The notes under the pieces: model-generated
What the model saw: the letters and a program-made list of their open reading frames with translations, nothing else
What the model was told of the DNA's origin: nothing
The model's database searches: none
Translations under genes and position numbers: made by a program
In this document: piece by piece, positions 1 through 64,000 of the stretch
How the letters are laid out: each line of letters begins with the position of its first letter
How positions within the stretch are numbered: position 1 is the first letter of the stretch
NCBI GenBank assembly: GCA_022842645.1
Contig: JALHPE010000003.1
Coordinates: 10,445-74,444 of the forward strand
Direction: 5' to 3'
From: Minisyncoccota bacterium
GTDB lineage: Bacteria; Patescibacteriota; Minisyncoccia; Phycocordibacterales; UBA2100
Length of the DNA stretch: 64,000 nt

Positions 1-220
1 CTTGTCGGTTTTTTCAGTTTTAACAGTCGAACCAATGAGAAAACGCGCCCCCGAGGAGGTGTCCTCGAAGATAACGTGGCGATAGTCTGCTGGATGAAGG
101 TCTTTTTTCATGTCGCGGTACTATACCCCAGAGAATCAGTAGATTCAAGTCTGCGAGGGTGAGCTAAAAAATTCGTTCGAAACTCTGGAAAGCCGGCGCT
201 ACCCATATTTTCTACAGAAT

Positions 221-2398
221 TTAAATCTCCCGCCAATCCGGCCGTCGCGACACCGTGGCAGTTTGCGTAAGATTCCCTCCCAGGCCGGTGCAGAAAAGTG
301 TGTAGGTGGTCATACGTGTGAGCGGAGATGATGTTTCGGATCCAGAAAGCGTACTCCACGAGTCGTCGATGCCAGGATTGTCTTCTGTCACGGTGCACGA
401 GGTCGCGCTTTGCACATTCCAGGATACGGTGACGGTGTTGTTGTAGCCGATGAAGGAAGGAGAGACACGAAGCTCCCCTCCCGAAGCAGTGAACGGGGCG
501 GGAGGCAGGGTGCAGGTGCCTGCGGAGCAGATGAGGCCGGTGCTACAGGCTTCTATAGGAGCATTGGTGCATGCATTCTGTCGATGTGTGCTGTCGGTGC
601 AGACGTAGGTGGAGGCGCAAGCTGGAAGCCATGCGGTTTGCACGGGGTTTGAGCCAGCATTGAAACTGACCCACCCGACGTTCGTGTCTCCCCAGGCGTA
701 GCCAGAGAGCGTGCTACTCGCGAGTGTCGGGCCGTACGTGGGAGACGTGCCGGAGAGGCTGATGAAGCCGTCCCAACCGCCGCTTTGTGGATCGTTTGCG
801 GAGAGTACCTTCATCCAACCCCGAAGCGCAAGATCTTGCATGCGTGCAGTGCAGGTGCCTGAAGGACAACCCAGAAGATCATTTGCACTCGCACTCACCC
901 AGCCGACATTTGCGCTCCATGCACAGCCCGAGAACGTGCCGTCGTTTGCGATTGCGACGCCGAAGTTGCTCGCGCCACAGGTGCCAGAGTTCTGACAGTT
1001 GAAATCGATCCATCCGATGGTGTCGCTCCATGCGTAGCCGGTGACGGGAGTCCCTCCTGACGCAACGACACATTGAGGAAGTGCAATAATTGCACTATCT
1101 TCGTTTGAATACGGACTGTCGCCGATGGCGTTCGTGGCAACAACGCGGTAGTAGTAGGTGGTGTTGGGAGAAGCGGTCGTGTCGTCGAAGGTGTTCACGA
1201 CGCCAACTGAGGTGAGAAGTACTGTGGGGTTTGAGGATGTGCCACGGTAGATCTTGTAGCCAGTGATTGCGCTGCCGCCGTTGCTTGAAGGAGTGTTCCA
1301 TGTGAGAGAGATGCTGTCTGCGTCTGATGTGGCGTTGAGGGATTGGGGGGCGGTGGGGAGCGACGTAATGGGGGCACGAAAGATAGCGTTTGTTGCATTA
1401 GAAACTCCGTATGTTCCAGGGCCGTTCGAGCCTCCGAAAAGATACACATAATCTCCTAAAATTGCGGCTTGCGACCATCCAAGATTCCCTGGTAGGGTGG
1501 CACCGGTATTTGTCCAGCTGAGCGGATTTGAGGTTGGTGCGCGGTAAATTACGTTAGTGAAAGCAGAGCCATTGTTCCCACCAAAAAGGTATATGTAGTC
1601 GCCAACCACAACCAATTGAGACTGTCCGAGAATTCCTGGAATCGTCGCTCCGGTATTTATCCATGCGGTGGGGTTCGATACGGGAGCACGGTAAATGACA
1701 TTTACATATCCAAAGCTCACATAGTTAAATCCGCCAAACAAATATATATAGTCGCCGACGACAGCTACTTGCGATACATAGAGATCAGAGGGTAGTGCCG
1801 ATCCCGTCACCGTCCAACTCAAAGGATTCGATAGTGAGGCTCTATAAATTTGACTCAGATATTCTCCACCGAAAAGATACACGTAGTCTCCGATGATTTC
1901 GATTTGAGATCCAATAATATTTTCAGGAAGCGTCGCTCCGGTATTTGTCCAGCTGAGCGGATTTGAGGTTGGTGCGCGGTAGATGACGTTCAAATATCCG
2001 AAACCATTATGCCCCCCGAAAAGATATACGTAATCACCGATGATAATCGCTTGCGATTGTCCGAGAATTCCTGGAATCGTCGCTCCGGTATTTATCCATG
2101 CGGTGGGGTTTGTAATGGGAGCACGGTAAATGACATTGGTGTAGACAAACGAGTCGGTAAAACCCCCAAAAAGGTAAATGTACTCTCCAATAACGACTAC
2201 CTGAGAGCCTGCCACAACTCCCGGCAAAACACTTCCTGTATTCACCCACCCTCCTTCATTGAGACTCTGCGAATCTGCTTTCTGCGGCTCGGCTGAAAAC
2301 GAAATGATGAATGTGAAGAAAATCGCGGCAATAACCAGAAGCCCTGAGATGTGGTGTACGCGAACACGCTTCACGTGCGAATGCATTTGCCTACTCAT
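221..2398 (-). CDS. large secreted/membrane-anchored surface protein: N-terminal TM/signal, ~7 Kelch-like repeats (recurrent GDYVYLFGG and IYRAP..NP..W.NTGATLP motifs), a fibronectin-III-like segment, and C-terminal Cys-rich GW(I/V)xF repeats
   Basis: 725-aa ORF. Obvious internal ~45-aa tandem repeats with the Kelch hallmark YxYLFGG. Hydrophobic N-terminus (ISGLLVIAAIFFTFIISF). C-terminal motifs GYAWSDTIGWIDF / GYAWGDTNVGWVSF and many Cys. Confidence 0.6.
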   Translation of the reverse strand: MSRQMHSHVKRVRVHHISGLLVIAAIFFTFIISFSAEPQKADSQSLNEGGWVNTGSVLPGVVAGSQVVVIGEYIYLFGGFTDSFVYTNVIYRAPITNPTAWINTGATIPGILGQSQAIIIGDYVYLFGGHNGFGYLNVIYRAPTSNPLSWTNTGATLPENIIGSQIEIIGDYVYLFGGEYLSQIYRASLSNPLSWTVTGSALPSDLYVSQVAVVGDYIYLFGGFNYVSFGYVNVIYRAPVSNPTAWINTGATIPGILGQSQLVVVGDYIYLFGGNNGSAFTNVIYRAPTSNPLSWTNTGATLPGNLGWSQAAILGDYVYLFGGSNGPGTYGVSNATNAIFRAPITSLPTAPQSLNATSDADSISLTWNTPSSNGGSAITGYKIYRGTSSNPTVLLTSVGVVNTFDDTTASPNTTYYYRVVATNAIGDSPYSNEDSAIIALPQCVVASGGTPVTGYAWSDTIGWIDFNCQNSGTCGASNFGVAIANDGTFSGCAWSANVGWVSASANDLLGCPSGTCTARMQDLALRGWMKVLSANDPQSGGWDGFISLSGTSPTYGPTLASSTLSGYAWGDTNVGWVSFNAGSNPVQTAWLPACASTYVCTDSTHRQNACTNAPIEACSTGLICSAGTCTLPPAPFTASGGELRVSPSFIGYNNTVTVSWNVQSATSCTVTEDNPGIDDSWSTLSGSETSSPLTRMTTYTLFCTGLGGNLTQTATVSRRPDWREI

Positions 2399-2458
2399 AC
2401 ATAGTAAATACTACGACATCCCCGCATGCACATGCGTTAAGGATGTGTACTACTCTTC

Positions 2459-3727
2459 TCAACGCCCTTCAAGAACGTCGATTTCCTTCTGAAACTTATC
2501 CGCAAGACCCATCACCCCGTCGCCATAGAACGCATACGCGGGTTTGTTGGCATTTCCCCAACCGGCAAAGTAGCGCAGTGCCGCAAGACGCTCCGACGCG
2601 CGGGTGCCCACATCGGCGCCGTTGTCAGCCATAAGAAGAGAAGAAGCGAAAATGGCAGTACGCGCGTCCCATGGACTTGGCGGCTTATTGCCCGTGAGTT
2701 CTCCAATGCGCTCTTTATACATCACCCACGTCGAAGGAATGAATTGTGCGGGGCCCATGGCACCCCCCCATCCATACCATGGCTTCTTCGAGACTTTTTG
2801 TGCGTCGGGATCAAGCCCGAGTTCTTCCATTAAGGTCTTAAAGACAGGGACATCACGCGTGGGGTGCATGTCGGTCTTCCAATTTCCTGTGCCCACGTTT
2901 TCTCCAAGATTCGACTCCTGCGCGAGGACGCCAAGAATAAGCGCGGGTCGGACGCCTGTGACTTCAGATGCTTCTTTGGCATACTCATACGCCTTTCCAA
3001 ACGGAATCGCGCCGGAATCGCGCAGCTCGAAGAGGCGCGCACGAATCTCATTTGCTGTTTTTGTTTGCTCGGCAATAGTACGCTGATACACGGTTTCCTC
3101 ACCTTTTGCACGCCTCACCAGATCTTGTTTTTCATCTTCTGTTCTCTGGAGTGCTTTTTGTTGGAGCACCTGCAGCTGTCGCAGCTCCTCTTCTTCTTGC
3201 TGCTGCGTAAAAAGGGCTTCTTTACGATCGGCCAAATCTTTACGTGCGATCGCCATTTCTTTGAACGCCGTATCGAGTGCTTCCTGCACTGTCTGAAAAT
3301 TATCAACTTCTACAAAGAGATCGGAAAGCGAGCCGTTTAAGACAAGTTCCACAAGCGTGGTGTCGTCGATCTCACGTGTTCTGCGTATCATCTGGGCAAC
3401 TGATGTCTGCCCTTCCGCGACTTTTCTGTCGAGAATCTTAATTGCAGCTTCTTTGTCGGTGATACCGTCCGTAAGACGCTTGATTGCAAGATTACGCTGA
3501 CGAATTTCGAGTTGCGCCTCTTTAACCTGACTATCGAGAATCGCGACGTCGCGCTCAAGCGACTGACGCTCTGCCTGCTTCCCTGCCAAGACGGATTTAT
3601 TCTGAGCGATTTCACGCTCAACTTCTGCAAGTTCTTGCTCAAGCGCAGCGCGCTCTTCGGGAGTCAGCGCCGCAAAAACGAAAAGCGGCGCGCAGAACAA
3701 TATGCATACCACGAGCGCAAACCTCAT
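2459..3727 (-). CDS. membrane-anchored coiled-coil lytic transglycosylase (MltB/Slt-like C-terminal domain)
   Basis: N-terminal hydrophobic segment (MRFALVVCILFCAPLFVFA), then a long heptad-rich coiled coil. C-terminal AQESNLG...GPAQFIPSTW motifs are typical of lytic murein transglycosylases. Start chosen at the internal Met preceding the signal-like segment. Confidence 0.5.
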   Translation of the reverse strand: MRFALVVCILFCAPLFVFAALTPEERAALEQELAEVEREIAQNKSVLAGKQAERQSLERDVAILDSQVKEAQLEIRQRNLAIKRLTDGITDKEAAIKILDRKVAEGQTSVAQMIRRTREIDDTTLVELVLNGSLSDLFVEVDNFQTVQEALDTAFKEMAIARKDLADRKEALFTQQQEEEELRQLQVLQQKALQRTEDEKQDLVRRAKGEETVYQRTIAEQTKTANEIRARLFELRDSGAIPFGKAYEYAKEASEVTGVRPALILGVLAQESNLGENVGTGNWKTDMHPTRDVPVFKTLMEELGLDPDAQKVSKKPWYGWGGAMGPAQFIPSTWVMYKERIGELTGNKPPSPWDARTAIFASSLLMADNGADVGTRASERLAALRYFAGWGNANKPAYAFYGDGVMGLADKFQKEIDVLEGR

Positions 3728-3761
3728 ATTGTGTAAGTATACCGCGTGACGCGGGGAGCCA

Positions 3762-4160
3762 CTACTTTGCTGACGCGGAAATCCCAAGCTCCTTACGTAC
3801 GACCTCAACCACCTCCGAGGGAATCATGCTCGCCTTCACCACATACCGGTGTGCCCCGAGATCCTCTGCATGCTTTTGGTCAGCCTCGGTACTCTGATTG
3901 GTGAGTGCAATAAGACGAGCACTCCCCTCCAATTTCTCCTGCTTCACCTTGCTCAAAAAAGAAAAACCATCTTCGCCAGGCATGGCAATATCAAACAGTA
4001 TGGCATCTACCTTTTCCCCCGCGCGCAAGGTTTGTAAAGCCTCTTCTGTTGAAAAACATGGCACGACTGTAAAACCCTCTTGCGAGAATTTAAGCGCATA
4101 CATATCGAGCAGGAATTTGTCGTCGTCAAGAAGGAGTACTTTTTTGCCGGTATCTGCCAT
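3762..4160 (-). CDS. single-domain CheY-like response regulator receiver
   Basis: 132 aa. KVLLLDDD...DIAMPGEDGF...K pattern of receiver domains (acid pocket DD, phospho-Asp, conserved Lys). Immediately upstream of pilB in the same orientation (PilH/PilG-like position). Confidence 0.75.
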   Translation of the reverse strand: MADTGKKVLLLDDDKFLLDMYALKFSQEGFTVVPCFSTEEALQTLRAGEKVDAILFDIAMPGEDGFSFLSKVKQEKLEGSARLIALTNQSTEADQKHAEDLGAHRYVVKASMIPSEVVEVVRKELGISASAK

Positions 4161-4168
4161 AGGTGATG

Positions 4169-5908
4169 TTATTGTGTCGTAGTTTCATCAGGTATACTTT
4201 TTTCTTCGCTTGAGGCTTCGCCTGCCGGAATTTCTGTGACAGCCACTTGATCTGCCTCATCGCCGAGAAGCAATGGGCTCAGCGTGTTAACTTCCGAAAA
4301 TGGCACCCTCTTTGCGAACGCCTTGAGTATAGCATCCTCACGCATCGTGCGCATACCTTGACTTCGTGCGGCAGCCCACAGTTTAGAATCCACCGGGTTC
4401 GTAAGCACGATTTTCTCAATCTCTGACGACATCTCTAAGACCTCAAACACTGCTGCGCGCCCTCGCATGCCGGTAGGACATGCTGCAGAGCGTTCTGGCT
4501 CATACACTTCGTTTGGTATGGGAAAACGATATTTTGCGGGAATCGTCGACAGGTCTTTTTCGATCGCTGTACGATCGCTTGCAGAAAGTGGCACCGGTTT
4601 CCCCGTGCCGTCACAGAGCGTACGCACGAGACGCTGTGCCATAGAGAGTATCAGCGTCGAAGGAATGAGGTACGGTTCGACACCCATGTCGATAAGACGC
4701 GGAATGGTACCCACGGCATCGTTAGTGTGAATCGTCGAAAGCACGAGGTGACCAGTGAGTGCTGCTTGCATCGCGAGCTTCGCCGTCTCACCATCGCGAA
4801 TCTCACCCACCATAATGATGTCGGGATCTTGGCGAAGCGTGGTGCGCAGACCATTTGCAAAAGTGTACCCAATTTCTGGTCGCACCTGCGACTGAATGAT
4901 GCCCTCGACGTGATACTCAATCGGATCTTCGAGTGAAAGAACATTCTGATGTTCACGATCGAGTTCGGCGAGCATGGAATAGAGTGTGGTGGATTTACCT
5001 GAGCCTGTAGGGCCTGAGATAAGAATGAGACCGTGCGGCCGCTTGATTGCCTCACGGATCAGACCTAAATCGCGCTCAGAAAAACCTAAATCGCCGAGTG
5101 GAATAAATCCCTGATTACGATCCAGAATACGCATCACGATCTTTTCTCCCATGTAGGTGGGAAATGTCGAGACACGAAAATCGATCTGGCGGTCGTCGAA
5201 TGATGCGGAAAAGCGACCATCCTGTGGCTTGCGTCGTTCATCAAGACGGATCGAGGAAAGCACCTTCACACGTGCAATGATTGCGCGGTGTGTTTCCATA
5301 GGGAGGACGACGCTCGTATGCAATTCTCCATCGACACGATAGCGCACACGCACCCCTGCACCAGTCGGTTCGATATGAATATCAGATGCCTTGCCATCAA
5401 TGGCATAGCGCAAAATCGTGGAGACAATTTTTACTGCAGGAGCATCTTCCCGAATAGTGTCGTTCCCTCCTCCTTGCCCCGCGAGATTCCCGAGCTGAAG
5501 CAAATCTTCTTCGTCGGAAAATTCCTTGGGAGCATCGTCTTTCTTTCGCACCTGCTCTTCGCTTTGTAAATCGGAGAGTGCGCGATCGACGTCCCCTCCA
5601 AGCCCTCGGTACATTTGTATGACTTTTTCGATGTCAGAATCCGGAATCTTAAAGAGCTTAAATGGCATCCCTGTTTTACGCGTGATGAAATTTAAGGCAT
5701 CGATAGCCGCGATGTTATCGGGATCTACAATACCAATCTCCAAAACTCCCTCCACGACAGCAAGCGGCGCAAAACGATAATGTTCCGCCGACTCTTCGGG
5801 AATATATTTCAATATCTCGTACGGAATCTTTGCCGAACCGAGCGTTCGCTCCGGCAGTGCCGAAGAAAAGCCGGACCCCGTGCCGCGTAAATCGGTGGGC
5901 GGAGGCAT
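4169..5908 (-). CDS. pilB: type IV pilus assembly ATPase PilB (GspE family)
   Basis: 579 aa. Walker A LILISGPTGSGKSTTLYSML, Asp box and His box of GspE/PilB secretion ATPases, N-terminal GspE_N-like region. Confidence 0.85.
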   Translation of the reverse strand: MPPPTDLRGTGSGFSSALPERTLGSAKIPYEILKYIPEESAEHYRFAPLAVVEGVLEIGIVDPDNIAAIDALNFITRKTGMPFKLFKIPDSDIEKVIQMYRGLGGDVDRALSDLQSEEQVRKKDDAPKEFSDEEDLLQLGNLAGQGGGNDTIREDAPAVKIVSTILRYAIDGKASDIHIEPTGAGVRVRYRVDGELHTSVVLPMETHRAIIARVKVLSSIRLDERRKPQDGRFSASFDDRQIDFRVSTFPTYMGEKIVMRILDRNQGFIPLGDLGFSERDLGLIREAIKRPHGLILISGPTGSGKSTTLYSMLAELDREHQNVLSLEDPIEYHVEGIIQSQVRPEIGYTFANGLRTTLRQDPDIIMVGEIRDGETAKLAMQAALTGHLVLSTIHTNDAVGTIPRLIDMGVEPYLIPSTLILSMAQRLVRTLCDGTGKPVPLSASDRTAIEKDLSTIPAKYRFPIPNEVYEPERSAACPTGMRGRAAVFEVLEMSSEIEKIVLTNPVDSKLWAAARSQGMRTMREDAILKAFAKRVPFSEVNTLSPLLLGDEADQVAVTEIPAGEASSEEKSIPDETTTQ

Positions 5909-5910
5909 AT

Positions 5911-6255
5911 CTAATTGCCTCGTGGTTTAGACGAGGTTCCTGCCGTAGGAGTAGTGGTTCCCGACCGCGTGATTGGCAAGAATGGATTCGGGCGACCAAC
6001 CGGCTCAGGCATGATTTGGGTTCCCGTATCCACAAGCCGGAGGAACGCGGGGTCGGAAAGAATCGTTCCCGCAAGCGTAATCGTGCGTAGCTGAAGAAGT
6101 GTCTCAACGACATCACCATCACTCGAGCCCTGCACGGTTAAATCTTGAGTTGTGAGAAGTGGCTCGGGCGTCGTATCGCGGAGGAAGAGATACCAGCCCG
6201 CAAACGCCGCAAGGACACTGCCGAGTATTAGTATGAGTGTTGTGTTATTGGCCAT
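5911..6255 (-). CDS. small single-TM pilus-operon protein (PilP-like position)
   Basis: ORF with internal start MANNTTLILILGSVLAAFAGWYLFL (one TM), Thr/Pro-rich tail. Sits between pilO-like and pilB; 8-bp overlap with the upstream gene. Confidence 0.4.
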   Translation of the reverse strand: MANNTTLILILGSVLAAFAGWYLFLRDTTPEPLLTTQDLTVQGSSDGDVVETLLQLRTITLAGTILSDPAFLRLVDTGTQIMPEPVGRPNPFLPITRSGTTTPTAGTSSKPRGN

Positions 6256-6262
6256 ACGTAAT

Positions 6263-6829
6263 TTATTTGAGCCAGTAGGTGCGGAGCGTGACGTCAAAGC
6301 GGTACAAAGGCTCAGTGCCTTGGGCGCTCAAGTCAGGATCCATACTGAGCTCCACAAGATCAACAATGCGCAAACTATTCTCTAGAGCATTCATAAACTC
6401 CACGAATTTCGGGTACGAACCGCTCGTGGCAAATTTAAGAGTGAGCGAATCGGTTTCATTGTAATCTGCACCAATAACCGCTGCGTCCCCGGTGTTTGCA
6501 GTAAGTCCTTGAGCATCGATGACTACGTTTTGCAGGGCAAAGCCGTGCTTCGATGCGAGTGTGTCGAGATCTAAGACGAGGCGCACATTGTCAACGTGAT
6601 CCGGAAGAAGTTTCTTCAGACGATCAATGTCGACCGGATTGAATGCGTTATATCTCGAGAGCAGTTGCTGTTTCAAACGCTGCAGTTCATCGGCTTTGGA
6701 GAGCGCACTATCATATTCGGTGATTTGTACTTGCATGGCGCGCGCACCGTCATACGCAGGCTTCGTATACATCACAAAGATTGCGACCGATGCAGCAAAG
6801 AGAGCGATAGTAAAAATAATACGCATCAT
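6263..6829 (-). CDS. pilO: PilO-like pilus assembly protein
   Basis: 188 aa, N-terminal TM (IIFTIALFAASVAIFVMY) then coiled-coil and periplasmic domain. Gene order pilM-pilN-pilO. Confidence 0.55.
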   Translation of the reverse strand: MMRIIFTIALFAASVAIFVMYTKPAYDGARAMQVQITEYDSALSKADELQRLKQQLLSRYNAFNPVDIDRLKKLLPDHVDNVRLVLDLDTLASKHGFALQNVVIDAQGLTANTGDAAVIGADYNETDSLTLKFATSGSYPKFVEFMNALENSLRIVDLVELSMDPDLSAQGTEPLYRFDVTLRTYWLK

Positions 6830-7512
6830 AGAGTTTCTGGTGTTCCTTGCGGCTCACCAGCAGGTTCGAGCGGCGTGCCGAACGGTGTGGGGAGTGCGGA
6901 TTCTTCAGTTTGATCTGGCAATGTCACCTGCGCCGCGCGATACCGTAGTTTGGTTGGATCAACCGCAGCAGTAAAATCAAAGCGCACCCCCTCAATAGTC
7001 CTATTGATGTTGGAAAAAATCGGATTAAGAATGAGACCACTTCTCGCTAAAAGATCCGCCTGAAGCGCGATGGAATTGACGCTCTGTGCAACCCCCTGCA
7101 TCGCAATACCCATTTCGGTGTCATTCTGGGCAGTGAAGCTGAAGTTTGAAAACGCGACCGTCTGGAGCGTCAGCTGCTGTAACAGTTCGAAAATATCAGA
7201 GGGAGCAGTGTGCGTCGCAAGCACCTCATCAGCAGCTTTCATACGATCATCAAGACGCGTGAGCTCGCTGATAAGCGCAGGCTCGAATGCTTCTTTCGCT
7301 CGCTGCAGCTGCGCACGCTTGCTCTCCGCAGCAGTCGAGAGGTACTGCACATATAAAAAGACGCCAACTGCGAGTACGACGGAAGCAAAAAAGAGCACCA
7401 ATGAGACGAGGAGCCCGAGATCAGCGCCACCTTTTTGCTCGCGCCGTCCTCCAGCACTCGGCGCCGAAATAGGTGCTTGTGGTATAAACGAAGAACGAAT
7501 GTTTGATTCCAT
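6826..7512 (-). CDS. pilN: PilN-like pilus assembly protein
   Basis: 228 aa, single TM (LVSLVLFFASVVLAVGVFLYV) followed by coiled-coil. Directly downstream of pilM with 4-bp overlap to pilO. Confidence 0.55.
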   Translation of the reverse strand: MESNIRSSFIPQAPISAPSAGGRREQKGGADLGLLVSLVLFFASVVLAVGVFLYVQYLSTAAESKRAQLQRAKEAFEPALISELTRLDDRMKAADEVLATHTAPSDIFELLQQLTLQTVAFSNFSFTAQNDTEMGIAMQGVAQSVNSIALQADLLARSGLILNPIFSNINRTIEGVRFDFTAAVDPTKLRYRAAQVTLPDQTEESALPTPFGTPLEPAGEPQGTPETL

Positions 7513-7530
7513 AGAAAGTCCCTAACTTTC

Positions 7531-8682
7531 CTAGCCCTTCCTGAGTTCACGTAACGCGAGTCCGACCGGCACTGCAAAACCAGGGCCGATCGACTGAAGC
7601 ACTTGATCAAGAAATGCCGGTGCTTCAGTACGACTAAACGGATTCGCAATTTCCACCTGCGCGTGGAGCGCCTGATTCGCAAATCCTTGAAGTCCAGGAA
7701 GCGATGCGCCACCACCGCACAAAAGCACGTGCGACACATCTTTATTGTATCGCTTCCCGTAGCTCAATAGTACCCTATCAGCCTCTCCAAAGAGGCGCTC
7801 GAGTGTGGATAGAAGAGACTGCTTCACTTTATCATTTTCATCGACAGAAAAAGCTGAGGAACTGGTGAGCCCGCGCTCGCGCTTCACGCGCTCCGCTTTC
7901 TCAAAATCCCACGAAAGCGAGCGCGCAAGATGTTCGGTCATTTGTTGGCCACCGACCGTCGCGAGATGCGTCATGCGCACTACCCCGCGCTCGACGATAT
8001 ACATTTTTGTTGTTGAGGCACCCAAGTCAATCACCAGAACTGGTGCCAAACCATGGCCGAGGGAGCTCCGAATTGCACTGAAGATTTCTATTTCATAAAA
8101 ACGCGTGGAAAGTCCGGCGCCCGCGGCGATCGTCTGAAAATTGCGCACTGTATCGTTGTGAATGGCAACGAGAAGCACTTCTTGCCCCTTACTCTGAAGC
8201 GCCGTTTTGCCTTGAATACGATCAAAGGCCGCATCGCTTCCTTCTTCGGGCGGAATAACGAACCAATCAAGCATAACTTCCGAAACTGGCACTGGAATAT
8301 ATTTACGCGCCTCGATCGGAATCATTTGTTTTAAATGTTCCGGGTCAGTTTTGGGGAGATCGATAATCGAAACAAGGCTCGAAGAGAATGGTATCGACAT
8401 TCCCGCAACCTTTGCCGTGACATTCGCCTCCCGCATGAGGTCGAGCAGTGCTTCGGTTAAGGTTTCCGGCGAGAGCTTTACTGCTTTCCCCACTGGTTCT
8501 TTCGCATAGGGAGCAAGCGCGATTTCGCCATAGGTCTCGAGGACTGCCGCACCATGCGCAGAACGAAGTTGCACCACTTTTGCAGACGCCGCGCCTATGT
8601 CGACACCAATAACGCTACTCTCGGTTTTTCCCGTGAGCGCGGCAGAAAGCTTTTGCGTGAGCGTCCCTAACGATAACGCCAT
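7531..8682 (-). CDS. pilM: type IV pilus assembly protein PilM (actin-like ATPase fold)
   Basis: 383 aa. N-terminal VIGVDIGAASAKVVQL typical of PilM/FtsA-like proteins. Two actin-fold halves. Confidence 0.8.
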   Translation of the reverse strand: MALSLGTLTQKLSAALTGKTESSVIGVDIGAASAKVVQLRSAHGAAVLETYGEIALAPYAKEPVGKAVKLSPETLTEALLDLMREANVTAKVAGMSIPFSSSLVSIIDLPKTDPEHLKQMIPIEARKYIPVPVSEVMLDWFVIPPEEGSDAAFDRIQGKTALQSKGQEVLLVAIHNDTVRNFQTIAAGAGLSTRFYEIEIFSAIRSSLGHGLAPVLVIDLGASTTKMYIVERGVVRMTHLATVGGQQMTEHLARSLSWDFEKAERVKRERGLTSSSAFSVDENDKVKQSLLSTLERLFGEADRVLLSYGKRYNKDVSHVLLCGGGASLPGLQGFANQALHAQVEIANPFSRTEAPAFLDQVLQSIGPGFAVPVGLALRELRKG

Positions 8683-8731
8683 AGAGACAAGTATACCGTA
8701 CTTTGTATCGTGTGCGTCGTATGAAAAGCGA

Positions 8732-8765
8732 CAACTGGCTCAAATGGCGCCGATTGAGCCAGTTG
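8732..8765. repeat. ~34-bp palindromic element (copy 1), overlaps the RT stop codon
   Basis: CAACTGGCTCAAA TGGCGCCG ATTGAGCCAGTTG: 13-bp arms with one mismatch. A second 7-bp hairpin CACACGC/GCGTGTG lies at about 8776-8796. Confidence 0.5.
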
Positions 8766-9789
8766 CATATATGCGCCTCACACGCGCCTGAAGCGTGTGC
8801 GCATTGCCATGGGAGAGTAGCCCCAGATATGAATCGCGGACATGTTTATTCTCAGTGTGTGCGGCACAGTTCCGCAACATCCGTCGCTTCGTAGTCGTGC
8901 GCAGGACGCAATGGTCGGGAAAATGCACCCAGCCGAGGAAATCAACTCCAGACGCAAGAGTTGAAATTGAGATTTTGTTAGGATGCAGTTCGAGCTTGAG
9001 TGTCTCGCGCAGAAATACTGCTGCATGCGGCAGCATTTCTGTGAGTTCTCTGCGATCATGCGATAGAAAGACGAAATCATCCGCATACCGAATGTAGTAT
9101 CGTACCCTCAAGTGGTGTTTTACGAATTGGTCGAATTCGTTCATATAGATATTGACGAGAAGTTGCGAGGTAAGATTGCCGAGCGGCAGTCCCTTGCTAG
9201 GTACTCCCGAATCAAAGCTTGCGATAACGCGTCCGATGAGATCGACGATACGTTTGTCGCGAATGTGAGACGCAATAATGCGCATAAGCGTTTCCTGGTC
9301 GATCGAAGCAAAGAATTTCCGTATGTCGCATTTCAAGACCCAACACGTATGCGTATGGTTGCGCGAGACTTTGTATGCAAACGAGCGAAATCGATTCATC
9401 GCATGATGCGTGCCTTTCCCATTTCGACATGAGTATGAGTCCGCGATGAAGGTGCGGTCGAAGAATGGGTAGAGCTTGCGATAGAGCGCATGATGCAGGA
9501 GTCGGTCACGCACTGTGGCTTTGTGGATGTTTCTTGGCTTTGGGTCGGAGATGTTGAAGGCGCGGTACGGACCGTGCACGTATGTTCCTGCAACCAAGTC
9601 ACGATTGAGCGCAAGAATATTATCCATCAATCGATATTGAAATTCCTGCACATCTTGTTTCTTTCGCTTCCCGCGCACGAATTTCTTCCATGCCGCAAGG
9701 AGATTCGGAGCGGAGATGATATCCTCGTAGGTATGAGCGAAGACAAGATCCACACACCTAAGCCTGCCCCCCCCCTCACCTTTTTGCAA
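8740..9789 (-). CDS. DGR-type reverse transcriptase
   Basis: 349 aa. RT motifs: VLKCDIRKFFASID (motif A), LPLGNLTSQLLVNIYMNEFD (DGR-type [I/L]GxxxSQ instead of group-II/retron QGxxxSP), YIRYADDFVFL (YxDD), LELHPNK, FLGW thumb. No maturase/endonuclease domain. The true start may be the downstream GTG at 9753, because a C9/G9 homopolymer lies in codons 5-8. Confidence 0.85.
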   Translation of the reverse strand: MQKGEGGGRLRCVDLVFAHTYEDIISAPNLLAAWKKFVRGKRKKQDVQEFQYRLMDNILALNRDLVAGTYVHGPYRAFNISDPKPRNIHKATVRDRLLHHALYRKLYPFFDRTFIADSYSCRNGKGTHHAMNRFRSFAYKVSRNHTHTCWVLKCDIRKFFASIDQETLMRIIASHIRDKRIVDLIGRVIASFDSGVPSKGLPLGNLTSQLLVNIYMNEFDQFVKHHLRVRYYIRYADDFVFLSHDRRELTEMLPHAAVFLRETLKLELHPNKISISTLASGVDFLGWVHFPDHCVLRTTTKRRMLRNCAAHTENKHVRDSYLGLLSHGNAHTLQARVRRIYATGSIGAI

Positions 9790-9795
9790 CCGAAG

Positions 9796-10167
9796 CTCGT
9801 GCCCATAATTGAAAAAACTAAGGGTGCATACAAACTCTGGATACAGGCGCGGAGAAATATGCCGCGAACGGAACAGTTTGGGATTGGCAAGAAAACTGAC
9901 GATCTTTTTTTGATGCTTATGGAAACACTGCGCCGCGCATCATTTGCGGCGCATCAAGAGAAAATACCACTTCTCACTCATGCGGTTGGGCTCACGGATT
10001 CGCTCCGCTTTTTCCTTCAGATCGCATGGGAAAATGTTTTGGTCCGTCAGAATCAATACATTCCCTTAGCAACTGAAATCGAAGAGATTGGTCGCATGAT
10101 AGGTGGATGGCGCAAGGGTCTCGTTGCAAAAACCCCGCTTGAAAAAAGCGGGGAAAGAAAAGAGTAG
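9796..10167 (+). CDS. avd: Avd-like accessory variability determinant (four-helix-bundle protein), encoded antisense between TR and RT
   Basis: About 123 aa from GTG 9796 (ATG at 9859). N-terminal AYKLWIQA resembles the LxVWQKA start of Avd/TIGR02436 proteins. C-terminal ATEIEEIGRMIGGWRKGL resembles the conserved Avd C-terminal helix (E..RML.GLI). Stop codon TAG 10165-10167 abuts the TR. Orientation is opposite to RT/TR, which is atypical. Confidence 0.5.
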   Translation, partial: LVPIIEKTKGAYKLWIQARRNMPRTEQFGIGKKTDDLFLMLMETLRRASFAAHQEKIPLLTHAVGLTDSLRFFLQIAWENVLVRQNQYIPLATEIEEIGRMIGGWRKGLVAKTPLEKSGERKE

Positions 10168-10282
10168 CGGGAAGCAACCTGGTTGCCAGCATTCCACTCG
10201 TTCGGATTCGTCACGGAGTTCGCGAACAAGCTCCACCCACCGTTGTCGGAGTTCCAGTTCGCGTTCACGGCCCAGAGTGCTT
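10166..10282 (-). repeat. DGR template repeat (TR), sense on minus strand
   Basis: 117 bp, 111/117 identical to 10614-10730. All 6 mismatches have T in the TR on the plus strand (A on the sense strand): 10244, 10253, 10259, 10264, 10265, 10282. The first 78 bp (10166-10243) are identical. Confidence 0.75.
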
Positions 10283-10535
10283 TGTGCGTAGTGCCATCTT
10301 GTATCACCACAGTTCGACCCGCCAACTGGCGGATCTACGCCGCTGTATCGCATACGGGACCTCGAAGTCCTCCAGCATCACGCACCGATTCTTATCTTTT
10401 TTGAGGCATTCGCTCGTACGCTTACGCGAGACGCATCCAGCGCAATACTGACGACACGAATGAACGAGGTGCTGCACAGAAGTCGCGACCGCCGCACTCA
10501 AGCTATCCTCAGGGGTTAGTGTATCAAAAGTAAAA

Positions 10536-10574
10536 GACCCTCTAAATCCTGCTTGCGCGAAGATTCAGAGGGTC
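10536..10574 (-). promoter_or_regulatory. hairpin just downstream (sense) of the VR, candidate DGR homing-enhancing stem-loop
   Basis: GACCCTCT (10536-10543) pairs with AGAGGGTC (10567-10574), 8-bp perfect stem and ~23-nt loop. About 40 bp 3' of the VR end on the sense strand, as described for DGR VR-flanking cruciforms. Confidence 0.4.
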
Positions 10575-10611
10575 AAAGTATCTCAAACCCAAATTTCTCA
10601 GGGTTCAAGAA

Positions 10612-11241
10612 TCAGCGGGAAGCAACCTGGTTGCCAGCATTCCACTCGTTCGGATTCGTCACGGAGTTCGCGAACAAGCTCCACCCACCGTCGTCGGAGT
10701 GCCAGTGCGCGAACACGGCCCAGAGTGCTCCATTCTTGTCACGGACGTAGAAAATATTGGCGTAGCCATTCGTAAGAAGGTTGCCCTTCTCGCCGTTCGG
10801 TTGTTTCTCCAACATCGTCCACAGGTCGGCGAGGTATGTTTCGTGCGCCTCACCGAGCTCCTTGATGATCGGCCCGTCGACCGATGCCTTGCGAAGCGTG
10901 TGAAGCTTCAGCTCGCCTGCCGGAACGTTTTCCTCGACCTTCGCGAAGTTATCGCGGAAATTGTCCCAGACGAATGCGATCTTCACCGCTGCCTTTCGGC
11001 TGGTGTCGACCTTGAAGTGGTCTGCGGCGACAAATCGGCCGGCGCCGGATACGACAACGGTTGCGACGAAGTCGAGAAGATTCGATGCGGACTTCTTGCC
11101 GTTCGCACCAAGCGAATGGTTAAGAAAGCCCTGCATGTAGCTTCCGTCGATACTTCCGTCTTCGATCTGCCGGAACAGATCTTTGAGCTGAGAGGCCGTC
11201 ACATTGGACGAACCCTCGACGACAACTTTCTGAGCTGCCAT
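10612..11241 (-). CDS. DGR target (variable) protein, 209 aa, C-terminal VR; no signal peptide
   Basis: C-terminus ...KNGALWAVFAHWHSDDGGWSLFANSVTNPNEWNAGNQVASR is encoded by the VR. TR-encoded version ...ALWAVNANWNSDNGGW... has AAC/AAT (Asn) codons at the variable positions. N-terminus lacks a signal peptide or TM. Confidence 0.7.
   Translation of the reverse strand: MAAQKVVVEGSSNVTASQLKDLFRQIEDGSIDGSYMQGFLNHSLGANGKKSASNLLDFVATVVVSGAGRFVAADHFKVDTSRKAAVKIAFVWDNFRDNFAKVEENVPAGELKLHTLRKASVDGPIIKELGEAHETYLADLWTMLEKQPNGEKGNLLTNGYANIFYVRDKNGALWAVFAHWHSDDGGWSLFANSVTNPNEWNAGNQVASR
10614..10730 (-). repeat. DGR variable repeat (VR) at the 3' end of the target gene
   Basis: Counterpart of the TR. VR bases at the mismatch positions are C, G, G, A, A, C on the plus strand (sense-strand TR A -> G, C, C, T, T, G). 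Ends exactly at the target stop codon (10612-10614). Confidence 0.75.
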
Positions 11242-11342
11242 TGGTTTTTCTCCTTAAAGAGCATCCGGCACTATTGCCGAAGTGAAAACATCATACCACG
11301 CTACCACCCAGTTTGCAAGAGCGTAAAACGGGGCTCAAAACA

Positions 11343-11390
11343 GGGCTGTTTCAGCCCCACTGGCTCAAACGGCGCCGTTTGAGCCAGTTG
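11343..11390. repeat. small hairpin plus ~33-bp palindromic element (copy 2), between the wHTH pseudogene and the DGR target
   Basis: GGGCTG TTT CAGCCC (11343-11357), then CACTGGCTCAAA CGGCGCCG TTTGAGCCAGTTG (11358-11390). About 90% identical to copy 1 over ~36 bp. Confidence 0.5.
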
Positions 11391-11399
11391 CCATTGGGG

Positions 11400-11932
11400 C
11401 TAGGTTAGCGCGTAAAATGGTCTTTTCTGCTTCCCCACCCTGGTGAGGCGACCAGTTGTGGCAAGCTCGCGCACATAGCGGCTGGCTGTTGCATCGGAAA
11501 CTCCGAGAAGAATCTGCACATCGTTGTTGGTAATTTTCCCGCGCTCGCGTGCGAGGGCGACGATTTTTCGAGACGTGCGCGCTTTTTCCCAGCGCGTTTT
11601 TCAGCTGCGTAAGCGCGCCATGTTGCAATGCTTGGAGGAAGAGGTGCGGGCGGAGGGGTGAGGGGCACGGATATGGATGATGCCGAGGGTAGAGTGGCCG
11701 GCTCTGCATGTAAAACTGGCACCTCGGATTCAGTAGCACTTTCAATGTGGGACTTACGAAGTCCCACATCAGTCGCAAGGGGCTCCATGACGGGTTTCGG
11801 AAACTCGTCATTCACCTCTGGTGTAGATTCGGGAGCTGGCTCTTGTGCAACTTGTAGGGGTACTACAACCGGCTCCTCTACTACTTCAGGCACTGGTGTC
11901 GGTTCTATAGGCACGCTCGCCTCAGCGGTCAT
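11400..11932 (-). pseudogene. proline/acid-rich N-terminal ORF plus C-terminal winged-helix HTH in a different frame (candidate frameshifted DNA-binding protein)
   Basis: Frame B (11405..11932) encodes a Pro/Glu-rich low-complexity peptide ending ...AEKRAGKKRARLEKS. A second frame ending at TAG 11400-11402 encodes RKIVALARERGKITNNDVQILLGVSDATASRYVRELATTGRLTRVGKQKRPFYAL, a wHTH like Fic/RecG-type C-terminal domains. It is preceded by an in-frame TGA and has no start codon. The frames meet around two A5/T5 runs near 11584-11600. Confidence 0.35.
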
Positions 11933-12255
11933 AGCACTGCATCAATTTTCGCCGCAACAATAAAGTCGTTTTCGGAAAGACCTTGCACCGAGTGCGTGGA
12001 GAGTTCAATTTCCACACGACCCCAGGAGAGCGAGACATCCGGGTGATGCCCTTCTTCTTCCGCGATTGCCGCAACTTTTGCCACAAAATCAAACGCCGTT
12101 TTAAAATCGGGGAATTTGAATTCTCGGGAAATGGCGCGTGCGGCTGGCCAGAGTGTCCATCCATGTATTTCTTTGAGCAAACGTTCGGCTTCTTGCACGG
12201 GAAGTGGCGGACCACCAACTTCACAGGGTATGCACTTTTTTTCCGAGAGTGTCAT
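11929..12255 (-). CDS. phhB: pterin-4a-carbinolamine dehydratase (PCD/DCoH)
   Basis: 108 aa with the EEGHHPD signature and overall PCD fold pattern. Confidence 0.85.
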   Translation of the reverse strand: MTLSEKKCIPCEVGGPPLPVQEAERLLKEIHGWTLWPAARAISREFKFPDFKTAFDFVAKVAAIAEEEGHHPDVSLSWGRVEIELSTHSVQGLSENDFIVAAKIDAVL

Positions 12256-12935
12256 GCCATAATGCTACCATGCTCCGCCTCTTTCAGGTGGTTGCGTCCT
12301 CTCTCCAGGCGGTGCTCGATATTGTATTGCCACGCAAAGACCGCGCAGTGCGCGCCGCGCATTATTCGAGCGACTCACTTCCCGTTTCCCCGCTTACCCA
12401 AACCTACGGCGGCGTTTCGATCACCTCACTCCTCTCATACCAAGATCAAGCAGTGGAAGATTGCATTCGCGCGCTTAAATACGATGCCTCGGGTGCGGCG
12501 GCGCACATTCTTGCGGAGATTGTCGCTGAATACCTGCGAGAAGAAATTGCCCAGATTCGCGCGTTCAGTACCGAACCAATCTTATTGGTGCCCGCGCCGC
12601 TCCATCCACGAAGGTTTCGTGAACGTGGTTTTAATCAGGTTTCCCTCGTACTTGAGCGTCTCCCCAAAGAATTCCGAGACGGCACGCTCGCAACACTTTC
12701 ATTTGGCGTGATTGAACGCGTAAAAGAAACACGGCCACAGACACATCTTTCTCGCACCGAGCGCATGGAGAACGTAAAAAATGCCTTTGCCCTTGCAGAA
12801 CGCGACGCGGCCGCGCACTCTCATATCATCCTTATCGACGACGTCACGACGACGGGCGCGACGCTTTTCGAAGCGTCGCGCCCACTTGAACGCATTCACG
12901 CATCATTCACCCTCCTCGCACTTGCGCGCGCCTAA
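12204..12935 (+). CDS. comFC: ComF-family phosphoribosyltransferase-domain protein
   Basis: PRTase signature HIILIDDVTTTGATLFEA; LVPAPLHPRRFRERGFNQ region conserved in ComFC/GntX. The real start is probably the internal Met near 12270. Confidence 0.7.
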   Translation: MADHQLHRVCTFFPRVSCHNATMLRLFQVVASSLQAVLDIVLPRKDRAVRAAHYSSDSLPVSPLTQTYGGVSITSLLSYQDQAVEDCIRALKYDASGAAAHILAEIVAEYLREEIAQIRAFSTEPILLVPAPLHPRRFRERGFNQVSLVLERLPKEFRDGTLATLSFGVIERVKETRPQTHLSRTERMENVKNAFALAERDAAAHSHIILIDDVTTTGATLFEASRPLERIHASFTLLALARA

Positions 12936-12951
12936 CTATCAGTGTTTTTCC

Positions 12952-13824
12952 CTATGGATTACAACGCCCGCAATATTTCGGATCTGCAACATTCCCATAC
13001 TGCGTCACCTGTGTTTTTTCTGTATGACCACACGTGTCGCATTGATACATCTCATAAAGTGGCATATCGGTGGGGAGCGCACATACAGCACATGGAAGCC
13101 CCCGTTCAATGTTTGTGACGTGAAAACCTGGCGCATGACATCGTGAACATCGTGCATTCACATGTTGTAAGAGATCCTCTGTCGCCTTCTCTATTGCACG
13201 CATGCGTGTCGGATTTTTATGTGCACGCATATCGGTTTCAAGAAATACACGTTTTACAAAAGGGCGTTTGAGCATCCGATCCACCTGCGCAACCAATGCT
13301 TCTTCGGTTCGTATCTCCTTATGAATTCCCCACGGCCATCTCTTGCCAGTGCGAACAATAATGCCATGTTCAGGAAAGCCGATCTTGCGGGCAAATGCAC
13401 GAGCCTCCTCCACATTTGTGACCACACACTCATCAAGGTTTGTTTCTGTCGTGCGATGATGGCCGCGGATCTCATATCCATGGAGAGCATCAAGCAGGAG
13501 GACAAGCTCGAGATTTGAATCTATAAAAGGAAGTGAGGGATGCGCACCAAAACTCCCCTCGCTTGCCACAGCGAGGTCAGTGCCGGTGTTCTCCATGGCA
13601 ACACGCGCTTTTGCGCGTGCCGCTTCAAGCTGATTGCCTGCCCTTTTCACCTCTCGCGTAAACGTTCCAAATCGGTCTGAATCAAAATCCTGAGGTACCA
13701 CAACCTTAACACCTAGGTGTTCCTCAAGAAGGGGCGCAATAACGCGCTCCTTCCCATGCATAGTTGCTACAACGAGTTTACGACCCTTGAACGGCGAAGT
13801 ATGCTGCATATCTTTTGATACCAC
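12952..13824 (-). CDS. hypothetical protein with C-terminal Cys-rich zinc-ribbon pairs
   Basis: 290 aa. C-terminal CSRCH...CAVC...CDTC...CGRC arrangement. No confident family assignment. Confidence 0.4.
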   Translation of the reverse strand: MVSKDMQHTSPFKGRKLVVATMHGKERVIAPLLEEHLGVKVVVPQDFDSDRFGTFTREVKRAGNQLEAARAKARVAMENTGTDLAVASEGSFGAHPSLPFIDSNLELVLLLDALHGYEIRGHHRTTETNLDECVVTNVEEARAFARKIGFPEHGIIVRTGKRWPWGIHKEIRTEEALVAQVDRMLKRPFVKRVFLETDMRAHKNPTRMRAIEKATEDLLQHVNARCSRCHAPGFHVTNIERGLPCAVCALPTDMPLYEMYQCDTCGHTEKTQVTQYGNVADPKYCGRCNP

Positions 13825-13891
13825 ATTCTTGGTGATACGGTCACGTAATCATTCTGTTCGCAACGTACAGGTTAGATCTATGATTTTCATT

Positions 13892-14362
13892 CTAGTGCTG
13901 ATGCCCACCGCCAACTTCGTGCGGTATCACTTCATGAAGTACGGTATTAGAAACTAAAATAAGCACAAGCCCTAACACGATCACCGTCAGGAGACCTTGT
14001 GCAGTAATACCAAAATGATATTTGTGCGCAAATGCCACATACGCTACTACCAGTCCTATTGCGAGCAGATATCCCGCGTACACAGGATTATCTAAGTAGT
14101 GCTGAATGCCACCCGAGAGAAAACCAGTTGCAATGGCTAAAGTACTCACGATGGCAAAGTACTTCATATTCAATTGTTCTCTTTCGATCTGAGCTTCAAG
14201 GATGCTTCCGATAACCATGAGCACCAGTCCAATAACTCCTAGGACAATGTAGCGCGTGCTGTGGGCGTCAAGTGTTCCCACATGCACAATCGAGCCGCCA
14301 ATTAATGCCACTCCTAGATATGAGGTGAGGTAGATTAAAAACTTTTTATTTTGTTCAGACAT
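13892..14362 (-). CDS. hypothetical multi-pass membrane protein
   Basis: 156 aa with 4-5 hydrophobic helices. Confidence 0.4.
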   Translation of the reverse strand: MSEQNKKFLIYLTSYLGVALIGGSIVHVGTLDAHSTRYIVLGVIGLVLMVIGSILEAQIEREQLNMKYFAIVSTLAIATGFLSGGIQHYLDNPVYAGYLLAIGLVVAYVAFAHKYHFGITAQGLLTVIVLGLVLILVSNTVLHEVIPHEVGGGHQH

Positions 14363-14670
14363 ACGAGTGACAGTATATGTAATAACTATTCAAAATGATA
14401 CATGGTCGGCATAGGCCCGATACTTTTTACTACCTTGTCTCGCACCCGTCTCTGCTGAGACAGGTCCCGCTCCGCCTTTCGAATCCCTCACAAAATATCC
14501 ATCAGACATTCCTCCTCTCCGCAGTATTTTCACTGTGTTTCAATCTGCGGAGAGAGTTGAACGTTGTTAGAACCTATTTTCGCATGGCTCGCGCCTGGGA
14601 AGCGTTCCCGGATTTTCCCATACGATAAACAAAGGGGATTTGCCCAAACTCGTGTGGTGATTTCATAGAA

Positions 14671-14710
14671 ATCGCCGCACTCCTTACAAGAAGTGCGGCG
14701 ATTTGGGTCT
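14671..14710. terminator. GC-rich hairpin with flanking T/A tracts (candidate bidirectional intrinsic terminator)
   Basis: ATCGCCGCACT...AGTGCGGCGAT 11-bp stem followed by TTTGGG on plus, and by TTTCTATG on minus. Downstream of minus-strand gene 14811..15377. Confidence 0.4.
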
Positions 14711-14810
14711 TCTGCTCGATCCTGTCGTTACTCGGTGTCGCTCTTCTTGTCTCGCATAGGAAGCGAGGCCAAGAAAAAAACGATGATGAGCCCGACAAGT
14801 GGGATCAGAA

Positions 14811-15377
14811 CTAAGTGTTGAGCCACTGAATCAACCATGTCAGTCCTCCTGTGAGTTCAGCTCGAAAGATCAGGGCGAGGGCAGTCAGTGATATGAGTAC
14901 CCATATCACGATACAGCCCCGGACGGTTACGAGCAACCGGTGCTGTAACCGACCCCGCGCCGTGCGCAGATACTCGTATCGTGTCGATGAGAAGAACTGC
15001 AGATCACCTTCGATGCGGTTTGCCCGCTCAAGCTCGGCGAGAAAGTCATTCCACATCGTAACGTACTGATTATCGCGATCGAGAATGCGCGAGAAGAAGA
15101 GATTTGCGAACGCAAATATGATACCTCCCGCCACAATCACTTCAAGCTCGATAGTCGTGATATTTGGATCAATGAACCGATACGCGACCGCCGTATACGC
15201 CGGTATGTTGAGGATGAGCGCAAGCTGTGCTCCTTGCCACCGCAACAATGCCTCACCATTACGCATTGTGCAGAGACCGATGAAAGCTGACCCCGCCGCA
15301 ATCGCCTTAGGCGCGCAGGACACCGGGTCAGGTGTACCCGGCTCTTCAGCCGGAGGTGGTATGTTTTCTACGGTCAC
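14811..15377 (-). CDS. hypothetical membrane protein
   Basis: 188 aa with several TM helices. No recognisable catalytic motif. Confidence 0.4.
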   Translation of the reverse strand: MTVENIPPPAEEPGTPDPVSCAPKAIAAGSAFIGLCTMRNGEALLRWQGAQLALILNIPAYTAVAYRFIDPNITTIELEVIVAGGIIFAFANLFFSRILDRDNQYVTMWNDFLAELERANRIEGDLQFFSSTRYEYLRTARGRLQHRLLVTVRGCIVIWVLISLTALALIFRAELTGGLTWLIQWLNT

Positions 15378-15485
15378 GAGAACCTCCTGTTGGTTGTTAC
15401 GACTCGCGACACACTACCGCACCGATCTTGAGAACGCAAAGAGGGGGATTATTCAACCGTCCGTCCCGTCACTTTGATAAGCGAA

Positions 15486-15660
15486 CCCTTCTTGAGATAG
15501 GTACCGATATTTTTTGAAACATACCCGTTCACTTCGGGCATAAACTTAATGGCGGTTACACCTTTTCCGTCCGATGTAAATGTTGCGTCACACGATTCAA
15601 TACTCGCCCCTATGCCGCAATCTGCGCCGACAGTTAGAAGCGAGATATTTTCGCGTCGCT
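15486..15660 (-). pseudogene. start-less ORF fragment (gene remnant)
   Basis: The minus-strand frame translates ...ADCGIGASIESCDATFTSDGKGVTAIKFMPEVNGYVSKNIGTYLKKGSLIKVTGRTVE* but is preceded by an in-frame stop and has no start codon. Lies in a ~700-bp non-coding stretch upstream of the first terminase. Confidence 0.25.
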
Positions 15661-16102
15661 CTCACGTTCGACCCTAATCCTCAAAGAAAAAACTCACGGT
15701 TTCATTGAAAAATCCGCTGGATCTCTACGCAGGGATTGCAGAGAAATATCCGCGGACTACAAAAGCGTTCGAACCTGAAAATAACGCCGAAGATGCAGGA
15801 CAATCTCTACCATTCGCTCAAGATATTCCTGCTTTGCGGTGATAGTCGGTCTCGAACTAACACATGTCAAGCAGTGTAAGGGTTCCTTGGCGACTTTGCG
15901 AATTGGCAATTTGATGGGAGTCGGTCGGGATCTCGCTTCCCAATGTGACACCATGTTACAGATATCCCGGCATTTTGGACTGTAACAATGGCTGTCCACA
16001 CCGACATACGACAAACCCGTGGTACGATGCTTGTAAACCTATACGGCTCCCCTAACAAGGATTCGTGACTGCACCTAAACGGAGTACCTGATTGTGACCT
16101 GA

Positions 16103-17725
16103 TTGCATTACTCGTTAGTCCAATTGCATATGGCAAAGAAAAAGTCGGTGTCCCCTAAGGACATCTTCGAGCGACTTCTCAAAGATCGCTCAGCTCGCAT
16201 CGCGGCAGTGCGCCAGTCGCACCTATTATTCTTCCACATCTACTTCTCACGATACGTAAAGTACGGCACAGCACCGTTCCACAAGGAGATGTTTGAGCTT
16301 ACTGAAAACGTAAAGATACCACTCGCCGTTATCGTTGCTTTCCGCTCGTCGGGAAAATCAACGATTGTTACCACTTCATACCCACTATGGTCGATACTTG
16401 GCGAACAACAGAAGAAGTTCGTGCTCATTATCTCCCGTGTCCAATCACAGGCACAGCAACATCTTCGCAACATTAGACATGAGGTTGAGAGTAACCGGAT
16501 ACTGGCCAGTGACCTTGGACCTTTTGATTCAGAGCACGGACAGTTCGGTCTCCAGGCTCTTGTGTTCAAGAAGCTCGGAGCGAAAATCATGATTGCATCA
16601 GTCGATCAAAGTATTCGTGGACTGCGTCACTTGGAACATCGTCCTGACCTCATCATTCTTGATGACGTTGAAGATACGGCATCGGTGAAAACCCAAGAGA
16701 GTCGCAATTCGGCGTGGCAATGGTTCACAAGTGAGATACTCCCCATCGGTTCTGAAGGTACTAGGATCTTCGCTGTTGGAAATCTCCTTCATCGCGATTC
16801 ACTTCTGAAGCGCATCGAGACACAGATCGGGTTAGGCACGCTCGGCGTGTATCGTGAATATCCGATTGTGAAAGACGGCGTGCCGCTTTGGACTGCGAAG
16901 TATCCAGACGCAGATGCAATCGAAGCCGAGCGCAAACGCATCATGGATCGCGTAGCATGGCATCGTGAATACTTGTTGGAGATTCTGCCCGATGATGACC
17001 AACTTATTCATCCTCAATGGATTCAGCGATACGATACGTTGCCGACAGAACGACCTCGCCACACTCTCATTGGACTCGACCCAGCAATCTCAAAAGAAGC
17101 AAGTGCAGATTGTACGGCAATGGTTGGTATATGGGTGTATGGCTCAAAAGAAAATACAAGAATATATATCTACCCGCAGATTGTGAACAAGCGACTCACG
17201 TTCAACGAAGCGGTTCAAGAAGCTGAGGCACTCTCTCATGCCGTTGGAAACGGCAGCCGTGCCCACATATACGCAGAAAAAGTCGCCTACCAACAAGCAC
17301 TCATCGAACACCTCAAAAGCCGAGGCAATCCTGTTGACGGCATTTCCCCGGGAGGCACTGACAAGCACGCACGACTCGCGTCAGTAACGCATTTCTTCGA
17401 AACGGGCAAGGTGTTTTTTCCCAAAACCACTGTTGCTGAGGTCTTGATCAACCAGCTTCTTGGCTTTGGAGTTGAAAAGCATGACGACCTCGTCGATGCC
17501 CTCACACTCGCGCTCCACCAAGTTATGTACAAGGATCGCTATGGAGGCGCAATCGGCGTCCTCTGGAATACGCCACCTCGCGAGGAAGAGATGATGAACC
17601 TCAGTAGTCGAGAAAAGTTCGTCATCATGGAAAAGTGGCGTGAGAATAGGAACAATAATCCGTTTCTCATCAGAGGTGGCAGAACACCCATGCCCGACGA
17701 CTGGAAGCCACGCTGGGATCGGTAA
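16103..17725 (+). CDS. phage terminase large subunit-like protein (paralog 1)
   Basis: 540 aa. N-terminal ATPase with deviant Walker A VIVAFRSSGKST and Walker B LIILDDVED. C-terminal RNase-H-like nuclease with IGLDPA ... HDDLVDALTLAL (Terminase_6-type). About 45% identical to the ORF at 21070..22578. Confidence 0.7.
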   Translation: MHYSLVQLHMAKKKSVSPKDIFERLLKDRSARIAAVRQSHLLFFHIYFSRYVKYGTAPFHKEMFELTENVKIPLAVIVAFRSSGKSTIVTTSYPLWSILGEQQKKFVLIISRVQSQAQQHLRNIRHEVESNRILASDLGPFDSEHGQFGLQALVFKKLGAKIMIASVDQSIRGLRHLEHRPDLIILDDVEDTASVKTQESRNSAWQWFTSEILPIGSEGTRIFAVGNLLHRDSLLKRIETQIGLGTLGVYREYPIVKDGVPLWTAKYPDADAIEAERKRIMDRVAWHREYLLEILPDDDQLIHPQWIQRYDTLPTERPRHTLIGLDPAISKEASADCTAMVGIWVYGSKENTRIYIYPQIVNKRLTFNEAVQEAEALSHAVGNGSRAHIYAEKVAYQQALIEHLKSRGNPVDGISPGGTDKHARLASVTHFFETGKVFFPKTTVAEVLINQLLGFGVEKHDDLVDALTLALHQVMYKDRYGGAIGVLWNTPPREEEMMNLSSREKFVIMEKWRENRNNNPFLIRGGRTPMPDDWKPRWDR

Positions 17726-17764
17726 AAGACTGTGGAATACGGGGTTGGCGTGAGGGTGTAGAAT

Positions 17765-18523
17765 GTGCGTATGGAAACACAGACACGAACACCAGTGCCA
17801 ATGCTCGGCATCGTTGTGGAGGCACGGCGAGAAGCACAGCGTACCGTTGAAACGATGAATCGGGCATTGCAGCCGACACTACGAGTGCTCAACAGCGACT
17901 TCATGCGAAACTTGATGTCGATGGCGAACGCTGCCAATCGTCATATGGAGCCATTGCTTCGATTTCAAAAACAGATGGATAGCGTGCTCGGAGAACACCG
18001 TGAGGCACTGGGGTGCGCACTTTCTCCCTTCGTATCGGCGGCATACACGCACGCGACTCACCCTGAAACCATTCACTACATACCTGCCCGCCCCGTTATC
18101 AAGTCAGAACCACGTGAGATTAATGTCGAATCGATAGCGGAAGAGTTAGTGGCAGTGTTCGCAAAAAAAGGTTTGGTACTCATTGAGCGCACAACCTTTG
18201 CTCAAATCGACCTCGTATACAACCGAAAGAATCGGACACTTGAATACAGCGCAGGTACCGCGCACCGCGCTACAAGTTTCCAAGATACGGAAAGCAACAA
18301 GCGTCGTGAATTGTTCGATACTCTCGTTCAAACAAAGCGGAAAATTACAGGACGCGAGCTGAAAAAGATACTTGGCTGCCCCAACACTGATGCAACGTAC
18401 AAAGTCGTTCAGGGATTGAACCGAAAAATGAAGAATGAGCTTGGTCTCACCGTTAATATCGTGGATGGTAGTGGCCGAGATGGCTACCACATTCACAAAA
18501 CCATCGCGATCCACCCGAAGTAA
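17765..18523 (+). CDS. hypothetical protein with C-terminal OmpR/PhoB-like winged-helix DNA-binding domain
   Basis: 252 aa. C-terminal ...ITGRELKKILGCPN...NIVDGSGRDGYHI resembles OmpR-type wHTH. No receiver domain. Confidence 0.4.
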   Translation: MRMETQTRTPVPMLGIVVEARREAQRTVETMNRALQPTLRVLNSDFMRNLMSMANAANRHMEPLLRFQKQMDSVLGEHREALGCALSPFVSAAYTHATHPETIHYIPARPVIKSEPREINVESIAEELVAVFAKKGLVLIERTTFAQIDLVYNRKNRTLEYSAGTAHRATSFQDTESNKRRELFDTLVQTKRKITGRELKKILGCPNTDATYKVVQGLNRKMKNELGLTVNIVDGSGRDGYHIHKTIAIHPK

Positions 18524-18686
18524 CATCTACCCACACATCTGGAGTGTGGATAGTGATTAAAAATGGCTCTGCATAAGGGTCTTTTTTCTATGGAGTCTCC
18601 AGTGAGTAGGTATGTGTTGTGGGGGCAGAAAATGGTCTGCTTGTAATGCAGGCCTTGTGTCTGTTTACCAGATTAGCAACACATAT

Positions 18687-19961
18687 ATGGCACAAAAATT
18701 AGCATGGCGCACGGTCGACAAAAAGATATCCGACCTCGTACCGAACATAAAGAACCCGCGCACGATGTCCCCGAAGCAGGTCGACGATCTTAAACGGTCG
18801 CTCAAGAAATTCGACTTGGTCGAGCTACCTGTGGTTGACACCGACAACACCGTAATCGCAGGGCACCAGCGCCTCATGGTGCTCAAACTCCTCGGTCGCG
18901 AGCACGAATCTATCCCCGTGCGTCTACCCAATCGCAAGCTCACCCAAAAGGAATACGATCAGTACCTCCTCGGCAGCAACCGCATCCACGGCGACTGGGA
19001 CTGGCAGGCACTTGCCGACAATTTCGACATTGGAACGCTTCTCTCAAGCGGCTTCGATGACACCGACCTGACCCACATCTTCGACGACTTGGAAGTCGAG
19101 GACGACGAGTTCGATGTCGACAAAGAACTCGAAAAGATTAAAAAGCCGGTCACCAAGTCCGGTGAGATGTTCCAGCTCGGTACGCACCGCATCATTTGCG
19201 GCGACAGCACGGATCCCAAGGTGCTCAAGAGATTGATGGGTGGCAAGAAAGCAAACTCCATTCTGCAAGATCCGCCATACAACATTTCCCTCGACTACAA
19301 CAAAGGCATCGGCGGCAAGCGCAATTACGGTGGCACCGTCGATGACGCGAAGCCAGACAAGGAGTACAAAAAGTTTCTCAAGACGGCACTAGAGAACACC
19401 CTGTCGGTGCTTGAAAAAGACGCACACGTATTCACGTACTGCGATCAGAAGTACATCTGGCTCTTGCAAACGCTCTACGCCGAACTTGGCATCGCTAACA
19501 AACGTGTATGCCTGTGGGTAAAGAATAATTCAACCCCCACGCCGCAAGTTGCCTTCAACAAACAGTACGAGCCGTGCGTGTATGGCACGGTCGGCAAGCC
19601 GTACTTGAGTGAGAAGGTGTTGAATCTTTCAGAAGTTTTGAACAAAGACATCGGCACCGGCAACCGCACATTGGAAGACATCTACGACATGATCGACATT
19701 TGGTTAGTAAAGAGATTGAACGGCACCGACTACCAGCATCCCACCGAGAAACCCCCGATGCTTCATGAGAAAGCTCTGCGACGCTGTACGAAGCCGGGCA
19801 ATATCGTGCTGGATTGCTTTGGTGGCTCGGGCAGTTTGCTCATCGCCTGTGAACAACTCAAACGCTCCGCGTACTTGGTCGAACGCGAGCCGATATTCGT
19901 TGATCTCGTCATCCGCAGATATGAAAAACTCACCGGACAAAAAGCAAAAAGACTCCGATAA
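18687..19961 (+). CDS. ParB-like nuclease domain fused to N6/N4 DNA methyltransferase
   Basis: N-terminal LVPNIKNPR...AGHQRL (ParB/Srx fold). Methyltransferase motif IV ILQDPPY followed by C-terminal motif I VLDCFGGSGS (beta-class order). Start set at internal ATG 18687. Confidence 0.75.
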   Translation: MAQKLAWRTVDKKISDLVPNIKNPRTMSPKQVDDLKRSLKKFDLVELPVVDTDNTVIAGHQRLMVLKLLGREHESIPVRLPNRKLTQKEYDQYLLGSNRIHGDWDWQALADNFDIGTLLSSGFDDTDLTHIFDDLEVEDDEFDVDKELEKIKKPVTKSGEMFQLGTHRIICGDSTDPKVLKRLMGGKKANSILQDPPYNISLDYNKGIGGKRNYGGTVDDAKPDKEYKKFLKTALENTLSVLEKDAHVFTYCDQKYIWLLQTLYAELGIANKRVCLWVKNNSTPTPQVAFNKQYEPCVYGTVGKPYLSEKVLNLSEVLNKDIGTGNRTLEDIYDMIDIWLVKRLNGTDYQHPTEKPPMLHEKALRRCTKPGNIVLDCFGGSGSLLIACEQLKRSAYLVEREPIFVDLVIRRYEKLTGQKAKRLR

Positions 19962-20688
19962 GTTCTGGCAGCTCGGAGATCACCGACTCGCGCAAGGCGA
20001 TTGCCGTGATGCCACGCTCCTCAAAACGTTGCTCGGTATAGAGCATATCAACGTACTGTGTACAGATCCGCCGTATGGAGTTGCAGTCGCAGAGTCCAAG
20101 CGCAACTTCAGGACGCTCACCAAGGACAAAGACATCGCCGGCGATCAGCTGCAATCGGATGAAGAGTACCGTCAATTCAGCAAGGAGTGGTTGGAGGCAC
20201 TCGTGCCCTACCTCGCCAAGAAAAACAGTGCGTACATCTTCAACGCCGACAAGATGGTGTGGTCGTTGCGCGACGGCATGGCTGATAGCGACTTCAAGAT
20301 CGCGCAATTGCTTGTATGGGTGAAGCAACAATCCGTCATCGGGAGATTGGACTATGCCCCTCAACACGAACTCATCGTGTATGGCTGGCATGGTACGCAC
20401 CACTTCAGGCGCTCGAAGGATAAATCGGTGCTGTTCTACCCGCGCCCCAACAAAAGCAAATTGCATCCGACCACCAAACCGATTGGCTTGGTACGGCGAC
20501 TCGTCTTCAACAGCACCAGCATGGGTGATGTTGTTTTCGATGGGTTCCTTGGGAGCGGTACGACTCTGTTGGCATGTGAGCAGACAAAACGTCGTTGCTT
20601 CGGGATCGAGCTTGATCCCGAGTACTGCCAGACCATCATCAAACGTTGGGAAAAAATGACCGGCCGCAAAGCAAAACGCATATGTTAA
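19921..20688 (+). CDS. N6/N4 DNA methyltransferase (second copy)
   Basis: LCTDPPYG (motif IV) and VFDGFLGSGTTLLACE (motif I). Overlaps the previous gene by ~40 bp, and its own end overlaps the TerS-like gene. Confidence 0.75.
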   Translation: MKNSPDKKQKDSDKFWQLGDHRLAQGDCRDATLLKTLLGIEHINVLCTDPPYGVAVAESKRNFRTLTKDKDIAGDQLQSDEEYRQFSKEWLEALVPYLAKKNSAYIFNADKMVWSLRDGMADSDFKIAQLLVWVKQQSVIGRLDYAPQHELIVYGWHGTHHFRRSKDKSVLFYPRPNKSKLHPTTKPIGLVRRLVFNSTSMGDVVFDGFLGSGTTLLACEQTKRRCFGIELDPEYCQTIIKRWEKMTGRKAKRIC

Positions 20689-21089
20689 AGAAAAGCGACC
20701 AACTCAAGGCTGCTCTACTGGAGCAGCTACGAAAGACGCCAATCATTCAGATCGCGTGCGAGAAATTAAACATCTCCCGCATGTCCTTCTATCGCTGGAA
20801 ACAAGAAGATCCGGAGTTTGCAAAGAACATTGATGATGCGCTCCTCGACGGACAGCTTTTAGTAAATGATCTTGCAGAATCGCAACTGATATCAGCGATT
20901 AAGGATCGAAACATGCACGCCGTTATGGCGTGGCTCAAACATCACCATCCGTCATACACCACACGAGTACAGATCGAAGGTACGGTCAACACCATTCAAG
21001 AACTCTCACCCGAGCAAAAGGAATTGGTGCGGAAGGCACTCGAATTAGCAAATCTAACCCTCAACGACCATGAACAACTTAACGCATGA
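20682..21089 (+). CDS. terminase small subunit-like HTH protein
   Basis: About 135 aa. ACEKLNISRMSFYRWKQEDPEF is an HTH_23/terminase-small-subunit-like helix-turn-helix. Immediately precedes and overlaps the second TerL. Confidence 0.45.
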   Translation: MLKKSDQLKAALLEQLRKTPIIQIACEKLNISRMSFYRWKQEDPEFAKNIDDALLDGQLLVNDLAESQLISAIKDRNMHAVMAWLKHHHPSYTTRVQIEGTVNTIQELSPEQKELVRKALELANLTLNDHEQLNA

Positions 21090-22578
21090 CAAAGATATGT
21101 TTGAGCGGATCTCAAAAGACCGCACGGTGCGGCGAACTATCGCCCGCGAGAGCCACCTCATGTTCTTCTACGTCTACTTTCCCCATTACGTCACGTATGA
21201 AATAGCCGAGTTCCAAAAGGACATATTTCGCATTACAGAAGATGCGGGTAACAAGCTCGCGGTTATTGTGGCTTTTCGCGGGTCAGGGAAATCAACGCTC
21301 GTTACGTTCTCATACTCCCTCTGGGCGATGCTTGGAGTCCAACGCAAGAAATTCGTGCTCATTATCTGCCAAACGCAGACGCAAGCAAAACAGCATCTCA
21401 TTAACCTCAAGCGAGAGTTGGAAAGTAACATACTGCTTCGGAACGACCTGGGGCCCTTTCAAGAAGAGAGTGGCGAATGGGGTGCCTCGGCACTGGTATT
21501 TCCGCAGCTGAAGGCAAAAATCATGGCGGTCTCCGCCGAGCAAAGTATCCGAGGCCTCCGACACAACCAACATCGTCCCGACCTCATAATCTGCGACGAC
21601 CTCGAAGATATGGCATCAGTGAAAACGTATGAGAATCGGCAGAAAATATACAACTGGTTCTCGGGTGAGGTTATGCCCCTTGGGGATCGGAATACCCGAT
21701 GCGTTGTTGTCGGTAACCTGTTGCACGATGACTCGCTCGTGATGCACCTAAAGAAAGATATCGAAGAGAATCAACGTGATGGCATTTTCAAGTCATATCC
21801 TCTCATTGATGAAAAAGGAAAGACGCTCTGGCCGGGGAAGTATCCGACGGATGCTGATATCGCAGAAGAAAAGAGAAAGAGCGGTAATGAGTACGCATGG
21901 CAGCGCGAATACCTGCTACATATCGTACCGGATGAAGATCAGGTTATTCATCGAGAATGGATCCAGTATTACGACACGATAACCCACAACAAGGATCAAT
22001 TCTATGGCGTATTCATGGGTGTCGATTTGGCTATCTCGCAAAAAGAAACTGCGGACTATACGGCGATGGTAAGTGCGGTCATGGCGTCATCACGAGAGGG
22101 TGGGCTCTGCGTCTACATCCTACCGAATGTCATCAATCGACGCATGAATTTCCCGCAAACTATCGAACAGATAAAGGCGGTGTATAACGCGAACAAGACA
22201 CTCTACACAACACACATTCTCGTTGAGGATGTCGGGTATCAAAAAGCGGTTATCGACCAATTGGGACACGACTCATACACTGCCGAGGGTGTGAAAGTAA
22301 GCTCAGACAAACGCTCACGCCTGATTACCATCTCGGACATGATTAAAAGGGGCAAGATAAAGTTTCCAAAGCAAGGGGCTGAAGCATTAATCCGGCAAAT
22401 TGTCGGCTTCGGTGTTGAAAAGCACGATGACCTTGTCGATGCGTTCACCATTGTGGCTCACAAAAGTGTTGAACTTGATAGACCGTATCCTGGAATCCTT
22501 TGGATCCCACTCGGACAAAATCGTAACGACTACTATGACGATGATGATTTTCGCGTCACGATGGATACGATCTGGTAG
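21070..22578 (+). CDS. phage terminase large subunit-like protein (paralog 2)
   Basis: 502 aa. VIVAFRGSGKST Walker A, LIICDDLED Walker B, nuclease motifs MGVDLA ... HDDLVDAFTIVAH. Confidence 0.7.
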   Translation: MNNLTHDKDMFERISKDRTVRRTIARESHLMFFYVYFPHYVTYEIAEFQKDIFRITEDAGNKLAVIVAFRGSGKSTLVTFSYSLWAMLGVQRKKFVLIICQTQTQAKQHLINLKRELESNILLRNDLGPFQEESGEWGASALVFPQLKAKIMAVSAEQSIRGLRHNQHRPDLIICDDLEDMASVKTYENRQKIYNWFSGEVMPLGDRNTRCVVVGNLLHDDSLVMHLKKDIEENQRDGIFKSYPLIDEKGKTLWPGKYPTDADIAEEKRKSGNEYAWQREYLLHIVPDEDQVIHREWIQYYDTITHNKDQFYGVFMGVDLAISQKETADYTAMVSAVMASSREGGLCVYILPNVINRRMNFPQTIEQIKAVYNANKTLYTTHILVEDVGYQKAVIDQLGHDSYTAEGVKVSSDKRSRLITISDMIKRGKIKFPKQGAEALIRQIVGFGVEKHDDLVDAFTIVAHKSVELDRPYPGILWIPLGQNRNDYYDDDDFRVTMDTIW

Positions 22579-22585
22579 TGGACGG

Positions 22586-23371
22586 TTAAAGGTTCAGAAA
22601 ATGCGAGACAATCGCGAGCGTGACTTCGTAGTCGTCCATCGTGAGGATATACGGAACCTCCTTACCATCCTTGAAGATATAGAGACCGTCTGACCTCAGC
22701 TCGAACGAACCGATTTTGCTATACGGGAGCGAGAAGTGTTTACGATTACCGATGTACCCAACACGTTGGTTGGTGAGATAAAAACCGCCAGTATCTTCTT
22801 CGGCAAGAGTCTCAGTCGTTTCGGTGCCTACGCCAAGTGAACCCGCTCGGTAGCGGACACCTTTCATGATCTTTATTGAGCCCGAGAACCCCCCGTAGTT
22901 AACCCGCGCAGTTGTTCGTTTGAGTTTGCGCAGTACCGCTGACTGACCGTAGTGAAGCACTTCTCCCTCCTTGAACACGATATTAAGATCGTGTTTTCCT
23001 TCGGGAATGGTTGGCAGGGTACTTTGGTCGATAAGCGCAAGTGTGTAGTATTTGTTAAATGCGTTTTGATCGAATTTTATGTCCTTGAATTCGAGCCCGA
23101 AGTGATTGACGATTGCCTCGATGGATTTCTTTTCATCTTCGGTAATTCTTTCGTCGGATGCCACGTGTTGGAAGGCGTTCGAAGCACCTGCGCGTCTGAC
23201 GACAACCAAGTCTTCGTCGGTGAGCTTGAACTGTTCCTGCAGTGTTTTCAGTTGCTGTTTTTCTTCTTCAGAGAGGACGCCGTCGGAGAGAAACCGCGTC
23301 AACATTTCTTGATACTCTCGCGTGCCTTTCCTTCTCTCGAGAATCGAAGTGACAAAATCAAAGAGTGCCAT
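22586..23371 (-). CDS. hypothetical protein with C-terminal bacterial PH-like (bPH/YokE-like) domain
   Basis: 261 aa. C-terminal ...GGFYLTNQRVGYIGNRKHFSLPYSKIGSFELRSDGLYI resembles bPH domains. N-terminus helical. Confidence 0.35.
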   Translation of the reverse strand: MALFDFVTSILERRKGTREYQEMLTRFLSDGVLSEEEKQQLKTLQEQFKLTDEDLVVVRRAGASNAFQHVASDERITEDEKKSIEAIVNHFGLEFKDIKFDQNAFNKYYTLALIDQSTLPTIPEGKHDLNIVFKEGEVLHYGQSAVLRKLKRTTARVNYGGFSGSIKIMKGVRYRAGSLGVGTETTETLAEEDTGGFYLTNQRVGYIGNRKHFSLPYSKIGSFELRSDGLYIFKDGKEVPYILTMDDYEVTLAIVSHFLNL

Positions 23372-23380
23372 ATGAATAAT

Positions 23381-23405
23381 CGCTATCGAATAATGTTCGA
23401 TAGCG
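23381..23405. promoter_or_regulatory. perfect inverted repeat CGCTATCGAA-N5-TTCGATAGCG (candidate operator)
   Basis: 10-bp arms, 10 bp upstream of the start of minus-strand gene 22586..23371, at the edge of a 390-bp non-coding region. Confidence 0.3.
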
Positions 23406-23764
23406 AGCTTTGAGAAAACACAAAGCCCGCCACCAGGAGGGTTTTTAGGCCCCTACTAGGGTTTCCCCTAATAACGCGTTCAACGCCCTGAATGACGGGT
23501 TGTCTATGTTGAACGCGATTCGCGACCATGCCGCCGTTTCCGAGGGTTTAGGTCGTTGCTCTTTCGAGCCGATATTGGTTGTGTAAAGAGCATGATAGCT
23601 CGAAAACAAGCTACCGTACAAGACCCTAGCTTAGTAATCGGAGGTTGCGAAGGGTTACCAACAGCTGGACTTTCAGAGAAAGTATCGCTTGGTATATCTG
23701 ACTCTCAGAAAGATTTTAATTACTCAACTTCTGAATATAAACATCGTGTCTGCGTTATCTATTT

Positions 23765-24163
23765 TTAACTTGCCTTAATTTGAAAGTTATACATTCCCAT
23801 GCCGCACACGCCTTGTATGTTTTCGCCGGATTGGAGAGTGCCGAGATCAATCACTTCCTCACCTGTCGGTTGTAGTATTTTCTGGAATCCAATTGAACGA
23901 ACGACAAGAGACGCGGAACAATCATAGGTGCCATTAGTTTTCACCACCAGTTTAGTTGGTATGCCGCTTTTGATCTGCGTCACGCGCGGAGAATATCCGC
24001 CCTTTGCGGTTATGGTCACATACTGCACGCCGTCTTTGATCTCAATATTTTGTGACTGTTCGTTTCCGTCTCCTGAGGAGCTTGAGCTGTCGGATACGAA
24101 ATACAAAGTACCTCCAATGAGAGTCATGCTTACGATAATGGATAAGATGGTGCTTTTTTGCAT
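23765..24163 (-). CDS. secreted cupredoxin-like domain protein
   Basis: 132 aa. N-terminal TM/signal, Ser-rich linker, then a beta-sandwich-like domain with Cys/Met (VCGMGMY) at the C-terminus, as in cupredoxin_1 proteins commonly next to copA. Confidence 0.5.
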   Translation of the reverse strand: MQKSTILSIIVSMTLIGGTLYFVSDSSSSSGDGNEQSQNIEIKDGVQYVTITAKGGYSPRVTQIKSGIPTKLVVKTNGTYDCSASLVVRSIGFQKILQPTGEEVIDLGTLQSGENIQGVCGMGMYNFQIKAS

Positions 24164-24180
24164 AGATCGGTTGGTAAACT

Positions 24181-25185
24181 CTATATGTTAAATAAGGGGT
24201 CAATGACACCGAGACCGGCAAGCCCCGCGAGGAGCGCGAAAGCCCCGAGACCGATGACCACGACACCCGCCGACGCGAAGAACAGAGGCGCATGTCTTGA
24301 GTGAGCCAGTGAAGCCGATCCAAACGAAAGAAGCGCAAGCACCGGAAGCGTGCCGAGCGCGAACGCGGTCATGATCAAGAGTCCCGAGAGAAATGAGCCG
24401 CTTGAGAGCGCGGCGATCTGCATCGTCTGGGTGAATCCGCATGGGAGAAAGAATGTGCCAACACCCAGAAGAAACGGTGCCATGCTTGTATGCTCTACGC
24501 TACGGAAAAAATCGAAAACTCCCGACGGTAGAGCGATCATATTCTTCTCAAACACCCCGACCAGATTAAGTCCGAGCAGAATCATCACGATTGATGCGAT
24601 GATCCCGAGGATCGCGGTCGCGGTAAAACTTATGCCGATCGCGCTTCCGATAGCCCCAAGGATGCCACCGAGCACGGCAAAACCGAGAAGGCGTCCTGCG
24701 TGGAAGAGCATCATGGGCTTCACATCGCTTGTATTGTCTTGAGAGACACTCGCGGAGAGAGAAAGGACAAGCCCGCCCACCACCGCAAGGCAACTCGAAA
24801 TGGACGCAACGAGCCCTATGATAAAGCCAGTTATGGGCGTCACCGTTCCGCCTAGACCGAAATTTACTATCCCTGATTTCTGCACGATGATAAAGAGGGC
24901 GAGGAACGCGAGTCCGATGGGAAGCGCCTGCCAAATGACGCTGTCTTTCTTCTCACGAGCCTTCTTCTCGACAGAGAGCGCATAGCCGCTGCTTTTTATT
25001 TTCTCAGTCAATAGTTCCGCGAGCGTATGCGGACTCTCTTCGAGCGTCGTGTCGAAAGAGACGGTCTCGCGCTTCAAGTCGACACTCGCACGCTCGATGC
25101 CAACCTGTTCGTTCAGCGCATCTTCGATGAAGATCTTACAGGACGCACAGTGAGTGCCGGAGACGTGAAAGGTGTATGTTTTCAT
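24181..25185 (-). CDS. heavy-metal-associated (HMA) domain fused to a DsbD_2/CcdA-like polytopic membrane domain
   Basis: N-terminal TFHVSGTHCASCKIFIEDAL (HMA with CxxC). Membrane part has Cys in TM helices (SSCLAVVGG, FFLPCGFTQ) like the CcdA/DsbD family. Confidence 0.6.
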   Translation of the reverse strand: MKTYTFHVSGTHCASCKIFIEDALNEQVGIERASVDLKRETVSFDTTLEESPHTLAELLTEKIKSSGYALSVEKKAREKKDSVIWQALPIGLAFLALFIIVQKSGIVNFGLGGTVTPITGFIIGLVASISSCLAVVGGLVLSLSASVSQDNTSDVKPMMLFHAGRLLGFAVLGGILGAIGSAIGISFTATAILGIIASIVMILLGLNLVGVFEKNMIALPSGVFDFFRSVEHTSMAPFLLGVGTFFLPCGFTQTMQIAALSSGSFLSGLLIMTAFALGTLPVLALLSFGSASLAHSRHAPLFFASAGVVVIGLGAFALLAGLAGLGVIDPLFNI

Positions 25186-25190
25186 GAGTG

Positions 25191-25526
25191 TTATTCGAAT
25201 TCTTTACCGAACCGATAAAAGACGACCCCCGCCACCGCCCATGCCAAGGGAAGCCAGAGCGGTATTGCGAAAAACGCCGTATCCTGCCACAACTGCGCTC
25301 TGCTGAATTGGGTCATGCCGATCTCGATCAGAGCCCCGAGCGTTCCGGCGGTCAGAAAGAGCGCAAGCTCGGGCTTTGTGTGTTTGGAACTGAGGAAAAG
25401 ATACACGGCATAGAGCGCGATGAACGCGAGCGCGACGAGCTCATTGCCATGCGTCATCGTCTCGATAATGAAGAAAGCGAGAAGAGGCAGGAAGTATTTG
25501 AGTGCGATGAAGATGTATTTTTTCAT
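25191..25526 (-). CDS. small hypothetical membrane protein
   Basis: 111 aa, three predicted TM helices. Confidence 0.3.
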   Translation of the reverse strand: MKKYIFIALKYFLPLLAFFIIETMTHGNELVALAFIALYAVYLFLSSKHTKPELALFLTAGTLGALIEIGMTQFSRAQLWQDTAFFAIPLWLPLAWAVAGVVFYRFGKEFE

Positions 25527-25533
25527 GGCATGT

Positions 25534-27825
25534 TCATAGTTTTACCCTCTTGATTCTCAGCGAGTTCGCGACGACCGTGACGCTCTCGAACGCCATGATA
25601 GCTCCTGCGACGGCAGGGCTCAGGGTCCAGCCGAAAAACGGATAGAGGACGCCTGCAGCGACGGGAATGCCAACTGAGTTGTATCCGAACGACCAGATGA
25701 GGTTCTGCCATATCGTCCGCTTCGTCTTCTTCGCGAGATTGATAGCTTCTGCCACTTTCCCGATATCGCCCTTGAGCAACACGATGTCCGAGCTTTCGAT
25801 AGCGATGTCAGAGCCGTCGCTCATGGATATCGCCACATCAGCCTGCGCGAGCGCGGGAGAGTCGTTCACGCCGTCGCCGATCATAGCGACGATGAGGCCT
25901 TTCTTCTGGAGATCCCCGATGATCCTCAGCTTATCTTCCGGCTTTACATCCGTATACGCTTCGTCAATACCAAGACTTTTGGCAACAGCTTCCCCGGTTT
26001 TCTTGTGATCCCCCGTCGCCATGATCACCTTCAGTCCCAACGACTTCAGTTTTGCTATTTCCGCTTTCGCCTCCGCTTTGATCGTGTCGTGGATCTTTAC
26101 GAGCGAGAGCACCTCGGTATCGTTCGACAGATACAGTTCACGGCCGCTCTCGAAACGCCCATCCTGAAAGTCTTTCCGTATCTGTTCCTGCGATTGCCTG
26201 ATCGTTTCTCCTATGTATCCGATGGAGCCAAGATAATAGGCTGTACCATCATGTATTGCCTTCAGGCCCTTACCCGGGAGTTCTGTAATCTCGGAAACGG
26301 TGAGTTCTTTTGCGTCTGCATCCTTCAGCCACAGAGCAACACTTGCCGAAACAGGATGCTTTGATGATTTTGTCATCGAGTAAATGACGGATTGTTTGAA
26401 ACTCGTATCAAGCGAGTGACACATATGACCCTCGTCCTTGCAGAATATCCCCTCGATGGAGAGCCTGTTTTCCGTCAGCGTCCCGGTCTTGTCGAAGACG
26501 ATAGCGTTCACGCTCGCGAGTTTCTCAAGGCTTTCGGCGTTCTTGATGAGGATGCCCCGACGCGCGCCCGCCCCGACGCCAGTGATGATCGCCGTCGGTG
26601 TCGCAAGCCCTAAGGAGCACGGACACGCGATCACAAGTACCGCCATGGTGGTGGCAAGCGCGAGTGCGAATGCCTGCGAGAATCCGAGTACGCCAGGACC
26701 GAAGATCATCCATGACGCAAACGTAATGACTGCAATAACCAAAACGACGTAGACAAAGTAGCCAGAGATCCTATCGGCTATTTTTTCGATCGGTGCCTTC
26801 GAGTTCTGGGCATTCTCGACGATAGTGATGATATGCGAGAGCGCGGTATCTTTCGTCTCTTTCTCCACCTTTACTTTAAGCAAACCTTGGAGATTTTGCG
26901 TGCCCGCGAACACAGCGGCTCCCAAAGCTTTATCAACCGGCACCGACTCTCCCGTCAGGTTCGATTCATCGATACTCGATGCGCCGAACACGACCATGCC
27001 ATCTACCGGAATGCGTTCGCTCGGCTTCACGATGACCACATCGCCGATCTTGACGTTCTCTATAGCGATCTCCATCTCTTTCCCATCACGCTCGACGAGC
27101 GCGGTCTTGCTCGTGAGTTCTGCCAGTTTCTGGAGTGATTCGTTGGTCTTGCGTTTGGCGCGCGTTTCGAGGAATTGGCCGAGGGCGATGAGTCCGATGA
27201 CGATGATGACGACATCATAGAAATTCGAACTGACATCCAGGTAGGGTGCCAGCTGTGCCTCGAATGCGGTAACAGCGAAAGAGTATATGAAAGCGATGAT
27301 AGTCGAGATGCCGACCAGCACGTCCATGTTGGCAATGCCGGTCCGGAGGAATATCCAAGTTGCCTTGATGTATCTGCGTCCGATGCCGAAGAGGACAAAG
27401 GTCGCGAAGATCGGCATCAGGTGGTGGAACGCCTCATAGAGCGTCTCCGGCATTTCGGGCAGGATCCTGAAGTCAGAGAGCACGTCCCACGCCATCATCA
27501 CGAAAGAAAAGATGACCATCGGGATGACGAACCGCATCTCGAACGCCATCGCGTTTTCCTTGGCGTCTTTGCCGTCCATGCGCGCGTGATCCATTCCCAC
27601 CGCTTCTTTTTTGACGACATCTTCGAACGTGTAGCCGAAGGGCGAAATGGCGGCGCTCAGGGATTCGATAGGAACCGGCGGTCCTGAAAAGACCACGCGG
27701 GCTTTTTCCTGAGCGAGCCCGACCGATACAGACTCGACCCCCGGCACTTTCGAGACTTTGTTCTGAATAAGCGAGACACAACTCGCGCAGTGCATCCCGA
27801 TGACTTTATAGGTGTGTTCGGCCAT
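25534..27825 (-). CDS. copA: copper-translocating P1B-type ATPase
   Basis: N-terminal HMA (YKVIGMHCASCV), membrane CPC motif (IACPCSLGLATP), DKTGTLT phosphorylation site, GDGVNDSPAL hinge. Start set at the internal Met MAEHTYK (27825). Confidence 0.9.
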   Translation of the reverse strand: MAEHTYKVIGMHCASCVSLIQNKVSKVPGVESVSVGLAQEKARVVFSGPPVPIESLSAAISPFGYTFEDVVKKEAVGMDHARMDGKDAKENAMAFEMRFVIPMVIFSFVMMAWDVLSDFRILPEMPETLYEAFHHLMPIFATFVLFGIGRRYIKATWIFLRTGIANMDVLVGISTIIAFIYSFAVTAFEAQLAPYLDVSSNFYDVVIIVIGLIALGQFLETRAKRKTNESLQKLAELTSKTALVERDGKEMEIAIENVKIGDVVIVKPSERIPVDGMVVFGASSIDESNLTGESVPVDKALGAAVFAGTQNLQGLLKVKVEKETKDTALSHIITIVENAQNSKAPIEKIADRISGYFVYVVLVIAVITFASWMIFGPGVLGFSQAFALALATTMAVLVIACPCSLGLATPTAIITGVGAGARRGILIKNAESLEKLASVNAIVFDKTGTLTENRLSIEGIFCKDEGHMCHSLDTSFKQSVIYSMTKSSKHPVSASVALWLKDADAKELTVSEITELPGKGLKAIHDGTAYYLGSIGYIGETIRQSQEQIRKDFQDGRFESGRELYLSNDTEVLSLVKIHDTIKAEAKAEIAKLKSLGLKVIMATGDHKKTGEAVAKSLGIDEAYTDVKPEDKLRIIGDLQKKGLIVAMIGDGVNDSPALAQADVAISMSDGSDIAIESSDIVLLKGDIGKVAEAINLAKKTKRTIWQNLIWSFGYNSVGIPVAAGVLYPFFGWTLSPAVAGAIMAFESVTVVANSLRIKRVKL

Positions 27826-27826
27826 A

Positions 27827-28093
27827 TTATTTGCGCTTGAGCTTGTATACCTTGAGAACCTCGTCTTTCGCTTTACCGGTCTGACCCGACGACATCTGAT
27901 GATGCACGCAGTGGTCGAGATGGTTTTCAAGTAAGAGATCCTCGACATTGGAGAGCCCCTGCTTTACCGCCGAGGTCTGCGTAATCACATCGATGCAATA
28001 CGTATCACTGCCGATCATCTTCTGGAGCCCGCGCACCTGTCCTTCGATAAGCTTGAGGCGACGGATGGCTTTCGCCTTACTTTTCTCGTCCAT
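27827..28093 (-). CDS. csoR: CsoR/RcnR-family metal-sensing transcriptional repressor
   Basis: About 89 aa. RLKLIEGQVRGLQKMI...C...H...C pattern of CsoR. Stop is 1 bp from the copA start (operon). Confidence 0.8.
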   Translation of the reverse strand: MDEKSKAKAIRRLKLIEGQVRGLQKMIGSDTYCIDVITQTSAVKQGLSNVEDLLLENHLDHCVHHQMSSGQTGKAKDEVLKVYKLKRK

Positions 28094-28145
28094 GTATTTC
28101 ATACACACCAAATATACCCCCTGGGGGTATTGGGGTCAAATCTGT

Positions 28146-28373
28146 TCAGATGAAGTCGAAGATGTTCTCCAAGAGGCCGCTACGTTCGTTTTCCTCGACG
28201 CGCCCACGCCCCTCGGACCTTCTCTCACCGCCTTGCGACGCTGAGTCTCGTTCGATGATCTTGTCCAATTCGCCTCTATCGAGCCAGATTCCGCGGCATG
28301 TGGGGCAATAATCAATTTCGATTCCTTGGCGCTCCATCATCTGGAGTGCAGTATCGTCAATGGGACATTTCAT
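28146..28373 (-). CDS. TFIIB-type zinc-ribbon domain protein
   Basis: 75 aa. CPIDDT...CPTCRGIWLDRGELDKI (zf-TFIIB-like) plus acidic/Arg-rich tail. Confidence 0.5.
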   Translation of the reverse strand: MKCPIDDTALQMMERQGIEIDYCPTCRGIWLDRGELDKIIERDSASQGGERRSEGRGRVEENERSGLLENIFDFI

Positions 28374-28410
28374 AGGTAGTATTTGTGATCATTTCTTTAA
28401 TACTGTACGG

Positions 28411-29598
28411 CTATTGCAGCATCTTCCGGTATTCGCCCGTCGCCGTATTAAATGCGGGCAGTTCTGAGCCGGAAAGCGGTTCTCCACGCGGGAACTCGGC
28501 TGTGAGAGGATTCACGGGGTTTCCGTTCTCGAACATCGCATACTGGAGATGCGGTCCAGTCGAGATGCCAGTCGACCCGACATAGCCGACAACATCGCCC
28601 TGTAAGACATCGACACCCTTTTTCACACCTTTAGCAATGCTGGAAAGATGCGCATACTGCGTCAGATAGTTTCCATGCTTCAGCTCGACGGTAATGCCGA
28701 GGCCGCCTTTCGAACCCGCTACGCTCACCGTCCCATCTGCCGTTGCAATGACCGGCGTTCCCGAAGGTGCTGCGTAATCGATCGCGCGATGCGGGGTAAC
28801 CTGTTTGGTGACCGGATTCGTCCGCTGATAGCTGAAGCCGGAGCTTATCCGCGCGTAGTTCAGGGGTGATTTGAGGAACTGACGGACAAGAGAGTTTCCA
28901 TCGGTATCGTAGAACGCATCCTGGTAACGGAACGCTTCGAACGCCTTGCCGTCATTGATGAATCGAGCCGCGAGCACGTTGCCTGCGCCAGCATCTTTTC
29001 CATCCAATGAGCGTTTTTCGTAGACGATAGAGAATGAATCGCCCTCGCGAATATCGGTCGCGAAATCGATGTCGCCGGAGAAGATGCTCGCGAGTTCGAG
29101 CGTCACCTTGTCCTCGATCCCAACACTTTCTGCTGCGGCGAACAATGAATCCGCTATTGTTCCTTTCGCAGCCACGACCTCAATTTCATATTCAATGGGT
29201 TGCTTCGATGCGAAGAATTGGCTTCCGTTTTTCTCCACTACAACGACCTCGTCGTCCGAGATCGGATATTCGATAGCCGCGAGAGCTTTCTCGGCAAAAA
29301 TGAATCGGATTATTTGTCCCGCACGGATCGTCGTGAAGTCGTAGACACCGCTCGTCGCTTCCAGGATTGCTTGAACCTCCTCGAATGGAATGCGCGCCGC
29401 TTCACCGACCGTCGCGAACGTGTCACCCGACTGTATGACGTATTCCTCGACCTGAGTATCAGCGGCAGGCTCGGCGCGTGTGGCACCGGTGTGGGCGACG
29501 TACACAATCTCCTTGGTAACGATTTGCAGCAGTACCAATGCCGCGACCACTGAGGCGGAGATCGCACATAGCGACGTGATAAGTACGGTTCGTCTCAT
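28411..29598 (-). CDS. M23-family peptidoglycan endopeptidase
   Basis: 395 aa. N-terminal TM. C-terminal HRAIDYAAPSGTPV...GDVVGYVGSTGISTGPHLQY (HxxxD and HxH of LytM/M23). Confidence 0.8.
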   Translation of the reverse strand: MRRTVLITSLCAISASVVAALVLLQIVTKEIVYVAHTGATRAEPAADTQVEEYVIQSGDTFATVGEAARIPFEEVQAILEATSGVYDFTTIRAGQIIRFIFAEKALAAIEYPISDDEVVVVEKNGSQFFASKQPIEYEIEVVAAKGTIADSLFAAAESVGIEDKVTLELASIFSGDIDFATDIREGDSFSIVYEKRSLDGKDAGAGNVLAARFINDGKAFEAFRYQDAFYDTDGNSLVRQFLKSPLNYARISSGFSYQRTNPVTKQVTPHRAIDYAAPSGTPVIATADGTVSVAGSKGGLGITVELKHGNYLTQYAHLSSIAKGVKKGVDVLQGDVVGYVGSTGISTGPHLQYAMFENGNPVNPLTAEFPRGEPLSGSELPAFNTATGEYRKMLQ

Positions 29599-29600
29599 GG

Positions 29601-30242
29601 CTAGTAATCAACGTAATACCTAATGCTTGCCTTCGCCTTCAGCTCCGCAAGGAACGTACCTGCAAGCCGGTCCACTTTTTCTTCGCGTATCTGTTCTTTG
29701 ATCTTCTTTCGTGCCTCTCTTTCCTCTTCCTTCGGAATTGCTATTTTGTTATCCGTAATATAGGCGTCGATCTCCTCTTCACTCACGTCCGCCTTTTCGC
29801 CAAGGAGTTTTTCGAGCGTTAAGTGTTCTATTAATTGATTTCGCATGTCTTTTTCCGTGATGCCCTGTTGTTGAAGCTGGTCCTCAAGAGTCGAACCGTT
29901 TGCTACCATTTGCGATTCGATCGATTGTATTTCACCCGTGAGTTCGCTTTCATCGATAACAATGTTCCGTGCACGCGCTTCGTCAGCGATGAGTTTTTTG
30001 GTTATTACTGCGTCAATGGCTTGCTGTCCGGCCTGCCGTTCAAGATCTCGAATGATCGCGATGCGGCTGATGGGTTTTCCATTTACCGTCGCCGCGACGA
30101 CATATCCCTGCATGACAAGGAGTGCACCGAGAATGAGCACAGCGACAACGCCGAGTGCGATGAAGGTCGTCTTCCGGTTTTTGAAGCCGCTTTTTATGGC
30201 AACAGGTTGCGCAGATGCCTCTTCTGTTTTTTGATCTTCCAT
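29601..30242 (-). CDS. SurA N-terminal-domain-like periplasmic chaperone
   Basis: 213 aa, N-terminal TM, helical chaperone-like domain. No PPIase signature. Confidence 0.4.
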   Translation of the reverse strand: MEDQKTEEASAQPVAIKSGFKNRKTTFIALGVVAVLILGALLVMQGYVVAATVNGKPISRIAIIRDLERQAGQQAIDAVITKKLIADEARARNIVIDESELTGEIQSIESQMVANGSTLEDQLQQQGITEKDMRNQLIEHLTLEKLLGEKADVSEEEIDAYITDNKIAIPKEEEREARKKIKEQIREEKVDRLAGTFLAELKAKASIRYYVDY

Positions 30243-30276
30243 AGTGTCGTAATCAGATATTGTTAATGACGAATAC

Positions 30277-30840
30277 TTACGCCGCTCTGTTCTTTCGGAG
30301 TACCACGAATGCCAGCCCCGAGAGCATCAACATGCTTCCGAAGACCATGATGCCGAGGAATGGAATCGTGGCGAAGCCGAAGATGAGGATTGGCGAATCC
30401 GTGCACGCGGGCATGAGGCCTCCGTACGAACATGGAAGCGTGAGTGTGTTTCCGAGGACGAACCGCTGGAAGTGGTAATAGTAATGATAGAGCGCGTACC
30501 AGAGGCCGAAGCCCGAGAGGATAGCGACGGTCACATGCGCTTCACGCGTCTTGTACCACAGAGCGACTGGTGCGATGACGGCGATAGGATACAGGAATAT
30601 TCGCTGCCACCAGCACAATTCGCAGACCGGCGTCTCGTACGCAAGTTGGAAGATGAGGGTTCCGACGACTGATGCGATGCCAATCGCCGCAATCGCTGCT
30701 AGGTAACGTTCATACGAATGCGAGAGCAGATGTGCTCGAATCTTGGGGGATACGAGATACCCGATCCACGCAATTGCAAGTGTCGCGAAGAGTCCGACAG
30801 AGCCGAGGACAAGAAGTGTTGAGAATGCTTCAAGGGTCAT
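30277..30840 (-). CDS. dsbB: disulfide bond formation protein B
   Basis: 187 aa, four TM helices, CELCWWQRIFLYP periplasmic-loop Cys pair as in BdbC/DsbB, second Cys pair in loop 2. Confidence 0.7.
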   Translation of the reverse strand: MTLEAFSTLLVLGSVGLFATLAIAWIGYLVSPKIRAHLLSHSYERYLAAIAAIGIASVVGTLIFQLAYETPVCELCWWQRIFLYPIAVIAPVALWYKTREAHVTVAILSGFGLWYALYHYYYHFQRFVLGNTLTLPCSYGGLMPACTDSPILIFGFATIPFLGIMVFGSMLMLSGLAFVVLRKNRAA

Positions 30841-30844
30841 ACGG

Positions 30845-31504
30845 CTACTTGGTTTTATCTAACTCCGCTTGGATGAGCGCCTTGAATGCCTCGTAACTTT
30901 GAGGATTCTGGATTTTTGTGCCCTGGACGAACAACGACGGCGTGCTGTTGTTGCCAAGCTTTTCGCTATTATCGAAGTCGCGCTGTACGCGCGCTTTGGT
31001 TGATGGATCAGCGACATCCGCTTTGAATTTCTCCATGTCGAGCCCAATCTGCTCTGCGTACGCTTCAAACACCTGTGGCGTCGGCATCTGCTTGTTGCCC
31101 CACTTTTCCTGATTCTCGAAGAGCACGTCATGCATCTCCCAATACTTGCCTTGCTTCGAGGCCGCTTCGACGGCGATCGCAGCCGTCATACTGTTCTTGT
31201 GCCCAGGCAGTGGGAAGTAGCGCGTCACGATGCCCAAATCATTCGGGAATTCCGTGCCGAGCTGTTTGATGAGCGGGTAATACGCGCCGCATGCCTCGCA
31301 CTCGAAGTCGAGGTACTCGACGAGCGTCACTTTCGCCTCGGGATTTCCTTTTACATGATCGTCCGCGACGATGTTCAGGATACCCGCCGCTTCCGCGCTG
31401 GTTGCGGGAGTCGGGGCGGGATTGAGTAATTTGTTGGAGAAAAGGAGTCCAATGATAACGACTGCACCAAGTCCCCACCAGATATGCGATTGTTTGATTT
31501 TCAT
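30845..31504 (-). CDS. DsbA-family thiol:disulfide oxidoreductase
   Basis: 219 aa, signal anchor, thioredoxin-fold active site FECEACGAYYP (CxxC). Confidence 0.75.
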   Translation of the reverse strand: MKIKQSHIWWGLGAVVIIGLLFSNKLLNPAPTPATSAEAAGILNIVADDHVKGNPEAKVTLVEYLDFECEACGAYYPLIKQLGTEFPNDLGIVTRYFPLPGHKNSMTAAIAVEAASKQGKYWEMHDVLFENQEKWGNKQMPTPQVFEAYAEQIGLDMEKFKADVADPSTKARVQRDFDNSEKLGNNSTPSLFVQGTKIQNPQSYEAFKALIQAELDKTK

Positions 31505-31541
31505 ACGATTTTATTTCACTACGTAATAATTTGTAATTTTG

Positions 31542-32081
31542 TTACGTCGCACACACCGCGGGATTCGTAATCTGCCGCGCTGAGAGATATACGGAGAACG
31601 CCAGAAGAAGCGCTCCGATGATCCCGAATTCGCTTCCTCCGAGCGGCAGAAGCGCCAGCGCGCCTGTTGCTCCTACGAGAGCAAGCGCTCCTCCCAGCAG
31701 GAGCGTACCGCAGGCGGCGCATCCCACACCCAGGACACCGCTTCCGATGCCGAGAACGCCAGTCCACATGCTATGCCACGTACGCGCAATCTTCCGCCGC
31801 AGATAGTAGACCGTCATCGCCACATACATCCCGAAGAGGATCGCGATGACTACCGTGTAGAGGGCGGAGAGCGGCGTGAAATTCGTCGTTATCGAACCCA
31901 AGAGACTTACGGGTAGCGCGAACTTTTCAGACCATGAGGTGCTTGGAGAGAGCGCGATACGCGCGATAAGGCCGAGGTTCGGAAGCCATGTCGCAAGGGC
32001 AAAGACGAGCGCGCTCGTTGCAATAGCGAGCGCGAGATACGCAGGCCTTGTGAACACAGTGCGGAATGCTCGTGTCACCAT
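31542..32081 (-). CDS. hypothetical polytopic membrane protein
   Basis: 179 aa, Gly/Ala-rich TM helices, paired Cys (GCAACG). Function unknown. Confidence 0.35.
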   Translation of the reverse strand: MVTRAFRTVFTRPAYLALAIATSALVFALATWLPNLGLIARIALSPSTSWSEKFALPVSLLGSITTNFTPLSALYTVVIAILFGMYVAMTVYYLRRKIARTWHSMWTGVLGIGSGVLGVGCAACGTLLLGGALALVGATGALALLPLGGSEFGIIGALLLAFSVYLSARQITNPAVCAT

Positions 32082-32083
32082 AC

Positions 32084-32779
32084 TTATTTGTCCTTCTGCG
32101 CGATGTCGATTAATTGCTGCACCGATTCATACGGTTGTGCGCCCGAGAGCGGATATTTTTTTCCGCTTTTCGAGACGACGATGCTCCACGGCGTGCCGTT
32201 GCCGCCGGTTGCCTGTGCATTCTGCACCTCGTCCTCGATGTGCTCGTCGTATCGTGTGCTCGCAAGGCATTCGTTGAATTGTGCAACGTCGAGTCCCACG
32301 AACTCTGCGATTTTGGGCAATTCTGCCACGTCGAGTCCGTCGTTCGCAGGAGTTATCGCGAAGAGCCGGTCAAGATATTTCCAGAATGCGTCGTTGCCGC
32401 CGAGTTCGTTGGCGCATTCTGTTGCGACGGCTTCTTTGCGCGCCTTTTTGTGCAGCTGATCGAGCGGGAACTGTCGATAGACCCATGCAACATCGCTGTT
32501 TTCCTCGACGACTTGCTTCATCGTCTCATGGAATCGTTTGCAGAACGGGCATTCGGTATCCGAATATTCGACGATTTTGACGGGCGCATCCGGATTGCCA
32601 CGTACATGATCGGACGCGGAAATGGGAGTCATCGCTTCCAGATCTCCGGTTGGAGCTTGTGCTTCCGGTTGGTTCGCACCGGTGCTACTCGCGCTCCCGC
32701 TCGTATAGAAGACAGCTCCCGCGATGAGCGCTCCGGCGATGACGATAGCGGCAGGTATTGCTACGTTAGTTTGTGTCAT
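32084..32779 (-). CDS. DsbA-family thiol:disulfide oxidoreductase (second copy)
   Basis: 231 aa. DTECPFCKRFH CxxC active site in a thioredoxin-like fold, N-terminal TM anchor. Confidence 0.75.
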   Translation of the reverse strand: MTQTNVAIPAAIVIAGALIAGAVFYTSGSASSTGANQPEAQAPTGDLEAMTPISASDHVRGNPDAPVKIVEYSDTECPFCKRFHETMKQVVEENSDVAWVYRQFPLDQLHKKARKEAVATECANELGGNDAFWKYLDRLFAITPANDGLDVAELPKIAEFVGLDVAQFNECLASTRYDEHIEDEVQNAQATGGNGTPWSIVVSKSGKKYPLSGAQPYESVQQLIDIAQKDK

Positions 32780-32788
32780 GGTTGTTTT

Positions 32789-33175
32789 TTATCGTCCGAA
32801 CCACTGCGTCAGCCACCCCTGCATGGTGGTGATCTCAGAAGTCTGGGCGTTGATAATATCTTCGGCCATTTTCTTCAGTTCGGGGCGTTTCGTGCTACCT
32901 GCGATCAGCTGCGCCATGTCTATCGCGCCCTGATGATGCACGATCATGCTCTCCAGGAAGGCTGCGTCGCGCGCATCGCCGGTTTGCTTTTTGAGATCCG
33001 AGAGCATGCTCGACATCGACGAGTCCATCGAATGCTCTCCGGACATAGCGGGAGCGGAGTCGCTTGTGCCGACATGGGTCGGTTCGGTCGGCGTTTTGAA
33101 TTGCGCGATACCGTATCCCGCGCCTCCTCCCACAAGAAGCGATACAATCATTGTTGAGAGAATTGTGTTGTTCAT
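32789..33175 (-). CDS. DUF305-family protein (copper-resistance associated)
   Basis: 128 aa. MIVHHQGAIDMAQL resembles the DUF305 MIPHHQGAI.MA core. N-terminal TM. Confidence 0.6.
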   Translation of the reverse strand: MNNTILSTMIVSLLVGGGAGYGIAQFKTPTEPTHVGTSDSAPAMSGEHSMDSSMSSMLSDLKKQTGDARDAAFLESMIVHHQGAIDMAQLIAGSTKRPELKKMAEDIINAQTSEITTMQGWLTQWFGR

Positions 33176-33239
33176 ATGGATTAAGAAATTGATACTAAAA
33201 ACACGCCACAGAAGCGGCGTGCCGGATTATTATCTTCAG

Positions 33240-33662
33240 CTAGAAAAGCTTCGGGTTAAGGATGCCGCGCGCAAACACTTCCTGCAGCGCGATGTGCGTC
33301 GGGATATATCCGTGAGCCGCGACGGGACGAAACATCGAATCTGGGGGAAAGAAAGCCCGCCGCAGAAGCGGTAGGAATCCGATGACGGCGGCAAGGAACG
33401 CGAACAGAATAGTTGAGAAATCTGCTTGGACCGGCAGAGCATTGAACATGTTTTGCGCAGCCGCGACATGTTGCATCGGCGTCATGTTGCAGATGACGAC
33501 TCCCGGCATGAAGGGACATCCCCCCATCTGACCATTCATCTCCTGCCCCATGCCGATATGCGAGACACCGATGAAGCCAGCAAATAGATAGCCGACAAGG
33601 ACGAGACAAACCGCAACGGATGCAATCTCACGTCTCAATAACATGCGTACGAGTATAGCCAT
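33240..33662 (-). CDS. hypothetical membrane protein
   Basis: 140 aa with 3-4 TM helices and His/Met-rich loops. Confidence 0.35.
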   Translation of the reverse strand: MAILVRMLLRREIASVAVCLVLVGYLFAGFIGVSHIGMGQEMNGQMGGCPFMPGVVICNMTPMQHVAAAQNMFNALPVQADFSTILFAFLAAVIGFLPLLRRAFFPPDSMFRPVAAHGYIPTHIALQEVFARGILNPKLF

Positions 33663-33772
33663 AAAGCGGGCGATATGCCAGCATGCCGGTCAAGCTCAAT
33701 AAAAGCTTAGCTAGACTGGGCATACCTGCCCGCAGACGCTGAAATGGAAACTTGACTGTATGGCATATTTAA

Positions 33773-34441
33773 TTGTATAATATACATATGGAGACTGCTT
33801 CCCCTCACCCGGAGAAACGACCCTCAAAAGCGGTATTTCTCGCCACAACAGTGGTGGTTTTCGTCATGTCGCTCTCTGCCGCAGATTCCGTCGGCTTCGT
33901 CCCGTATTACGTCGATGGCACCGAACCGGCACGTTCGCGTGTCGCAATTTCCGAATTACCGGAACTTGGTGAGGAACCAGTGACCCAAGCGGCCGAACCT
34001 GAAGTCGGCGTCCTGCCGACGCGCATCCGCAGCTCAACCATCAATCTTGACTTGCCGGTACAGGATTCTGCCACGCGCGACATCGATGAGTTGAATGAGA
34101 TGCTTAAGGACGGCCCCGTTCGCTATGTCGATTCCGCAAAGCTCGGCGAGAAAGGCAACGTGCTCATATTCGGCCACTCGTCACAACTTCCGGTTGTGCA
34201 TAATCAGATGTACAAGGCATTTAATCGCGTGCCGGAACTGAAAGAGGGCGACACGATCACGCTTGAAGGCGGCGGCAAAGAATTCGTTTACACTGTTCGT
34301 TCGGTGAAAAAGGTTGACGCAAACGAGGGTGTGATCGATCTCTCCAAAGACGGCAATCGCCTTACGCTCGTTACCTGCGACACGCTGACGGGCAAAAGCG
34401 CACGGTTCGTCCTCGAAGCCGAGCTCGTCGGGTCGTACTAA
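33773..34441 (+). CDS. sortase-family transpeptidase
   Basis: 222 aa. N-terminal TM. Catalytic His context NVLIFGHSS, TLxTC motif LTLVTCDTL, and downstream Arg. Confidence 0.75.
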   Translation: MYNIHMETASPHPEKRPSKAVFLATTVVVFVMSLSAADSVGFVPYYVDGTEPARSRVAISELPELGEEPVTQAAEPEVGVLPTRIRSSTINLDLPVQDSATRDIDELNEMLKDGPVRYVDSAKLGEKGNVLIFGHSSQLPVVHNQMYKAFNRVPELKEGDTITLEGGGKEFVYTVRSVKKVDANEGVIDLSKDGNRLTLVTCDTLTGKSARFVLEAELVGSY

Positions 34442-34503
34442 AGACTTTTCTTGACATCTAACTTGGTAATCGAGAAGCACGCGCGGGTCTGGCGGCCCGT
34501 TTG

Positions 34504-35562
34504 CTATTCAAGAATATCGTATATGCGTTCGTCTTCCGCGCCGAATTTCCACGGTAACAATCCTCCGACGCCGAATTCTCTCGCAAGCTCATATTTCGGC
34601 TTGAAACTCCGCACATCCTCGAACCATACTTCGTGGAGAGCGCCCGCGTCATCGGTGTACTTGAAAAACGGCGCTTCAACACTCGTATCGTATTCGATGG
34701 TTGCATTTTTTTGCGTAGCAAGAACGAGCGCGCTTTGGTAATCGACGCCATTCGCCGTGTGCCACTCTCCGTGGTCGTTCGTCCAATCGTATCCGTCCAT
34801 CGGAATGCCAAGCAAGATCTTCTTCATAGGGACGCCCTGCGATGTGGCGTATTCCAATACGTTCCGCATCCATCCGATTTCAGCGTTGGCTCCCGGATCG
34901 CTCGTTTCGTAATGCTGGTCGTAGGTCATATAGGCAAGATAGTCGGCTCCCGTCAGTGATGGAATATTTTGCCCTCGCGTTTCTGTTCCTTGCAGCTGGG
35001 CGTGGATGGCGACGACAAGCATCTTGCCCCGCGAATCGAGGGCGGCACCGAGTTCGTTCACGAACGCTGTATAATCCGCTGCCTGCGAATCTTGGAGGAA
35101 TTCGTAGTCAATGTTCACGCCGTCAAAACCCTTAGATTCGATGAGTTCGACAATGGATGCAATATGCACGCGACGTGCCTCTGCGGTGTCAATGACCTTT
35201 TGTACGCGACCGGAGTCCCAATTTCCTTCATCGGGGAGGTTCGCGATCAAGGCGAGCGCTTTGACGTCTTTGTCCTGCGCGAAGCGCACGATAGACATGT
35301 CTTCTAAGGCGGATCCGTACTTTCCGATGTTGCCATTCTCATCCAACCGGTACCAGAACAATACGAGCCCGTCCATGTCGTCAACGTGCTTCTGGAACAT
35401 GGCATAGGCGCGCGGTTGATCCCAATACGGGATCGAACCGACCACAAAAAACGGATCTTCGTTTCGACTCGGTTGCGATGAGTCGCGCTCGCGGATACTT
35501 CCTATCGCGAAAACCAGTACTGCAAGCCCGCCTACGGCAATGAATATGAATTTTGGGGGCAT
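34504..35562 (-). CDS. GH18-like glycoside hydrolase (chitinase/YaaH-type), membrane anchored
   Basis: 352 aa. N-terminal TM. DGVNIDYEF matches the GH18 DGxDxDWE catalytic motif. Confidence 0.5.
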   Translation of the reverse strand: MPPKFIFIAVGGLAVLVFAIGSIRERDSSQPSRNEDPFFVVGSIPYWDQPRAYAMFQKHVDDMDGLVLFWYRLDENGNIGKYGSALEDMSIVRFAQDKDVKALALIANLPDEGNWDSGRVQKVIDTAEARRVHIASIVELIESKGFDGVNIDYEFLQDSQAADYTAFVNELGAALDSRGKMLVVAIHAQLQGTETRGQNIPSLTGADYLAYMTYDQHYETSDPGANAEIGWMRNVLEYATSQGVPMKKILLGIPMDGYDWTNDHGEWHTANGVDYQSALVLATQKNATIEYDTSVEAPFFKYTDDAGALHEVWFEDVRSFKPKYELAREFGVGGLLPWKFGAEDERIYDILE

Positions 35563-35568
35563 ACGTTA

Positions 35569-36138
35569 TCAGATCGTGCGTCTCTCCATCCACTCATCGA
35601 GAACCTTATCGATTGTTTTCCAAGTTACGCGCGGCATATCGACGGTGCGATTATATGGCTGGTCGTAGAGGATATGCGTCCATTCTTGTGCCCATATGCC
35701 GGAGACCGACGGAGAATCATCGATAAGAATATCGCCCTTAACGAAGGTCTTATCCCGTGTGAGTATGATCTTGCCGGTCCAATCTCTGCCCAGATGTTTT
35801 TCAACCCATTCGTATTTTTCAGGAACGCAAAACTGCCATTCCCACGTCGGAGCAGTTACGATCTGTACATGAGTCACTTGGTCCGCTAGCCGCTCGAGCC
35901 CCTCTCGCGCTCCTTCAATGAGCGGTAAATCTCGAAAGAATCCTTCCTGAAGACGGAGCGATTTTATCTTTTTCTGATCGTCGTACGGAAAGTTATATTC
36001 AAGGTTGAATTCAGCAAGAGTGTTGCGGTCGGGTAATTTTATTTCGGGATACTGTTTCGCGATCGCTTGGTAGAAACCGGCAAGCTGATCCGCAATCACG
36101 TTGTCGAGATCAACAAGGGCTATGAATGGTTTTTTCAT
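35569..36138 (-). CDS. HAD-family 5'(3')-deoxyribonucleotidase-like protein
   Basis: 189 aa. N-terminal FIALVDLDNVIAD HAD motif I and NT5C-like overall pattern. Confidence 0.6.
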   Translation of the reverse strand: MKKPFIALVDLDNVIADQLAGFYQAIAKQYPEIKLPDRNTLAEFNLEYNFPYDDQKKIKSLRLQEGFFRDLPLIEGAREGLERLADQVTHVQIVTAPTWEWQFCVPEKYEWVEKHLGRDWTGKIILTRDKTFVKGDILIDDSPSVSGIWAQEWTHILYDQPYNRTVDMPRVTWKTIDKVLDEWMERRTI

Positions 36139-37064
36139 ACATGCGTTTCGGTCTCCTTTTTCCTTCTCTGGCGTTCAAGCACTTCTTCGAAGTTGGAATA
36201 AACGCCTTCGTGAACCTCTGGACGGCTCATGACCGCCCCTGTAGCCATAAGTTCGTATGCGAGCTTAGGGATGTCAGCGCCCGAACGAATCGTTATGCCC
36301 ATGCCGCCAGATCCACGCGCATTTATCTCAGTCAACTTGTATCCTTCAGAGCCTCGCATGAACTGGAAATTAACGGGACCGACAAATATCAAGCGCTGTG
36401 CGAGGTCTTCGATCACCTTGATGAGCATTTCGTCTCGAAACACGCGTCCAGACACGCTGATTCCTTGATCGATCACGACGCGTATTCTCGGAACGGCGAC
36501 AACGAGTTTCCCGTCGAAATCAAACATCGCGTCCACGGATACTTCCGGGTTTTGGAGCAGTTCCTGAAATACATACGTTTCTTCAGGGATATCGCTCAAC
36601 TCCGCCGCATTAGTTACGACTTTCGTCCCTTTTCCGCCCCTGCCTATCGCAGGTTTCGCGAAGATCGGAAACGCATTAATTTCATTTTTCTTATAACGTT
36701 CTGGCAAGTGATCAGCGGCAATTTCATACATTCTATCCTTATTTGAGGTAAAGGAAATCGTTTTGAATGGTGACACCAGTACTCTACATCCGATGTCGCC
36801 TGCGCGTTCGCTGAGGAGGCACATTTCTTCGTCGACCGTCGGAATTATGCAATCTATGCGCTCGTCGTTGATGATGCGTTTCAGGATGTCGAGATATGTC
36901 GGGTCCGTCGCAAACGGCACGATATGGAATGAGCCGACGAGCGATTTTCCGATCGTATCTTCTTCGGCGCTTGTGCCCACCAGGTGAGCGCCATCGATCT
37001 GCGAGAGTGATTTGGCGAAACAAATGCCTGATGGTCCCCCGACAGCTGTAAGTAAGATTTTCAT
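36135..37064 (-). CDS. ATP-grasp domain protein
   Basis: 309 aa. MKILLTAVGGPSG pre-ATP-grasp start and central ATP-grasp fold. 4-bp overlap with the downstream gene. Confidence 0.6.
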   Translation of the reverse strand: MKILLTAVGGPSGICFAKSLSQIDGAHLVGTSAEEDTIGKSLVGSFHIVPFATDPTYLDILKRIINDERIDCIIPTVDEEMCLLSERAGDIGCRVLVSPFKTISFTSNKDRMYEIAADHLPERYKKNEINAFPIFAKPAIGRGGKGTKVVTNAAELSDIPEETYVFQELLQNPEVSVDAMFDFDGKLVVAVPRIRVVIDQGISVSGRVFRDEMLIKVIEDLAQRLIFVGPVNFQFMRGSEGYKLTEINARGSGGMGITIRSGADIPKLAYELMATGAVMSRPEVHEGVYSNFEEVLERQRRKKETETHV

Positions 37065-37154
37065 AGAGGTGATTATTGAGAGTAACGAATCTCTATGCGC
37101 ATATGCAGCATAGAAAACCGTGCCAGAAACGAGTCTGGCACGATAGAAATACCT

Positions 37155-37529
37155 CTAGTTGAGGAAGGTCGTTTTCAGATCGAGCGGCAAAGGCGCTGGG
37201 ACGTGATTGATTGCAGGGTGCACTGGAGTCGCATCCCGATAAGGCGGAGGGGCTGTAAGAGCGAGATTTGATACAACAGAAACTACCAAGGGCTGCTTTA
37301 TGAGCTGGAATTTTGGGACGATGGGAGTCGGAGAATGAGCCTCTATATATGTCGGCGGACTGTCATGGTCTTCGCCAGAATGCGGAAGAGTATCGTGATG
37401 TGATGCGTAGGAACCCGCCGTATCTGCTGATGCCACTAAGGCGAAATGATGCCCAGAAACCACAAGAGTACCCATTAACAAAACGCCAGCTATAAATCGG
37501 CTCACTTTTAATCCGGAAAGCACCTTCAT
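37155..37529 (-). CDS. hypothetical secreted protein
   Basis: 124 aa, N-terminal signal-like segment, Pro-rich. Confidence 0.3.
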   Translation of the reverse strand: MKVLSGLKVSRFIAGVLLMGTLVVSGHHFALVASADTAGSYASHHDTLPHSGEDHDSPPTYIEAHSPTPIVPKFQLIKQPLVVSVVSNLALTAPPPYRDATPVHPAINHVPAPLPLDLKTTFLN

Positions 37530-37665
37530 ACGCGACAGGCTACCAGAGAGCGACTGAAAGACAAGTGAACGAATGATTTACACCACTATGTGTAAAGTTG
37601 CCAACACCTGGGGTCTCTCGGACGCTCTGGACTCTTGGAGGGGTCTGCGTCATCCCTTGTGGTGT

Positions 37666-38991
37666 ATGAATACATATATAAGGCCCGTGGACAGCATTAG
37701 CAGGCAGGCTGTCCAAGCGCCCGTGAGAGTGAAGTACTGCCTGTATGCAAGAAAAAGCACAGAAAGCGAGGAGCGGCAGGTTTTGAGTATCGACAGCCAA
37801 ATCAAGGAGATGCTCCAGCTTGCGGATCGCGAGGGATTGGAGGTAGTCGAGCTTAAGAGAGAATCGCACTCAGCAAAGGAGACCGGCACGCGGCCGGTCT
37901 TCAATGAGATCGTCGAAGAACTGCGAGCTGGGAAGTACAATGGTATTCTGACATGGGCACCGGACCGTATTAGTAGGAACGCGGGCGACTTGGGCAAGAT
38001 CGTCGATCTCATGGACGCAGGTGGGTTGCAAGAAATTCGCACCTACAGCCAGAGCTTCAGGAACAACCCGAACGAGAAGTTCCTTTTGATGATTCTCGGT
38101 TCGCAAGCCAAGCTCGAAAATGACAACCGAGGTGTCAACGTAAAGCGCGGTCTTCGAACGCGCTGCGAGATGGGACTACGGCCGGGTGTTGCGCCAACGG
38201 GTTACTTCAACGAGAAGCTCGCCGAAAAGAAATGTCACGCGGTCATTGACCCCGTACGCGCACCGATCATCAAGCAGATGTTCGAGAAAGTAGCGAATGA
38301 CAAATGGTCGGGACGCAAGGTGCACCATTGGCTCAAGTTCGACCTTAACTTCAAGAGCAAAGGTAACAAGAATCTCTCGCTCGGTAACATCTACATCATT
38401 CTGCAGAACCCCTTCTACTACGGTACCTTCGAATACCCCGAAAAGAGTGGCAACTGGTATGAGGGCAAACATGAGCCGCTCATCACCAAAGAACTCTACG
38501 ACGCGGTACAGGCGCAACTCAAGCGTGACCACATCGTGCGCTCTGATATCAAGGAGTTCGCATTTACGAAACTCATGACCTGTGGCTCATGCCAATCGGG
38601 CGTCACCGCCGATGAGAAATTCAAGAAGCTGAAGGATGGTACATCAAACCGCTATGTGTACTACGGCTGCACGCGGCACAAGGACAAAGCTTGCAAGAAC
38701 GGGTATGTGCGCGAAGAAGAACTCATTACCCAAATGGTTAAAATCATGGATGAGGTTGATTTTAACAAGATAGCCATGCGGGAGAAGTTCGAGGCAGAGG
38801 TGGAACGACTGCGGAAGTTCCAGCACAGCTTCCTACATACGAAAGATACGAAGCCGGAAAAAGACATCGATCTCTGCGCATATGCGAAATACATCCTCAA
38901 GGACGGCAGCTTAACGGAGAAACGGGAACTCCTGCTGTGCATCAAGAGCAAACTCACGCTTACGAACGGGGTGCTGACGTTGGAGAAGTAA
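37666..38991 (+). CDS. large serine recombinase (integrase/resolvase family)
   Basis: Resolvase catalytic domain VKYCLYARKSTESEERQVLSIDSQ (Ser nucleophile) ...DRISRN, then recombinase domain and zinc-ribbon (TCGSCQSG...YYGCTRH), about 440-470 aa. Ends 87 bp from the 3' end of tRNA-Ser. Confidence 0.85.
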   Translation: MNTYIRPVDSISRQAVQAPVRVKYCLYARKSTESEERQVLSIDSQIKEMLQLADREGLEVVELKRESHSAKETGTRPVFNEIVEELRAGKYNGILTWAPDRISRNAGDLGKIVDLMDAGGLQEIRTYSQSFRNNPNEKFLLMILGSQAKLENDNRGVNVKRGLRTRCEMGLRPGVAPTGYFNEKLAEKKCHAVIDPVRAPIIKQMFEKVANDKWSGRKVHHWLKFDLNFKSKGNKNLSLGNIYIILQNPFYYGTFEYPEKSGNWYEGKHEPLITKELYDAVQAQLKRDHIVRSDIKEFAFTKLMTCGSCQSGVTADEKFKKLKDGTSNRYVYYGCTRHKDKACKNGYVREEELITQMVKIMDEVDFNKIAMREKFEAEVERLRKFQHSFLHTKDTKPEKDIDLCAYAKYILKDGSLTEKRELLLCIKSKLTLTNGVLTLEK

Positions 38992-39077
38992 TCGAGCAGA
39001 ATTCAAAAAGTTCGAATCCTTTTAGGGTTCGGACATATTTAGGGGAAACGGTCGCTAAACACCGTCGCCCTAGACTG

Positions 39078-39166
39078 CGGAGAGGGAGGGATTCGAACCC
39101 TCGAGACAGTTTGACCCGCCTAACACGTTAGCACCGTGCCGCTTTCGACCACTCAGCCACCTCTCC
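39078..39166 (-). tRNA. tRNA-Ser (anticodon GCU)
   Basis: Manual fold: acceptor GGAGAGG/CCTCTCC, 3-bp D-stem with GG loop, anticodon stem GCACG/CGTGT, loop GTGCTAA (U33, anticodon GCT, A37), long variable arm, T-arm GAGGG-TTCGAAT-CCCTC, discriminator G. CCA not encoded. Confidence 0.8.
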
Positions 39167-39204
39167 GTGTAGTCGATAGACTATCATGAAATGTCGGGTG
39201 CGCG

Positions 39205-39543
39205 CTACGGCAACACCTTCTGTATAAACCATGAAATCACCGAGAGCACGACAACACCAAGAAGTGCAGGGATAAATCCGGCAACATCAAATCCTGGCAC
39301 AATCCACTCCATCGCCCAAAAGAGAAGCGCATTGAGCACAAATGAAAAAAGTCCAAGTGTAATTATGGTGAGCGGAAGCGTGAGAATCTGGAGGATGGGG
39401 CGAATGACCGTAATCACGACCGACCACACAAGGCTCACAAGAAGGAGCGTCATCCATCCTCCAGAAACCGAAATGCCCGGAACAATATTGACCGTAAGAT
39501 AGACTGCCGCAGCTGTCGCAAGAATACGCAAGGCGAAGTTCAT
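39205..39543 (-). CDS. phage-holin family 4 (DUF360-like) membrane protein
   Basis: 112 aa, four TM helices, GWM..LL...W.VI..I.P.L..LTLPL pattern typical of holin_4_2/YvlD-like proteins. Confidence 0.5.
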   Translation of the reverse strand: MNFALRILATAAAVYLTVNIVPGISVSGGWMTLLLVSLVWSVVITVIRPILQILTLPLTIITLGLFSFVLNALLFWAMEWIVPGFDVAGFIPALLGVVVLSVISWFIQKVLP

Positions 39544-39832
39544 GCGTGCAGTATGACAAAGAAAAAACCCTGCGCAACCAGGGTTTTTTCTTGCGACTCG
39601 AGAGGCTATAGTGCCTCCTCTTCTTCCACTACAGGGTGGTCGCCACCTTCTTCATCGTCGGTCTCCTCTGCCACTTCATCAATGGCACTTGGATCTATCA
39701 CCGCGTCATCATGATCATCGCTCATGCTCAAATCCGCTTATTTATAAACATCGCTATCGTACCGGGTTTTACGCATTCCATGCAAGTGGACATAGGCTCG
39801 AAACCTGTGCATAACTTTTTCGTGCTCGCACA

Positions 39833-42025
39833 GTGCGTCTCGCCCGCTACAATGGAGACATGCATGTAAACGACGAGCTTTCGCGACATTTCCGTCTCAT
39901 AGCACCGCAAACAAGTGCGCTCCGTCGTCTTGGCATCCGCACAGTGCGCGACCTTCTCTATCACTTCCCATCACGATTCGAACACGCTGGAGCTTCAAGC
40001 ACGACACGCACACTCGCCCCCGGCACAAAAGTAACCCTTGTGGGCGAGCTCGGAAAACTTGAAGCAAAAAAACTTTGGAAAAGCAGGAGGGCCGCAACGG
40101 AAGGATTGTTTTCGGATGCATACGGCAAAGTGAAAGTGACGTGGTTCAACCAACCTTACATCGCCAAAATGGCGCCTCAGGGAACGCTCATCAAACTCTC
40201 GGGGACGGTTGGTGGCTCCGCCGAACGCCCCTACATCTCGAACCCTGAAATCGTCGTGCTCCCCGCAGGCACTGTCGTTGAGGAAGGTATGTTCGAAAAA
40301 TCTAACCCCTTGAACCTAGAACCTAGAACCTTATTCCCCATCTACCCCGAGACTCGCGGCATTACTTCTAAGTGGTTCTTTCATGCTCTAAAGCGTGTCT
40401 TTAGTGAGCATGCCCATACCGAAATTCCCGATCCGCTACCGTCGGATATTCGCGCACGATATAACCTACCCGATCTTGCAACAGCGCTCATATGGGTGCA
40501 TACACCTGAGGAAGAAAAACACGCCATCGCGGCACGCAAACGTTTCGCCTTTGAGGAAATTTTTGCGATCCACATTGCGCGCGCGCAGGAACGCGCAGAA
40601 AATACTACACTTCCGTCGTTTCGTCTTGAGGGTGCAGACGCACATGCACAGCGCTTCCTCGACGCAACCCCTTTCGCACCCACGAACGCTCAGCGCCGCG
40701 CGACAGAAGAGATGACGGCGGACATGCAAAAGCCCTACCCCGGCGCGAGACTCTTGGAGGGCGATGTTGGATCAGGAAAAACTCTTGTTGCCGCGGCATG
40801 TGCCTATGCGGTAGTACACACACGTCCACCAGGGCGCACTTCGGGCACTCTCCAAGTTGCCTACATGGCACCCACAGAAATTCTTGCTACACAGCACTTT
40901 AATTCATTCATTGAATACTTTCGTGAACTCCCCATTTCGATTGCGCTCATCACGGGCTCAGGATGCAAAAAATTCCCGTCAAAAGCGCGTAAAGGAGAAG
41001 CCACCGACATTTCCCGCACACAGCTTTTGAAATGGGTCAAAAACGGAGAAATCGCGATGGTCGTCGGCACGCACGCCCTCATCCAAAAATCGGTCGAATT
41101 CCAACATCTGGCACTGTGTATCGTCGATGAACAGCACCGCTTCGGCACGAAACAACGTCGCGCACTCGCAAGAAAAGGAGACCTCACTCCTCACTTTCTT
41201 TCGATGACCGCGACGCCGATACCGCGCACGCTTGCACTCACGATCTATGGCGACCTCGATCTCTCGGTCTTGGACGAACTTCCGCCAGGACGTGCACAGG
41301 TGAAAACTGAACTCGTGCTTCCGAATGCGCGCGCACGTGCCTATGAAAAAATACGAACGGAACTGGAGCATGGTAGGCAGGCGTATGTCATCTGCCCACG
41401 TATCGACGAGCCCGATCCAGCAAAAATAAATGCCATCCAAGCAAAGAGCGTGAAAGCAGAGGCGGTGCGCATCAAGAAAGAAGTGTTTCCTGATTATGAA
41501 ATTGGCGTGCTACATGGCGCGCTCAAGCCTAGCGAGAAAGATCGTGTCCTTGCACGCTTCGCGCGTGGAGAGATCCACATCCTCGTTGCCACTTCTGTTG
41601 TTGAAGTCGGCATCAACGTCCCGAACGCGACTGTAATTTTGATCGAGGGTGCAGAGCGTTTCGGCCTTGCACAACTGCACCAGCTTCGCGGACGCGTACA
41701 ACGCTCGACTCATCAACCATTTTGCTTCCTGTTGCCGGAGACGCGCGGCACGCAGGCGCTCCAGCGCCTGCGTGCGCTTGAAAAAAGTTCCGACGGCTTC
41801 GCGCTCGCCGAGCGCGATCTTGAGCTCCGTGGTGCAGGAGATCTCTACGGCGGGCGTCAGTGGGGCATGTCAGACCTTGGCATGGAGGCTCTGCAAAATG
41901 CACGCCTTATCTCAGCAGCACGTGCTGAAGCGCGGGTGCTCATCGAAAAAGATCCAGCACTCACAACGTACCCAGCGCTCAAGGAGCGCATGGAGCGCGC
42001 CGGAGGCGCGCTCCATGCCGAATGA
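39833..42025 (+). CDS. recG: ATP-dependent DNA helicase RecG
   Basis: 730 aa. N-terminal wedge domain, helicase motif I LEGDVGSGKTLVA, motif II DEQHRFG, C-terminal helicase domain and TRG-like region. Confidence 0.9.
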   Translation: MRLARYNGDMHVNDELSRHFRLIAPQTSALRRLGIRTVRDLLYHFPSRFEHAGASSTTRTLAPGTKVTLVGELGKLEAKKLWKSRRAATEGLFSDAYGKVKVTWFNQPYIAKMAPQGTLIKLSGTVGGSAERPYISNPEIVVLPAGTVVEEGMFEKSNPLNLEPRTLFPIYPETRGITSKWFFHALKRVFSEHAHTEIPDPLPSDIRARYNLPDLATALIWVHTPEEEKHAIAARKRFAFEEIFAIHIARAQERAENTTLPSFRLEGADAHAQRFLDATPFAPTNAQRRATEEMTADMQKPYPGARLLEGDVGSGKTLVAAACAYAVVHTRPPGRTSGTLQVAYMAPTEILATQHFNSFIEYFRELPISIALITGSGCKKFPSKARKGEATDISRTQLLKWVKNGEIAMVVGTHALIQKSVEFQHLALCIVDEQHRFGTKQRRALARKGDLTPHFLSMTATPIPRTLALTIYGDLDLSVLDELPPGRAQVKTELVLPNARARAYEKIRTELEHGRQAYVICPRIDEPDPAKINAIQAKSVKAEAVRIKKEVFPDYEIGVLHGALKPSEKDRVLARFARGEIHILVATSVVEVGINVPNATVILIEGAERFGLAQLHQLRGRVQRSTHQPFCFLLPETRGTQALQRLRALEKSSDGFALAERDLELRGAGDLYGGRQWGMSDLGMEALQNARLISAARAEARVLIEKDPALTTYPALKERMERAGGALHAE

Positions 42026-42098
42026 TCGAAAATATACGTTTTATTGGAAGTCGCGAATACCCCGCTCCTTCGAGCAGAAGTCGACGAAGCGGACGTTT

Positions 42099-43436
42099 TT
42101 ATTGAACGATTGTCACCGCCGCCGTGTCGATAAAATTAAGTGACGCGCCACGTTTCAGAGTTATCGTATACGAGCCTGCATTTTGATATGTGCGCGTAAA
42201 TTCACGCGAAACCACACCAGAAGAACACGACCCTTCCGCCTGCGTAACAGGCGACGAACCATCACCCCAATTCAGTTCATACCGCGAACACGAAGACGCA
42301 ATATCGAATCGCGCACGCACGGTAAACGGATTGCTATTCACGCCACCTTCGACCGCAAATGCGCCACCGGTTGTGGAAGCGCCATTTCCAACACCAACGG
42401 TGACAGACGCTACATTAACAGCCGGAGAACCGCGGTAGAGACGCGCAACATAGGTGCCACTGGTCGAATATGTGTGAGGAACTTGGAATGCACTTGCGGT
42501 GCATCCTGAGAGTGCAATAGAGGCGCTTTGTCCGTCGCCAAAATCAATACGATACGGCCCTGCATTACATTGCCCCGAAGCATTCACCGTGCCTGAGAAT
42601 GTAACAACAAGGGGCACGGCGCCTGTAGTTGGCGATGCATTCAGCGTGTCTGAGCTCGGTGTTGGCGTTCCGCTTCCCTGCGTAACGTTCACCGTTGCAG
42701 AAACCTGATGGGTCCCCGCACGCAAAAGCACTTGATACGTACCCCCTCTTTGATAGACATGTGGAAATACTTGATTAAGCTCCGAACAACGATTCGCGGG
42801 TACGTTTACCGAGGCTGGTGCAGTGCCATCGCCAAAATCAATTTGATAAATTTGTGCAGCACATGAACGCGCAGTGTTTACAGTGGCGTCTACCGACACA
42901 TTCAGCGGAGAAACACCCGCCGTTGGCGTAACTTTTATAAATCCACTGACTTGTCCGGTAGTCCCACTACCGCTTCCCGCACCATCCGGACACTGTAGGG
43001 CAAGAATCGCAGCGGTACGCGGTCCTGTCACGCCATATCCGGTGGAAGCCGCATCCCCATCACAGACGATTTTATTTTTACATTGGAATCGTTTTACGGC
43101 GGCTTCCGTGAGTCCACCGTAATAGCCTGAGACTTGCGCTTCTGGGTACACACTCGGATCAAGCGCCAAAAATTGCTGGAGTCGGGTCACATCCGCGCCC
43201 GAATCCCCCATCTTTAAGACACGACTCACGCGCGGGCACGTGCCCGCCGGGGCAACTGTGCCACCACTCGGAGTGGTCACAACGCCGCCTGGCGTTGCCC
43301 CAATTTGTCCCTGGAGTGCTTGTATCTTCGCGAGAAGATCGTTGATTTGAACTCGAAGCTCATCGGCGGTCAGTGCGGTTGCGGCAAACGGGAAGAGTAA
43401 TAAGCCAACAACAGAAATCTGCAAAGTGCGTATCAT
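42099..43436 (-). CDS. secreted protein with peptidoglycan-binding domain and PKD-like repeats
   Basis: Signal peptide, coiled-coil, PG_binding_1-like MGDSGADVTRLQQFLAL...GGLTEAAVKRFQ, then three repeats containing (I/L)xFGDG (PKD-like). Confidence 0.55.
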   Translation of the reverse strand: MIRTLQISVVGLLLFPFAATALTADELRVQINDLLAKIQALQGQIGATPGGVVTTPSGGTVAPAGTCPRVSRVLKMGDSGADVTRLQQFLALDPSVYPEAQVSGYYGGLTEAAVKRFQCKNKIVCDGDAASTGYGVTGPRTAAILALQCPDGAGSGSGTTGQVSGFIKVTPTAGVSPLNVSVDATVNTARSCAAQIYQIDFGDGTAPASVNVPANRCSELNQVFPHVYQRGGTYQVLLRAGTHQVSATVNVTQGSGTPTPSSDTLNASPTTGAVPLVVTFSGTVNASGQCNAGPYRIDFGDGQSASIALSGCTASAFQVPHTYSTSGTYVARLYRGSPAVNVASVTVGVGNGASTTGGAFAVEGGVNSNPFTVRARFDIASSCSRYELNWGDGSSPVTQAEGSCSSGVVSREFTRTYQNAGSYTITLKRGASLNFIDTAAVTIVQ

Positions 43437-43478
43437 GCACTCATTCTCGCACGAGAGAGATACCTCGCAAGACCCAAT

Positions 43479-43817
43479 TCACAGTTTGAAAAATGCACGT
43501 GTCTCAGCTACATCCTGCGCAATCATACGCCTCAGCTCCTCTTCGCTTTGAAATGTTGCATCTTCGCGTATTTTTTTCAAAAGCCGAATCTCAATCTCAC
43601 GTCCGTACAAATCCTCCGCAAAATCCAAGATATGTGCCTCAAGAAGCCCACGTCTCTGGTCGGCATATACGGCTGCAGAATATGTTTTCCCTTCTACAAC
43701 AACCTCACCCGCAAAAATGCCGGAAAGCGTTGCGTCCGAAAGCGGAATATTCGCCGTCGGAAACCCAATCCGCGCCCCTTCGCCCGAACTTTTCTGCACA
43801 ATACCAGAGTACTTCAT
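43479..43817 (-). CDS. riboflavin kinase domain protein (stand-alone flavokinase)
   Basis: 112 aa. GIVQKSSGEGARIGFPTANIPL matches the RFK PTAN motif region. Confidence 0.7.
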   Translation of the reverse strand: MKYSGIVQKSSGEGARIGFPTANIPLSDATLSGIFAGEVVVEGKTYSAAVYADQRRGLLEAHILDFAEDLYGREIEIRLLKKIREDATFQSEEELRRMIAQDVAETRAFFKL

Positions 43818-44281
43818 GAAAGCTCGCGAAGCGCGGCAAGTGCGTACGCGCGCGTCGTGGGGTAGATATCCGCTTCCTCCAATTCTTCCTTAGTGAGCCA
43901 TCGTGTCTCGACACCATCTTCAGGTCGTAACGTGCCGCCAACAACTTTTCCGAAATATGTGAAATCGATGTGCTCATGCGTCTCATTGAACGCATGTCGA
44001 TTAAGGAATTTTGGTGGGAGGATGTCGCTGCTTTCATTTTTCAATTCTGGGAGTTGCGAACCTCCGATAAGCTCGATATCAAATCCAGTCTCTTCTTTGA
44101 CTTCTCGAATTGCCGCCTCGAGCGGTCCTTCGTCGAGCTCGATGTGCCCTCCTGGTTGCAACCATTTCCCAAGCTTCTTGTGCAGATGCAAAAACACTTT
44201 GCCCTCGTGCACGATAAATACGCTCGCAGTGAAGTCTATTTTTTCGTGGATGTGTGCCATGAAGTATTTTAGTACGCCCAC
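43814..44281 (-). CDS. Nudix hydrolase
   Basis: Nudix box GGHIELDEGPLEAAIREVKEETG. 4-bp overlap with the downstream gene. Confidence 0.8.
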   Translation of the reverse strand: MGVLKYFMAHIHEKIDFTASVFIVHEGKVFLHLHKKLGKWLQPGGHIELDEGPLEAAIREVKEETGFDIELIGGSQLPELKNESSDILPPKFLNRHAFNETHEHIDFTYFGKVVGGTLRPEDGVETRWLTKEELEEADIYPTTRAYALAALRELS

Positions 44282-44345
44282 TAGGAATCGAACCTAGGTA
44301 CACCGTGTATAAGACGATTGCTCTACCATTGAGCTATGGGCGCAT
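44276..44345 (-). tRNA. tRNA with anticodon UAU (Ile-type)
   Basis: Manual fold: acceptor GCGCCCA/TGGGCGT (G1-U72 wobble), D-arm GCTC-AATGGTA-GAGC, anticodon stem ATCGT/ACGGT, loop CTTATAC (anticodon TAT), T-arm CTAGG-TTCGATT-CCTAG. CCA not encoded. Confidence 0.6.
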
Positions 44346-44999
44346 ATGGCACTCACGTATGTACTTGAGTGCACCTGTAATGTACTCCCACATTGGAACA
44401 TTATCAAAGATGAGGTCGCAGGTACCATGTCCATGTCCGTGCTTACGAGTGAGACCCGTCAATCGAGACTCTTTGATGGCAGGTTTTCTAAAATAACGCA
44501 CGGGAACATTCAATATCTTAGACCAAAATCGTGTCTCAGATGCAATGCTCATGTCTTTGTACAGTTGCAGCCGGATGCGAATTTTATCCTTGGGCACACC
44601 AGCAACCACCAGCCACTGCAAGAACGCTTTGATAACAGCCGGATCGGTGTTTGCAATCTCGCTCCTTCCTCGTGCAGATTTAGTTCCCTCTGCCCAATAA
44701 AGATATATTCCCGCGATAAAAAGATCTCTACGGGAAAGTCTACCAATCTCTTTTCGAGCTTTTTCATACGCAACTGCCATTGTCTTCTCTCTTTTAGTAC
44801 GCATCGTTTTCCTAAAGTTCTCGATACGTCGTGGATTCAGATCACGAACTTCCCGCATTTGTTCAGCTGAGAGCGGCATGTCTTTCAACCAGCCATTGAG
44901 TGTGCTTTTACTCGCCCCAAGCATCTTACCAATTTCAGAATAACTTCTTCCCTCCGACCGCAAAATGCGCGCCTTTTCCCTATCGATAAATCGAGTCAT
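44334..44999 (-). CDS. HTH-domain protein with possible LAGLIDADG-like endonuclease region
   Basis: 221 aa. N-terminal SYSEIGKMLGASKSTLNGWL helix-turn-helix. Central FIAGIYLYWAEGTKS weakly resembles a single LAGLIDADG motif. The 3' end overlaps the tRNA by 12 nt. Confidence 0.3.
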   Translation of the reverse strand: MTRFIDREKARILRSEGRSYSEIGKMLGASKSTLNGWLKDMPLSAEQMREVRDLNPRRIENFRKTMRTKREKTMAVAYEKARKEIGRLSRRDLFIAGIYLYWAEGTKSARGRSEIANTDPAVIKAFLQWLVVAGVPKDKIRIRLQLYKDMSIASETRFWSKILNVPVRYFRKPAIKESRLTGLTRKHGHGHGTCDLIFDNVPMWEYITGALKYIRECHMRP

Positions 45000-45060
45000 A
45001 ATCCGAACCTCTAAATACTACCATGAATAAGTGGTTATGGAGGTTCTATATTGTGGACAG

Positions 45061-46206
45061 CTAGCGTATCACTTTCGCCACCGCTCGGGCAACTCGCGTA
45101 TCAAACATGTCCGGCAGGATTTTTTCGGGTGTTGGTTTTGAAATAAGTCCCGCAAGTGCCTTTGCGGCTTTTAATTTCATCTCGTCGGTTATCTTCCTCA
45201 CTTTGTTATCCAAGGCACCGCGGAATACCCCAGGAAAAACGAGTGAGTTATTCACCTGGTTCGGAAAGTCTGAACGCCCTGTCGCAATCACTTTCGCGCC
45301 ACCTTTTTTTGCCTCGCTCGGCATGATTTCAGGCACCGGATTCGCCATCGCGAAAATGACAGGATTGGGATGCATCGCCTTCACCATGTTTGCGGTCAGA
45401 ACTCCGGGCTTCGAGACCCCCAAAAATACATCGGATTGGACAAGCGCATCGCGAAGCCCGCCGTGTCCGTGCGCAAAAATCACGCCTTCGTCGATAAGTG
45501 CACGCTTTACGGAATTCAAATCCTTCCGCCCGCTCCAAATCACACCCACGCTATCAACGGCAAGAACCTGCGCGCCTGGCGCATATCTTTTTACGAGTCG
45601 CATGATTGCAACGCCCGCAGCACCAACCCCCGAAACGGTCACCCAACTCTTATTCAAATCCTTCTTCACAACCTTCATCGCGTTAATAAGCCCCGCGAGG
45701 ACAACGATCGCAGTTCCATGCTGATCATCGTGCATGACGGGAATATCGAGTCGCTCGATTAAACGCTTTTCAATCTCAAAACACTGTGGCGCCGCAATAT
45801 CTTCCAAATTAATACCGCCAAAACCGGGTGCAATCCGCACCACCGTTTCCACAATCTCATTTGGATCTTGTGTATCAAGAACGATAGGCACCGCGTCTAA
45901 GTCTGCAAATGTTTTAAAGAGCGCCGCTTTCCCTTCCATCACCGGAAGCGCGCCCAAAGCCCCAATATTCCCCAGTCCCAAAACCGACGAGCCGTCAGAA
46001 ACCACCGCAATCGTCCGCCCTTTCATTGTATATTCCCGCGCCTTCTTCGGATTTTTAGCAACAAAAGAAGAAACCGCCCCAACGCCCGGCGTATACACGA
46101 GCGCAAGATCCTCCCGATTCTTAATCGGTGCCGCCGGCACTATCCTTATTTTCCCGCCAAATTTTTTATGAAGCGCGAGCGCTTTTTTTGAGACATCTTT
46201 TCCCAC
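45061..46206 (-). CDS. NAD(P)-dependent malic enzyme (short form)
   Basis: 381 aa. LALVYTPGVGAVS..., Rossmann GxGxxG (VSGVGAAGVAI), and overall ME pattern. Confidence 0.85.
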   Translation of the reverse strand: MGKDVSKKALALHKKFGGKIRIVPAAPIKNREDLALVYTPGVGAVSSFVAKNPKKAREYTMKGRTIAVVSDGSSVLGLGNIGALGALPVMEGKAALFKTFADLDAVPIVLDTQDPNEIVETVVRIAPGFGGINLEDIAAPQCFEIEKRLIERLDIPVMHDDQHGTAIVVLAGLINAMKVVKKDLNKSWVTVSGVGAAGVAIMRLVKRYAPGAQVLAVDSVGVIWSGRKDLNSVKRALIDEGVIFAHGHGGLRDALVQSDVFLGVSKPGVLTANMVKAMHPNPVIFAMANPVPEIMPSEAKKGGAKVIATGRSDFPNQVNNSLVFPGVFRGALDNKVRKITDEMKLKAAKALAGLISKPTPEKILPDMFDTRVARAVAKVIR

Positions 46207-46289
46207 GGCGAGAGTATAACATTAGGTTGCTAGAACTCAGGCGAGAAGGTATTGTGCCGTGAGTCCAGTTCAAACCATGGAGGAAAAAG

Positions 46290-47183
46290 ATGGACATTTC
46301 GCAATTGCGAATCATGAATGCAGCCGGGTGGTGCAAGGACATCGAAACCGTCCGAGAGTTGGCTAAGACGCCGGTTTCAGAAATCACCGTCGGCTCCATC
46401 ACGCTCGAACCGCGGCCAGTCAACGAAGGTAATGTCTTCTGGCAATCACCGGATGGCACCTATGCACTCAATTCGCTCGGGCTTCCAAATCCTGGTATCG
46501 CGACGTATAGGAAACGACTACCTGAGATGCAAAAAATTGCACACGCCGCCAACAAAAAACTCCGCGTGAGTATCGCCGGGTTTAGCCCGTCTGAATACTT
46601 CAAACTTGCTGTTGGCATAGCTCGCAATGTCGATGTAATTGAGGTAAACCTTGGTTGCCCTAATGTGTGGGGAGCCGAAGGCCAAAAACCAATTCCCTCG
46701 TTCAATCCAGCACTCACAACCTCGATCATCAATTCGGTAGCAGAGGCTCTTCAAGACATGGGTAACGATCTCCCACGGATTGCAATCAAGCTATCTCCGT
46801 ACAGCGATCCACTGCAAATGGATACCATCATTTCCGTTATTCAATCCGAACGACTGTTTGTTGATGAGGTTGTAACATGCAATACGTTCCCAAACGCCTT
46901 TGCATGGCAGGACGGCGCACGAGCGATTACACCCGGTGACGGATTCGCTGGGATGAGCGGCTCGGCCATGAAAGCAATTGCGCTTGGTCAAACAAAACGA
47001 TTGCACGGAGCACTGCATTGTCACGGCATCGAAATTGTTGGAGTAGGCGGCATCGCCACTGGGCAGGATGTAGTCGATTTTGCCCAGCTCGGCGTGAAAA
47101 AAGTACAGATCGGCACGCACTACTTCGTGCACGGTGAAAAGGTATTCAGCGAACTTCTGCAAGAAGTTGCAGATTTAGTTTGA
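46290..47183 (+). CDS. pyrD: dihydroorotate dehydrogenase-family flavoprotein
   Basis: 297 aa. GLPNPGI and NLGCPN motifs of class-1 DHODH / dihydropyrimidine dehydrogenase catalytic subunits, plus C-terminal GGI motif. Confidence 0.7.
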   Translation: MDISQLRIMNAAGWCKDIETVRELAKTPVSEITVGSITLEPRPVNEGNVFWQSPDGTYALNSLGLPNPGIATYRKRLPEMQKIAHAANKKLRVSIAGFSPSEYFKLAVGIARNVDVIEVNLGCPNVWGAEGQKPIPSFNPALTTSIINSVAEALQDMGNDLPRIAIKLSPYSDPLQMDTIISVIQSERLFVDEVVTCNTFPNAFAWQDGARAITPGDGFAGMSGSAMKAIALGQTKRLHGALHCHGIEIVGVGGIATGQDVVDFAQLGVKKVQIGTHYFVHGEKVFSELLQEVADLV

Positions 47184-47264
47184 AAACTTGCGGCGGCGCC
47201 CCAAAGCGCCGCCGCATTCTTTAAAAACAAAAGGAGCATGCAACACACGCTCCTTTCTTTCTTG

Positions 47265-48743
47265 TTAATACCGCACCCCTGCGATAAACACCGCTTCAAC
47301 AGCGCCTGGGAGTGTTTCGCCCTCGAGCGGCGACCAACCGACTTTCGTCTTGAGATCCTTCCGATCAACGACAGTCTCTTTCTTTGTGTTCAATACGGTA
47401 AGCGAACCCATATACCCTTCAGCCAGATCGCCGAAACCTTTGCCGAAGTCCCGATCAAGGAATTGGAAAGGTAGGAAGCGATTTACAAACACACCAGGAT
47501 TGTAAGAAGCTACCCGCGCAATGTCCTGCGGCGTAAACCCATGCTCGCGCATGAGCCAGCAACAGATCAATCCATGTGTATCAAGCCAGGGCGCACCACT
47601 GGTATTGTTCCGGACGCAGATCTCCGCGAAAAGATCCGGACTGTTGTCACGGACGATGTCTGCGATCTCTTTGTTCGTCTTCCCAGGAAACTGGTTCTTG
47701 AACTGTCCAAACGCCGAGAATTTCTCTTCCTCGGTGTGCGGCGCATGATCATTCGCCAGATATTGAATGAAACCGTTCTTGAGACCCTTGATCAAATCGG
47801 ATCGATGTTGAGGAGCCTGGATTGCCGGATTCATTTGGACTTTCATCCAGAGCGAAGGATCCTCATCGGTCATCGACGTGTCGAAGTACAGATGCAGTGG
47901 CGAGACTTCCAGTTCGATATCGCACCCACGTGCCCTATATTCGGCAATAATCTCGAAGCTCTTGCCTCCGGTAGACCAATGGCACAACTTTGCTTTGATG
48001 CCATGCTTCTCAATGAGTGGAAGAAGAAGCCGGAGCCCTTCATTCACGCATTCGACTGGTCGACGATCACTGTGAGTCCTGCCTCCAACCGACATCTGCA
48101 CGATTGGCTCGTACTCGACGTGGAATGAGACACGCTCTTCGCGATAGTGCCCCAGGATCGTATCAAGCTCGTCGCCGTAAGTAACTGTAAGCGTGCCAAC
48201 GGATTTTCCGAAGTACACTTTATAGGGATACTCGCCCGCCTTACCAAGTGGCCGTGTCGTCGCATCGACCCCGATGTAGTTCAAGATGACTACAGGATGA
48301 TCGAGTTCACGTACACGGTTCCGATGCCATTGGAATTGCTGGCCGCCAATAACGGGATCGACTGTATTCGGCATCGCGGAGACATGCACGACTCCACCAT
48401 GTAGAGCCGCAGCTGCGCCGGTCGTATAGTCCTCCTTGTAGTTCTGCTTTCCGGTATTGTCTTCGCGCAAGTGGTCGTGAACGTCGCCAAGGCCGGCGAA
48501 GATGAGACAATCACCGCCAAACATGTGGTCGGCCTCAAGATGCTCACCTCTTTCTATCTTGGTTATCAAGCCGATTTGTAAGTCGATGGTAACCCGCCCC
48601 CAAAACGGAAGTTCGGGCACTCGCACCAGATGACCATAGATAGTCGTTTTGTGCTCGTCTCTCTGCATTGTCATTGTGTACACCTTTCCTTGCTGTTGAG
48701 AACAAACTTGCGGGAGCATAGCATAGACCCGGTGACATGGCAT
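47265..48743 (-). CDS. cyclic amidohydrolase (dihydroorotase/dihydropyrimidinase-like)
   Basis: Metal-binding DVHDHLRE (DxHxHxR) and later HGG.../D motifs of the amidohydrolase superfamily. The ORF is long (492 aa) and the true start may be internal. Confidence 0.55.
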   Translation of the reverse strand: MPCHRVYAMLPQVCSQQQGKVYTMTMQRDEHKTTIYGHLVRVPELPFWGRVTIDLQIGLITKIERGEHLEADHMFGGDCLIFAGLGDVHDHLREDNTGKQNYKEDYTTGAAAALHGGVVHVSAMPNTVDPVIGGQQFQWHRNRVRELDHPVVILNYIGVDATTRPLGKAGEYPYKVYFGKSVGTLTVTYGDELDTILGHYREERVSFHVEYEPIVQMSVGGRTHSDRRPVECVNEGLRLLLPLIEKHGIKAKLCHWSTGGKSFEIIAEYRARGCDIELEVSPLHLYFDTSMTDEDPSLWMKVQMNPAIQAPQHRSDLIKGLKNGFIQYLANDHAPHTEEEKFSAFGQFKNQFPGKTNKEIADIVRDNSPDLFAEICVRNNTSGAPWLDTHGLICCWLMREHGFTPQDIARVASYNPGVFVNRFLPFQFLDRDFGKGFGDLAEGYMGSLTVLNTKKETVVDRKDLKTKVGWSPLEGETLPGAVEAVFIAGVRY

Positions 48744-48807
48744 AGACTGAACAAAAGTCGCGGCTTTTTCATGTGTGCTACAGTGTCGGCAGAAATAGGA
48801 GGAAAAA

Positions 48808-49089
48808 GTGATGTCATCGCATCAAACAAACGCAGTGCTTTGTCCTGCCACAGGACAGACATGCACGCAAAACCTTGGAGTCTTTGAGCGAACGATCACG
48901 CTTCGACGCTGGACAGAGGGTACCGTGAAAGCAACCGTCTGCTCTCAGGAATGTGCGCAACAATGGGCAGACGTAAACAAAAAAATAATCACGGGAGACA
49001 GTACCCACGAGAACCCCGACAGGAAGCGAGTGGAGACAGTTGTCATCATTCAACATCCTGATCAGGTACTTGGACGAGATCGTCGTTAA
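48808..49089 (+). CDS. small Cys-containing hypothetical protein
   Basis: 93 aa with CPATGQTC and CSQEC pairs. Followed directly by an intrinsic terminator. Confidence 0.35.
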   Translation: MMSSHQTNAVLCPATGQTCTQNLGVFERTITLRRWTEGTVKATVCSQECAQQWADVNKKIITGDSTHENPDRKRVETVVIIQHPDQVLGRDRR

Positions 49090-49116
49090 CGCAGCCGAAA
49101 GGCTGCGTTTTCTTTA
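49088..49116 (+). terminator. intrinsic terminator
   Basis: AACGCAGCC-GAAA-GGCTGCGTT hairpin followed by TTTTCTTT. Confidence 0.5.
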
Positions 49117-49140
49117 CGTAACAACAGTATGTAGTTCCAC

Positions 49141-51090
49141 TTACACAAGCGGCTGATGTTCAATATCCTCTTTCTTCTTTGGAACAATACCGTTGGCGAT
49201 CAGGATCTTTTCAAATTCCTCGCGCTCAATAGTTTCCACCTCAACAAGTGCCTTCGCAATCGCATCCAAGACTTTGCGGTGCGTGGTAATCACCTCAAGC
49301 CCGCGCTTATGTGCCTCTGTCACAATCGCTTTCACTTCAGCATCCACTTGCGATGCAACTTCCTGCGAAAGCTCGCCCGGCTCAATGCCAGCACCAAAAA
49401 GCGTACGCCCTGGCTGCGCCTCGTATGCCATCGGGCCTAACTTATCCGACATGCCGTATTTGGTGACCATATCGCGCGCAAGCGCCGTCAAAACCTGTAA
49501 ATCGTTTGAGGCGCCCGTCGTCACGTCGTTGTAGATCATTTTCTCCGCAATGTAGCCACCGAGCGAGACCGCAATGTCATCGAGGAACTCAAGTTTCGAC
49601 TGCATGCGGCGATCATCGAGTGGGAGTTTCAAAGTGTATCCTGCCGCGCGGCCGCGGGAGATAATGGAAACCTTGTGCACTGGGTCGGCATATTTCAAGA
49701 CTGAAGCGATGAGTGCATGCCCCGCCTCGTGATACGCCGTAATCTCTTTCTCTTTTTTGTTCAAAACATGGGAACGACGTTCGGGACCAAGCATCACCTT
49801 CTCGATCGAGCGAATGAGATCGTATTGCGTGACTTCTTTGCGATCCTCGCGCGCAGCAAGAATTGCCGCCTCGTTCATCAGGTTCGCGAGATCCGCGCCA
49901 GAAAATCCTGGTGTGCGCTCCGCGATGACACCGAGCTTCACATCCGGTCCAAGCGGCTTCTGCCGCGCATGCACGGTGAGTATCTCTTCACGGTCGCGGC
50001 GATCGGGAAGATCAATCATCACCCGTCGATCAAAGCGTCCTGGGCGAAGGAGTGCCGGATCAAGCACATCCGGGCGGTTTGTCGCTGCCATCACAATCAC
50101 GCTTTCATTCGGCTCAAAACCATCCATCTCAACAAGAATCTGATTCAGCGTCTGCTCACGCTCATCATTCCCACCACCAACGCCCGTGCCGCGAATGCGA
50201 CCAATAGCATCAATCTCATCAATAAAAAGAATTGCAGGCGCAGATTTTTTCGCAACCTGAAACGTATCGCGCACGCGCGAAGCACCAACCCCCACAAACA
50301 TTTCCACAAACTCAGAGCCTGAAATCGAGTAAAACGGCACACCACCTTCTCCCGCAACCGCACGCGCAAGCAAAGTCTTCCCCGTGCCCGGCCCACCCAT
50401 GAGGAGCACGCCTTTCGGGATGCGCGCACCAATCTGAATAAATTTCTTGGGGTTTTTCAAAAAATCCACAATCTCGGTGAGTTCTGCTTTTGCTTCGCGC
50501 GCGCCAGCAACATCTTTAAACGTCACCTTCTGTTGTTCATCCTCGGGCGAGACGAGTCGCGCGAGCGAACGACCAAACGTAAACGCCTGCATGCCACCGC
50601 CCCCGCGCATCTGGCGCGAGAGATACCACATAATGCCGACGAGAAGAAGGACTGGAATAAGAAGTGGCGCAAGCGTGAGGAACCAGTAGCGTGCACCACC
50701 CTGATCCGTCACGATAATTTTTACCCCCGCCAACTGCTCGGCAGAAACCCCATAATTAGAGAGTGTTTCGGTAAATGAAGCTTCTGATTCTTTGCGGGAA
50801 ACTTTTTCACTCTCGTCCTTGTAGCGCCCCTCAATCGTGTTGCCCGAAATAGTAAGTTCAGCAACGAGACCAGCTCTCACATCAGCCGCAATCTGCGAGA
50901 GCGGCACGTCCTCAGGACCTTTAGCAAAATATTCTTTGACCGTCGAATATCCCGCAGAAATAAGGAGAAAGACCGCAAGCGCAATAAGGAGCTGCGTCAG
51001 AATTCCCTGACTTTCGGGAATTTTAGGTGCCTTTTCTTTTTTATCCTTCTTTTCCTTCTTCGGGGTCTCTTTGGTTTCCATCCGGCGCAT
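49141..51090 (-). CDS. ftsH: ATP-dependent zinc metalloprotease FtsH
   Basis: 649 aa. N-terminal TMs, AAA Walker [17 protein letters not shown], zinc site HEAGHAL. Confidence 0.9.
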
Positions 51091-51143
51091 TATACATATT
51101 TAGAGCCCTAGAGCTAGCAGCTGAGGGGCGGTATAGTAGCGAC

Positions 51144-51581
51144 ATGGCACTTATCCGTAACGAAAAACTCACATTTGATTACACTATCCTCGAAGAAATC
51201 GAGGCGGGTATTGAATTGCTTGGGTCTGAGGTAAAGTCGCTGCGCGCCGGCCAAGGCTCATTAAAAGGCGCGCGCGTCATCGCGCGCGGCGGCGAGGTCT
51301 ATCTCGTGGGCGCCACCATTCCCGCCTGGCAAGTTTTGAATGCCCCCAAAGACTACGATGCCACGCGCCCACGCAGACTCTTACTCTCCAAGAAACAGAT
51401 TGCACACGTTGCCTCCGCTGAAGGCCAAAGTGGCTTGACAATAGTGCCTATCTCGGTGTATAATAAAGCCAGAAAATTGAAGCTCGGTATCGCTATCGCT
51501 CGCGGCAAGAAAAAAGCCGACAAACGTCAGGATATAAAGAAGAAAGATGACGAGCGGCGTATGCGACGGAAAGAAGCATAA
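51144..51581 (+). CDS. smpB: SsrA-binding protein SmpB
   Basis: Starts MALIRNEKLTFDYTILEEIEAGIELLGSEVKSLR, characteristic of SmpB. Basic C-terminal tail. Confidence 0.85.
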   Translation: MALIRNEKLTFDYTILEEIEAGIELLGSEVKSLRAGQGSLKGARVIARGGEVYLVGATIPAWQVLNAPKDYDATRPRRLLLSKKQIAHVASAEGQSGLTIVPISVYNKARKLKLGIAIARGKKKADKRQDIKKKDDERRMRRKEA

Positions 51582-51629
51582 TGCACATTTACAACTGAAT
51601 GTTTGAGGGTGGCAACTGAGGAGAAAAAT

Positions 51630-51866
51630 ATGTCTCGTATCGCGAGAGCACCATCTCTGCAGGACGAACTCGATCTCATGTCACACGAGGAGGAAGAAAA
51701 GCAGCGCGACGAACGTATGACCACTGATGAACTTCAGTTGGAACTGCGCGACCTCGACGGCAGGCACCATCTTTCTGAACTCGAACGTCAGCGCAGAGAG
51801 GATCAGATGCTTCGAGAAAGCGCCTGGGACTATTTCTTCGCCGACGCAAGTGTCGATGCAGATTAA
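51630..51866 (+). CDS. small acidic hypothetical protein
   Basis: About 78 aa, highly charged (E/R/D-rich), coiled-coil-like. Confidence 0.3.
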   Translation: MSRIARAPSLQDELDLMSHEEEEKQRDERMTTDELQLELRDLDGRHHLSELERQRREDQMLRESAWDYFFADASVDAD

Positions 51867-52365
51867 TTCGTATAACACCTACCGGGGAGAGCGCGAATGC
51901 TCTTCCCTACCCTCAAGTATTGAGTAGAATGTACTCAGAGCAGCTGAATGCTTGAAGGTGGAAAACAGGGAGAATCTCATGTTGATATGTTCTCTTGCAC
52001 TTGCAGTAGTACTAACTATTGCGATCATGCTCCCTCTTCTGAAAAACGGAAGAGTCTGACCACCGGGCGAGCGCTCGCGCTCGCCCACACCCTCAAGCAT
52101 TTAGTATGTATGTGACAGATCTTTGAAAATTGAATAATGAAAGATATGTTCCCGACATCGAGAGCAGTCCTTCCCCGTGAGATAGCAAGCATTCAGCAGA
52201 GTACGACAGTATTGTTTTACAGAGACTTGATCGCAGAAAAGATTTTGGTATCTCACGGGGGAAGATTGTAATCGAAATAAGCCCAATCATTCACAAACAG
52301 AGCGTGTATCTTTTGATACTTGATACCTGCTACTTGATACTTACAAAACGCTTCGCGTTTTGTTT

Positions 52366-52763
52366 GGGGGTGACTGGTTTCGATAGAAAATTCAGTCTGC
52401 CTGTGTGCAAGACGGAAGCGAACATCTTCCTTAAAATGTTCAAACTCTAAGTGCAAACAAAACTGCACAGGGGGTTCTCTCACCGATTCAGGTGAAAGAC
52501 CTCGGCCTCGTCTTCGCTTAAACGCGTCCGACGACCGTTCGTCTGGTTGGTATCCGATACACCAGGTTCGAACGTCATATACATCGGATTCGGCTTCCCT
52601 ATCACACCGTAGGCTAGTTTAAAGAAAGAGTGTCCGGTTTCGTACGATCTTGAACATTCCTTACGTACGATTCTTAAATCTCAGAATGTTCTACGTCTTG
52701 TAGAATCGCTTGCGGATCATTTTTTACACGGGAGTTCGATTCTCCCCACCTCCACAAATACAA
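52366..52763 (+). ncRNA. ssrA: tmRNA (ssrA)
   Basis: 5' GGGGGTGACTGGTTTCGATAG (tRNA-like acceptor plus D-loop analogue). 3' T-arm GGAGTTCGATTCTCC followed by CACCTCC-A pairing with the 5' end, including the G3-U wobble identity element for alanylation. Downstream of smpB, followed by a terminator. Confidence 0.75.
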
Positions 52764-52775
52764 AAACCGCCCTTT

Positions 52776-52803
52776 CGGGCGGTTTTGTTTTTAGTTTTGC
52801 TGT
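52776..52803. terminator. bidirectional intrinsic terminator
   Basis: ACCGCCC-TTTC-GGGCGGT hairpin flanked by A-tract upstream and T-tract downstream. Serves tmRNA (+) and rplY (-). Confidence 0.55.
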
Positions 52804-52817
52804 TTTATTTTTAGTTC

Positions 52818-53447
52818 CTACTCTTTCGCCGGCTCTCCCGCAGGGGCGGCACCTTCTGCTGGAGCAGCACCTTCAGCCGCGACAGGCGCAGGCGCCTCAT
52901 CCTTGTGTTCAACAAATGCCGTGACCGACGCGACAATTTCATCTGACTCCGTTTGGAGTTCTGCGCTCGCCGGAAGCTTGATGTCGGAAGCAATAATGCG
53001 GTCACCAACGTTCTCGAGCGCGGAAATATCAACTTCAAGGTGCTGTGGGATTTCATGCGCCGCAACCTCAATCTCAATTTCGTGAAGTGACTTCACCACA
53101 ATGTGGCCAAGCTTCTCGGCAGGCGGAGCGCCAACAAATTCGAGTGGGATATTAAGGCTCACTTTCTTGCCCTTCTCTATCACATAGAAATCAGCATGGA
53201 GTGGCGCATCAGTCACTGGATGAAGCTGCACGTCATGAATGAGTGTGTCTTTATCTTCACTAAGCCCCTTCAATTTAACGAGTGTCGTCTCTCCCGCCTC
53301 GCGGAATGTGCGTACGAATTCGCGCGCATTGATGGCGATCGGTGTAGACGCTTCTTTTGGGCCATACATAACCGCAGGCATCACGCCCGCTGCGCGCATG
53401 TCGTCTGGAGAGGCTTTCGCGTCCCGTGGCAAAACTGCAAGTTCTAA
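52818..53447 (-). CDS. rplY: 50S ribosomal protein L25 / general stress protein Ctc
   Basis: MLELAVLPRDAKASPDDMRAAGVMPAVMYGPKE N-terminus typical of L25/Ctc. C-terminal Ala/Pro/Glu-rich extension. Confidence 0.85.
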   Translation of the reverse strand, partial: LELAVLPRDAKASPDDMRAAGVMPAVMYGPKEASTPIAINAREFVRTFREAGETTLVKLKGLSEDKDTLIHDVQLHPVTDAPLHADFYVIEKGKKVSLNIPLEFVGAPPAEKLGHIVVKSLHEIEIEVAAHEIPQHLEVDISALENVGDRIIASDIKLPASAELQTESDEIVASVTAFVEHKDEAPAPVAAEGAAPAEGAAPAGEPAKE

Positions 53448-53774
53448 CATGGGCGGAAGTATGCCCAACTTTTAACTAAAAGTCAAAGGGCACCCGTAGG
53501 TGCCCTTTGCATCATCCTCAGCGCAGCTCTGCTTCAAAGCGAAGCGCAGCAATCTCAACCGATCGTCGGTGAAGCACATCGAGAAGCGGAAAGATTACAA
53601 TTACCCACACCATAAGAGACGCAACAACGCATGCCACAAACATGCGAATGTCGTCTTTTTGTGACGGAGCGTGCATTCGTTCCCGCCTTTCGGGTTCATT
53701 CCATTCGGGACGTGCGAGCATCGGAGCCTCCTTGGTTACTCCAAAGAAACCCTATACCAACACAAATGCCATGT

Positions 53775-54626
53775 CTAGCGTGTATTAAAAAGTGAGAGTT
53801 TAGCTTTAACGACGTCCCCCATCTGAGCCGCACCGTGCGCAAGATACTTCGCAGGAGAAACATCGTCAGTTGCAAGAAGTCCTGCCTCAATTCCCTTACG
53901 ATACGCAACACGAATTTCGGTGTTGATATGGACGACGCAGACGCCGTTTTGAATAGCGGCGCGGATATCGTCTTCGCTGTTTCCCGAAGCACCGTGGAGG
54001 ACGAGTGGAATACCCGCTTTTTGCGCGATAGCCCCGATACGAGGAATGTCGAGTGCTGGATCCGGTACATTTTTGAGCATGCCGTGGATATTGCCGACGG
54101 AGGGGGCGAGCAAATCAATGCCGGATTCCCTCACAAAACGTTCGGCAACTTCCGGATCGGTTTTGTCGAGCCCCGCACCCTCAGGAATTACATCGAGCAC
54201 TTTTGAAGAAGCGCCAATATAGCCAAGCTCCCCTTCTACAAGCACATCCCGCCCGGATGAGTGCGCATATGCCACCGCCTCCTTTGCCTGTACGATATTT
54301 TCCTCGAGAGAAAGCTGACTACCATCAAACAAGACCTCATCAAATCCGGCGTCGATTGCTTCCTTAATACCGGCAATTGATTTTGTATGATCGGCGTTCA
54401 AATATATTTCCTGCCCCTTCGCGCGCAGCGCCGCCACAAGTGCGGCCGCTTGCGCGACTCCCACAAACGCTCGCTCGCCCTCAGAAACCCCCACCATCAC
54501 CGGCACGCCCAACTCTCGCGCCACTTCCGCAATCGCATTGAGCTGCGTCGAATCAGAAAAATTAAAGTGCCCCACGGCAATACCGCGCTCCCGCGCATCC
54601 ATAATCACTTCACGTAGTGTTCTCAT
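53775..54626 (-). CDS. fba: class II fructose-bisphosphate aldolase
   Basis: 284 aa from internal Met MRTLREVIMDARERGIAVGHFNF. The upstream part of the 424-aa ORF has no similarity and runs into an AT-rich promoter region. Class II FBA/tagatose-bisphosphate aldolase motifs (HxDH, GxH). Confidence 0.8.
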   Translation of the reverse strand: MRTLREVIMDARERGIAVGHFNFSDSTQLNAIAEVARELGVPVMVGVSEGERAFVGVAQAAALVAALRAKGQEIYLNADHTKSIAGIKEAIDAGFDEVLFDGSQLSLEENIVQAKEAVAYAHSSGRDVLVEGELGYIGASSKVLDVIPEGAGLDKTDPEVAERFVRESGIDLLAPSVGNIHGMLKNVPDPALDIPRIGAIAQKAGIPLVLHGASGNSEDDIRAAIQNGVCVVHINTEIRVAYRKGIEAGLLATDDVSPAKYLAHGAAQMGDVVKAKLSLFNTR

Positions 54627-54723
54627 AGACACCAGTATAGCGCGTAAATGTATATAGTATCTGGTATATAGTATTTGGTATGCAATACAAGATACGAGAT
54701 ACAAAATACGATATACTTCCCAT

Positions 54724-55713
54724 ATGAAATACGATTTTCTAGCTTTCGGGGACATTGTTATTGACGCCTTTATCCGCCTTAAAGACGCCAAGGTGCATTG
54801 CAATATCAATAATGAAGATTGCGAGCTTTGTGTGAAGTTTGGGCAAAAGATCCCGTTTGAATCAGTGGAAGAAGTGTTTGCCGTCGGAAATGGCCCGAAT
54901 GCGGCGGTTTCTGCACTTCGTCTTGGTCTTGCCTCAACTGTGGTTGCAAACGTCGGAAACGACCGAAACGGCGATGACTGCATCGCGACCCTCGGCAAAG
55001 AAGGTATGAATACCGAATACGTGAAAAAGCACGATGGAATCAAAACCAACTACCACTATGTCCTTCAATACGAAGCCGAGCGCACCATTCTCGTAAAGCA
55101 CGAAGCATTCCCCTACACACTCCCCCAATTTTCAGAACCGCCAGCATGGTTTTATCTCACCTCGCTTCCACTTGAAACACTCGACTACCAGCTTGAGATC
55201 GCGCGCTACGCAAAAGCAAACGGCGTGAAAGTCGCATTCCAGCCAGGCACCTTTCAGATGCAGCTCGGCAAAGAAAAGCTGGCGGAAGTGTACCAAGCAT
55301 CCGATATCTTTTTCTGTAACAAAGAAGAATCGCAACAAATCCTCGGGACTCCGGATGAGCACGATATTAAAAATCTGCTTACGGGTATTCGCGCGCTTGG
55401 TCCGAAGATTGCGGTCATCACCGACGGCAGAAATGGCTCCTCCATCATGGATGACTCCGGGGCCTATCATGCACCAATGTATCCCGACCCAGCGCCACCC
55501 GTTTCCCGCACTGGCGCCGGAGACGCCGCTGCTTCAACCACTGTTGCCTATATCATCAAAGGTCTAGAGCCCAAAGAGGCGATGCTTCGTGGCCTCATTA
55601 ATTCTGCATTCGTCGTCCAAAAAGTGGGCGCACAAAAAGGACTTCTTTCTGCCGAGGCCCTTGAAGACGCTTTTACAAAGCGTCCAGCAGAATTTACTGC
55701 CACACCACTCTAA
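54724..55713 (+). CDS. PfkB-family carbohydrate kinase
   Basis: 329 aa. N-terminal GG-type motif (FGDIVIDAF...) and C-terminal TGAGDAAASTT anion-hole motif of ribokinase-family kinases. Confidence 0.8.
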   Translation: MKYDFLAFGDIVIDAFIRLKDAKVHCNINNEDCELCVKFGQKIPFESVEEVFAVGNGPNAAVSALRLGLASTVVANVGNDRNGDDCIATLGKEGMNTEYVKKHDGIKTNYHYVLQYEAERTILVKHEAFPYTLPQFSEPPAWFYLTSLPLETLDYQLEIARYAKANGVKVAFQPGTFQMQLGKEKLAEVYQASDIFFCNKEESQQILGTPDEHDIKNLLTGIRALGPKIAVITDGRNGSSIMDDSGAYHAPMYPDPAPPVSRTGAGDAAASTTVAYIIKGLEPKEAMLRGLINSAFVVQKVGAQKGLLSAEALEDAFTKRPAEFTATPL

Positions 55714-55796
55714 ATACATAATCAGGGTCGAGCCCCCACATTACGAAAAAAGAGGCACTACTAGGGTGCCTCTTTGTGTTCGTTTAAGTGGCGTGT

Positions 55797-57248
55797 CTAT
55801 TGTGTTGGTATGGTGCTACCCGGTTTCTGACCCATCCTTCGATACACCCAAGTCATGCCCATGATCAGAATTATACCGAAGGCAACCGCGATGAAAGAGT
55901 ACAATGTCATAAATCTTCCTGCAGACACTTCTTCGGGACTAGCACATAACGCTGGATCGATAGCACTACAGTCAAAGACGAGGTACGCCTCATCGACAAA
56001 TTCATCATCTTGAAAAAGCCGAGCAGTCAGAGTGAAATAATCGTACGATTGTTTGGGAGTAAAGACCGACGCGATTCCCATCATGGCACTCGTTACTGCA
56101 CCGTCATACTGATGCGAATGTATGAGGTTGCCATCACGATCGCGCACCTCAAGCTCAAGGAGTCCGCCGGAGTCAAGCGAGCCATCGTTGGAATTATGTA
56201 GGCACGAAAAGAGTGTATTTTGCTCACCGGATCGGAGTGGAAATGACGCAACTCCGGGGAAATTAATACGTGTTCTGTTGACATCACTACGCACAAAGCG
56301 CGCTCCTATGATTGAGCGCGTATCATTCCACGCTGCAGTCCCGACCACATAATACACAGGATACCGTGTATCGATGACCGTGAGACGTACTTCAGCAGAA
56401 GCATTGGGCGGTATATTCACCGACTGCGATTCCTCTTGTACTACGTTCTCTCGTAAGAGTCCGTCCCATTGATACACTGTCCACTGCACTATTGCTCGCT
56501 GTTCAGTGTTCGTAGTGTTTTCCAATTGTGCGGACACAACACCTGGCGAGCTTGCATCGAGGCGTGGCGGAAAAGCGGCAAAGAAATAAGGTTCATCGTT
56601 TATAGTGACACTCGCTTTATCAAATTGAACATTCTGAGTACGTTCGCCTATAACTCGAAAAGGAACGGTGTTACCAACAACATCGTCAGTGAACGAGAGC
56701 CCCAGCAAATTAAACTTGCGAGAGGAAACAAAGTATGTGGCAAGCTGGTACTCTCCCGTCATGGCATAGCTCGGAACCATCCACTCAAAGGAAATGGGGG
56801 CACTACCGTTTGCGGGAATGACGATGTCACCTTTTGCAAAGAATTGATCGACTACATCTGGCCCATTACCATCGTTACCCGCATCACGAGATTTGAATAT
56901 TTTTACGTAGAGTGAGCCGTCTACTATTGGATACGGATTATTATTGACTACCCTACCGGTAAACGCGATAGCTGCTCCCGAGACAGTTTGTGCGACTGAT
57001 GGACTGAGTTTTACCTGAACCGATCCAAATGTATAGTAATCGAAACACGAAACGGTACCCGGAAGTACTAGGGATGCAGCGTCATCAAAAGCACTATCCG
57101 GATCATCGATGAATCTTTCTGGGAGAGGGTTTTCATCATCGAAGCGGATAAGCTGAGTTTGAGCGGCCGTACTGAGGGGCGCAGAAAGCATCATCACCAT
57201 CAGATAGGAGTAGACGAGGATTGAAAGTGTATTTCGTGTGCGTAACAT
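55797..57248 (-). CDS. hypothetical type-I membrane/surface protein
   Basis: Signal peptide (MLRTRNTLSILVYSYLMVMMLSAPLSTAAQ), large extracytoplasmic domain, C-terminal TM (FIAVAFGIILIMGMTWVY) plus a short basic tail. Confidence 0.4.
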   Translation of the reverse strand: MLRTRNTLSILVYSYLMVMMLSAPLSTAAQTQLIRFDDENPLPERFIDDPDSAFDDAASLVLPGTVSCFDYYTFGSVQVKLSPSVAQTVSGAAIAFTGRVVNNNPYPIVDGSLYVKIFKSRDAGNDGNGPDVVDQFFAKGDIVIPANGSAPISFEWMVPSYAMTGEYQLATYFVSSRKFNLLGLSFTDDVVGNTVPFRVIGERTQNVQFDKASVTINDEPYFFAAFPPRLDASSPGVVSAQLENTTNTEQRAIVQWTVYQWDGLLRENVVQEESQSVNIPPNASAEVRLTVIDTRYPVYYVVGTAAWNDTRSIIGARFVRSDVNRTRINFPGVASFPLRSGEQNTLFSCLHNSNDGSLDSGGLLELEVRDRDGNLIHSHQYDGAVTSAMMGIASVFTPKQSYDYFTLTARLFQDDEFVDEAYLVFDCSAIDPALCASPEEVSAGRFMTLYSFIAVAFGIILIMGMTWVYRRMGQKPGSTIPTQ

Positions 57249-57274
57249 ATATGTTTGTAATATATGGATATATT

Positions 57275-58738
57275 TTACTGCTCTCTCCAACTCGGTAATA
57301 CATTGACTGTTGCCTGTTTTGAGTAGGTCTCTCCTCCGACAGTGCGGCAGGTAAGCGTATAGGTAACTTGTCCGAGTATGGCGCTTGTTACTTCCCCATT
57401 CACTGGAGAGGCAAGGCCGCTCCAAGCATCACCGTTCGAACCACGCATTGAGCAGGAATTCATATTCTGTGAACTCCAGTGAACTTTGGTTGTCACACCC
57501 TTGCGAACCAGAGAGGGAGTGACACGAATACTAAGATCATTGGCACTCGTGCCGCTCCCTGTGTTTCCTCCTGTAGCCCCAATATTTTCTCCAAGCAATC
57601 CAGCGGTGGCCGAAGCAGCGGGCTCGCAAGTAAATGAGAAACTCCCCCACGGAGAGAGTGCCCCGGCGTCATCTTGGGCACGCACAAGCACGTCTTTGGG
57701 GCCTGGGGTAGCATATGTCCTGCTTGTCGTCTGCGATGTGCCCGCTGGAACGTAGTCGGTCGTCGGAATTGTTTGATCTACCGTACCGTCTCCATTCCAA
57801 TCTATGAGATACCGGATGGGCTTGTTTTGAGTGTGCAACGAGTTCATTTGAATACTAAACGGCATACCGACGATACATGAGCCGCCCACCGCAGAGACGG
57901 AAGGACTCTGAGGTCCGTCTGCTGGTGGCACCTCTTCTGTGACAGTAATCGTGAACGGCAGCGTCTTTGCGGGAAGCGGAACTGTACTGCGCGGCTCATT
58001 CCTCTCTGCTCCAGCAAAATCAATAACATTGGCGAGGTTACCCATTGGTTCGCATATATGAAGGCGCGGCCATCGATTGGGTGGCGATGCGTCGCGACTT
58101 TGGTCGTAACTATATATTCGAACGAACTGATGAGCGACGCTATCGGCGAATGCGAATGTGACCGTATGCGTACCGACATTCGAGACCGTGCACGATGCCG
58201 AATCAGCTGTCGTCGAGCACGTGCCGAGCACCGATGTATTTTGTACGGTCTTGGCGGGTGGTACAGCATATACCGGCGCATAGATACTCATACCTGCGGG
58301 CCTTCCCTTGAAACGCGCACCCTCTGCATTCCTTATCCTGTCTGCCGTACTACACGAAACGGCGGGAGGAAGCGAGCTTGTCCAATATGCATACGGAGAA
58401 TCGTACATTGATGCTGTGGTGTGCCATGACATGCTCTCGGGAAGGAATTCGAATCTAAGCCTGGTGCCTTGCGCCACCGTAGAACCGGAGGGAACTACTT
58501 GACCAGTATCAATGTTCACGACCCGGGTCTTGTATTCAACATTGCCGTTAAATGGCTCCACCGTCAGATAACTGATGTGCTTGCGCACATCACGCATCCA
58601 CTGCTCTTTCGTTACGGGAAAATTCACTGTAAAAACGACACTCTCGGCTCGTGCACTATTTGTTGTAAGGAGAAATACAGATACACAACATAACAACAGT
58701 GCATATATGACCCCTTTATTCGCAATCATTCCCACCAT
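57275..58738 (-). CDS. hypothetical secreted protein
   Basis: Signal peptide (IANKGVIYALLLCCVSVFLLTTNSARA), Ser/Thr/Gly-rich beta-rich domains. Confidence 0.4.
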   Translation of the reverse strand: MVGMIANKGVIYALLLCCVSVFLLTTNSARAESVVFTVNFPVTKEQWMRDVRKHISYLTVEPFNGNVEYKTRVVNIDTGQVVPSGSTVAQGTRLRFEFLPESMSWHTTASMYDSPYAYWTSSLPPAVSCSTADRIRNAEGARFKGRPAGMSIYAPVYAVPPAKTVQNTSVLGTCSTTADSASCTVSNVGTHTVTFAFADSVAHQFVRIYSYDQSRDASPPNRWPRLHICEPMGNLANVIDFAGAERNEPRSTVPLPAKTLPFTITVTEEVPPADGPQSPSVSAVGGSCIVGMPFSIQMNSLHTQNKPIRYLIDWNGDGTVDQTIPTTDYVPAGTSQTTSRTYATPGPKDVLVRAQDDAGALSPWGSFSFTCEPAASATAGLLGENIGATGGNTGSGTSANDLSIRVTPSLVRKGVTTKVHWSSQNMNSCSMRGSNGDAWSGLASPVNGEVTSAILGQVTYTLTCRTVGGETYSKQATVNVLPSWREQ

Positions 58739-58791
58739 ATATACATAAATGTAGCATTGGAAAACACGAGGCCCGAAGAAAATCCCCCCCC

Positions 58792-59781
58792 CTACCGTGC
58801 ATAACTGCGCACGACCGCCACAATAGAAGATACACCCATGCCATAATGCTCGATGAGCTCAGTCGGTGTTCCTGATTGCCCAAATTGATCCTGCATACCG
58901 ATGAATGACATGGGGAGCGGATTTTTCTGCGCGAGAAGCTCAGCAATCGCGCCACCGAGTCCACCATGCACCTGATGCTCTTCCACCGTAACCACACCAA
59001 GAACTCCCTGCACGGCGTCGAGAATGGTGGTTTCGTCGAGTGGTTTTATGGTGTGCACATTGACGACGATGGTTGAGATTTCGGATTCGAGCTGTTTTGC
59101 TGCAAGAAGTGCGTTATGTACAAAAGGACCTGTTGCAATGATCGCAACTTTTGGCGCTTGTCCCTTCCAGAGCACATTCGCCCTCCCTATCTCAAATGGC
59201 GTCTCAGCGCTCGTCATGACTGGCGTCTTTTCGCGCCCAAACCGCATATACACAGGGCTCCCCTGTGTAGCGGCGGCAACGGTTGCTTTACGCGCCTCTT
59301 CGGCATCGCACGGGGAAATAACAATCATGTTTGGCATTGCGCGCATAAGCGCGATGTCTTCGAGCATCTGATGTGTCGCGCCGTCGGGGCCAACTGAAAC
59401 CCCCGCGTGCATGCCACACACAATTGCATGCACGTTGTTGAGTGCGATGGTCGTGCGAATCTGTTCCCAATTTCTTCCTGGGGAGAATGCGGCGTACGAA
59501 GTGAAAAATGGGATCTTTCCGTAATTCGCCATGCCAGCGGCAACGGTCGCCATATTTTGCTCCGCAACACCCATTTCAATAAAACGATGGGGAAATTCTT
59601 TTTGAAACCATTCGGCGCGAGTGGATTCGGTGAGGTCGGCTGAGAGAACGACAACACGCTCATCTGCCTTCCCTGCTTCGAGAACGCCTTTGCCAAATCC
59701 ATCACGCGTTGGCGCAAGATCGACTCCGCCAACTGGCGGATCGAATATATTCGTCGCGAGCTTTGCATCAGGATTTAACAT
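58792..59781 (-). CDS. tkt: transketolase, C-terminal (pyrimidine-binding) subunit
   Basis: FIEMGVAEQNMATVAAGMA and the downstream transketolase C-terminal domain. Start at internal Met MLNPDAK. Confidence 0.85.
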   Translation of the reverse strand: MLNPDAKLATNIFDPPVGGVDLAPTRDGFGKGVLEAGKADERVVVLSADLTESTRAEWFQKEFPHRFIEMGVAEQNMATVAAGMANYGKIPFFTSYAAFSPGRNWEQIRTTIALNNVHAIVCGMHAGVSVGPDGATHQMLEDIALMRAMPNMIVISPCDAEEARKATVAAATQGSPVYMRFGREKTPVMTSAETPFEIGRANVLWKGQAPKVAIIATGPFVHNALLAAKQLESEISTIVVNVHTIKPLDETTILDAVQGVLGVVTVEEHQVHGGLGGAIAELLAQKNPLPMSFIGMQDQFGQSGTPTELIEHYGMGVSSIVAVVRSYAR

Positions 59782-59782
59782 A

Positions 59783-60640
59783 TTATTGGTGCTCGCTCGA
59801 AACTTTCCCACCGAGTGTGCGGAGTTCGTTCAAAAACTTCACCGCCTCCTCCTTGCTCGGCGGCTTCCCATGCCAACGATAATCAAATTCGATTTCCTTC
59901 ACGCCCTTGCCGGGAATCGTGTGGGCGATAATGACCGTCGGTTTTTCGTAAATAGCTTTTGCTTCCTCGCATGCAGCGATGAATTGTGGAATGTTGTGAC
60001 CATCCACCTCCAAGACGTGCCAATTAAATGATTCGTATTTTTCGCGCAGGGGCTCAAGCGGCATGATACTTTCCGTCATACCGTCAATTTGGATGTTGTT
60101 GCGATCAATAATCCCTGTGAGATTGGAGAGACGATTCTTCCCCGCGAACATCATTGCCTCCCAGATATTTCCCTCCTGATGCTCGCCGTCTGACATCGCG
60201 CAGTACACGCGGAATTTCTTGCCGTCCATCCGTGCGGCGTAGGCGTAGCCTGAAGCTTGCGAGAGTCCGGAACCAAGCGGACCCGAAGTTGACTCAACAC
60301 CTGGCAATTTTTCGCGCTCCGGGTGTCCTTGAAGTCTCGAGCCAAACTTCCGGAGCGTGAGACATTCTTCAATGGGAAAATATCCTGCATGTGCCATCGC
60401 GGCATAACGCACGGGCGTGATGTGGCCATTACTCAGGAACAAGCGATCGCGCTCCGCCCACGCGGGGTTTTTCGGATCATGCGTGAGCACATGAAAATAG
60501 AGCGCGGTGAAAATATCCGCCATACCAAGTGGCCCCGCCGTGTGTCCTGAACCAGCTGCAACGAGCATCTCTAGTATCGTCGCGCGCACCGTCTGTGCGC
60601 GCTCGTGAAGCTCTCGTGTTTCCCCGTCCGAAAGCGGCAT
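59783..60640 (-). CDS. tkt: transketolase, N-terminal (TPP-binding) subunit
   Basis: GSGHTAGPLGMADIFTALYF and GDG..EG motifs of the split transketolase N-terminal subunit. Confidence 0.85.
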   Translation of the reverse strand: MPLSDGETRELHERAQTVRATILEMLVAAGSGHTAGPLGMADIFTALYFHVLTHDPKNPAWAERDRLFLSNGHITPVRYAAMAHAGYFPIEECLTLRKFGSRLQGHPEREKLPGVESTSGPLGSGLSQASGYAYAARMDGKKFRVYCAMSDGEHQEGNIWEAMMFAGKNRLSNLTGIIDRNNIQIDGMTESIMPLEPLREKYESFNWHVLEVDGHNIPQFIAACEEAKAIYEKPTVIIAHTIPGKGVKEIEFDYRWHGKPPSKEEAVKFLNELRTLGGKVSSEHQ

Positions 60641-60644
60641 CTCC

Positions 60645-61298
60645 CTATGATACCGCGTTTACCGCATCCAAAAGCGCGTGATATGTGGATGCAGGGTCTT
60701 TCGCACGCGCAAGCGCCGCACCGACACAGAAATGCGTCGCACCTGCACGCGCGAGATTCTCAATGTTCTCAAGCGTCACACCACCATCAACAGCAATCGA
60801 AAGTGTGGGGTGTTGGGCACGCGCCGCGGACACACGTTGAATAGAGCGTTCATCGAAATGCTGGCCCTGCTCTCCAATGTGCTCAATTGTCATGAGTTGG
60901 ATAAAGTCGACAAGGGGCGCGTAAGAATCACACACGCTAACAGGCGTATGTAGATTAAGCGCACAGCCAATCTCTTCCACCCCTGCCGCGCGCCAGAGCG
61001 CAAACACCTCATCCGCGCGCTCCACGTGTGCAAACGACTCCACATGCGCAATAAGTCGATGCACCCCGGCGCGTGCGCATAGAATACCGAGCGAAAGCGG
61101 ATCTTTCACCATAAGATGCGCTTCGTATCGCACGTGTGCCTGAGGTAAATCACTCTTCGAAACAGGAGTCCATGTCGTGTTTGATGTGAGCGTACTATCA
61201 GCGAAATCAACATGAAGCATCTGGGCGAAGGAGTAGCGGTCAAGTGCAACACTCACGTCACTCGCATTCGCAGGAACAACAGTGGGGATAATCTGCAT
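60645..61298 (-). CDS. rpe: ribulose-phosphate 3-epimerase
   Basis: 218 aa from internal Met MQIIPTVVPAN. HVDFADS and IAVDGGV motifs of RPE TIM-barrel enzymes. Confidence 0.8.
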   Translation of the reverse strand: MQIIPTVVPANASDVSVALDRYSFAQMLHVDFADSTLTSNTTWTPVSKSDLPQAHVRYEAHLMVKDPLSLGILCARAGVHRLIAHVESFAHVERADEVFALWRAAGVEEIGCALNLHTPVSVCDSYAPLVDFIQLMTIEHIGEQGQHFDERSIQRVSAARAQHPTLSIAVDGGVTLENIENLARAGATHFCVGAALARAKDPASTYHALLDAVNAVS

Positions 61299-61302
61299 GC
61301 GA

Positions 61303-61782
61303 TTAACGAGAGGAGTCGAGCTTCGCGAGACGTCTCGCGTGGCGCGCTTCGCCAGAAAATGGCGTCGAAAGCCAGAGCTGCACCGCATGTTTTGCATCTT
61401 GCTCGGAAATAAAGCGCGCACCGAGACAAAGCACGTTCGCATTATTATGCGCGCGCGTTGATTGGAGAAGATTTAAAATAGTTCCTACGGCGTCGGTCTG
61501 CTCGCCCCGCGCTTCACCGTAATAGACAGCGGCGCGCACACCCTCCACACGATTTGCCGCCATCGCTTCGCCTTGACCCGAGGCACCAATGCCAATACCG
61601 ATGCTGTTAGAATCTTCTGCAACGCGCCTCGCCATAGGCATAATGTAGTCGGGATAATCGTCTTCCATATTAAATGATGTCGGGCCGCAATCGTGCACAT
61701 GGTGTCCTTCTCCCTCAAGGAACGATGCAAGAATACTCTTCAATTTAAAACCCGCATGATCCGACGCAAGGTAGATATGCAT
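61303..61782 (-). CDS. rpiB: ribose-5-phosphate isomerase B
   Basis: MHIYLASDHAGFKLK N-terminus and RpiB/LacAB fold length (159 aa). Confidence 0.85.
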   Translation of the reverse strand: MHIYLASDHAGFKLKSILASFLEGEGHHVHDCGPTSFNMEDDYPDYIMPMARRVAEDSNSIGIGIGASGQGEAMAANRVEGVRAAVYYGEARGEQTDAVGTILNLLQSTRAHNNANVLCLGARFISEQDAKHAVQLWLSTPFSGEARHARRLAKLDSSR

Positions 61783-61987
61783 ACCTATATCCTAGCAGGA
61801 GATGGCACGAGATAGCTACGGATAATGCATATTGCCGTGTACTGCTCTTCCGGGCACAGAAGAGAGTCTCGTCGTTCGTTTCTTTCCTCTAGAGGAGGCA
61901 GATAGACGAGAAGTGCAACAAGGGCAAGAAGCAAAAGGAGTAGTGTCGTAATAGTGCCGAGCGCGATGAAGACGATCTTCTTAAGAC

Positions 61988-62998
61988 TCATGCGCGAATA
62001 CGAAGAGCGGCCTCAACGTGCCGAACGAGCGTATGTGCATACCCCATTTCATTGTCATACCACGCAAGAACTTTCACGAGCGTGCCATCTACAACACGGG
62101 TCATGTCGAGCTGAGCGATGGACCCATACGGCTGTCCTACGATATCCGAGGAAACGAGGGGCTCATCGGCGATGGTAAAGACAGTCTTCCAGCGATCGCT
62201 TCCGGCGGCGTTTTTGAGCGCAGCGTTTACTTCCTCTGGTGTCGTTGGACGCTTCGCAACAAACGTGACGTCCACCATCGAACCCGCAGGAACCGGGACA
62301 CGAAGCGAAATACCATCAAACTTTCCGGCGAGCTGGGGGTAGGCAAGTGCCGTCGCTTTCGCCGCGCCGGTTGAAGTGGGTACAATATTTTGCGCAGCGG
62401 CACGCCCCTCGCGCCAATCTTTATCTTTTGGCCCGTCAACAAGAGATTGCGATGCGGTGTAGCCGTGTGTGGTCGAGAGAATCGCGCGCTCGATACCAAT
62501 CGCTTCATCCAGGATGCCAATGATGGGAGACGCAGCATTGGTCGTACACGACGCATTGCTTGAAATGGTGCAGGCTGCTAGCTTTGATTCGTTTGCACCA
62601 ATAAGAACCGTTTCTGCTCCCTCGCCTTTCGCCGGAGCAGAGATGACGACACGCTTCGCACCGGCATCAATGTGGCCCTTCGCTTTTGCAGGGTCAGTAA
62701 AGACACCGGTGGACTCCACCACAACATCAATCTGCATATTCCCCCACGGAAGCTTCGCCAGCTCTTTCTCTTGCACAAACGCAATTTTCTTTCCGTCAAC
62801 TATCAAATTCTTACCATCCTGCGCTACTGAAAACGGTGCTTTGCCGTACACCGTGTCGTACTTCAAAAGATACGCCAAATTTTCGAGCGATCCCAAATCG
62901 TTTAACGCGACAATCTCAAAATCTACTTTCGCAGCCTGCGCCGCTCGAAAGAAACAACGACCAATACGGCCAAAACCATTGATTGCAATTTTTGTCAT
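61988..62998 (-). CDS. gap: glyceraldehyde-3-phosphate dehydrogenase
   Basis: INGFGRIGR NAD-binding start, catalytic ASCTTN, ~336 aa. Confidence 0.9.
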   Translation of the reverse strand: MTKIAINGFGRIGRCFFRAAQAAKVDFEIVALNDLGSLENLAYLLKYDTVYGKAPFSVAQDGKNLIVDGKKIAFVQEKELAKLPWGNMQIDVVVESTGVFTDPAKAKGHIDAGAKRVVISAPAKGEGAETVLIGANESKLAACTISSNASCTTNAASPIIGILDEAIGIERAILSTTHGYTASQSLVDGPKDKDWREGRAAAQNIVPTSTGAAKATALAYPQLAGKFDGISLRVPVPAGSMVDVTFVAKRPTTPEEVNAALKNAAGSDRWKTVFTIADEPLVSSDIVGQPYGSIAQLDMTRVVDGTLVKVLAWYDNEMGYAHTLVRHVEAALRIRA

Positions 62999-63116
62999 TA
63001 CGCCATTGTACCCCAAAAATAGGGTGTATACCTTACTATGTCTTTAAAGGTCGGCGTTGGTGCGGGATGTAAGTGGTTACCCAAAGAGGAACTCCTCTCG
63101 GGCACACGCGCTACGA

Positions 63117-63899
63117 TCATTGCTTCTGAGCTTCGATCTCACTGTAAGTTGTCCGAGAAATTTCGGCAATGGTCTTCTCCAACTGAGTGAAATCTTTACC
63201 GCGCGTCATGACACAGAGTATATAGGGATTCGGCTTTGTATACACAACACCGCAATCATGGAGCTGGACGGTACCATCGCCAAGTTCGCGCTCGCCGAAC
63301 TTATGCGCAACGGGTATTTCTGCAGGAAGCCCCGCAACCAAGCCTTTATCAAATGTCGATTCTGAAAGAAGTGACAGAACGTATTCAGACATGGTGCGGG
63401 AGATGTAGGTTGCGTTGTAGAGAATGCGGAAAAATGAGGCGTAGGATTTAACGGAAACTTGATAGTCCGCGCCCATGCGCGGCGAGCTAATCCCAAGGCG
63501 TTCGTAGGAATCTTTGAGCGATGCCTCGTCGATGACCTGGCTCAACATGAGTGCCGCATCGTTATCAGAAAAGATCAGTGTCGCGCGCACAAGTTCATCA
63601 AGCGTGTAGGCATTTCCACGTTGAATCGGCGCTGGTGGCGGATAGTGCAGTGGAAACGAAGGGGCACTCGTTGCAAGCTCGTACTGATTTTGTGTAATTT
63701 CAGGGTGCTCAATCGCGTGCTCATACACACTCATAATAAGCGGAACCTTAAGAAGGCTTCCGGGAGTAAAGAGAAGATTCTCATTGACACCAATCCAACC
63801 ACCATATTTGAGTTCCCGAAAATATACCCCCGCTTCGGTAATTGCGCCCGATCGCTTCTGCTCATCAATAAGTGAGTGAAGTTTTTTTTGTAAATCCAA
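63117..63899 (-). CDS. class-A beta-lactamase-like serine hydrolase
   Basis: SxxK (FTPGSLLK), SDN (IFSDNDA), and KxG-like (HKFGE) motifs in class-A order. Confidence 0.5.
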   Translation of the reverse strand: MDLQKKLHSLIDEQKRSGAITEAGVYFRELKYGGWIGVNENLLFTPGSLLKVPLIMSVYEHAIEHPEITQNQYELATSAPSFPLHYPPPAPIQRGNAYTLDELVRATLIFSDNDAALMLSQVIDEASLKDSYERLGISSPRMGADYQVSVKSYASFFRILYNATYISRTMSEYVLSLLSESTFDKGLVAGLPAEIPVAHKFGERELGDGTVQLHDCGVVYTKPNPYILCVMTRGKDFTQLEKTIAEISRTTYSEIEAQKQ

Positions 63900-64000
63900 A
63901 AGTGCACCCTGTGAAGCAGCTGATGATTCACTTTCGCATGCGAGAAGTGGGCTGATGAATGTAAATGAAGAATTCTGTTCGCGCTTCTCGATAAGCGAAG

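Follow-up and report, generated by a model that had tools for sequence, protein, structure and literature searches.

Introduction

How does a DGR operate when its avd gene lies on the opposite strand, wedged between the template repeat (TR) and the reverse transcriptase (RT) gene, at a place where a joint TR-RT transcript would have to run antisense through it? The question is raised by a locus of a Minisyncoccota bacterium within a 64,000-nt stretch of DNA (the window; contig JALHPE010000003.1). A sequence-only reading of the window had described an Avd-like open reading frame (ORF) on the plus strand, antisense to TR and RT, and had held the arrangement to be atypical, a judgement made against a benchmark (target gene, avd, TR and RT on one strand) that is the BPP-1-type Architecture B1. 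We set the window beside related loci taken from species-representative genomes, of which the best 80 of at least 517 were analysed.

A complete DGR in the window

The window holds a complete DGR (Table 1), comprising an adenine-specific TR/VR pair, an RT with DGR motifs, and a target gene that carries the VR at its 3' end, with an inverted repeat after it. TR and VR, compared on the minus strand (10281-10166 with 10729-10614), show five differences in all, and 5/5 of these mismatches fall at TR adenines. The VR extends as far as the stop codon of its target gene (10612-10614), and the gene itself has no match in Pfam or NCBIfam. The 3' arm and T-run of the hairpin downstream of the VR are conserved in the spacer alignment, and we read this element as a putative target-gene terminator, a post-VR DGR hairpin, or both. 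The RT matches Pfam RVT_1 (E 1.8e-25) and carries LGNLTSQ at residue 191 and YADD at residue 223, the first of which is an instance of the [ILV]GxxxSQ motif typical of DGR RTs.

Table 1. Coordinates of the DGR and of its observed and predicted elements in the window.
Feature	Positions	Strand	Details
DGR reverse transcriptase	8740..9753	-	337 aa from GTG 9753; ORF open up to TTG 9789
Divergent avd-RT gap (candidate control region)	9754..9798	.	45 nt; 30 nt with avd start TTG 9784
C9 homopolymer	9767..9775	+	G9 on the RT strand; conserved in relatives
avd gene	9799..10167	+	122 aa from GTG 9799; stop TAG 10165-10167
Hairpin CCCCGCTT/AAGCGGGG (10153-10133) and U5 (10132-10128)	10128..10153	-	12 nt past TR, within avd codons 109-119; terminator scan
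Template repeat (TR)	10166..10281	-	116 nt, 96% identical to VR
Predicted structured 5' leader of TR RNA	10282..10517	-	MAFFT and RNAalifold, covariation
Leader helix P1 (predicted)	10497-10474	-	RNAalifold consensus
Leader helix P2 (predicted)	10453-10415	-	RNAalifold consensus
Leader helix P3 (predicted)	10385-10374 with 10295-10284	-	ends 3 nt before TR
Leader helix P4 (predicted)	10372-10356	-	RNAalifold consensus
Leader helix P5 (predicted)	10345 to about 10306	-	RNAalifold consensus
Putative extended -10 promoter box TGATACACT for TR RNA	10518..10526	-	conserved hexamer in relatives
Hairpin GACCCTCTGAATC...GATTTAGAGGGTC with T-rich tail	10537..10575	-	downstream of VR; from the sequence directly
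Target gene	10612..11241	-	209 aa; VR 10729-10614 at C-terminus

The plus-strand ORF encodes an Avd

The plus-strand frame is open from 9490 to the TAG at 10165-10167 and contains both of the peptides that the sequence-only reading had picked out, AYKLWIQA and EIEEIGRMIGGWRKGL. That reading had proposed an HMM search and a four-helix prediction as checks, and both lend support to its assignment. The product passes the gathering score of Pfam PF22296 (bAvd) narrowly, with 41.2 bits against 40, and aligns to all of NCBIfam NF033474 (DivGenRetAVD; 1-104 of 104) with E 2.6e-15 and a score of 56.6 bits, which is below the curated cut-off of 80. A database search returned 37 homologues, all of which match PF22296, have invariant residues along their whole length, and come without exception from Patescibacteria-type sources. 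In a profile search of the PDB, the Bordetella phage Avd structure 4DWL appeared at E 0.87, which is not significant; the comparison of the four-helix fold is what decides the identity of the protein. An AlphaFold2 model built on the homologue alignment (pLDDT 91.8) predicts helices at residues 2-19, 23-49, 52-78 and 84-111 followed by a disordered tail, and Foldseek ranks 4DWL first for this model (TM 0.80/0.91, rmsd 1.6 Å), with the Avd chains of the DGR ribonucleoprotein 8UBE/8UB7 next.

Members of the Avd family are small basic proteins of about 100-130 aa that form a homopentamer, bind both RT and RNA, and are required for cDNA synthesis. The product of the window has a pI of 9.8-9.9 and a length of 122-127 aa, depending on the start codon. 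The mean pI of Avd proteins is given as about 9.5 in the part of Wu et al. (2018, PMC5758913) that concerns the protein. The ORF thus encodes a bona fide Avd, predicted to be a basic four-helix bundle, and its coordinates, together with the Pfam and NCBIfam matches, uphold the description of a plus-strand gene wedged between TR and RT and antisense to both. Its stop codon, which had been described as abutting the TR, does so with an overlap of 2 nt at the TR 3' end.

The inverted avd is the norm in Patescibacteria

Conservation of the orientation in related genomes, the comparison that the sequence-only reading had named as a further check, is nearly complete among the loci analysed. The RT is head-to-head with avd in 78/78 loci that have upstream DNA, and in 69/80 loci the TR is antisense to avd, with its 3' end placed between -14 and +32 nt relative to the stop of avd. 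Each related locus has between 7 and 26 adenine-specific TR/VR mismatches. The inverted position of avd is fixed across the clade.

The layout also has a published name. In their treatment of gene order, Wu et al. (2018, NAR, PMC5758913) define Architecture B3 as TR-(avd)-RT, with parentheses marking the reverse strand, and report there that 90% of their 126 CPR DGRs are of type B3, which hardly occurs in other groups. [quoted passage not shown] The inverted avd is therefore the norm for the lineage, already known as Architecture B3, and the judgement that the arrangement is atypical does not hold for CPR/Patescibacteria, where it is standard. An avd on the opposite strand adds nothing new in itself, being the published default for CPR DGRs. 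What Wu et al. (2018) say on gene order makes no mention of a promoter or terminator of the TR RNA, of a structured leader, or of a homopolymer.

A putative promoter box and a structured leader upstream of the TR

The spacer between VR and TR holds conserved motifs that lie in different frames across loci, which marks the leader of about 225 nt as non-coding. A small protein encoded there (ORF 10501-10304, 65 aa) was considered and rejected, as its frame differs among loci and the region shows RNA covariation; no other conserved ORF was found in this spacer in the related loci.

On the minus strand, past the terminator-like hairpin of the target gene, a TAnAnT-type hexamer lies 186-288 nt (mostly 218-247 nt) upstream of the TR in 71/71 loci, a count in which a non-consensus hexamer was accepted in a handful of cases, and 39/71 loci have TGn upstream of it. 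Between this putative promoter and the TR, an alignment of 66 loci, from which five with atypical spacing were excluded, yields a consensus structure of 47 pairs that are 94.6% canonical, many of them with 4-6 pair types and 0-3 exceptions. The covariation amounts to 108 extra pair types, versus 3-11 in controls in which the partners were slid by 1-3 columns. A structured leader of the TR RNA is thus well supported by comparative sequence analysis. Searched against Rfam at E<=1, the interval 8500-11600 had two chance-level matches and no family for the leader or for the hairpin described below.

A possible primer duplex between the TR 3' end and the leader was also seen; the support for it comes from between one and three evolutionary events, its strands match badly in the window itself, and it is a lead only.

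A terminator-like hairpin within the end of avd

On the other side of the TR, a perfect stem of 7-11 bp begins 0-15 nt past the TR and abuts a run of T4-6 in 66/71 loci, versus 2.5% of background T-runs. The stems comprise 34 distinct arm pairs, with several pair types at 6/7 stem positions. These figures come from an anchored stem search with a background control. When the sequences past the TR were aligned with MAFFT alone, RNAalifold found no pairs, the 5' arms being out of register, and a second alignment of the trimmed hairpins, which merely right-justified them, was superseded by the anchored search.

On the plus strand, the 3' arm and the U-run coincide with the conserved K-T-P codons of the Avd tail, and codon usage bears their imprint. 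The codon for Avd K111 is AAA in 72 and AAG in 3 of 75 loci, versus 26% AAG at the other avd lysine codons. Four-fold sites of avd carry 1.6-2.0 bits over residues 1-107, and the value drops only at T112 (1.05 bits) and at P113. Judged by these four-fold sites, the strand antisense to avd is free of RNA-level constraint past the U-run.

The hairpin has the properties of a Rho-independent terminator, namely a GC-rich stem of at least 5 bp, a short loop, and an immediate 3' U-run. We take it to be the terminator-like end of the TR RNA, and it may bind Avd as a stem-loop in addition to this role or in place of it; the role of terminator is favoured by the invariant U-run and by the absence of further constraint past it. 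The functional TR RNA most likely ends within the last ~12 codons of avd. With the putative -10 box, the leader of about 225 nt, and the hairpin with its U-run, the TR appears to be an RNA gene of its own, of about 385 nt.

Comparison with the BPP-1 DGR

To our knowledge, BPP-1 is the only DGR with known RNA requirements, and the comparison with this system (mtd-avd-TR-brt, B1) bears directly on how the window might be transcribed. The two have in common the Avd four-helix bundle, an RT with [ILV]GxxxSQ and YxDD, adenine-specific changes from TR to VR, and a target gene whose 3' end is formed by the VR, although the Avd of the window is only about 20% identical to that of BPP-1. They differ in layout: avd of the window follows the TR and is carried by the opposite strand, whereas avd of BPP-1 lies upstream of the TR, and the interval between TR and RT is avd coding sequence here, whereas it is the ~140-nt Sp RNA in BPP-1. 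The window has a conserved structured RNA upstream of the TR and a terminator-like hairpin after it.

In BPP-1, RNA downstream of the TR (the spacer, Sp) is needed for priming and for RT-Avd binding (bioRxiv 10.1101/2023.10.23.563531). Handa et al. folded 40 nt upstream and 100 nt downstream of the TR in 278 Avd-containing DGRs, CPR among them, and read the stem-loops found just downstream of the TR in many of these DGRs as Avd-binding elements of a longer RNA (bioRxiv 10.1101/2023.10.23.563531). Set against their BPP-1 ribonucleoprotein (PDB 8UB7/8UBE), the stem-loop of 7-11 bp located 0-15 nt past the TR occupies the position of the BPP-1 Avd-binding stem-loop, and helix P3 lies directly against the 5' edge of the TR, as the cPRT-stop duplex does in BPP-1. 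The partner strand of this TR-proximal duplex is supplied by the upstream leader here and by the downstream Sp in BPP-1. A further difference from the BPP-1 RNA of Handa et al. is that the stem-loop, whose binding to Avd is putative, is followed here by an invariant U-run and then by no further conserved RNA. We consider it probable that the DGR RNA is circularly rearranged relative to that of BPP-1 into a self-contained TR RNA, with its accessory domain upstream of the TR and its terminator within the last codons of avd.

Some observations speak for a single minus-strand transcript of TR and RT that would run antisense through avd, as the sequence-only reading had supposed, so that the expression of the two would interfere or be mutually exclusive and the hairpin would be an Avd-binding element. 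The DGR RNA of BPP-1 needs about 140 nt past the TR, with TR and brt co-transcribed; putative Avd-binding stem-loops past the TR were reported by Handa et al. for 207/278 Avd-containing DGRs, CPR included; and a clear RT promoter was found neither in the window nor in the related loci. Some read-through past the hairpin into antisense avd, and on to the RT, may occur. Such a transcript is nonetheless unlikely to be the main mode, as U4-6 directly follows the stem in 69 of the 71 loci scanned, AAA is kept at K111 (72/75 loci), the TR has a candidate -10 box of its own, and the four-fold sites of avd are free for about 330 nt past the U-run, which leaves no Sp-like element there; a strongly covarying leader is found upstream of the TR instead. 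If the TR RNA ends inside the avd tail, as in the reading that we propose, the conflict between TR-RT and avd transcription would be absent.

The divergent starts of avd and RT

The sequence-only reading had placed the two starts 6 bp apart (9796 for avd, 9789 for RT) and had described them as divergent and nearly touching. The compact, divergent arrangement stands; the spacing of 6 bp, which combined a codon that is no start with an unfavoured RT start, has to be corrected to 30-45 nt. For the RT, a conserved YEDIIS motif is preceded by an ATG at a distance of 4-10 codons (mode 8) in most of 60 loci with a scorable start, and the counterpart in the window, at +8, is GTG 9753. TTG 9789 is merely the most upstream possible RT start, and several loci have stop codons between the homologous RT start and the equivalent of TTG 9789. 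By homology, the RT would start at GTG 9753 rather than at TTG 9789.

For avd, the codon at 9796-9798 is CTC, and the in-frame candidates are GTG 9799, which falls on position 1 of the NCBIfam Avd model, and TTG 9784, which would give a protein of 127 aa and lies 8 nt past the C tract (9767-9775), where the usual distance in relatives is 5-12 nt. No canonical avd start codon is present near the conserved N-terminus in 16/79 loci. In related loci, stop codons often stand directly upstream of the conserved C-run in the avd frame, which places the Avd start downstream of the run.

The avd-RT gap measures 13-72 nt across 60 related loci, and many of the loci have stops in both frames on either side of the tract within it, so the tract is non-coding; these stops also exclude the C-run as a part of either Avd or RT. 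With the RT start at 9753, an avd promoter need not lie deep inside the RT coding region, as had been supposed, but the -35 regions of both genes would still overlap the 5' end of the partner gene. No convincing promoter of RT or avd was found; after the G-run, a TAnnnT hexamer is present in 13/58 loci only. A model in which a -10 box adjoins the G-run and the RT mRNA is leaderless was set aside on this count (13/58 loci versus a background of 8%), and the G-run was ruled out as a Shine-Dalgarno site of the RT by its distance of 12-25 nt from the RT start.

A conserved homopolymer between avd and RT

A C:G run of at least 7 nt occurs in the gap in 58/79 loci, mostly 9-11 and up to 17 nt long, versus 0.14% of control windows. 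Its distance to the avd start is 5-12 nt, with no purine-rich ribosome-binding site seen there, and its distance to the RT start is 12-25 nt. Among loci that lack the C-run, two have (GA)n (L034, L039) and two have (GT)n (L077, L053) at the same place, and in a further locus (L038) the run is inverted. Tract length differs among related species, being 9 in the window, 10 in L001 and 11 in L083.

Simple repeats embedded in promoters act as phase-variation switches in the Bordetella fim genes (a C-stretch) and in H. influenzae hifA/hifB (TA repeats). The resemblance raises the possibility that the C:G tract, or the simple repeat that takes its place, is a slipped-strand contingency switch that would make DGR mutagenesis phase-variable through RT, avd, or both. 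The tract is non-coding and conserved at a length of at least 7 in 58/79 loci, dinucleotide repeats substitute for it in some, its length differs among species, and the design is like that of promoter-spacer switches such as the fim C-stretch, with the repeat likewise in a short region between divergent genes. The likeness to fim and hifA/hifB is one of resemblance only, however, as contigs of the same population show no variation in length: the window, L081 and L082 all have C9, L083-L085 have C11, and eight P0023 contigs have 12 nt with an A/C substitution as the sole difference, a weak comparison in which assemblies show only majority alleles, the tract look-up was partly biased to in-frame lengths, and the called N-terminus of the exact-protein P0023 query spans the tract. 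The promoter geometry that a switch would act on is likewise not established, and we regard the idea as doubtful.

The third codon positions of avd vary freely among related loci while the amino acids are kept, which indicates selection on the plus-strand frame. With this signature, the full-length match to the Avd HMM, the 37 homologues that all carry PF22296, the more than 500 related loci, and the confident four-helix model that matches 4DWL, we consider refuted the least probable reading by far, namely that the plus-strand ORF is a chance antisense frame, of a kind that is common and of which the window shows several overlapping examples, and owes its conservation to some element of the minus strand, for instance a spacer RNA.

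A model for the B3 locus

The best explanation of the locus overall, to which we assign a probability of roughly 80%, is a Patescibacteria-type B3 DGR with a separately transcribed TR RNA. We infer that the locus runs as separate transcription units and not as one avd-TR-RT operon, and propose the following arrangement:

(i) The target gene would end at a terminator of its own, upstream of the start of the TR RNA.

(ii) The TR RNA, of about 385 nt, would start at the extended -10 box, continue through a leader of about 225 nt and the TR, and end at the hairpin and its U-run.

(iii) Avd would be read convergently to the TR RNA, with its last ~12 codons forming the complement of the hairpin and U-run. 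The terminator scan found no plus-strand terminator after avd, so that transcripts of avd may continue in antisense through the TR boundary. At their 3' ends, the TR RNA and the avd mRNA would overlap convergently by about 40 nt (10128-10167).

(iv) RT would be read divergently from avd, across the gap of 30-45 nt that contains the C:G homopolymer.

(v) As in BPP-1, from which the analogy is drawn, Avd presumably binds RT, the complex presumably binds the TR RNA, and the adenine-mutagenised cDNA would then replace the VR.

(vi) The role of the downstream Sp of BPP-1 is probably taken by the upstream leader, and accessory RNA located there would leave the interval between TR and RT free for the inverted avd.

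Implications

In the DGR literature covered, Handa et al. and Wu et al. (2018) included, we found no earlier description of the TR-RNA leader, the putative terminator embedded in avd, or the homopolymer between avd and RT. A TR RNA that is separately transcribed and terminated suggests how the B3 layout may work without antisense conflict. If confirmed, it would define a minimal set for the reconstitution of a CPR DGR, consisting of an RNA of about 385 nt and two small proteins, and would mean that the architecture of the DGR RNA can be permuted. For the control of DGR activity, about which little is known, the conserved C:G tract in the avd-RT gap is a testable candidate. Should this tract prove to be a switch, mutagenesis would be turned on and off in subpopulations, and one hypermutation system would be controlled by another.

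The TR RNA leader

Immediately upstream of the TR lies a structured RNA leader of five helices, P1 to P5, which spans ~225 nt 5' of the TR and shows strong covariation across the window and the equivalent regions of the related Patescibacteria DGR loci (L001-L080), where it is preceded by a conserved extended -10 box. No family matching the leader was found in Rfam. In function, this leader may correspond to the spacer RNA (Sp) of the Bordetella phage BPP-1 DGR, relocated upstream of the TR. The loop of P5 carries an extra hairpin in the window that is absent from most relatives.

The last bases of the TR covary with the GAAUUG segment of the leader, with pair counts of 56 U-A and 6 G-C, and of 33 A-U and 13 G-C, a signal that reflects few independent changes and accompanies poor pairing in the window's own sequence. 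Judged from the sequences, the two segments could form a template:primer duplex, which we liken to the TR118-121:Sp53-56 duplex of BPP-1.

Features of the DGR locus and its surroundings (window coordinates)
Feature	Position	Strand	Location or basis
Type IV pilus assembly cluster	5911-8682	-	DGR directly downstream
Palindrome ACTGGCTCAAA.GGCGCC.TTTGAGCCAGT, 30-33 nt	8734-8766		One end of DGR; overlaps RT stop
Same palindrome	11359-11391		Other end of DGR; ~118 nt upstream of target start
C:G homopolymer	9767-9775	+	avd-RT divergent gap
TR 3' end, last bases xAACU	10163-10171	-	Covariation with leader GAAUUG
Leader and extended -10 box	10282-10526	-	Covariation; equivalent regions in L001-L080
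Extra hairpin CCGCCAGTTGGCGG	10316-10335	-	Insertion in P5 loop
Leader segment GAAUUG	10386-10391	-	Immediately 5' of helix P3

The avd start and the avd-RT gap

In 16 of 79 avd genes (among them those of L003, L006, L015, L016, L017, L026, L032, L033, L037, and L040), no ATG, GTG, or TTG lies in the stretch that separates the conserved N-terminal helix from the stop codon upstream of it, and not one shows a purine-rich ribosome-binding site. Public gene calls for avd disagree, some being cut to 102 aa and others running on through the C-run of the avd-RT gap. In 58 of the 79 related loci compared, the corresponding part of this gap holds a conserved C:G homopolymer of at least 7 bp, mostly 9-11 bp; a few loci have (GA)n or (GT)n there instead. 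The assemblies compared revealed no polymorphism in the length of the homopolymer.

Genomic setting of the cassette

Within the neighboring pilus cluster, positions 7531-8682 gave PilM_2/FtsA-type Pfam matches (scored on the identical contig L081). By position alone, the two small ORFs at 6826-7512 and 6263-6829 are candidates for PilN and PilO. The 209-aa target protein matched nothing in Pfam or NCBIfam.

Two public assemblies of the same strain, the Logan contigs L081 and L082, are identical to the window but end 28 nt past the avd stop, within the TR, showing that short-read assembly of these DGR loci breaks up at the TR/VR repeat.

The palindrome occurs just twice in the 64-kb window, and its copies exactly bracket the 2.6-kb DGR cassette. 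Of 60 loci tested for flanking repeats, 4 had them (the window itself, L069, L078, and L079), that of L069 resembling a tRNA 3' end. This pattern hints that the DGR cassette was inserted as one unit.

Follow-up and report, generated by a model that had tools for sequence, protein, structure and literature searches.

No natural diversifier of proteins is more extreme than the DGR, and few taxa are as rich in DGRs as the CPR bacteria; the DGRs of CPR/Patescibacteria were reportedly first described by Paul et al. in 2017. In the survey of Wu 2018 (PMC5758913), 90% of the CPR DGRs follow the order TR-(avd)-RT, an architecture termed B3, and the variable regions (VRs) are placed in 'unknown VR' classes (UVR1-6, or ungrouped) whose folds are unassigned. 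The CPR elements make up DGR clade 2 in Roux 2021 (PMC8144416), with targets that lack TM segments or known domains, and the form, site of action and ligands of CPR variable proteins were explicitly left open in that study. The locus described here, which lies in a 64-kb window (the whole stretch of DNA that was analysed), resembles the CPR DGRs (B3/clade 2) in gene order, reversed avd, Patescibacteria host and C-terminal VR. Its target is likewise devoid of a TM segment, signal peptide or known domain, and no qualitative difference from the CPR DGR targets was found. It is an ordinary member of a known, structurally puzzling CPR class, and not a new kind of system; as the CPR-DGR features had already been published, the first-pass annotation of this DNA rediscovered a documented open question from raw sequence. 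What is added here is the size of the family and its taxonomic restriction, two confident models without a significant Foldseek neighbour, a match to the CLec element order, a modular N-terminus, rare signal-bearing relatives and the lack of a conserved partner. The family holds no surprise for a DGR specialist, and, being small and abundant, is well suited as a test case for a problem acknowledged to be open: a compact, confidently modelled representative of 209 aa makes it testable whether DGRs always use a CLec or Ig scaffold, and whether CPR variable proteins are intracellular.

The gene for the DGR target (variable protein) occupies positions 10612-11241 of the minus strand and encodes 209 aa, the length given in the first-pass annotation, comprising an N-terminal module (residues 1-54) and a core (residues 55-209). 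The last 33 residues read FAHWHSDDGGWSLFANSVTNPNEWNAGNQVASR, and the tail quoted in that annotation is an exact match to the translated ORF. The start codon is well defined: read directly from the sequence, a ribosome-binding site AAGGAG (11250-11255, minus strand) is located 8 nt 5' of the target ATG and is overlapped by an in-frame TAA (11254-11256), so that a longer N-terminus is excluded. Further 5' lies a sigma-70-like promoter match (TTGCAA-17-TATGAT with a TG; 11290-11318, minus strand), put forward on consensus match alone. At the opposite end of the gene, a hairpin with a 10-bp stem (10581-10610, minus strand; z = -5.65 for the 126-nt region) is found a few nt past the VR stop codon, at a position matching that of the hairpin/cruciform downstream of the VR in other DGRs, and a long hairpin followed by a T-rich tract (10537-10574, minus strand) is predicted to be the likely terminator of the target gene. 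An identical target protein is present in an independent Logan assembly, and SRR28154513 has the gene in identical form. The gene 5' of the target (11396-11932, minus strand) looks frameshifted near 11545, with a Pro/Glu-rich N-terminal part in one frame, a winged-HTH-like C-terminus (IVALARERGKITNNDVQILLGVSDATASRYVRELATTGRLTRVGKQKRPFYALT, followed by the stop) in the other, and an A5 run at the junction.

The last 39 codons of the target (residues ~171-209) form the VR (10614-10729, minus strand), which is paired with a template repeat (TR; 10166-10281, minus strand) 448 nt downstream. The two copies span 116 nt with 96% identity, and all five mismatches fall at TR adenines (A to T, T, C, C and G). 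Lengthening the repeat by one codon upstream (AAA vs GGA) brings in two more adenine changes, giving 7/7. The repeat core has two occurrences in the window, compared with 0 expected by chance, and a search with this core found no further VRs in the window. A VR that lies within the ORF and differs from a nearby TR at TR adenines alone identifies the protein as a DGR target, and both a DGR-type RT and an Avd gene are adjacent. The reverse transcriptase (RT; 8740-9789, minus strand) matches RVT_1 (E 1.8e-25) and phrog_1423 (E 1.3e-104) and contains the LGNLTSQ and YADD motifs. The accessory variability determinant (avd; 9793-10167, plus strand) is located in reversed orientation between TR and RT, and matches PF22296 (E 2.8e-10, 41.1 bits vs a cut-off of 40), phrog_3206 'Avd protein of DGR' (E 1.9e-17) and NF033474, the latter with an E of 4.6e-15, yet under the NF033474 cut-off. 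The window locus is a complete DGR with one target and the layout target/VR - TR - (avd, reversed) - RT, in which the strands of TR (minus), avd (plus) and RT (minus) reproduce the CPR-type order. In such cassettes, the minus strand from TR to RT runs antisense to avd. Directly 3' of the TR, a GC-rich 8-bp hairpin with a T-run (10133-10153, minus strand) is terminator-like and coincides with the avd 3' end on the plus strand; it may serve as terminator of avd, of the TR transcript or of both, or may be a structural element of the TR RNA. No Rfam match was obtained at the DGR.

The same cassette was found in 24 of the 46 related loci that have at least 3 kb of sequence on both sides, with the RT immediately downstream on the same strand and, in all 24, avd reversed between TR and RT. 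Nearly all of those loci have the TR ~380-490 nt downstream of the start of the VR, and the RTs of related loci show 58-64% identity. For approximately half of the family, no RT lies within 10 kb. In several genomes, two paralogous targets lie 1-5 kb apart, some of them close to an RT and others not (multi-copy/paralogue loci L040, L051, L075 and L002), and some relatives consist of 2 or 5 tandem whole-domain copies per polypeptide (P0121, 926 aa; P0122, 379 aa; P0132, 340 aa). A 33-nt palindrome, ACTGGCTCAAAyGGCGCCrTTTGAGCCAGT, has only two copies in the window, and these bracket the DGR cassette exactly. Copy 1 (8732-8766) overlaps the last 8 RT codons (ATGSIGAI-stop), and copy 2 (11359-11391), 5' of the target promoter, would read ATGSNGAV-stop and resembles a duplicated RT 3' end. 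Repeats of 16-33 nt occur at the same two positions in 6/34 cassettes (the window plus 5/33 related cassettes: L017, L019, L044, L076 and L084), with the repeat overlapping the RT stop in L017 and L019 as well. Such bracketing repeats may mark the insertion or mobility of the cassette.

A word-indexed search identified 402 relatives of the target, ~170-260 aa in length; all lack a Pfam domain, and the few with a name are annotated as 'hypothetical protein' from Patescibacteria. An exhaustive profile search over 50%-identity clusters yielded 4,032 representatives at E <= 1e-3 and 1,060 at E <= 1e-30, and scanning one genome per species placed relatives in 172 GTDB species genomes. The titles of 80 retrieved loci are almost all Patescibacteria (Paceibacterota, Saccharibacteria, Doudna-, Adler-, Berkel-, Wolfe- and Staskawiczbacteria, and others), and the relatives derive almost only from Patescibacteria MAGs, the host range of a CPR-type DGR. 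Several related loci come from Rifle groundwater MAGs, which we take to be the groundwater MAG data behind the Wu and Roux surveys. Among 2.9 million viral contigs, a single distant relative was detected. This sole IMG/VR contig (L087, IMGVR_UViG_3300012942_000022, 5625-10393) shares the TR-(avd)-RT layout; its RT is 64% identical to that of the window, and its two VRs (5625-5728 and 8255-8358) match one TR (8968-9071). The target has no match to a Pfam, NCBIfam or PHROGs family, and this includes the longer and multi-copy relatives. Judged by sequence, it belongs to a very large, unnamed and nearly CPR-restricted family.

The family alignment consists of an N-terminal ~40-60 aa of lineage-dependent type, a conserved core that holds the nearly invariant loop QPNGExGxLLTNGYANIFY, and a C-terminal frame LWAVxAxWxxxxGGWxVxAxSVxxPxxWxxGxQVFSR, where x is hypervariable. 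A profile of the commonest N-terminal module (MKYGxLTLGQxEA..LGGxDG) retrieved 12 proteins of 30-76 aa, probably fragments, and the module search gave no candidates for the N-terminal 54 aa of the window target. The TR contains nine AAY codons, encoding residues 177, 179, 181, 184, 192, 196, 198, 201 and 204, as well as five partly variable codons, from which roughly 10^13 or more variants would be possible. Family entropy exceeds 3 bits at 177, 179, 181, 192, 196, 198, 201 and 204, all of which correspond to AAY codons of the window TR, and also at 188 and 190. By comparison, W180, W187 and W200 are invariant or nearly so across the family alignment, and sequence variation is lowest at the last strand QVASR, the VR 3' end. 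The VRs of relatives carry 12-24 substitutions each, distributed along the whole VR and mostly at TR adenines. The window VR has its 5-7 substitutions confined to the 5' 38 nt (the 5' third), and matches the TR at every one of its 3' 78 nt, a stretch in which the TR has 14 adenines. Partial TR-to-VR gene conversion, recent low-error homing or an assembly chimera are possible origins of this near-identity; with few changes and a TR-identical 3' 78 nt, the window VR provides no proof of recent activity of this DGR.

The structure of the target was predicted using AlphaFold2 with an 83-sequence alignment, yielding a mean pLDDT of 86.7. Residues 1-54 were modelled as two low-confidence helices, and residues 55-209 as a confident alpha/beta core with a pLDDT of ~97. 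When residues 100-209 were modelled alone, the secondary structure was unchanged (pLDDT 94.9, pTM 0.87), and this region thus behaves as an autonomous domain. In both models, DSSP assigns the order strand 109-116, helix 122-132, helix 137-146, and strands 162-167, 173-181, 186-193 and 205-208, with the VR covering strand 173-181, a turn, strand 186-193, a loop (194-204) and strand 205-208. The order corresponds to that of the CLec core, beta1-alpha1-alpha2-beta2-beta3-beta4-beta5, in which the last strands carry the VR and the final one is conserved, a correspondence of order only and not of spatial arrangement. The core contains helices and has no Ig, fn3 or Big Pfam match, in disagreement with an Ig fold.

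A comparison of the two confident models with known structures, set beforehand as a check, did not recover a standard CLec fold. For the full model, Foldseek returned nothing at E <= 0.001 among 350,542 PDB chains (best E 1.5) and no significant match in BFVD (best E 0.27); for the C-terminal domain, nothing was found in the PDB at E <= 0.001 (best E 0.59, TM <= 0.34). No CLec, FGE, CTLD or Ig chain is among the PDB matches listed (50 of 89 and 50 of 362), and no FReD chain among the Foldseek matches listed. The weak matches listed are to monellin/cystatin, SH2, PAS and lipocalin fragments, with a best query-normalised TM-score of 0.34, to SH2, and were taken as noise. The HMM check against DUF1566 and the CLec families was similarly negative, with FGE-sulfatase, DUF1566 and Lectin_C matching 0/83 family members (Pfam). 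The family profile retrieved nothing from PDB sequences at E <= 10, and hhalign of the family against BPP-1 Mtd gave a probability of 0.1%. The only near-match of phmmer in PDB sequences, to the fibrinogen-related/intelectin group, aligns target residues 158-194 with intelectin-1 43-79 over a GGGW beta-meander (strand-strand-GGGW-strand); at E = 0.38 this is not significant, and we treat the likeness as chance or convergence, and dismissed intelectin as a candidate.

The N-terminus of the target is polar, with a best 10-residue Kyte-Doolittle mean of 0.71 in the first 40 residues. The sole 19-residue segment to reach 1.6 comprises residues 55-73 (mean 1.64), a beta-hairpin of the core (pLDDT ~97) that is preceded by 54 charged or polar residues. 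A signal was defined as an n-region and an h-region of at least 10 residues, plus a cleavage site, lipobox, RR motif or GFxxxE; by this hydropathy and motif heuristic, the target has no Sec, lipoprotein, Tat, prepilin or TM signal. The first-pass annotation had noted the absence of a signal peptide and TM segment, and this is borne out by the non-hydrophobic N-terminus and by the upstream in-frame stop, which bars an extension; a check for an overlooked secretion signal likewise found none. Across the family, the heuristic flags 26/334 N-termini, most of which are amphipathic or Gly-rich helices or doubtful starts, and only 2/334 carry convincing export signals. P0182 (L088 227-931) starts with MKKSLVLTLVLALFASFVISGC, a lipoprotein signal with lipobox that is followed by the common N-terminal module, and is preceded by a TTGACA/TAATAT promoter-like match and an AAGGAGG RBS. 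The two-copy protein P0122 (L089 1888-3027) starts with MRRLRICRLRVAIVLTLAFTAGANA followed by QD, a Sec signal in place of the helical module. Approximately 99% of the family members examined are without a classical signal, no prepilin motifs were seen among them, and Tat-like motifs occur in 2/212 members, which is chance level. As P0182 and P0122 carry export signals, the domain can function outside the membrane. The observations fit equally a non-Sec route or docking role of the N-terminal modules and an intracellular role in most lineages.

The VR scaffold had been called non-canonical in the first-pass annotation, and the VR motif does differ, being W-x6-GGW ... P-x2-W ... QV(F/A)SR and not GGSW ... 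GFR. The further suggestion of a different binding fold stands in part: no CLec match is among those listed by Foldseek for the two models or came from the profile searches, but the element order is that of the CLec core. A different fold is plausible from the models; we refrain from calling it new outright on account of this element order, and because archaeal AvpA was unclassifiable until crystallised. It is possible, if less likely than not, that the C-terminal ~110 residues represent a minimal, highly divergent C-type-lectin fold, the odd look of which reflects sequence divergence only, AvpA being a precedent for a CLec scaffold in disguise. A C-terminal, AAY-rich VR is shared by the target and Mtd (BPP-1), TvpA (Treponema denticola), AvpA (Nanoarchaeota) and TaqVP (Thermus aquaticus), and, as in the CLec variable proteins Mtd, TvpA and AvpA, the VR contains fixed aromatics and its conserved 3' end provides the last strand, with the same order of C-terminal elements. 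Unlike CLec variable proteins, however, the target has variable residues that alternate along two regular strands; its domain of ~110 residues has no inserts and is far smaller than published CLec domains, and no likeness to these proteins was found at the level of sequence or profile, nor among the listed Foldseek matches of both confident models. Mtd, moreover, is a tail-fibre protein, whereas the window target has no export signal. The targets Ig1/Ig2 (Wu 2018, PMC5758913) are likewise DGR-diversified binding domains, but in contrast to an all-beta sandwich the target model has two 10-residue helices. We tentatively raise, with no greater conviction than the divergent lectin, a third DGR scaffold that is neither CLec nor Ig. 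This would be a compact alpha+beta domain of ~110 residues, displaying its variable residues along one loop and the outward side of a beta-hairpin, used by thousands of Patescibacteria lineages and acting without a Sec signal; interchangeable N-terminal helical modules would be its docking or export adaptors, supplemented or replaced in rare relatives by a lipoprotein or Sec signal. A new scaffold would offer a compact binder framework of natural origin, in which ~14 positions could be designed; a minimal CLec would extend the rule that 'CLec is universal' to its smallest known form.

A separate question is where the target acts and with which partners. Neighbours were counted by tblastn with the window proteins over 80 related loci, within 10 kb, and RT and Avd were each found in 42/80. 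All-against-all clustering of the flanking ORFs of these loci revealed no recurrent secretion or effector partner beyond RT and avd. Flanks vary from D-Ala-D-Ala ligase and P-type ATPase genes at one locus to restriction-modification, HigB and Peptidase_M78 genes at another. It is conceivable, if rather unlikely, that the target is a cytoplasmic diversified sensor, for example a receptor for phage- or host-derived molecules, with the N-terminal module coupling it to an effector. Such a role would agree with a family almost wholly devoid of export signals, with the lack of a conserved secretion partner, with the location of some cassettes among restriction-modification, toxin-antitoxin and Peptidase_M78 genes, and with the 'genuine non-membrane-bound targets' allowed by Roux 2021 (PMC8144416). 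It is countered by the lipoprotein signal of P0182, which lies behind a strong RBS, and the Sec signal of P0122, and by the target itself, which has no effector domain and none conserved nearby. The first-pass annotation had also suggested a tie to the adjacent pilus machinery; the target could, for instance, be a pilus-associated variable adhesin working with the type IV pilus. Indeed, 58 nt separate the end of the cassette from pilM, which follows downstream on the same strand (pilM/N/O/B, 4169-8682), and a PilB-like ATPase is present within 8-10 kb in 9-10/80 related loci. However, in contrast to RT and avd, PilM is found in only 5/80 loci, PilN in 0/80 and PilO in 1/80, never immediately adjacent, a prepilin-type N-terminus occurs in no member examined, and the bracketing repeat of the cassette fits its insertion beside the pil operon. 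We rejected the pilus link on this synteny and regard it as very improbable; as the pil genes are not conserved neighbours of related cassettes, the position next to pilMNO-pilB is incidental. Least credible of all is a phage receptor-binding protein encoded by a prophage, which was considered because a large terminase subunit gene (16103-17725) lies 5 kb away with a DNA methylase nearby, and because the one IMG/VR contig with a distant relative has the same DGR layout. Against this, that single viral contig contrasts with 172 species genomes, the target lacks a PHROGs match, the flanks of relatives are housekeeping genes and are not conserved, and the CPR clade was classed as cellular by Roux 2021 (PMC8144416).

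We consider it probable that the ORF encodes the variable protein of a complete Patescibacteria-type DGR, built on a ligand-binding scaffold of a CPR family (new, or a divergent minimal CLec) and not Sec-exported. From how DGRs work, RT and Avd would make a cDNA from the TR transcript with errors specific to adenines, and this cDNA would replace the VR, recoding the nine AAY codons and the five partly variable codons. In the model, the variable positions alternate along two neighbouring strands and a loop, within what would be a fixed frame of W180, W187, W200, G186, P197 and the last strand QVASR. Together, secondary structure and the periodicity of the sequence suggest that a small soluble alpha/beta domain presents a single diversified face for binding. 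The family as a whole would combine a short, lineage-variable N-terminal helical module with a conserved core and a hypervariable tip, the scaffold being, on the models, a putative CPR-specific ligand-binding domain that may be new among DGR scaffolds or may be a minimal CLec that has diverged very far. The target is probably not Sec-exported, and its N-terminal module may provide docking or localisation.

Other features of the window were noted alongside the DGR. The region 16103-19961, 5-8 kb from the DGR, contains the terminase (phrog_38, E 3e-78) and an N6/N4 DNA methylase and may be a prophage or a remnant of one; it is not conserved beside the DGR in relatives. The distal end of the pilB-pilMNO cluster carries genes for a 725-aa Kelch-repeat and fibronectin-III protein (221-2398, minus strand) and an SLT-like transglycosylase (2459-3808). 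An Rfam match to LOOT RNA is located at 23438-23554 (minus strand; 65 bits vs a gathering score of 46.4). A tRNA-Ile with the anticodon TAT (UAU), an uncommon bacterial way of reading AUA, is encoded at 44272-44343 on the minus strand.

Follow-up and report, generated by a model that had tools for sequence, protein, structure and literature searches.

The question raised by this locus is why two genes for large terminase subunits (TerL-A and TerL-B) should lie in a bacterial genome with no virion genes beside them. The phages, mobile elements and gene exchange of the reduced CPR/Patescibacteria genomes are very little known. An earlier note on this DNA had offered three explanations: a decayed prophage, domesticated terminases, or a satellite or PICI-like element that keeps only packaging functions. 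The last fits best. The element to which the two genes belong, as its conserved packaging core, is probably integrative, capsid-less and satellite-like, and most likely spreads by hijacking the capsids of other phages, a helper-capsid packaging that we infer. The window, as used below, is the whole 64-kb stretch of DNA analyzed.

Features of the packaging block

The features of the region are collected in Table 1. Both terminase ORFs were present and intact where the earlier note had placed them, and both matched phrog_38 and, above the cut-off, Pfam Terminase_6C. For TerL-A the reported span corresponds to a real ORF, the longest, which opens at a TTG (16103); the likely start is the ATG at 16130, as in an identical database protein (P0121), giving 531 aa.

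Table 1. Features of the island and its packaging block (window coordinates)
Feature	Position	Strand	Evidence
Left junction of island	14439..14556	.	blastn and alignments against empty-site locus L173
Hypothetical 188-aa gene, first inside island	14811..15377	-	ORF list
Conserved non-coding leader 5' of TerL-A; blocks include CAATGTGACACCATGTTACA and CTGTAACA	15866..16129	+	Comparison with L022 and L006
TerL-A, large terminase, "long C-terminal tail" subclade	16130..17725	+	phrog_38 (E 2.9e-78), Terminase_6C
Putative wHTH regulator, variable first gene of cassette operon	17765..18523	+	OmpR-like C-terminus
MT1, ParB-like N-terminal domain fused to N6/N4 MTase	18612..19961	+	N6_N4_Mtase (E 3e-27)
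MT2, second N6/N4 DNA methyltransferase	19921..20688	+	Pfam N6_N4_Mtase (E 5e-32)
TerS-like small terminase, N-terminal HTH	20682..21089	+	phrog_4044, phrog_309, phrog_4102 (E 6e-8 to 4e-5)
TerL-B, large terminase, main subclade	21070..22578	+	phrog_38 (E 6.3e-86), Terminase_6C, Foldseek
261-aa gene, "moron slot" downstream of TerL	22586..23371	-	PADLOC PDC-S48 (E 7e-11)
LOOT RNA (Rfam RF03000), within island	23438..23554	-	cmscan (E 3e-10; 65 bits, gathering score 46.4)
Cargo between TerL-B and recombinase	23765..37529	.	Pfam; missing in relatives
Large serine recombinase, island integrase	37573..38991	+	Pfam Resolvase, Recombinase, Zn_ribbon_recom
tRNA-Ser(GCU), right junction and integration site	39077..39166	-	ARAGORN, Rfam, empty-site comparison

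Between the terminases lie the genes already described there, namely a wHTH protein, a ParB-MTase fusion, a second MTase and a TerS-like protein. The wHTH protein matched no Pfam or PHROG family; it ends in an OmpR-like winged-helix signature ("...GSGYRINP"), and similarity to OmpR-type DNA-binding domains in the PDB was weak (E 0.1-0.6). Its family was found in 20 loci, always as the first plus-strand gene after a LexA-type repressor (this and all other family counts are of loci before de-replication, so that some may be redundant, and gene calls in these loci were crude, being longest ORFs under code 11). MT1 matched phrog_498 (E 4e-93) and the ParB-like phrog_620 (E 4.6e-24), while MT2 was called as 255 aa in the identical contig L010. 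The TerS-like gene overlaps the start of TerL-B by 20 nt, and its family stands directly upstream of TerL in 132 loci; it adjoins TerL-B only, and TerL-A has no TerS of its own. The leader of TerL-A retained 72-75% nucleotide identity to the equivalent regions of L022 and L006, synonymous sites of the adjacent genes being saturated, and is possibly a promoter, operator or pac region. A bPH domain had been proposed for the 261-aa gene downstream of TerL-B; Pfam did not recover it, and the sole match was the PADLOC candidate in Table 1. Cross-locus comparison of this slot showed Sie-like, DUF4352 or other small genes in its place. The 188-aa gene had no Pfam, PADLOC or PHROG match.

The lack of virion structural genes near the terminases was borne out across the window. 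Portal and capsid families taken from the closest true phages, used as tblastn queries, detected nothing in the 64 kb, neither genes nor structural-gene remnants, and the unannotated ORFs of the region had no structural match in PHROG. PADLOC models did not match TerL, TerS or the wHTH protein, and only generic MTase_II/oMTase models matched the two methyltransferases. For these genes a catalogued restriction-modification or defence system was rejected, as PADLOC found nothing among them past the orphan MTases.

Integrity and selection of the terminases

TerL-A and TerL-B are 47% identical over 475 aa and share the ATPase motifs AFRxSGKST and RPDLIIxDDxE, the Walker B being DD.E. The Walker A motif had been called deviant; AFRxSGKST fits the canonical [AG]xxxxGK[ST]. 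In a 17-sequence alignment of the TerL family the ATPase residues K74, D176, D177 and E179 and the acidic residues D319, D329, E386, D453, D454 and D457 of the C-terminal nuclease were invariant. The Walker A, Walker B and nuclease residues are thus intact in both copies, and neither is a pseudogene. The TerL profile matched the ATPase of T7-type TerL in the PDB (E 3.5e-7). TerL-B was the copy modelled with AlphaFold (pLDDT 83.4), and the top 39 PDB matches of the model in Foldseek were all viral large terminases. The best was full-length PhiV-1 (E 9e-18), with T4 gp17, D6E and HK97 also matched, together with separate ATPase and nuclease domains, the latter including those of the G20c, P74-26, RB49 and HCMV terminases. 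TerL-B is predicted to have the whole two-domain large-terminase fold.

Orthologues of TerL-A were 84-87% identical in the same arrangement, those of TerL-B 77-80% identical in syntenic position, and those of MT1 87-93% identical (dN/dS about 0.04-0.06). For TerL-A against L022, dN was 0.11 with dS saturated (dN/dS about 0.03), and across TerL-A, TerL-B, MT1 and MT2 dN/dS stayed under 0.06, again with saturated dS. By these values both terminases are under strong purifying selection. The order TerL-A...TerL-B is kept in three diverged species.

These data bear on the reading as a remnant of one or two decayed prophages, its packaging end surviving by chance. The module is clearly of phage origin and no structural genes remain, as decay would have it. 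On the other side, all core genes are intact and constrained, the two-terminase arrangement has been retained across species, no remnants of prophage modules were found by tblastn, and independent decay cannot yield the same capsid-less MTase-TerS-TerL-recombinase layout in about 100 loci. A decayed prophage is very improbable, and a complete or still decaying one was rejected on the same grounds.

Origin of the two-terminase arrangement

The earlier note had treated the two genes as paralogues, unusual in lying so close together. Local duplication does not agree with the TerL tree (a rough NJ tree), in which TerL-A falls in a different subclade from TerL-B, and the arrangement is a recurrent one, since two-TerL elements were found in at least 11 loci. 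The C-terminal tails of the two TerLs differ in every one of these. The window copy is a composite, with a TerL-A from another subclade at the usual position of the repressor.

Relatives of the terminases at 34-45% identity, on contigs of 32-58 kb, carry TerL-portal-protease-MCP; one such phage-type relative was binned with an Asgard archaeon. Locus L166 has the order ParB-MTase-TerS-TerL-portal-...-capsid-tail, and its ParB-MTase is 36% identical to MT1. By gene order and homology, the module derives from the opening part of a tailed-phage late operon (MTase-TerS-TerL-portal-protease-capsid).

Island boundaries, integrase and cargo

Comparison with empty sites shows that the block belongs to a mobile island, about 24.5 kb long (roughly 14,545-39,076 in the window), inserted at the 3' end of tRNA-Ser(GCU). 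In the empty-site loci L172, L173 and L180, pilM, tRNA-Ser and RecG lie within 2.7-5.6 kb with no island gene (RecG 70-72% and PilM 74-84% identical to those of the window). None of 80 RecG-anchored loci held a TerL. A host segment (14439-14521/14535) that in relatives directly adjoins the 3' end of tRNA-Ser is found here at the left junction of the island; positions 8433-8515 of L173, some 40 bp away from the 3' end of its tRNA gene, match window 14439-14521. After this segment comes a junction hairpin, CTCTCCGCAG...CTGCGGAGAG, of which the 10-nt CTGCGGAGAG (14545-14554) repeats the tRNA-Ser 3' terminus at 39075-39084; this repeat is not significant alone, its score being reached in 42 of 2000 shuffles.

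At the tRNA-proximal end stands the serine recombinase, which the 3' end of the tRNA gene faces at 86 bp. It clusters with recombinases that follow TerL in other loci (up to 68% identity); its best NCBIfam similarity was CcrB, at 118.9 bits far under the 900-bit cut-off. The copper cluster that had been reported downstream of TerL-B is present. The recombinase, overlooked before, lies about 15 kb downstream of TerL-B next to tRNA-Ser, so that the cluster is cargo of the same island. The cargo comprises cupredoxin, HMA-DsbD, copper P-type ATPase, M23 peptidase, SurA-like and DsbB/DsbA genes, with sortase, GH18, NT5C and ATP-grasp genes also recognized by Pfam; the whole stretch is missing between pilM and tRNA-Ser/RecG in L172, L173 and L180. 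No replication family was seen in the island (Pfam, PHROG). No LexA-type repressor was found in the window copy, the wHTH gene being the only regulator kept; with the recombinase 15 kb from TerL, this copy could be an immobilised or composite island.

The cassette family

The invariant module of the family consists of the ParB-MTase, an optional second MTase, TerS and TerL, often with a variable small DNA-binding gene upstream. At least 571 stretches in species-representative genomes were confirmed to carry this block. The two TerLs had over 4000 and over 2700 homologues with identities of 50-80%, and many of these stood on 0.2-0.8 Mb contigs labelled CPR; as far as sampled the family is mostly CPR/Patescibacteria.

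Among 150 cassette-type TerL loci none had a portal gene, and no other virion genes were found in them. In 96 of the 150 a large serine recombinase follows, always on the strand of TerL, at a spacing of 300 bp or less in 41 of these and 3 kb or less in 73; where at least 8 kb of downstream sequence was available, it was present in 61 of 85 loci. A tRNA gene, mostly a convergent tRNA-Ser, lies 86 bp to 2 kb past the recombinase in at least 11 loci, and a divergent LexA/S24-type gene precedes the cassette in 25 of 86 (about 30%). In L042, L062 and L071 a core of 6.0-6.3 kb (lexA to recombinase stop) is 87-88% identical at the DNA level between unrelated flanks; it contains only lexA, wHTH, MT, TerS, TerL and recombinase, with no replication module. 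Several contigs carry two cassettes, and in one MAG the two copies are 91% (MT) and 89% (TerL) identical, their LexA-type genes only 28%. A terminal repeat (44 bp) was seen in L081 only among the recovered contigs, and no circular junction, excision product or particle was seen. Pure domestication of the terminases is unlikely because of the empty site, the unrelated flanks of the core, the several copies per genome and the linked integrase.

A split system like that of gene transfer agents (GTAs), with the terminase cassette at one locus and head and tail genes elsewhere in the chromosome, would also explain a capsid-less block. Known GTAs have dispersed loci, the cassette is very broadly conserved within one bacterial radiation, and the genome was viewed over 64 kb, in which no head or tail genes were found. 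Against this, the cognate portal family, that of the closest phage TerLs, is rare (268 homologues, nearly all of them from contigs of phage size, 37-58 kb) beside thousands of TerLs, many on long CPR contigs. The cassettes are also linked to integrase and repressor genes, can be present more than once in a genome and are missing from close relatives; in all of these respects known GTAs differ. A GTA-like system is accordingly quite improbable.

Cargo elsewhere in the family includes Sie-like genes (32 loci), ThsB-TIR, Cap15 with SMODS (CBASS), type I RM, DGR and SNase genes, and such cargo is typical of prophages and satellites. It also invites another reading, a domesticated or element-borne anti-phage system in which the MTases mark self DNA and TerS with TerL cuts or sequesters unmodified invader DNA. 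In a variant, TerS and TerL compete for the procapsids of the invading phage, so that its packaging aborts. Neither form needs spread in capsids. The strong purifying selection and very wide conservation agree with this, as do the setting among CBASS, TIR, RM, Sie-like and PDC-S48-like genes, the MTases as the most conserved cassette genes, and a window copy without repressor and with a distant recombinase. However, neither TerL nor TerS is matched by a PADLOC defence model, and tight same-strand integrase linkage, unrelated flanks, multiple copies and an empty site show mobility. We know of no terminase nuclease that is methylation-sensitive. Interference with helper packaging is moreover what satellites do, and overlaps the satellite explanation more than it replaces it. 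Such a defence system, in place of spread through capsids, is considered unlikely.

Comparison with known systems

The satellite-like element preferred here resembles PICIs/SaPIs and other capsid-less satellites in that it is integrative, has its integrase at one end of the island and is patchily distributed among relatives. Further likenesses are a packaging-specificity gene (TerS) of its own, defence or accessory cargo, and the lack of capsid, tail and lysis genes. A divergent repressor/regulator pair is a likeness in part of the family, 25 of 86 loci having the divergent LexA/S24-type gene and the window copy the wHTH gene only. It differs from described capsid-less satellites, which use the TerL of the helper, in its complete terminase (TerS with one or two TerLs). 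Its integrase is a large serine recombinase, not the usual tyrosine integrase of PICIs; no primase or replication module of the kind known from classical PICIs was found in it; one or two DNA methyltransferases are core genes; and its hosts are CPR bacteria.

Satellite packaging strategies have been summarised (PMC10690885), and cf-PICIs and the Streptomyces satellites MulchRoom and MiniFlayer encode small and large terminase subunits (PMC10690885), as the cassette does. Those satellites additionally have portal, protease, major capsid protein and head-tail connector genes, which were found neither in the window nor in the 150 cassettes, and a capsid-forming PICI was rejected for that reason. 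The late operon of tailed phages (L166; phage contigs L135-L160) has the same gene order and families, but where it has portal, protease and capsid genes the cassette has a serine recombinase, or cargo and then a recombinase. TerL typically stands next to TerS and portal/capsid genes in viruses, whereas TerL-B has the TerS and no portal or capsid. SCC-type cassettes (Ccr) share the Resolvase, Recombinase and Zn-ribbon recombinase, resistance cargo and a fixed chromosomal site; the window recombinase is, however, no Ccr orthologue, and it targets a tRNA gene at the 3' end. To our knowledge SCC elements carry no terminase.

Proposed mechanism

The element would remain integrated, most copies being silenced by an S24 repressor of their own, until induction or helper-phage infection led to expression of the operon. 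The MTases would methylate DNA destined for export, TerS would recognise a putative pac site on the element, and TerL would cut there and pump element DNA into procapsids from a co-infecting tailed phage, a putative helper of the related TerL/portal lineage. The serine recombinase would then integrate the element at a tRNA gene of the recipient cell. Packaging may run on past the element into downstream DNA. With two TerLs that differ in their C-terminal (portal-docking) tails, one element could use two kinds of helper portal.

It is suggested more tentatively, and with some doubt, that the cassettes form an undescribed class of capsid-less satellite, widespread in CPR. Such a class would have a full terminase of its own, export MTases and a tRNA-targeting serine integrase, with TerL tails that dock different helper portals, and would ferry defence systems, DGRs and metal-resistance genes between ultra-small bacteria. 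Headful packaging started by the element might also take in the chromosomal DNA lying downstream.

Implications

If true, a satellite with its own large terminase and no capsid would represent a new parasitism of the phage packaging motor, and the two-TerL variants would be a natural experiment on how portal specificity is set by the TerL tail. With hundreds of species carrying it, such a compact element would rank as a major vehicle for gene flow within the CPR radiation, its cargo ranging from CBASS, TIR, RM and DGR modules to the 15-kb copper/disulfide cluster seen here. The tRNA-targeting serine integrases could serve as tools for CPR genetics. Estimates of CPR "proviruses" are inflated because virus-prediction pipelines count capsid-less cassettes as viruses; such cassettes made up 55 of the 72 IMG/VR loci recovered. 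TerL is at least 50% identical across very deep CPR lineages, and this deep conservation could also stem from an old function that benefits the host and is in part vertically inherited.

Terminase genes and adjacent genes

The two ORFs that the earlier note had taken for large-terminase genes were recovered in the ORF list (16103-17725, TerL-A; 21070-22578, TerL-B), and the start of TerL-A is most likely the ATG at 16130. Both products were assigned to PHROG family 38, "terminase large subunit" (E = 2.9e-78 for TerL-A and 6.3e-86 for TerL-B), matched Pfam Terminase_6C above cut-off, and were 47% identical to each other across 475 residues. The Walker A motif had been described as deviant; this was not upheld, AFRxSGKST being the canonical motif. 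The terminase motifs are complete, with the Walker B and nuclease acidic residues invariant in a 17-sequence family alignment. The fold predicted for TerL-B by AlphaFold (pLDDT 83; tail 480-502 disordered) is that of a large terminase, and the best 39 PDB matches of the model were viral large terminases only. A regular-expression motif count matched 115 of 171 TerLs, using a pattern that was over-strict and gives no measure of pseudogene rate.

The genes adjoining the terminases are listed in the table. The PDB was searched by sequence using a profile of 42 TerS sequences, which gave no match, and using a wHTH profile, which gave OmpR-type matches only, all of them non-significant.

Features of the window, with the basis of each assignment
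Feature	Position	Strand	Basis or remark
DGR reverse transcriptase	8740-9789	-	
DGR bAvd-like ORF	~9841-10167	+	39.1 bits, cut-off 40
DGR template repeat	10166-10281		
DGR target gene	10612-11241	-	
DGR variable repeat	10614-10729		3' end of target gene
Leader of TerL-A	15866-16129		non-coding
TerL-A	16130-17725		PHROG 38; Terminase_6C
wHTH	17765-18523	+	no family match; OmpR-like winged-helix C-terminus in 15-member alignment
MT1, ParB-like domain fused to N6/N4 MTase	18612-19961	+	family matches
Second N6/N4 MTase	19921-20688	+	family match
Small HTH protein, TerS-like	20682-21089	+	three PHROG small-terminase families; overlaps TerL-B start
TerL-B	21070-22578		PHROG 38; Terminase_6C
Gene just downstream of TerL-B	22586-23371	-	sole similarity: PADLOC candidate-defence
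LOOT RNA	23438-23554	-	Rfam RF03000, 65 bits (gathering score 46.4), E 3e-10; within the island, between 261-aa gene and cupredoxin gene
Large serine recombinase	37573-38991		family member
tRNA-Ser(GCU)	39077-39166		
tRNA-Ile, anticodon TAT	44272-44343		
tmRNA	52366-52755		tag ANKTAQGVLSPIQVKDLGLVFA

Distribution and gene content of the cassette

Terminases of isolated phages were at most ~25% identical to TerL-A and TerL-B. Homologues at 50-80% identity numbered thousands in metagenomes, many of them on 0.2-0.8 Mb contigs named Parcubacteria, Paceibacteria, Zambryskibacteria, Moranbacteria etc. Scanning a single genome for each species gave at least 571 confirmed stretches; 80 loci were kept, each with 49% identity or more to TerL-B. 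The cassette is also carried by complete CPR genomes, for example BOLA01000001 (1.11 Mb) and JBLYPX010000001 (0.86 Mb). CPR names were found on 57 of these 80 (Paceibacteria, Microgenomates, Gracilibacteria, Saccharimonadia, Dojkabacteria and others) and non-CPR names on 18, which with two exceptions (Methanoregula, Omnitrophota) belonged to an automatically labelled MAG series. MAGs bearing the cassette were titled Gammaproteobacteria, Bdellovibrionales, Flavobacteriaceae, Methanoregula or Omnitrophota at L014, L022, L026, L033, L036, L038, L045, L047, L050, L053, L054, L069, L070, L076, L078, L080 and L093. Most of these MAGs come from one automatically labelled series and have flanking genes that look like those of CPR loci; they are likely mislabelled or mis-binned.

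ORFs were called and clustered in 166 loci (not de-replicated, with crude gene calls), and the TerL genes having an MTase and/or TerS gene upstream were counted, 150 in all. No portal gene followed any of the 150. Integrase and repressor genes are linked to the cassette: a large serine recombinase lay downstream of 96 of the 150 TerLs, on the TerL strand in every case, at 300 bp or less in 41 and at 3 kb or less in 73, and was found in 61 of the 85 loci in which 8 kb or more of sequence was available downstream. A LexA/S24-type gene, transcribed divergently, lay upstream in 25 of 86 loci, followed by one of several unrelated small genes, the wHTH family of the window among them. A GTA-like split system is unlikely, given that a cognate portal is rare and that the cassette is tied to an integrase.

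The cassette bears accessory cargo and is without virion genes. The cargo, typical of prophages and satellites, comprised a tRNA_anti/Sie-like membrane protein (32 loci), ThsB-TIR, Cap15 with SMODS (CBASS), type I RM, SNase and DGR genes. When 134 distinct proteins encoded between TerL and recombinase were scanned against PHROG, helicases, MTases, a reverse transcriptase and transposases were found, and no recurrent structural family. The earlier note had seen no virion structural genes with the two terminases, and a tblastn search of the whole window, the region upstream of TerL-A included, detected no portal or capsid remnant.

The own terminase would package the element into capsids of a helper phage, its DNA being methylated before export, and the serine recombinase would integrate it. 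Such a satellite would differ from P4, SaPIs and other PICIs, the capsid-less satellites known from earlier descriptions, whose large terminase is taken from the helper; satellites encoding TerL (cf-PICIs, MulchRoom/MiniFlayer) encode capsid and portal too (PMC10690885). No description of the cassette was found in full-text searches, most subscription journals being outside their coverage. Should no particles be found, a defence system would be the main alternative. It overlaps the satellite reading, because satellites interfere with helper packaging.

Upstream of the cassette in L001, L009, L014, L062, L071 and other loci, a LexA-type gene, a DUF2188 gene and a variable defence module (ThsB-TIR, or SMODS and Cap15 of CBASS) stand in one operon. 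The defence genes appear to be under an S24-repressor promoter.

Phage origin

The cassette is of phage origin. Relatives of TerL at 34-45% identity sit on contigs of 32-58 kb. Downstream of TerL these contigs encode a portal-MuF fusion (phrog_2662, E 2e-105), then a protease, then an HK97-type major capsid protein (phrog_10, E 6e-90). The portal family of these phage-type relatives has 268 homologues, nearly all on phage-sized contigs. On one portal-bearing contig, L166, the genes run ParB-MTase, TerS, TerL, portal, protease, capsid, connectors and tail tube, and its MTase is 36% identical to MT1. The cassette therefore consists of the opening three or four genes of a late operon of phages, and the integrase stands where the virion genes begin. 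The portal-linked TerLs formed one clade nested among the cassette TerLs in a rough NJ tree.

Two large terminases in one element

TerL-A and TerL-B fell in different subclades of that rough tree. Cassettes of the TerL-A type exist elsewhere, in the order MT-TerS-TerL and with the same long C-terminal tail; the database protein P0127, 64% identical to TerL-A, sits in two loci (L007 and L008). In the window TerL-A occupies the usual repressor position and is without its own TerS or MTase, and no remnant of TerS, MTase or LexA was found by tblastn upstream of it or elsewhere in the window. The order TerL-A, wHTH, MT, MT, TerS, TerL-B is retained in two other species (L006 and L022). The cassette genes are under purifying selection, all core genes having dN/dS < 0.06 (TerL-A: dN 0.11, dS saturated). 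By this measure neither TerL copy is a pseudogene, and simple prophage decay is contradicted.

The leader of TerL-A (~260 bp) is 72-75% conserved in L022 and L006, and is kept although synonymous sites nearby are saturated. It contains the short inverted repeats TGTGACACCATGTTACA and CTGTAACA, and could serve as operator, promoter or pac site.

Adjacent full-length TerL pairs were found in eight further loci (L073, L085, L103, L112-L115, L143). The members of these pairs are 55-63% identical, are separated by -94 to +19 bp, and have one TerS ahead of them and the serine recombinase behind. Wherever a locus holds two TerLs, their catalytic cores could be aligned, and the C-terminal tails were unlike in length and sequence. 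The C-terminal tail of the lambda, P22 and T7 terminases docks on the portal. Because of this docking and of the differing tails, it might be speculated, by analogy, that the two TerLs serve the portals of two helpers.

Insertion at tRNA-Ser

In the window, 86 bp separate the end of the serine recombinase gene and the 3' end of tRNA-Ser(GCU). At least 11 other loci have a tRNA gene past the recombinase at a distance of 86 bp to 2 kb, in most cases a convergent tRNA-Ser. Relatives were anchored on the neighbouring recG gene, giving 80 metagenome loci, none of which held a TerL. An empty site was found in three close relatives (L172, L173 and L180), where pilM, tRNA-Ser and recG lie within 2.7-5.6 kb with no island gene; compared with the window, their RecG is 70-72% and their PilM 74-84% identical. 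In L173, 83 bp matching window 14439-14521 sit ~40 bp from the tRNA 3' end. The same two sites are 24.5 kb apart in the window, and from this separation ~14,545-39,076 can be recognized as an insertion, in which the integrase lies towards the tRNA and the cassette at the far end. The cassette inserts beside tRNA genes, and its distribution in related genomes is patchy. Between cassette and integrase lie the copper, disulfide, sortase and GH18 genes, which are cargo and occupy the place of the DGR or RM system carried by other copies. This exact island is present in the metagenome runs SRR28154521, -22, -25 and -30.

At the left junction a hairpin, CTCTCCGCAG...CTGCGGAGAG, was found, the second arm of which repeats the tRNA terminus (10 nt); this repeat is weak, its score being reached by 42 of 2000 shuffles. 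A 12-mer search for att repeats around tRNA-Ser gave chance-level matches only. A more distant relative, L201, has an orthologous recombinase (62%) beside tRNA-Ser and recG. In no other locus of the sample are TerL and recombinase as far apart as in the window (15 kb), and the island could therefore be of composite origin.

The host segment beside tRNA-Ser (window 14439-14535; L172 6992-7106; L173 8433-8515) resembles the 3' part of a tRNA, TTCGAATCCCTC ... CTCCTCTCCG, and runs in the opposite direction to the real tRNA-Ser. Relatives also differ in how tRNA-Ser is oriented with respect to recG, which is plus in L172, L180, L187, L192 and L197 and minus in L173, L201 and the window. The site may be invertible or repeatedly used for recombination.

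Mobility and the LexA-type gene

Among three species-representative genomes, the 6.0-6.3 kb between the stop codons of lexA and recombinase were 87-88% identical in DNA, similarity stopping at the gene ends on either side. In two relatives with the same core a DGR has been inserted after TerL, and the recombinase beyond it is a different allele. Two cassettes on one contig were seen in several cases. Terminal repeats were found in one of all the loci checked, L081 (Falkowbacteria), whose 17,334 bp carry a 44-bp direct repeat and which could represent a circular, excised or plasmid-like form. Besides the cassette, this contig holds an Ntox44 toxin-domain gene and a pair of neighbouring serine recombinase genes; most of its genes are without annotation.

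The LexA-type gene scored 129.8 bits with the NCBIfam lexA equivalog model (cut-off 110.95). Its reading as the host's own lexA was rejected, since the LexA-type genes of two cassettes in a single MAG were only 28% identical (MT 91%, TerL 89%). Median identity in the family also counters that reading (LexA 33%, TerL 53%), the low LexA value being as expected for immunity repressors. A palindrome search of 32 lexA-cassette intergenic regions found only GTATA-N8-TATAC enriched, in six closely related loci; this palindrome was absent upstream of the window genes.

Neighbouring features

Just beyond the edge of the island there is a diversity-generating retroelement (window 8740-11241), and all five differences between its template and variable repeats are at template adenines. 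The same RT family was found near cassettes in 12 loci, in six of them between TerL and recombinase. The tRNA-Ile(TAT) and tmRNA genes of the window are conserved in relatives, L173 having the same pair.

Follow-up and report, generated by a model that had tools for sequence, protein, structure and literature searches.

The window analysed here is a 64,000-nucleotide stretch of contig JALHPE010000003.1 from a Minisyncoccota bacterium. A large serine recombinase gene (LSR, integrase; 37666-38991, plus strand) lies in it, facing a minus-strand tRNA-Ser(GCU) gene at 39077-39166. The maximal open reading frame spans 37573-38991 (+) and would encode 472 aa, while alignment with 18 homologues sets the true start at ATG 37666, giving a 441-aa protein that begins MNTYIRPVDS. 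An initial annotation made from the letters of the sequence had described a serine integrase with three domains, and Pfam recovers all three (472-aa numbering): Resolvase at aa 57-201 (PF00239, E 5.4e-19), Recombinase at 227-318 (PF07508, 5.8e-15) and Zn_ribbon_recom at 331-385 (PF13408, 3.6e-08). The catalytic motif YARKS31T, which contains Ser31, and DRISR at 100-104 are both invariant across 19 homologues, and the invariant Cys residues in the same alignment include CGSC at 306. With its three domains and catalytic motifs in place, the gene is intact. PHROGs assigns the protein to phrog_95, integrase (3.8e-64). Its best solved-structure match is SprA (YokA) of SPbeta (9dxh, E 1.8e-12, aligned residues 27-364), a remote similarity, and a further match is to the catalytic domain of the TP901-1 integrase (2.7e-4). 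Comparison with the closest relative element, at locus L094, gives a dN/dS of 0.027 at a dS of 1.75, which indicates very strong purifying selection on this gene.

A resolvase catalytic domain could also belong to a small resolvase or a TnpX-type transposase of a transposon, but we give this reading almost no weight. Tn3-type resolvases and small serine invertases measure ~180-200 aa, have only a C-terminal HTH and sit beside a transposase or an invertible segment, whereas the window protein has a 441-aa three-domain architecture, neither a transposase nor terminal inverted repeats lie nearby, and its family shows a strict preference for tRNA 3′ ends as targets (see below). A resolvase domain with a Ser nucleophile, recombinase and zinc-ribbon domains, a length above 400 aa and homology to characterised integrases together place the protein, as judged from sequence, in the LSR class.

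Both ARAGORN and Rfam (RF00005, 56 bits) find the tRNA gene, as had been proposed. The earlier reading was also right that the LSR and the tRNA are convergent and adjacent; the distance, given as 87 bp, is 85 nt, since the last base of the LSR stop codon is 38991 and the tRNA has its 3′ end at 39077. The interval (38992-39076, minus strand) is a conserved terminal segment and a candidate for the element-side att arm. It contains the motif GTGTTTAGCGACCG at 39049-39062 on the minus strand, as well as a hairpin, GTTCGAATCC...GGGTTCGGAC. At L094 the same segment follows a tRNA-Ser gene, with 83.5% identity over window positions 39004-39172, a span that includes the tRNA, and it has been kept there even with three cargo genes between it and the LSR.

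Gene content to the left of the recombinase

The DNA to the left of the LSR falls into three parts. The leftmost (14576-16102) consists of a bidirectional terminator-like hairpin at ~14670-14706, a 188-aa membrane protein (14811-15377, minus strand) with no match in Pfam or PHROGs, and 725 nt of non-coding DNA. A phage-like backbone recognised with Pfam and PHROGs follows on the plus strand (16103-22578), comprising a first TerL (16103-17725), a 252-aa protein, a ParB-N6/N4 methylase (18612-19961), a further methylase (19765-20688), a TerS-like HTH protein (20646-21089) and a second TerL (21070-22578). The third part is a cargo block of ~15 kb (22586-37529), encoded almost throughout on the minus strand. 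With protein domains assigned by Pfam, it contains a 261-aa protein, a LOOT RNA, a cupredoxin, DsbD/HMA, a copper P-type ATPase, an M23 peptidase, a SurA-like protein, DsbB, two DsbA, DUF305, a plus-strand sortase, GH18, NT5C, ATP-grasp and a 124-aa secreted protein. Pfam and PHROGs bear out the neighbours that the initial annotation had named, the ATP-grasp, the GH18, the copper/Dsb cluster and the phage packaging module; the NT5C, the sortase, the two TerL and the two methylases are real as well. GC content moves in steps across the island (47-50%, then 53-55%, then 50-52%), a weak signal without a clear boundary.

The suggestion that this accessory DNA might be element-borne gains support from other genomes, where the packaging/methylase module and the copper cluster recur beside the same LSR family. 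At L071, L078, L079 and L087, family LSRs are flanked by counterparts of three window copper-cluster genes (cupredoxin, DsbD/HMA and copper ATPase; 43-83% identical) and by homologues of the 261-aa protein.

TerS, TerL, the ParB-methylase and the integrase are all genes that a complete or recently inactivated temperate prophage with a serine integrase could carry, and IMG/VR lists 67 contigs with related elements as viral. Against this, Pfam and PHROGs detected no portal, capsid, tail or lysis genes anywhere in 14.6-39.1 kb, and the compact members of the family described below run from TerL directly to the LSR and then the tRNA. We regard a prophage as highly unlikely; the lack of virion genes, combined with ~15 kb of copper-resistance, disulfide-bond and cell-envelope cargo, points instead to an island or satellite-like element.

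The island interrupts a conserved gene neighborhood

For a synteny comparison we used three relatives anchored on RecG (L104, L105 and L112; RecG 70-72% identical). All three share the order PilM-PCD-ComF, tRNA-Ser(gct), holin-like gene, RecG. The left core flank of the window is a ComF-like phosphoribosyltransferase (12270-12935, plus strand), whose orthologues, 50-56% identical, stand directly before tRNA-Ser in each relative. The gap between ComF and tRNA-Ser is ~190 nt in L105 and ~0.8-1 kb in L104 and L112, as opposed to ~26 kb in the window, and none of the genes at 12.9-39.1 kb occurs between ComF and tRNA-Ser in the three relatives. On the right, similarity between occupied and unoccupied sites stops at the last base of the tRNA, making its 3′ end the right island boundary.

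The right core flank (39205-42025, mixed strands) is formed by a Phage_holin_4_2-family membrane protein (39205-39543, minus strand) and RecG (39833-42025, plus strand), conserved neighbours that are adjacent in at least 15 relatives with or without the LSR. A holin-family protein had been noted just beyond the tRNA, and it is indeed there; however, because it is a core neighbour of RecG in relatives that have no island, it lies outside the element.

The left edge is marked by a conserved tRNA-adjacent element of ~150 nt (14439-14575, plus strand), which BLAST and alignment match to L105, L104 and L130 and for which an Rfam search returned no family. In the relatives it sits on the 3′ side of tRNA-Ser(gct), convergent with it and 35-390 nt away, whereas in the window it is 24.5 kb away. 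Similarity between the window and L104 stops at about 14575, and the displacement of this element puts the left island edge near 14.6 kb. Statistical scans identified no partner att arm, so we place the left end by synteny, using relatives whose RecG is only ~70% identical. Between ComF and the conserved element, a DUF6671 protein and an NfeD-like membrane protein (12952-14362, minus strand) are lineage-specific. An NfeD-like homologue is found 0.45 kb downstream of an LSR at L045, and these two genes may belong to the island or may be an older accretion. We therefore place the island at roughly 14.6-39.08 kb, or up to 26 kb in length if 12952-14362 is counted.

An LSR family associated with tRNA-Ser across Patescibacteria

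The LSR family, 63-97% identical, occurs in more than 580 species genomes, and in hundreds of Patescibacteria genomes its members lie next to tRNA-Ser genes. We counted downstream tRNAs at 57 species-level loci with at least 4 kb of downstream sequence. The first tRNA was a convergent tRNA-Ser at 38 loci and another convergent tRNA at 9, with none at the remaining 10, such that all first downstream tRNAs were convergent (47/47). The tRNA-Ser anticodons at family loci are gct, tga, cga, gga and act, and no tRNA-Ser was found upstream of family LSRs in 609 kb. The terminal motif follows the tRNA as well. At loci with an LSR at least 77% identical it stands at a constant distance behind tRNA-Ser genes of four isoacceptors; it follows 30/55 first-downstream tRNAs as compared with 1/49 other tRNAs, and 0/33 tRNA-Ser genes in loci that have no LSR. 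Its type varies by LSR clade.

The family also has a common backbone on one strand: ParB-methylase, an optional second methylase, TerS-like HTH, TerL and LSR. The order methylase-HTH-TerL-LSR was seen at ~30 of 85 genome loci and at most of the 67 IMG/VR loci, and some members have a LexA/CI-type repressor upstream, transcribed divergently. Compact members of ~6.3 kb carry such a divergent repressor, LexA/CI-like and of the S24 type. Two of these, L057 and L078, are 87% identical over exactly the compact unit, a stretch that begins ~5 kb before the LSR and closes at the LSR stop codon, with a fuzzy left edge. Cargo is found at one of two positions, between TerL and the LSR or downstream of the LSR before the tRNA, and it differs between individual loci; it includes type I restriction-modification systems, copper genes, DGRs, SMODS and Ymh. 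Full-text literature searches found no published description of this LSR family.

Attachment sites and a possible host function

The initial annotation had expected a direct repeat of the tRNA 3′ segment to the left, and here it did not hold: allowing up to 3 mismatches, the 26-mer occurs only once, and long flanking repeats are absent. The only tRNA 3′-like copies on the left are inverted 12-mers within the ~150-nt element (14478-14525), namely TTCGAATCCCTC at 14478-14489 and CCTCTCCGCAGT at 14514-14525. Direct tRNA repeats are typical of tyrosine-integrase islands, and serine integrases require no long att duplication. When we scanned for the partner att arm with the terminal motifs GTGTTTnGCGACCG and TTTAGTATCGGAG, matches away from the tRNA were at chance level.

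Inverted tRNA 3′-like sequences at both island ends raise the idea that the LSR serves the host, for example by inverting or rearranging DNA between tRNA-Ser-like inverted sites, with the island being incidental. The gene is unusually conserved for an integrase, as seen in its identity range and dN/dS, and the unit of tRNA-Ser plus the ~150-nt element is inverted between relatives. We nevertheless consider a host function unlikely. Where the tRNA is inverted in relatives, the locus contains no LSR. Not every genome has the gene, some carry two divergent copies at different tRNAs (L015 and L029), and the flanking cargo is hypervariable. Moreover, because LSR att sites are pseudo-palindromic, mirror-image ends are expected of a normal attL and attR.

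Interpretation and relation to known elements

We favor, with a probability of about 0.8, the explanation that a putatively functional LSR forms the tRNA-proximal end of a ~24.5-kb island integrated at the 3′ end of tRNA-Ser(GCU), and that this island is one member of a family of integrative elements spread across Patescibacteria. The element boundary that the initial annotation had suggested at the tRNA is supported by three independent lines of sequence comparison: synteny, the tRNA-Ser association of the family and the recurring partners. As for the recombination chemistry and the crossover position, we infer that the LSR would recombine a site on the element with the 3′ end of the tRNA-Ser gene; the conserved arm of the element site would now abut the tRNA, and the reaction would leave no long duplication, as is usual for serine integrases.

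The resolvase, recombinase and zinc-ribbon domains of the window LSR are shared with SprA and with other phage LSRs (phiC31, Bxb1, A118, TP901-1), and in those systems, as in the window, no long att duplication is expected. Characterised serine integrases mostly target protein-coding genes. The window family differs from those of phages in its position at the 3′ end of tRNA-Ser of any isoacceptor, and the window element differs from phage-borne LSR systems in having no virion genes. A parallel in organization is found in SCCmec-type cassettes with Ccr serine recombinases, which like the window island are LSR-borne, occupy the 3′ end of a conserved housekeeping gene, and show variable cargo, accretion and remnants. 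The two differ in phylum, target (rlmH versus tRNA-Ser) and backbone; the TerS/TerL/methylase module is absent from SCC, and the island has no ccrA/ccrB pair.

With PICIs and other phage satellites, the family has in common an integrase, one or more packaging genes, defence cargo, the lack of virion genes and, in compact members only, a divergent repressor. It is possible, though we do not favor it, that the element is itself a PICI-like satellite, in which its own TerS and TerL would package it into capsids of a Patescibacteria helper phage while the LSR integrates and excises it. A TerS-like protein and a full-length TerL without portal, capsid or tail genes fit this idea, as do the ~6.3-kb compact members with their S24 repressor and the defence cargo (type I restriction-modification, SMODS, Ymh), which is typical of satellites. 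Several points count against it. The window copy has no LexA/CI-like repressor and is larger than typical satellites, Pfam identified no primase or replication gene in the island, and no helper-sensing gene was found. Known satellites rarely encode TerL alone, and no helper phage is known. In comparison with PICIs, the window element encodes a full TerL and has no recognised primase/replication module or helper-interference genes.

Tycheposons of Prochlorococcus resemble the window family in targeting tRNAs, including tRNA-Ser, in residing in streamlined genomes and in having both cargo-carrying and PICI-like forms; however, 910 of 937 use tyrosine recombinases, and many carry replication genes (bioRxiv 10.1101/2020.12.28.424599). 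The window family instead has an LSR integrase and a methylase/TerS/TerL backbone, with no replication module found.

Going further, we tentatively propose that these loci represent a previously undescribed, phylum-wide family of Patescibacteria mobile elements, an idea we hold at less than even odds. Its minimal unit of ~6 kb (LexA/CI-like repressor, methylase or methylases, TerS, TerL and LSR) would target tRNA-Ser 3′ ends, would be where these reduced genomes chiefly accumulate defence systems, DGRs and metal-resistance cargo, and may move as a phage satellite; its integrase would be held at housekeeping-level constraint (dN/dS ~0.03), perhaps owing to the invariant tRNA target.

Patescibacteria (CPR) are known for very small genomes; only a few have been cultured, genetic tools for them are nearly lacking, and little has been written about their mobile elements. 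A highly conserved serine integrase that lands at one defined and universal site, the tRNA-Ser 3′ end, would be a natural candidate for integration vectors in this group, and the family would add a tRNA-targeting clade to the serine integrases of genome engineering. The tRNA-Ser site would be the main hotspot for the gain of restriction-modification, CBASS-like systems, DGRs and copper-resistance genes, and the presence of TerS and TerL in the backbone, with no capsid genes, opens the testable possibility that phage satellites exist in CPR bacteria.

Unity and present mobility of the island

The island is probably composite. Its second TerL, its GC shifts and the doubtful membership of 12952-14362 suggest assembly in several steps, in which case the LSR may have brought only part. 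A stronger version of this idea, which we find possible but doubtful, holds that the LSR and the ~85-nt terminal segment are a small integration module, that the other ~24 kb came from separate events (tandem integrations, deletions or other transfers), and that the assembly can no longer move as a unit. This would refine the favored explanation on unity and current mobility without contradicting it. At the DNA level L094 resembles the window only in the LSR gene and across the tRNA with its terminal segment, which fits such a module, and the two TerL paralogues and the GC steps agree with it. In addition, L105 and L104 retain a pseudo-fragment of the tRNA 3′ end and remnants of 166-560 nt but no LSR; in L105 a 20-nt direct pseudo-copy of the tRNA 3′ segment is present. 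On the other hand, the very strong purifying selection on the LSR speaks against a relic, and the same backbone order and cargo types recur with the LSR elsewhere.

Same-species metagenome contigs from Logan are all 100% identical to the window and all carry the island, so that it is fixed in the sampled contigs, a further point in favor of an island that no longer moves as a unit; none showed an empty site or a circular form, and a search from the left side likewise gave no empty-site contig. Two contigs, L003 and L005, stop precisely at the 3′ base of the tRNA and were considered as signs of population polymorphism. We do not read them so, as both are 100% identical to the window, and breaks at the tRNA are not diagnostic because shared tRNA k-mers explain them. 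The divergent tail of a third contig, L006, proved to be Illumina adapter. Among the IMG/VR contigs, no circular excised form was recognised by exact terminal repeats; the two ends of L198 match at only 93% identity across 438 nt, a pattern that suggests tandem copies rather than a circle.

A large serine recombinase faces tRNA-Ser(gct)

The large serine recombinase (LSR) gene at 37573-38991 (+) encodes Resolvase, Recombinase and Zn_ribbon_recom domains and lies beside tRNA-Ser(gct) (39077-39166, -). Alignment with 18 homologues places its start at ATG 37666, giving a protein of 441 aa; its conserved residues include the catalytic motif YARKS31T, the zinc-ribbon cysteines and DRISR at 100-104. 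The two genes are convergent, as described in the initial annotation, which proposed this point as the boundary of an integrative element; 85 nt, rather than 87 bp, separate the LSR stop codon from the end of the tRNA gene. In PHROGs the protein falls in the integrase family phrog_95 (3.8e-64), and among solved structures it is nearest to SprA/YokA, the integrase of SPbeta (1.8e-12). Judged by its sequence, the enzyme is a genuine large serine recombinase; it is not a small resolvase, and no transposon is attached to it. We put the probability at roughly 0.8 that the LSR serves as integrase for an island inserted at the tRNA-Ser 3′ end, and that this island is one of a large family of elements specific to Patescibacteria.

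The island is missing from related loci

We retrieved 80 related metagenome loci anchored on RecG and looked in each for the genes and tRNAs of the window. Three relatives, L104, L105 and L112, whose RecG is 70-72% identical to the window's, share the order PilB, PilO, PilN, PilM, PCD, ComF and tRNA-Ser(gct), followed by a holin-like gene, RecG, a PKD protein, further genes, tRNA-Ile(tat), malic enzyme and FtsH. In L105 about 190 nt separate the end of ComF from tRNA-Ser; the corresponding window positions are 12935 (end of ComF) and 39077 (3′ end of the tRNA). None of the window genes in this interval occurs at that position in any RecG-anchored relative mapped, and the three relatives show the ComF–tRNA-Ser site without them. 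The sampled contigs of the window's own species all carry the island, with no empty site among them. The Phage_holin_4_2-family gene noted earlier beyond the tRNA is a core RecG neighbour in at least 15 relatives and is therefore not part of the element.

The direct repeat of the tRNA 3′ segment that had been anticipated to the left is absent from the window. Instead, two inverted 12-mers of the tRNA-Ser 3′ end, TTCGAATCCCTC at 14478 and CCTCTCCGCAGT at 14514, lie within a conserved element of about 150 nt (14439-14575) that is also found in relatives beside tRNA-Ser(gct). In L105 (8363-8522), L104 (7008-7178, -), L102 (400-585) and L130 (about 1919-1990, -) this element is convergent with the tRNA and 35-390 nt from its 3′ end; in the window the distance is 24.5 kb. 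This separation, together with the end of similarity to L104 at about 14575, places the island at about 14576-39076. The segment 12952-14362, which codes for DUF6671 and NfeD-like proteins, may belong to the island or may be an older accretion.

Both termini of the ~150-nt element are tRNA-Ser acceptor/T-arm-like sequence, inverted, and the element has a central hairpin with three compensatory pairs and a long-range GGATTCG/CGAATCC helix. An Rfam search with the element returned no family; possible identities are a structured RNA, a miniature element or an att relic. On its far side, the tRNA 3′ end recurs in L105 and L104 as a direct pseudo-copy of 20-22 nt that looks like the scar of an earlier occupancy. 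The crossover may lie in the last tRNA bases or, as the L105 fragment hints, in the T-loop. Att sites of LSRs are pseudo-palindromic. The mirror-image ends, each a tRNA-3′-like sequence and then AGT...GTGTTT, would fit a normal attL/attR pair, but the two ends differ in spacing by 2 nt, and statistical scans did not establish them as an att site. The tRNA-Ser(gct) gene and its conserved adjacent element are inverted against the ComF/RecG flanks in L104, L112, L119, L124 and L129 relative to L105, L102 and the window. No LSR is present in the locus of these relatives, and the inversion is a possible sign that att-like sites in inverted orientation once recombined.

tRNA-Ser genes and a terminal motif adjoin family LSRs

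We ran ARAGORN on 80 genome loci and took downstream counts from the 57 with at least 4 kb downstream of the LSR. The first downstream tRNA was tRNA-Ser in 38 loci and Gln, Trp, Asp or Asn in nine, with none in the other ten; all 47 were on the strand opposite the LSR. Anticodons of the LSR-adjacent tRNA-Ser genes were gct, tga, cga, gga and act, and 609 kb upstream of LSRs held four tRNAs, none of them tRNA-Ser.

Directly after LSR-adjacent tRNAs stands a conserved motif whose type tracks the LSR clade: GTGTTTnGCGACCG in loci whose LSR shares at least 77% identity with that of the window (the window, L008, L011, L014-L016, L094 and L097), and ...TTTAGTATCGG..GACCC where identity is at most 71%. 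The motif follows 30/55 first-downstream tRNAs versus 1/49 other tRNAs in the same loci, and 0/33 tRNA-Ser genes in loci without an LSR; L133, the sole RecG-anchored locus with a family LSR, carries it too. Together this indicates that the motif is element-borne, and we read it as a candidate element-side att arm. In L094, the closest relative element, the same ~85-nt terminal segment adjoins the tRNA, and three cargo genes including a SMODS gene lie between it and the LSR.

The element has a phage-like backbone and variable cargo

Homologues of the window's ParB-methylase, second methylase, TerS-like HTH protein and TerL recur just upstream of the LSR with strand and order kept (about 30/85 genome loci and most of 67 IMG/VR loci), in line with the suggestion that the packaging module left of the LSR may belong to an integrated element. 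Some compact members have a divergent LexA/CI-type repressor with an S24 peptidase domain, and two loci, L057 and L078, are 87% identical over about 6.3 kb, from this repressor through the end of the LSR gene, with unlike flanks. The window backbone (16103-22578) comprises TerL, a 252-aa protein, two methylases, TerS and a second TerL; minus-strand cargo, LSR, terminal segment and tRNA follow, matching the family plan. Pfam and PHROG searches found no portal, capsid, tail or lysis gene in the window element, so we reject a complete prophage; a satellite lifestyle via TerS/TerL would be an attractive reading of this gene content.

The two full-length TerL paralogues (16103-17725 and 21070-22578, both phrog_38) bracket the methylase and TerS genes and are 71-75% identical in nucleotide sequence in patches. 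TerL is single in other family members, and the pair may be a trace of tandem elements. The two TerL genes, GC steps across the island and a DNA likeness to L094 limited to the LSR and terminal segment suggest that the 24.5-kb island is composite. In six IMG/VR loci (L214, L216, L219, L222, L225, L251) the TerL match is in two pieces with ~1.6 kb between them; a split gene, an intein or a homing endonuclease may account for this.

Family cargo occupies the TerL-LSR or LSR-tRNA interval, and the window's block spans 15 kb (22586-37529, -). Cargo elsewhere includes type I R-M systems (16 loci), BREX-like or type IIG genes (L008), DGR reverse transcriptases, a SMODS gene and Ymh. Copper clusters occur in the L011, L071, L078, L079 and L087 elements; in the last four, cupredoxin and DsbD/HMA are 61-83% identical to the window's and flank the LSR, in agreement with the earlier proposal that the window's cluster may be element DNA. 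Within the window's cargo block, an intergenic region flagged in the initial annotation holds a LOOT RNA (23438-23554, -), which scores 65 bits with Rfam RF03000 (gathering score 46.4). An ATP-grasp gene of the Ter-operon type (PF15632) and an NT5C-family deoxynucleotidase gene, immediately before the LSR (35569-37064, -), overlap by 4 nt and are a possible nucleotide-modifying or defence module.

The LSR family is widespread and conserved

LSR identity is 71-100% across the best 120 database clusters, and species-representative genomes hold at least 582 family loci (63-83% identity in the best 80). Record titles are mostly Patescibacteria/CPR groups; we suspect that the minority titled Gammaproteobacteria, Bacteroidetes, Methanoregula, Flavobacteriaceae or Rhabdochlamydiaceae are misbinned or mislabelled contigs. 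The window and L094 LSR proteins are about 94-97% identical, with DNA only 82% identical; a dN/dS of 0.027 at dS = 1.75 argues for very strong purifying selection, not recent transfer. A duplicated LSR 5′-end fragment immediately precedes the full-length LSR gene of this closest relative element (L094 9471-9553; L095 15-72), and is called as a 123-aa "Resolvase" ORF in L095 (60-431). Viral-classified IMG/VR contigs with two family copies are represented by L186/L188, L190/L221, L199/L207, L212/L217, L226/L229 and L249/L250. An apparent variant in the Logan contig L006 (2168-2190), where the contig end diverges inside the LSR gene, is Illumina adapter (AGATCGGAAGAGC...).

Full-text literature searches found no published description of this LSR/tRNA-Ser family. 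The nearest concepts, serine-integrase prophages (SprA), SCC/Ccr cassettes, tycheposons and PICIs, each differ in recombinase class, target or backbone. We regard it as a family of islands that are probably LSR-borne, tRNA-Ser-targeting and cargo-carrying, with a TerS/TerL/methylase backbone.

Other features of the window

A diversity-generating retroelement (DGR; 8734-11391) comprises a reverse transcriptase (8740-9789, -), a bAvd-like accessory gene (about 9800-10167, +), a template repeat (10166-10281) and a variable repeat (10614-10729) in the 3′ end of its target gene (10612-11241, -). The repeats are 96% identical, with all differences at template adenines on the coding strand. The cassette, bounded by 94% identical 33-nt palindromes (8734-8766 and 11359-11391), lies between PilM and PCD and is absent there in L104, L105 and L112. 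A 725-aa ORF (221-2398, -) contains at least six degenerate repeats (period ~147 nt, 49 aa; 60-84% identical), and its product is possibly a beta-propeller or similar repeat protein.
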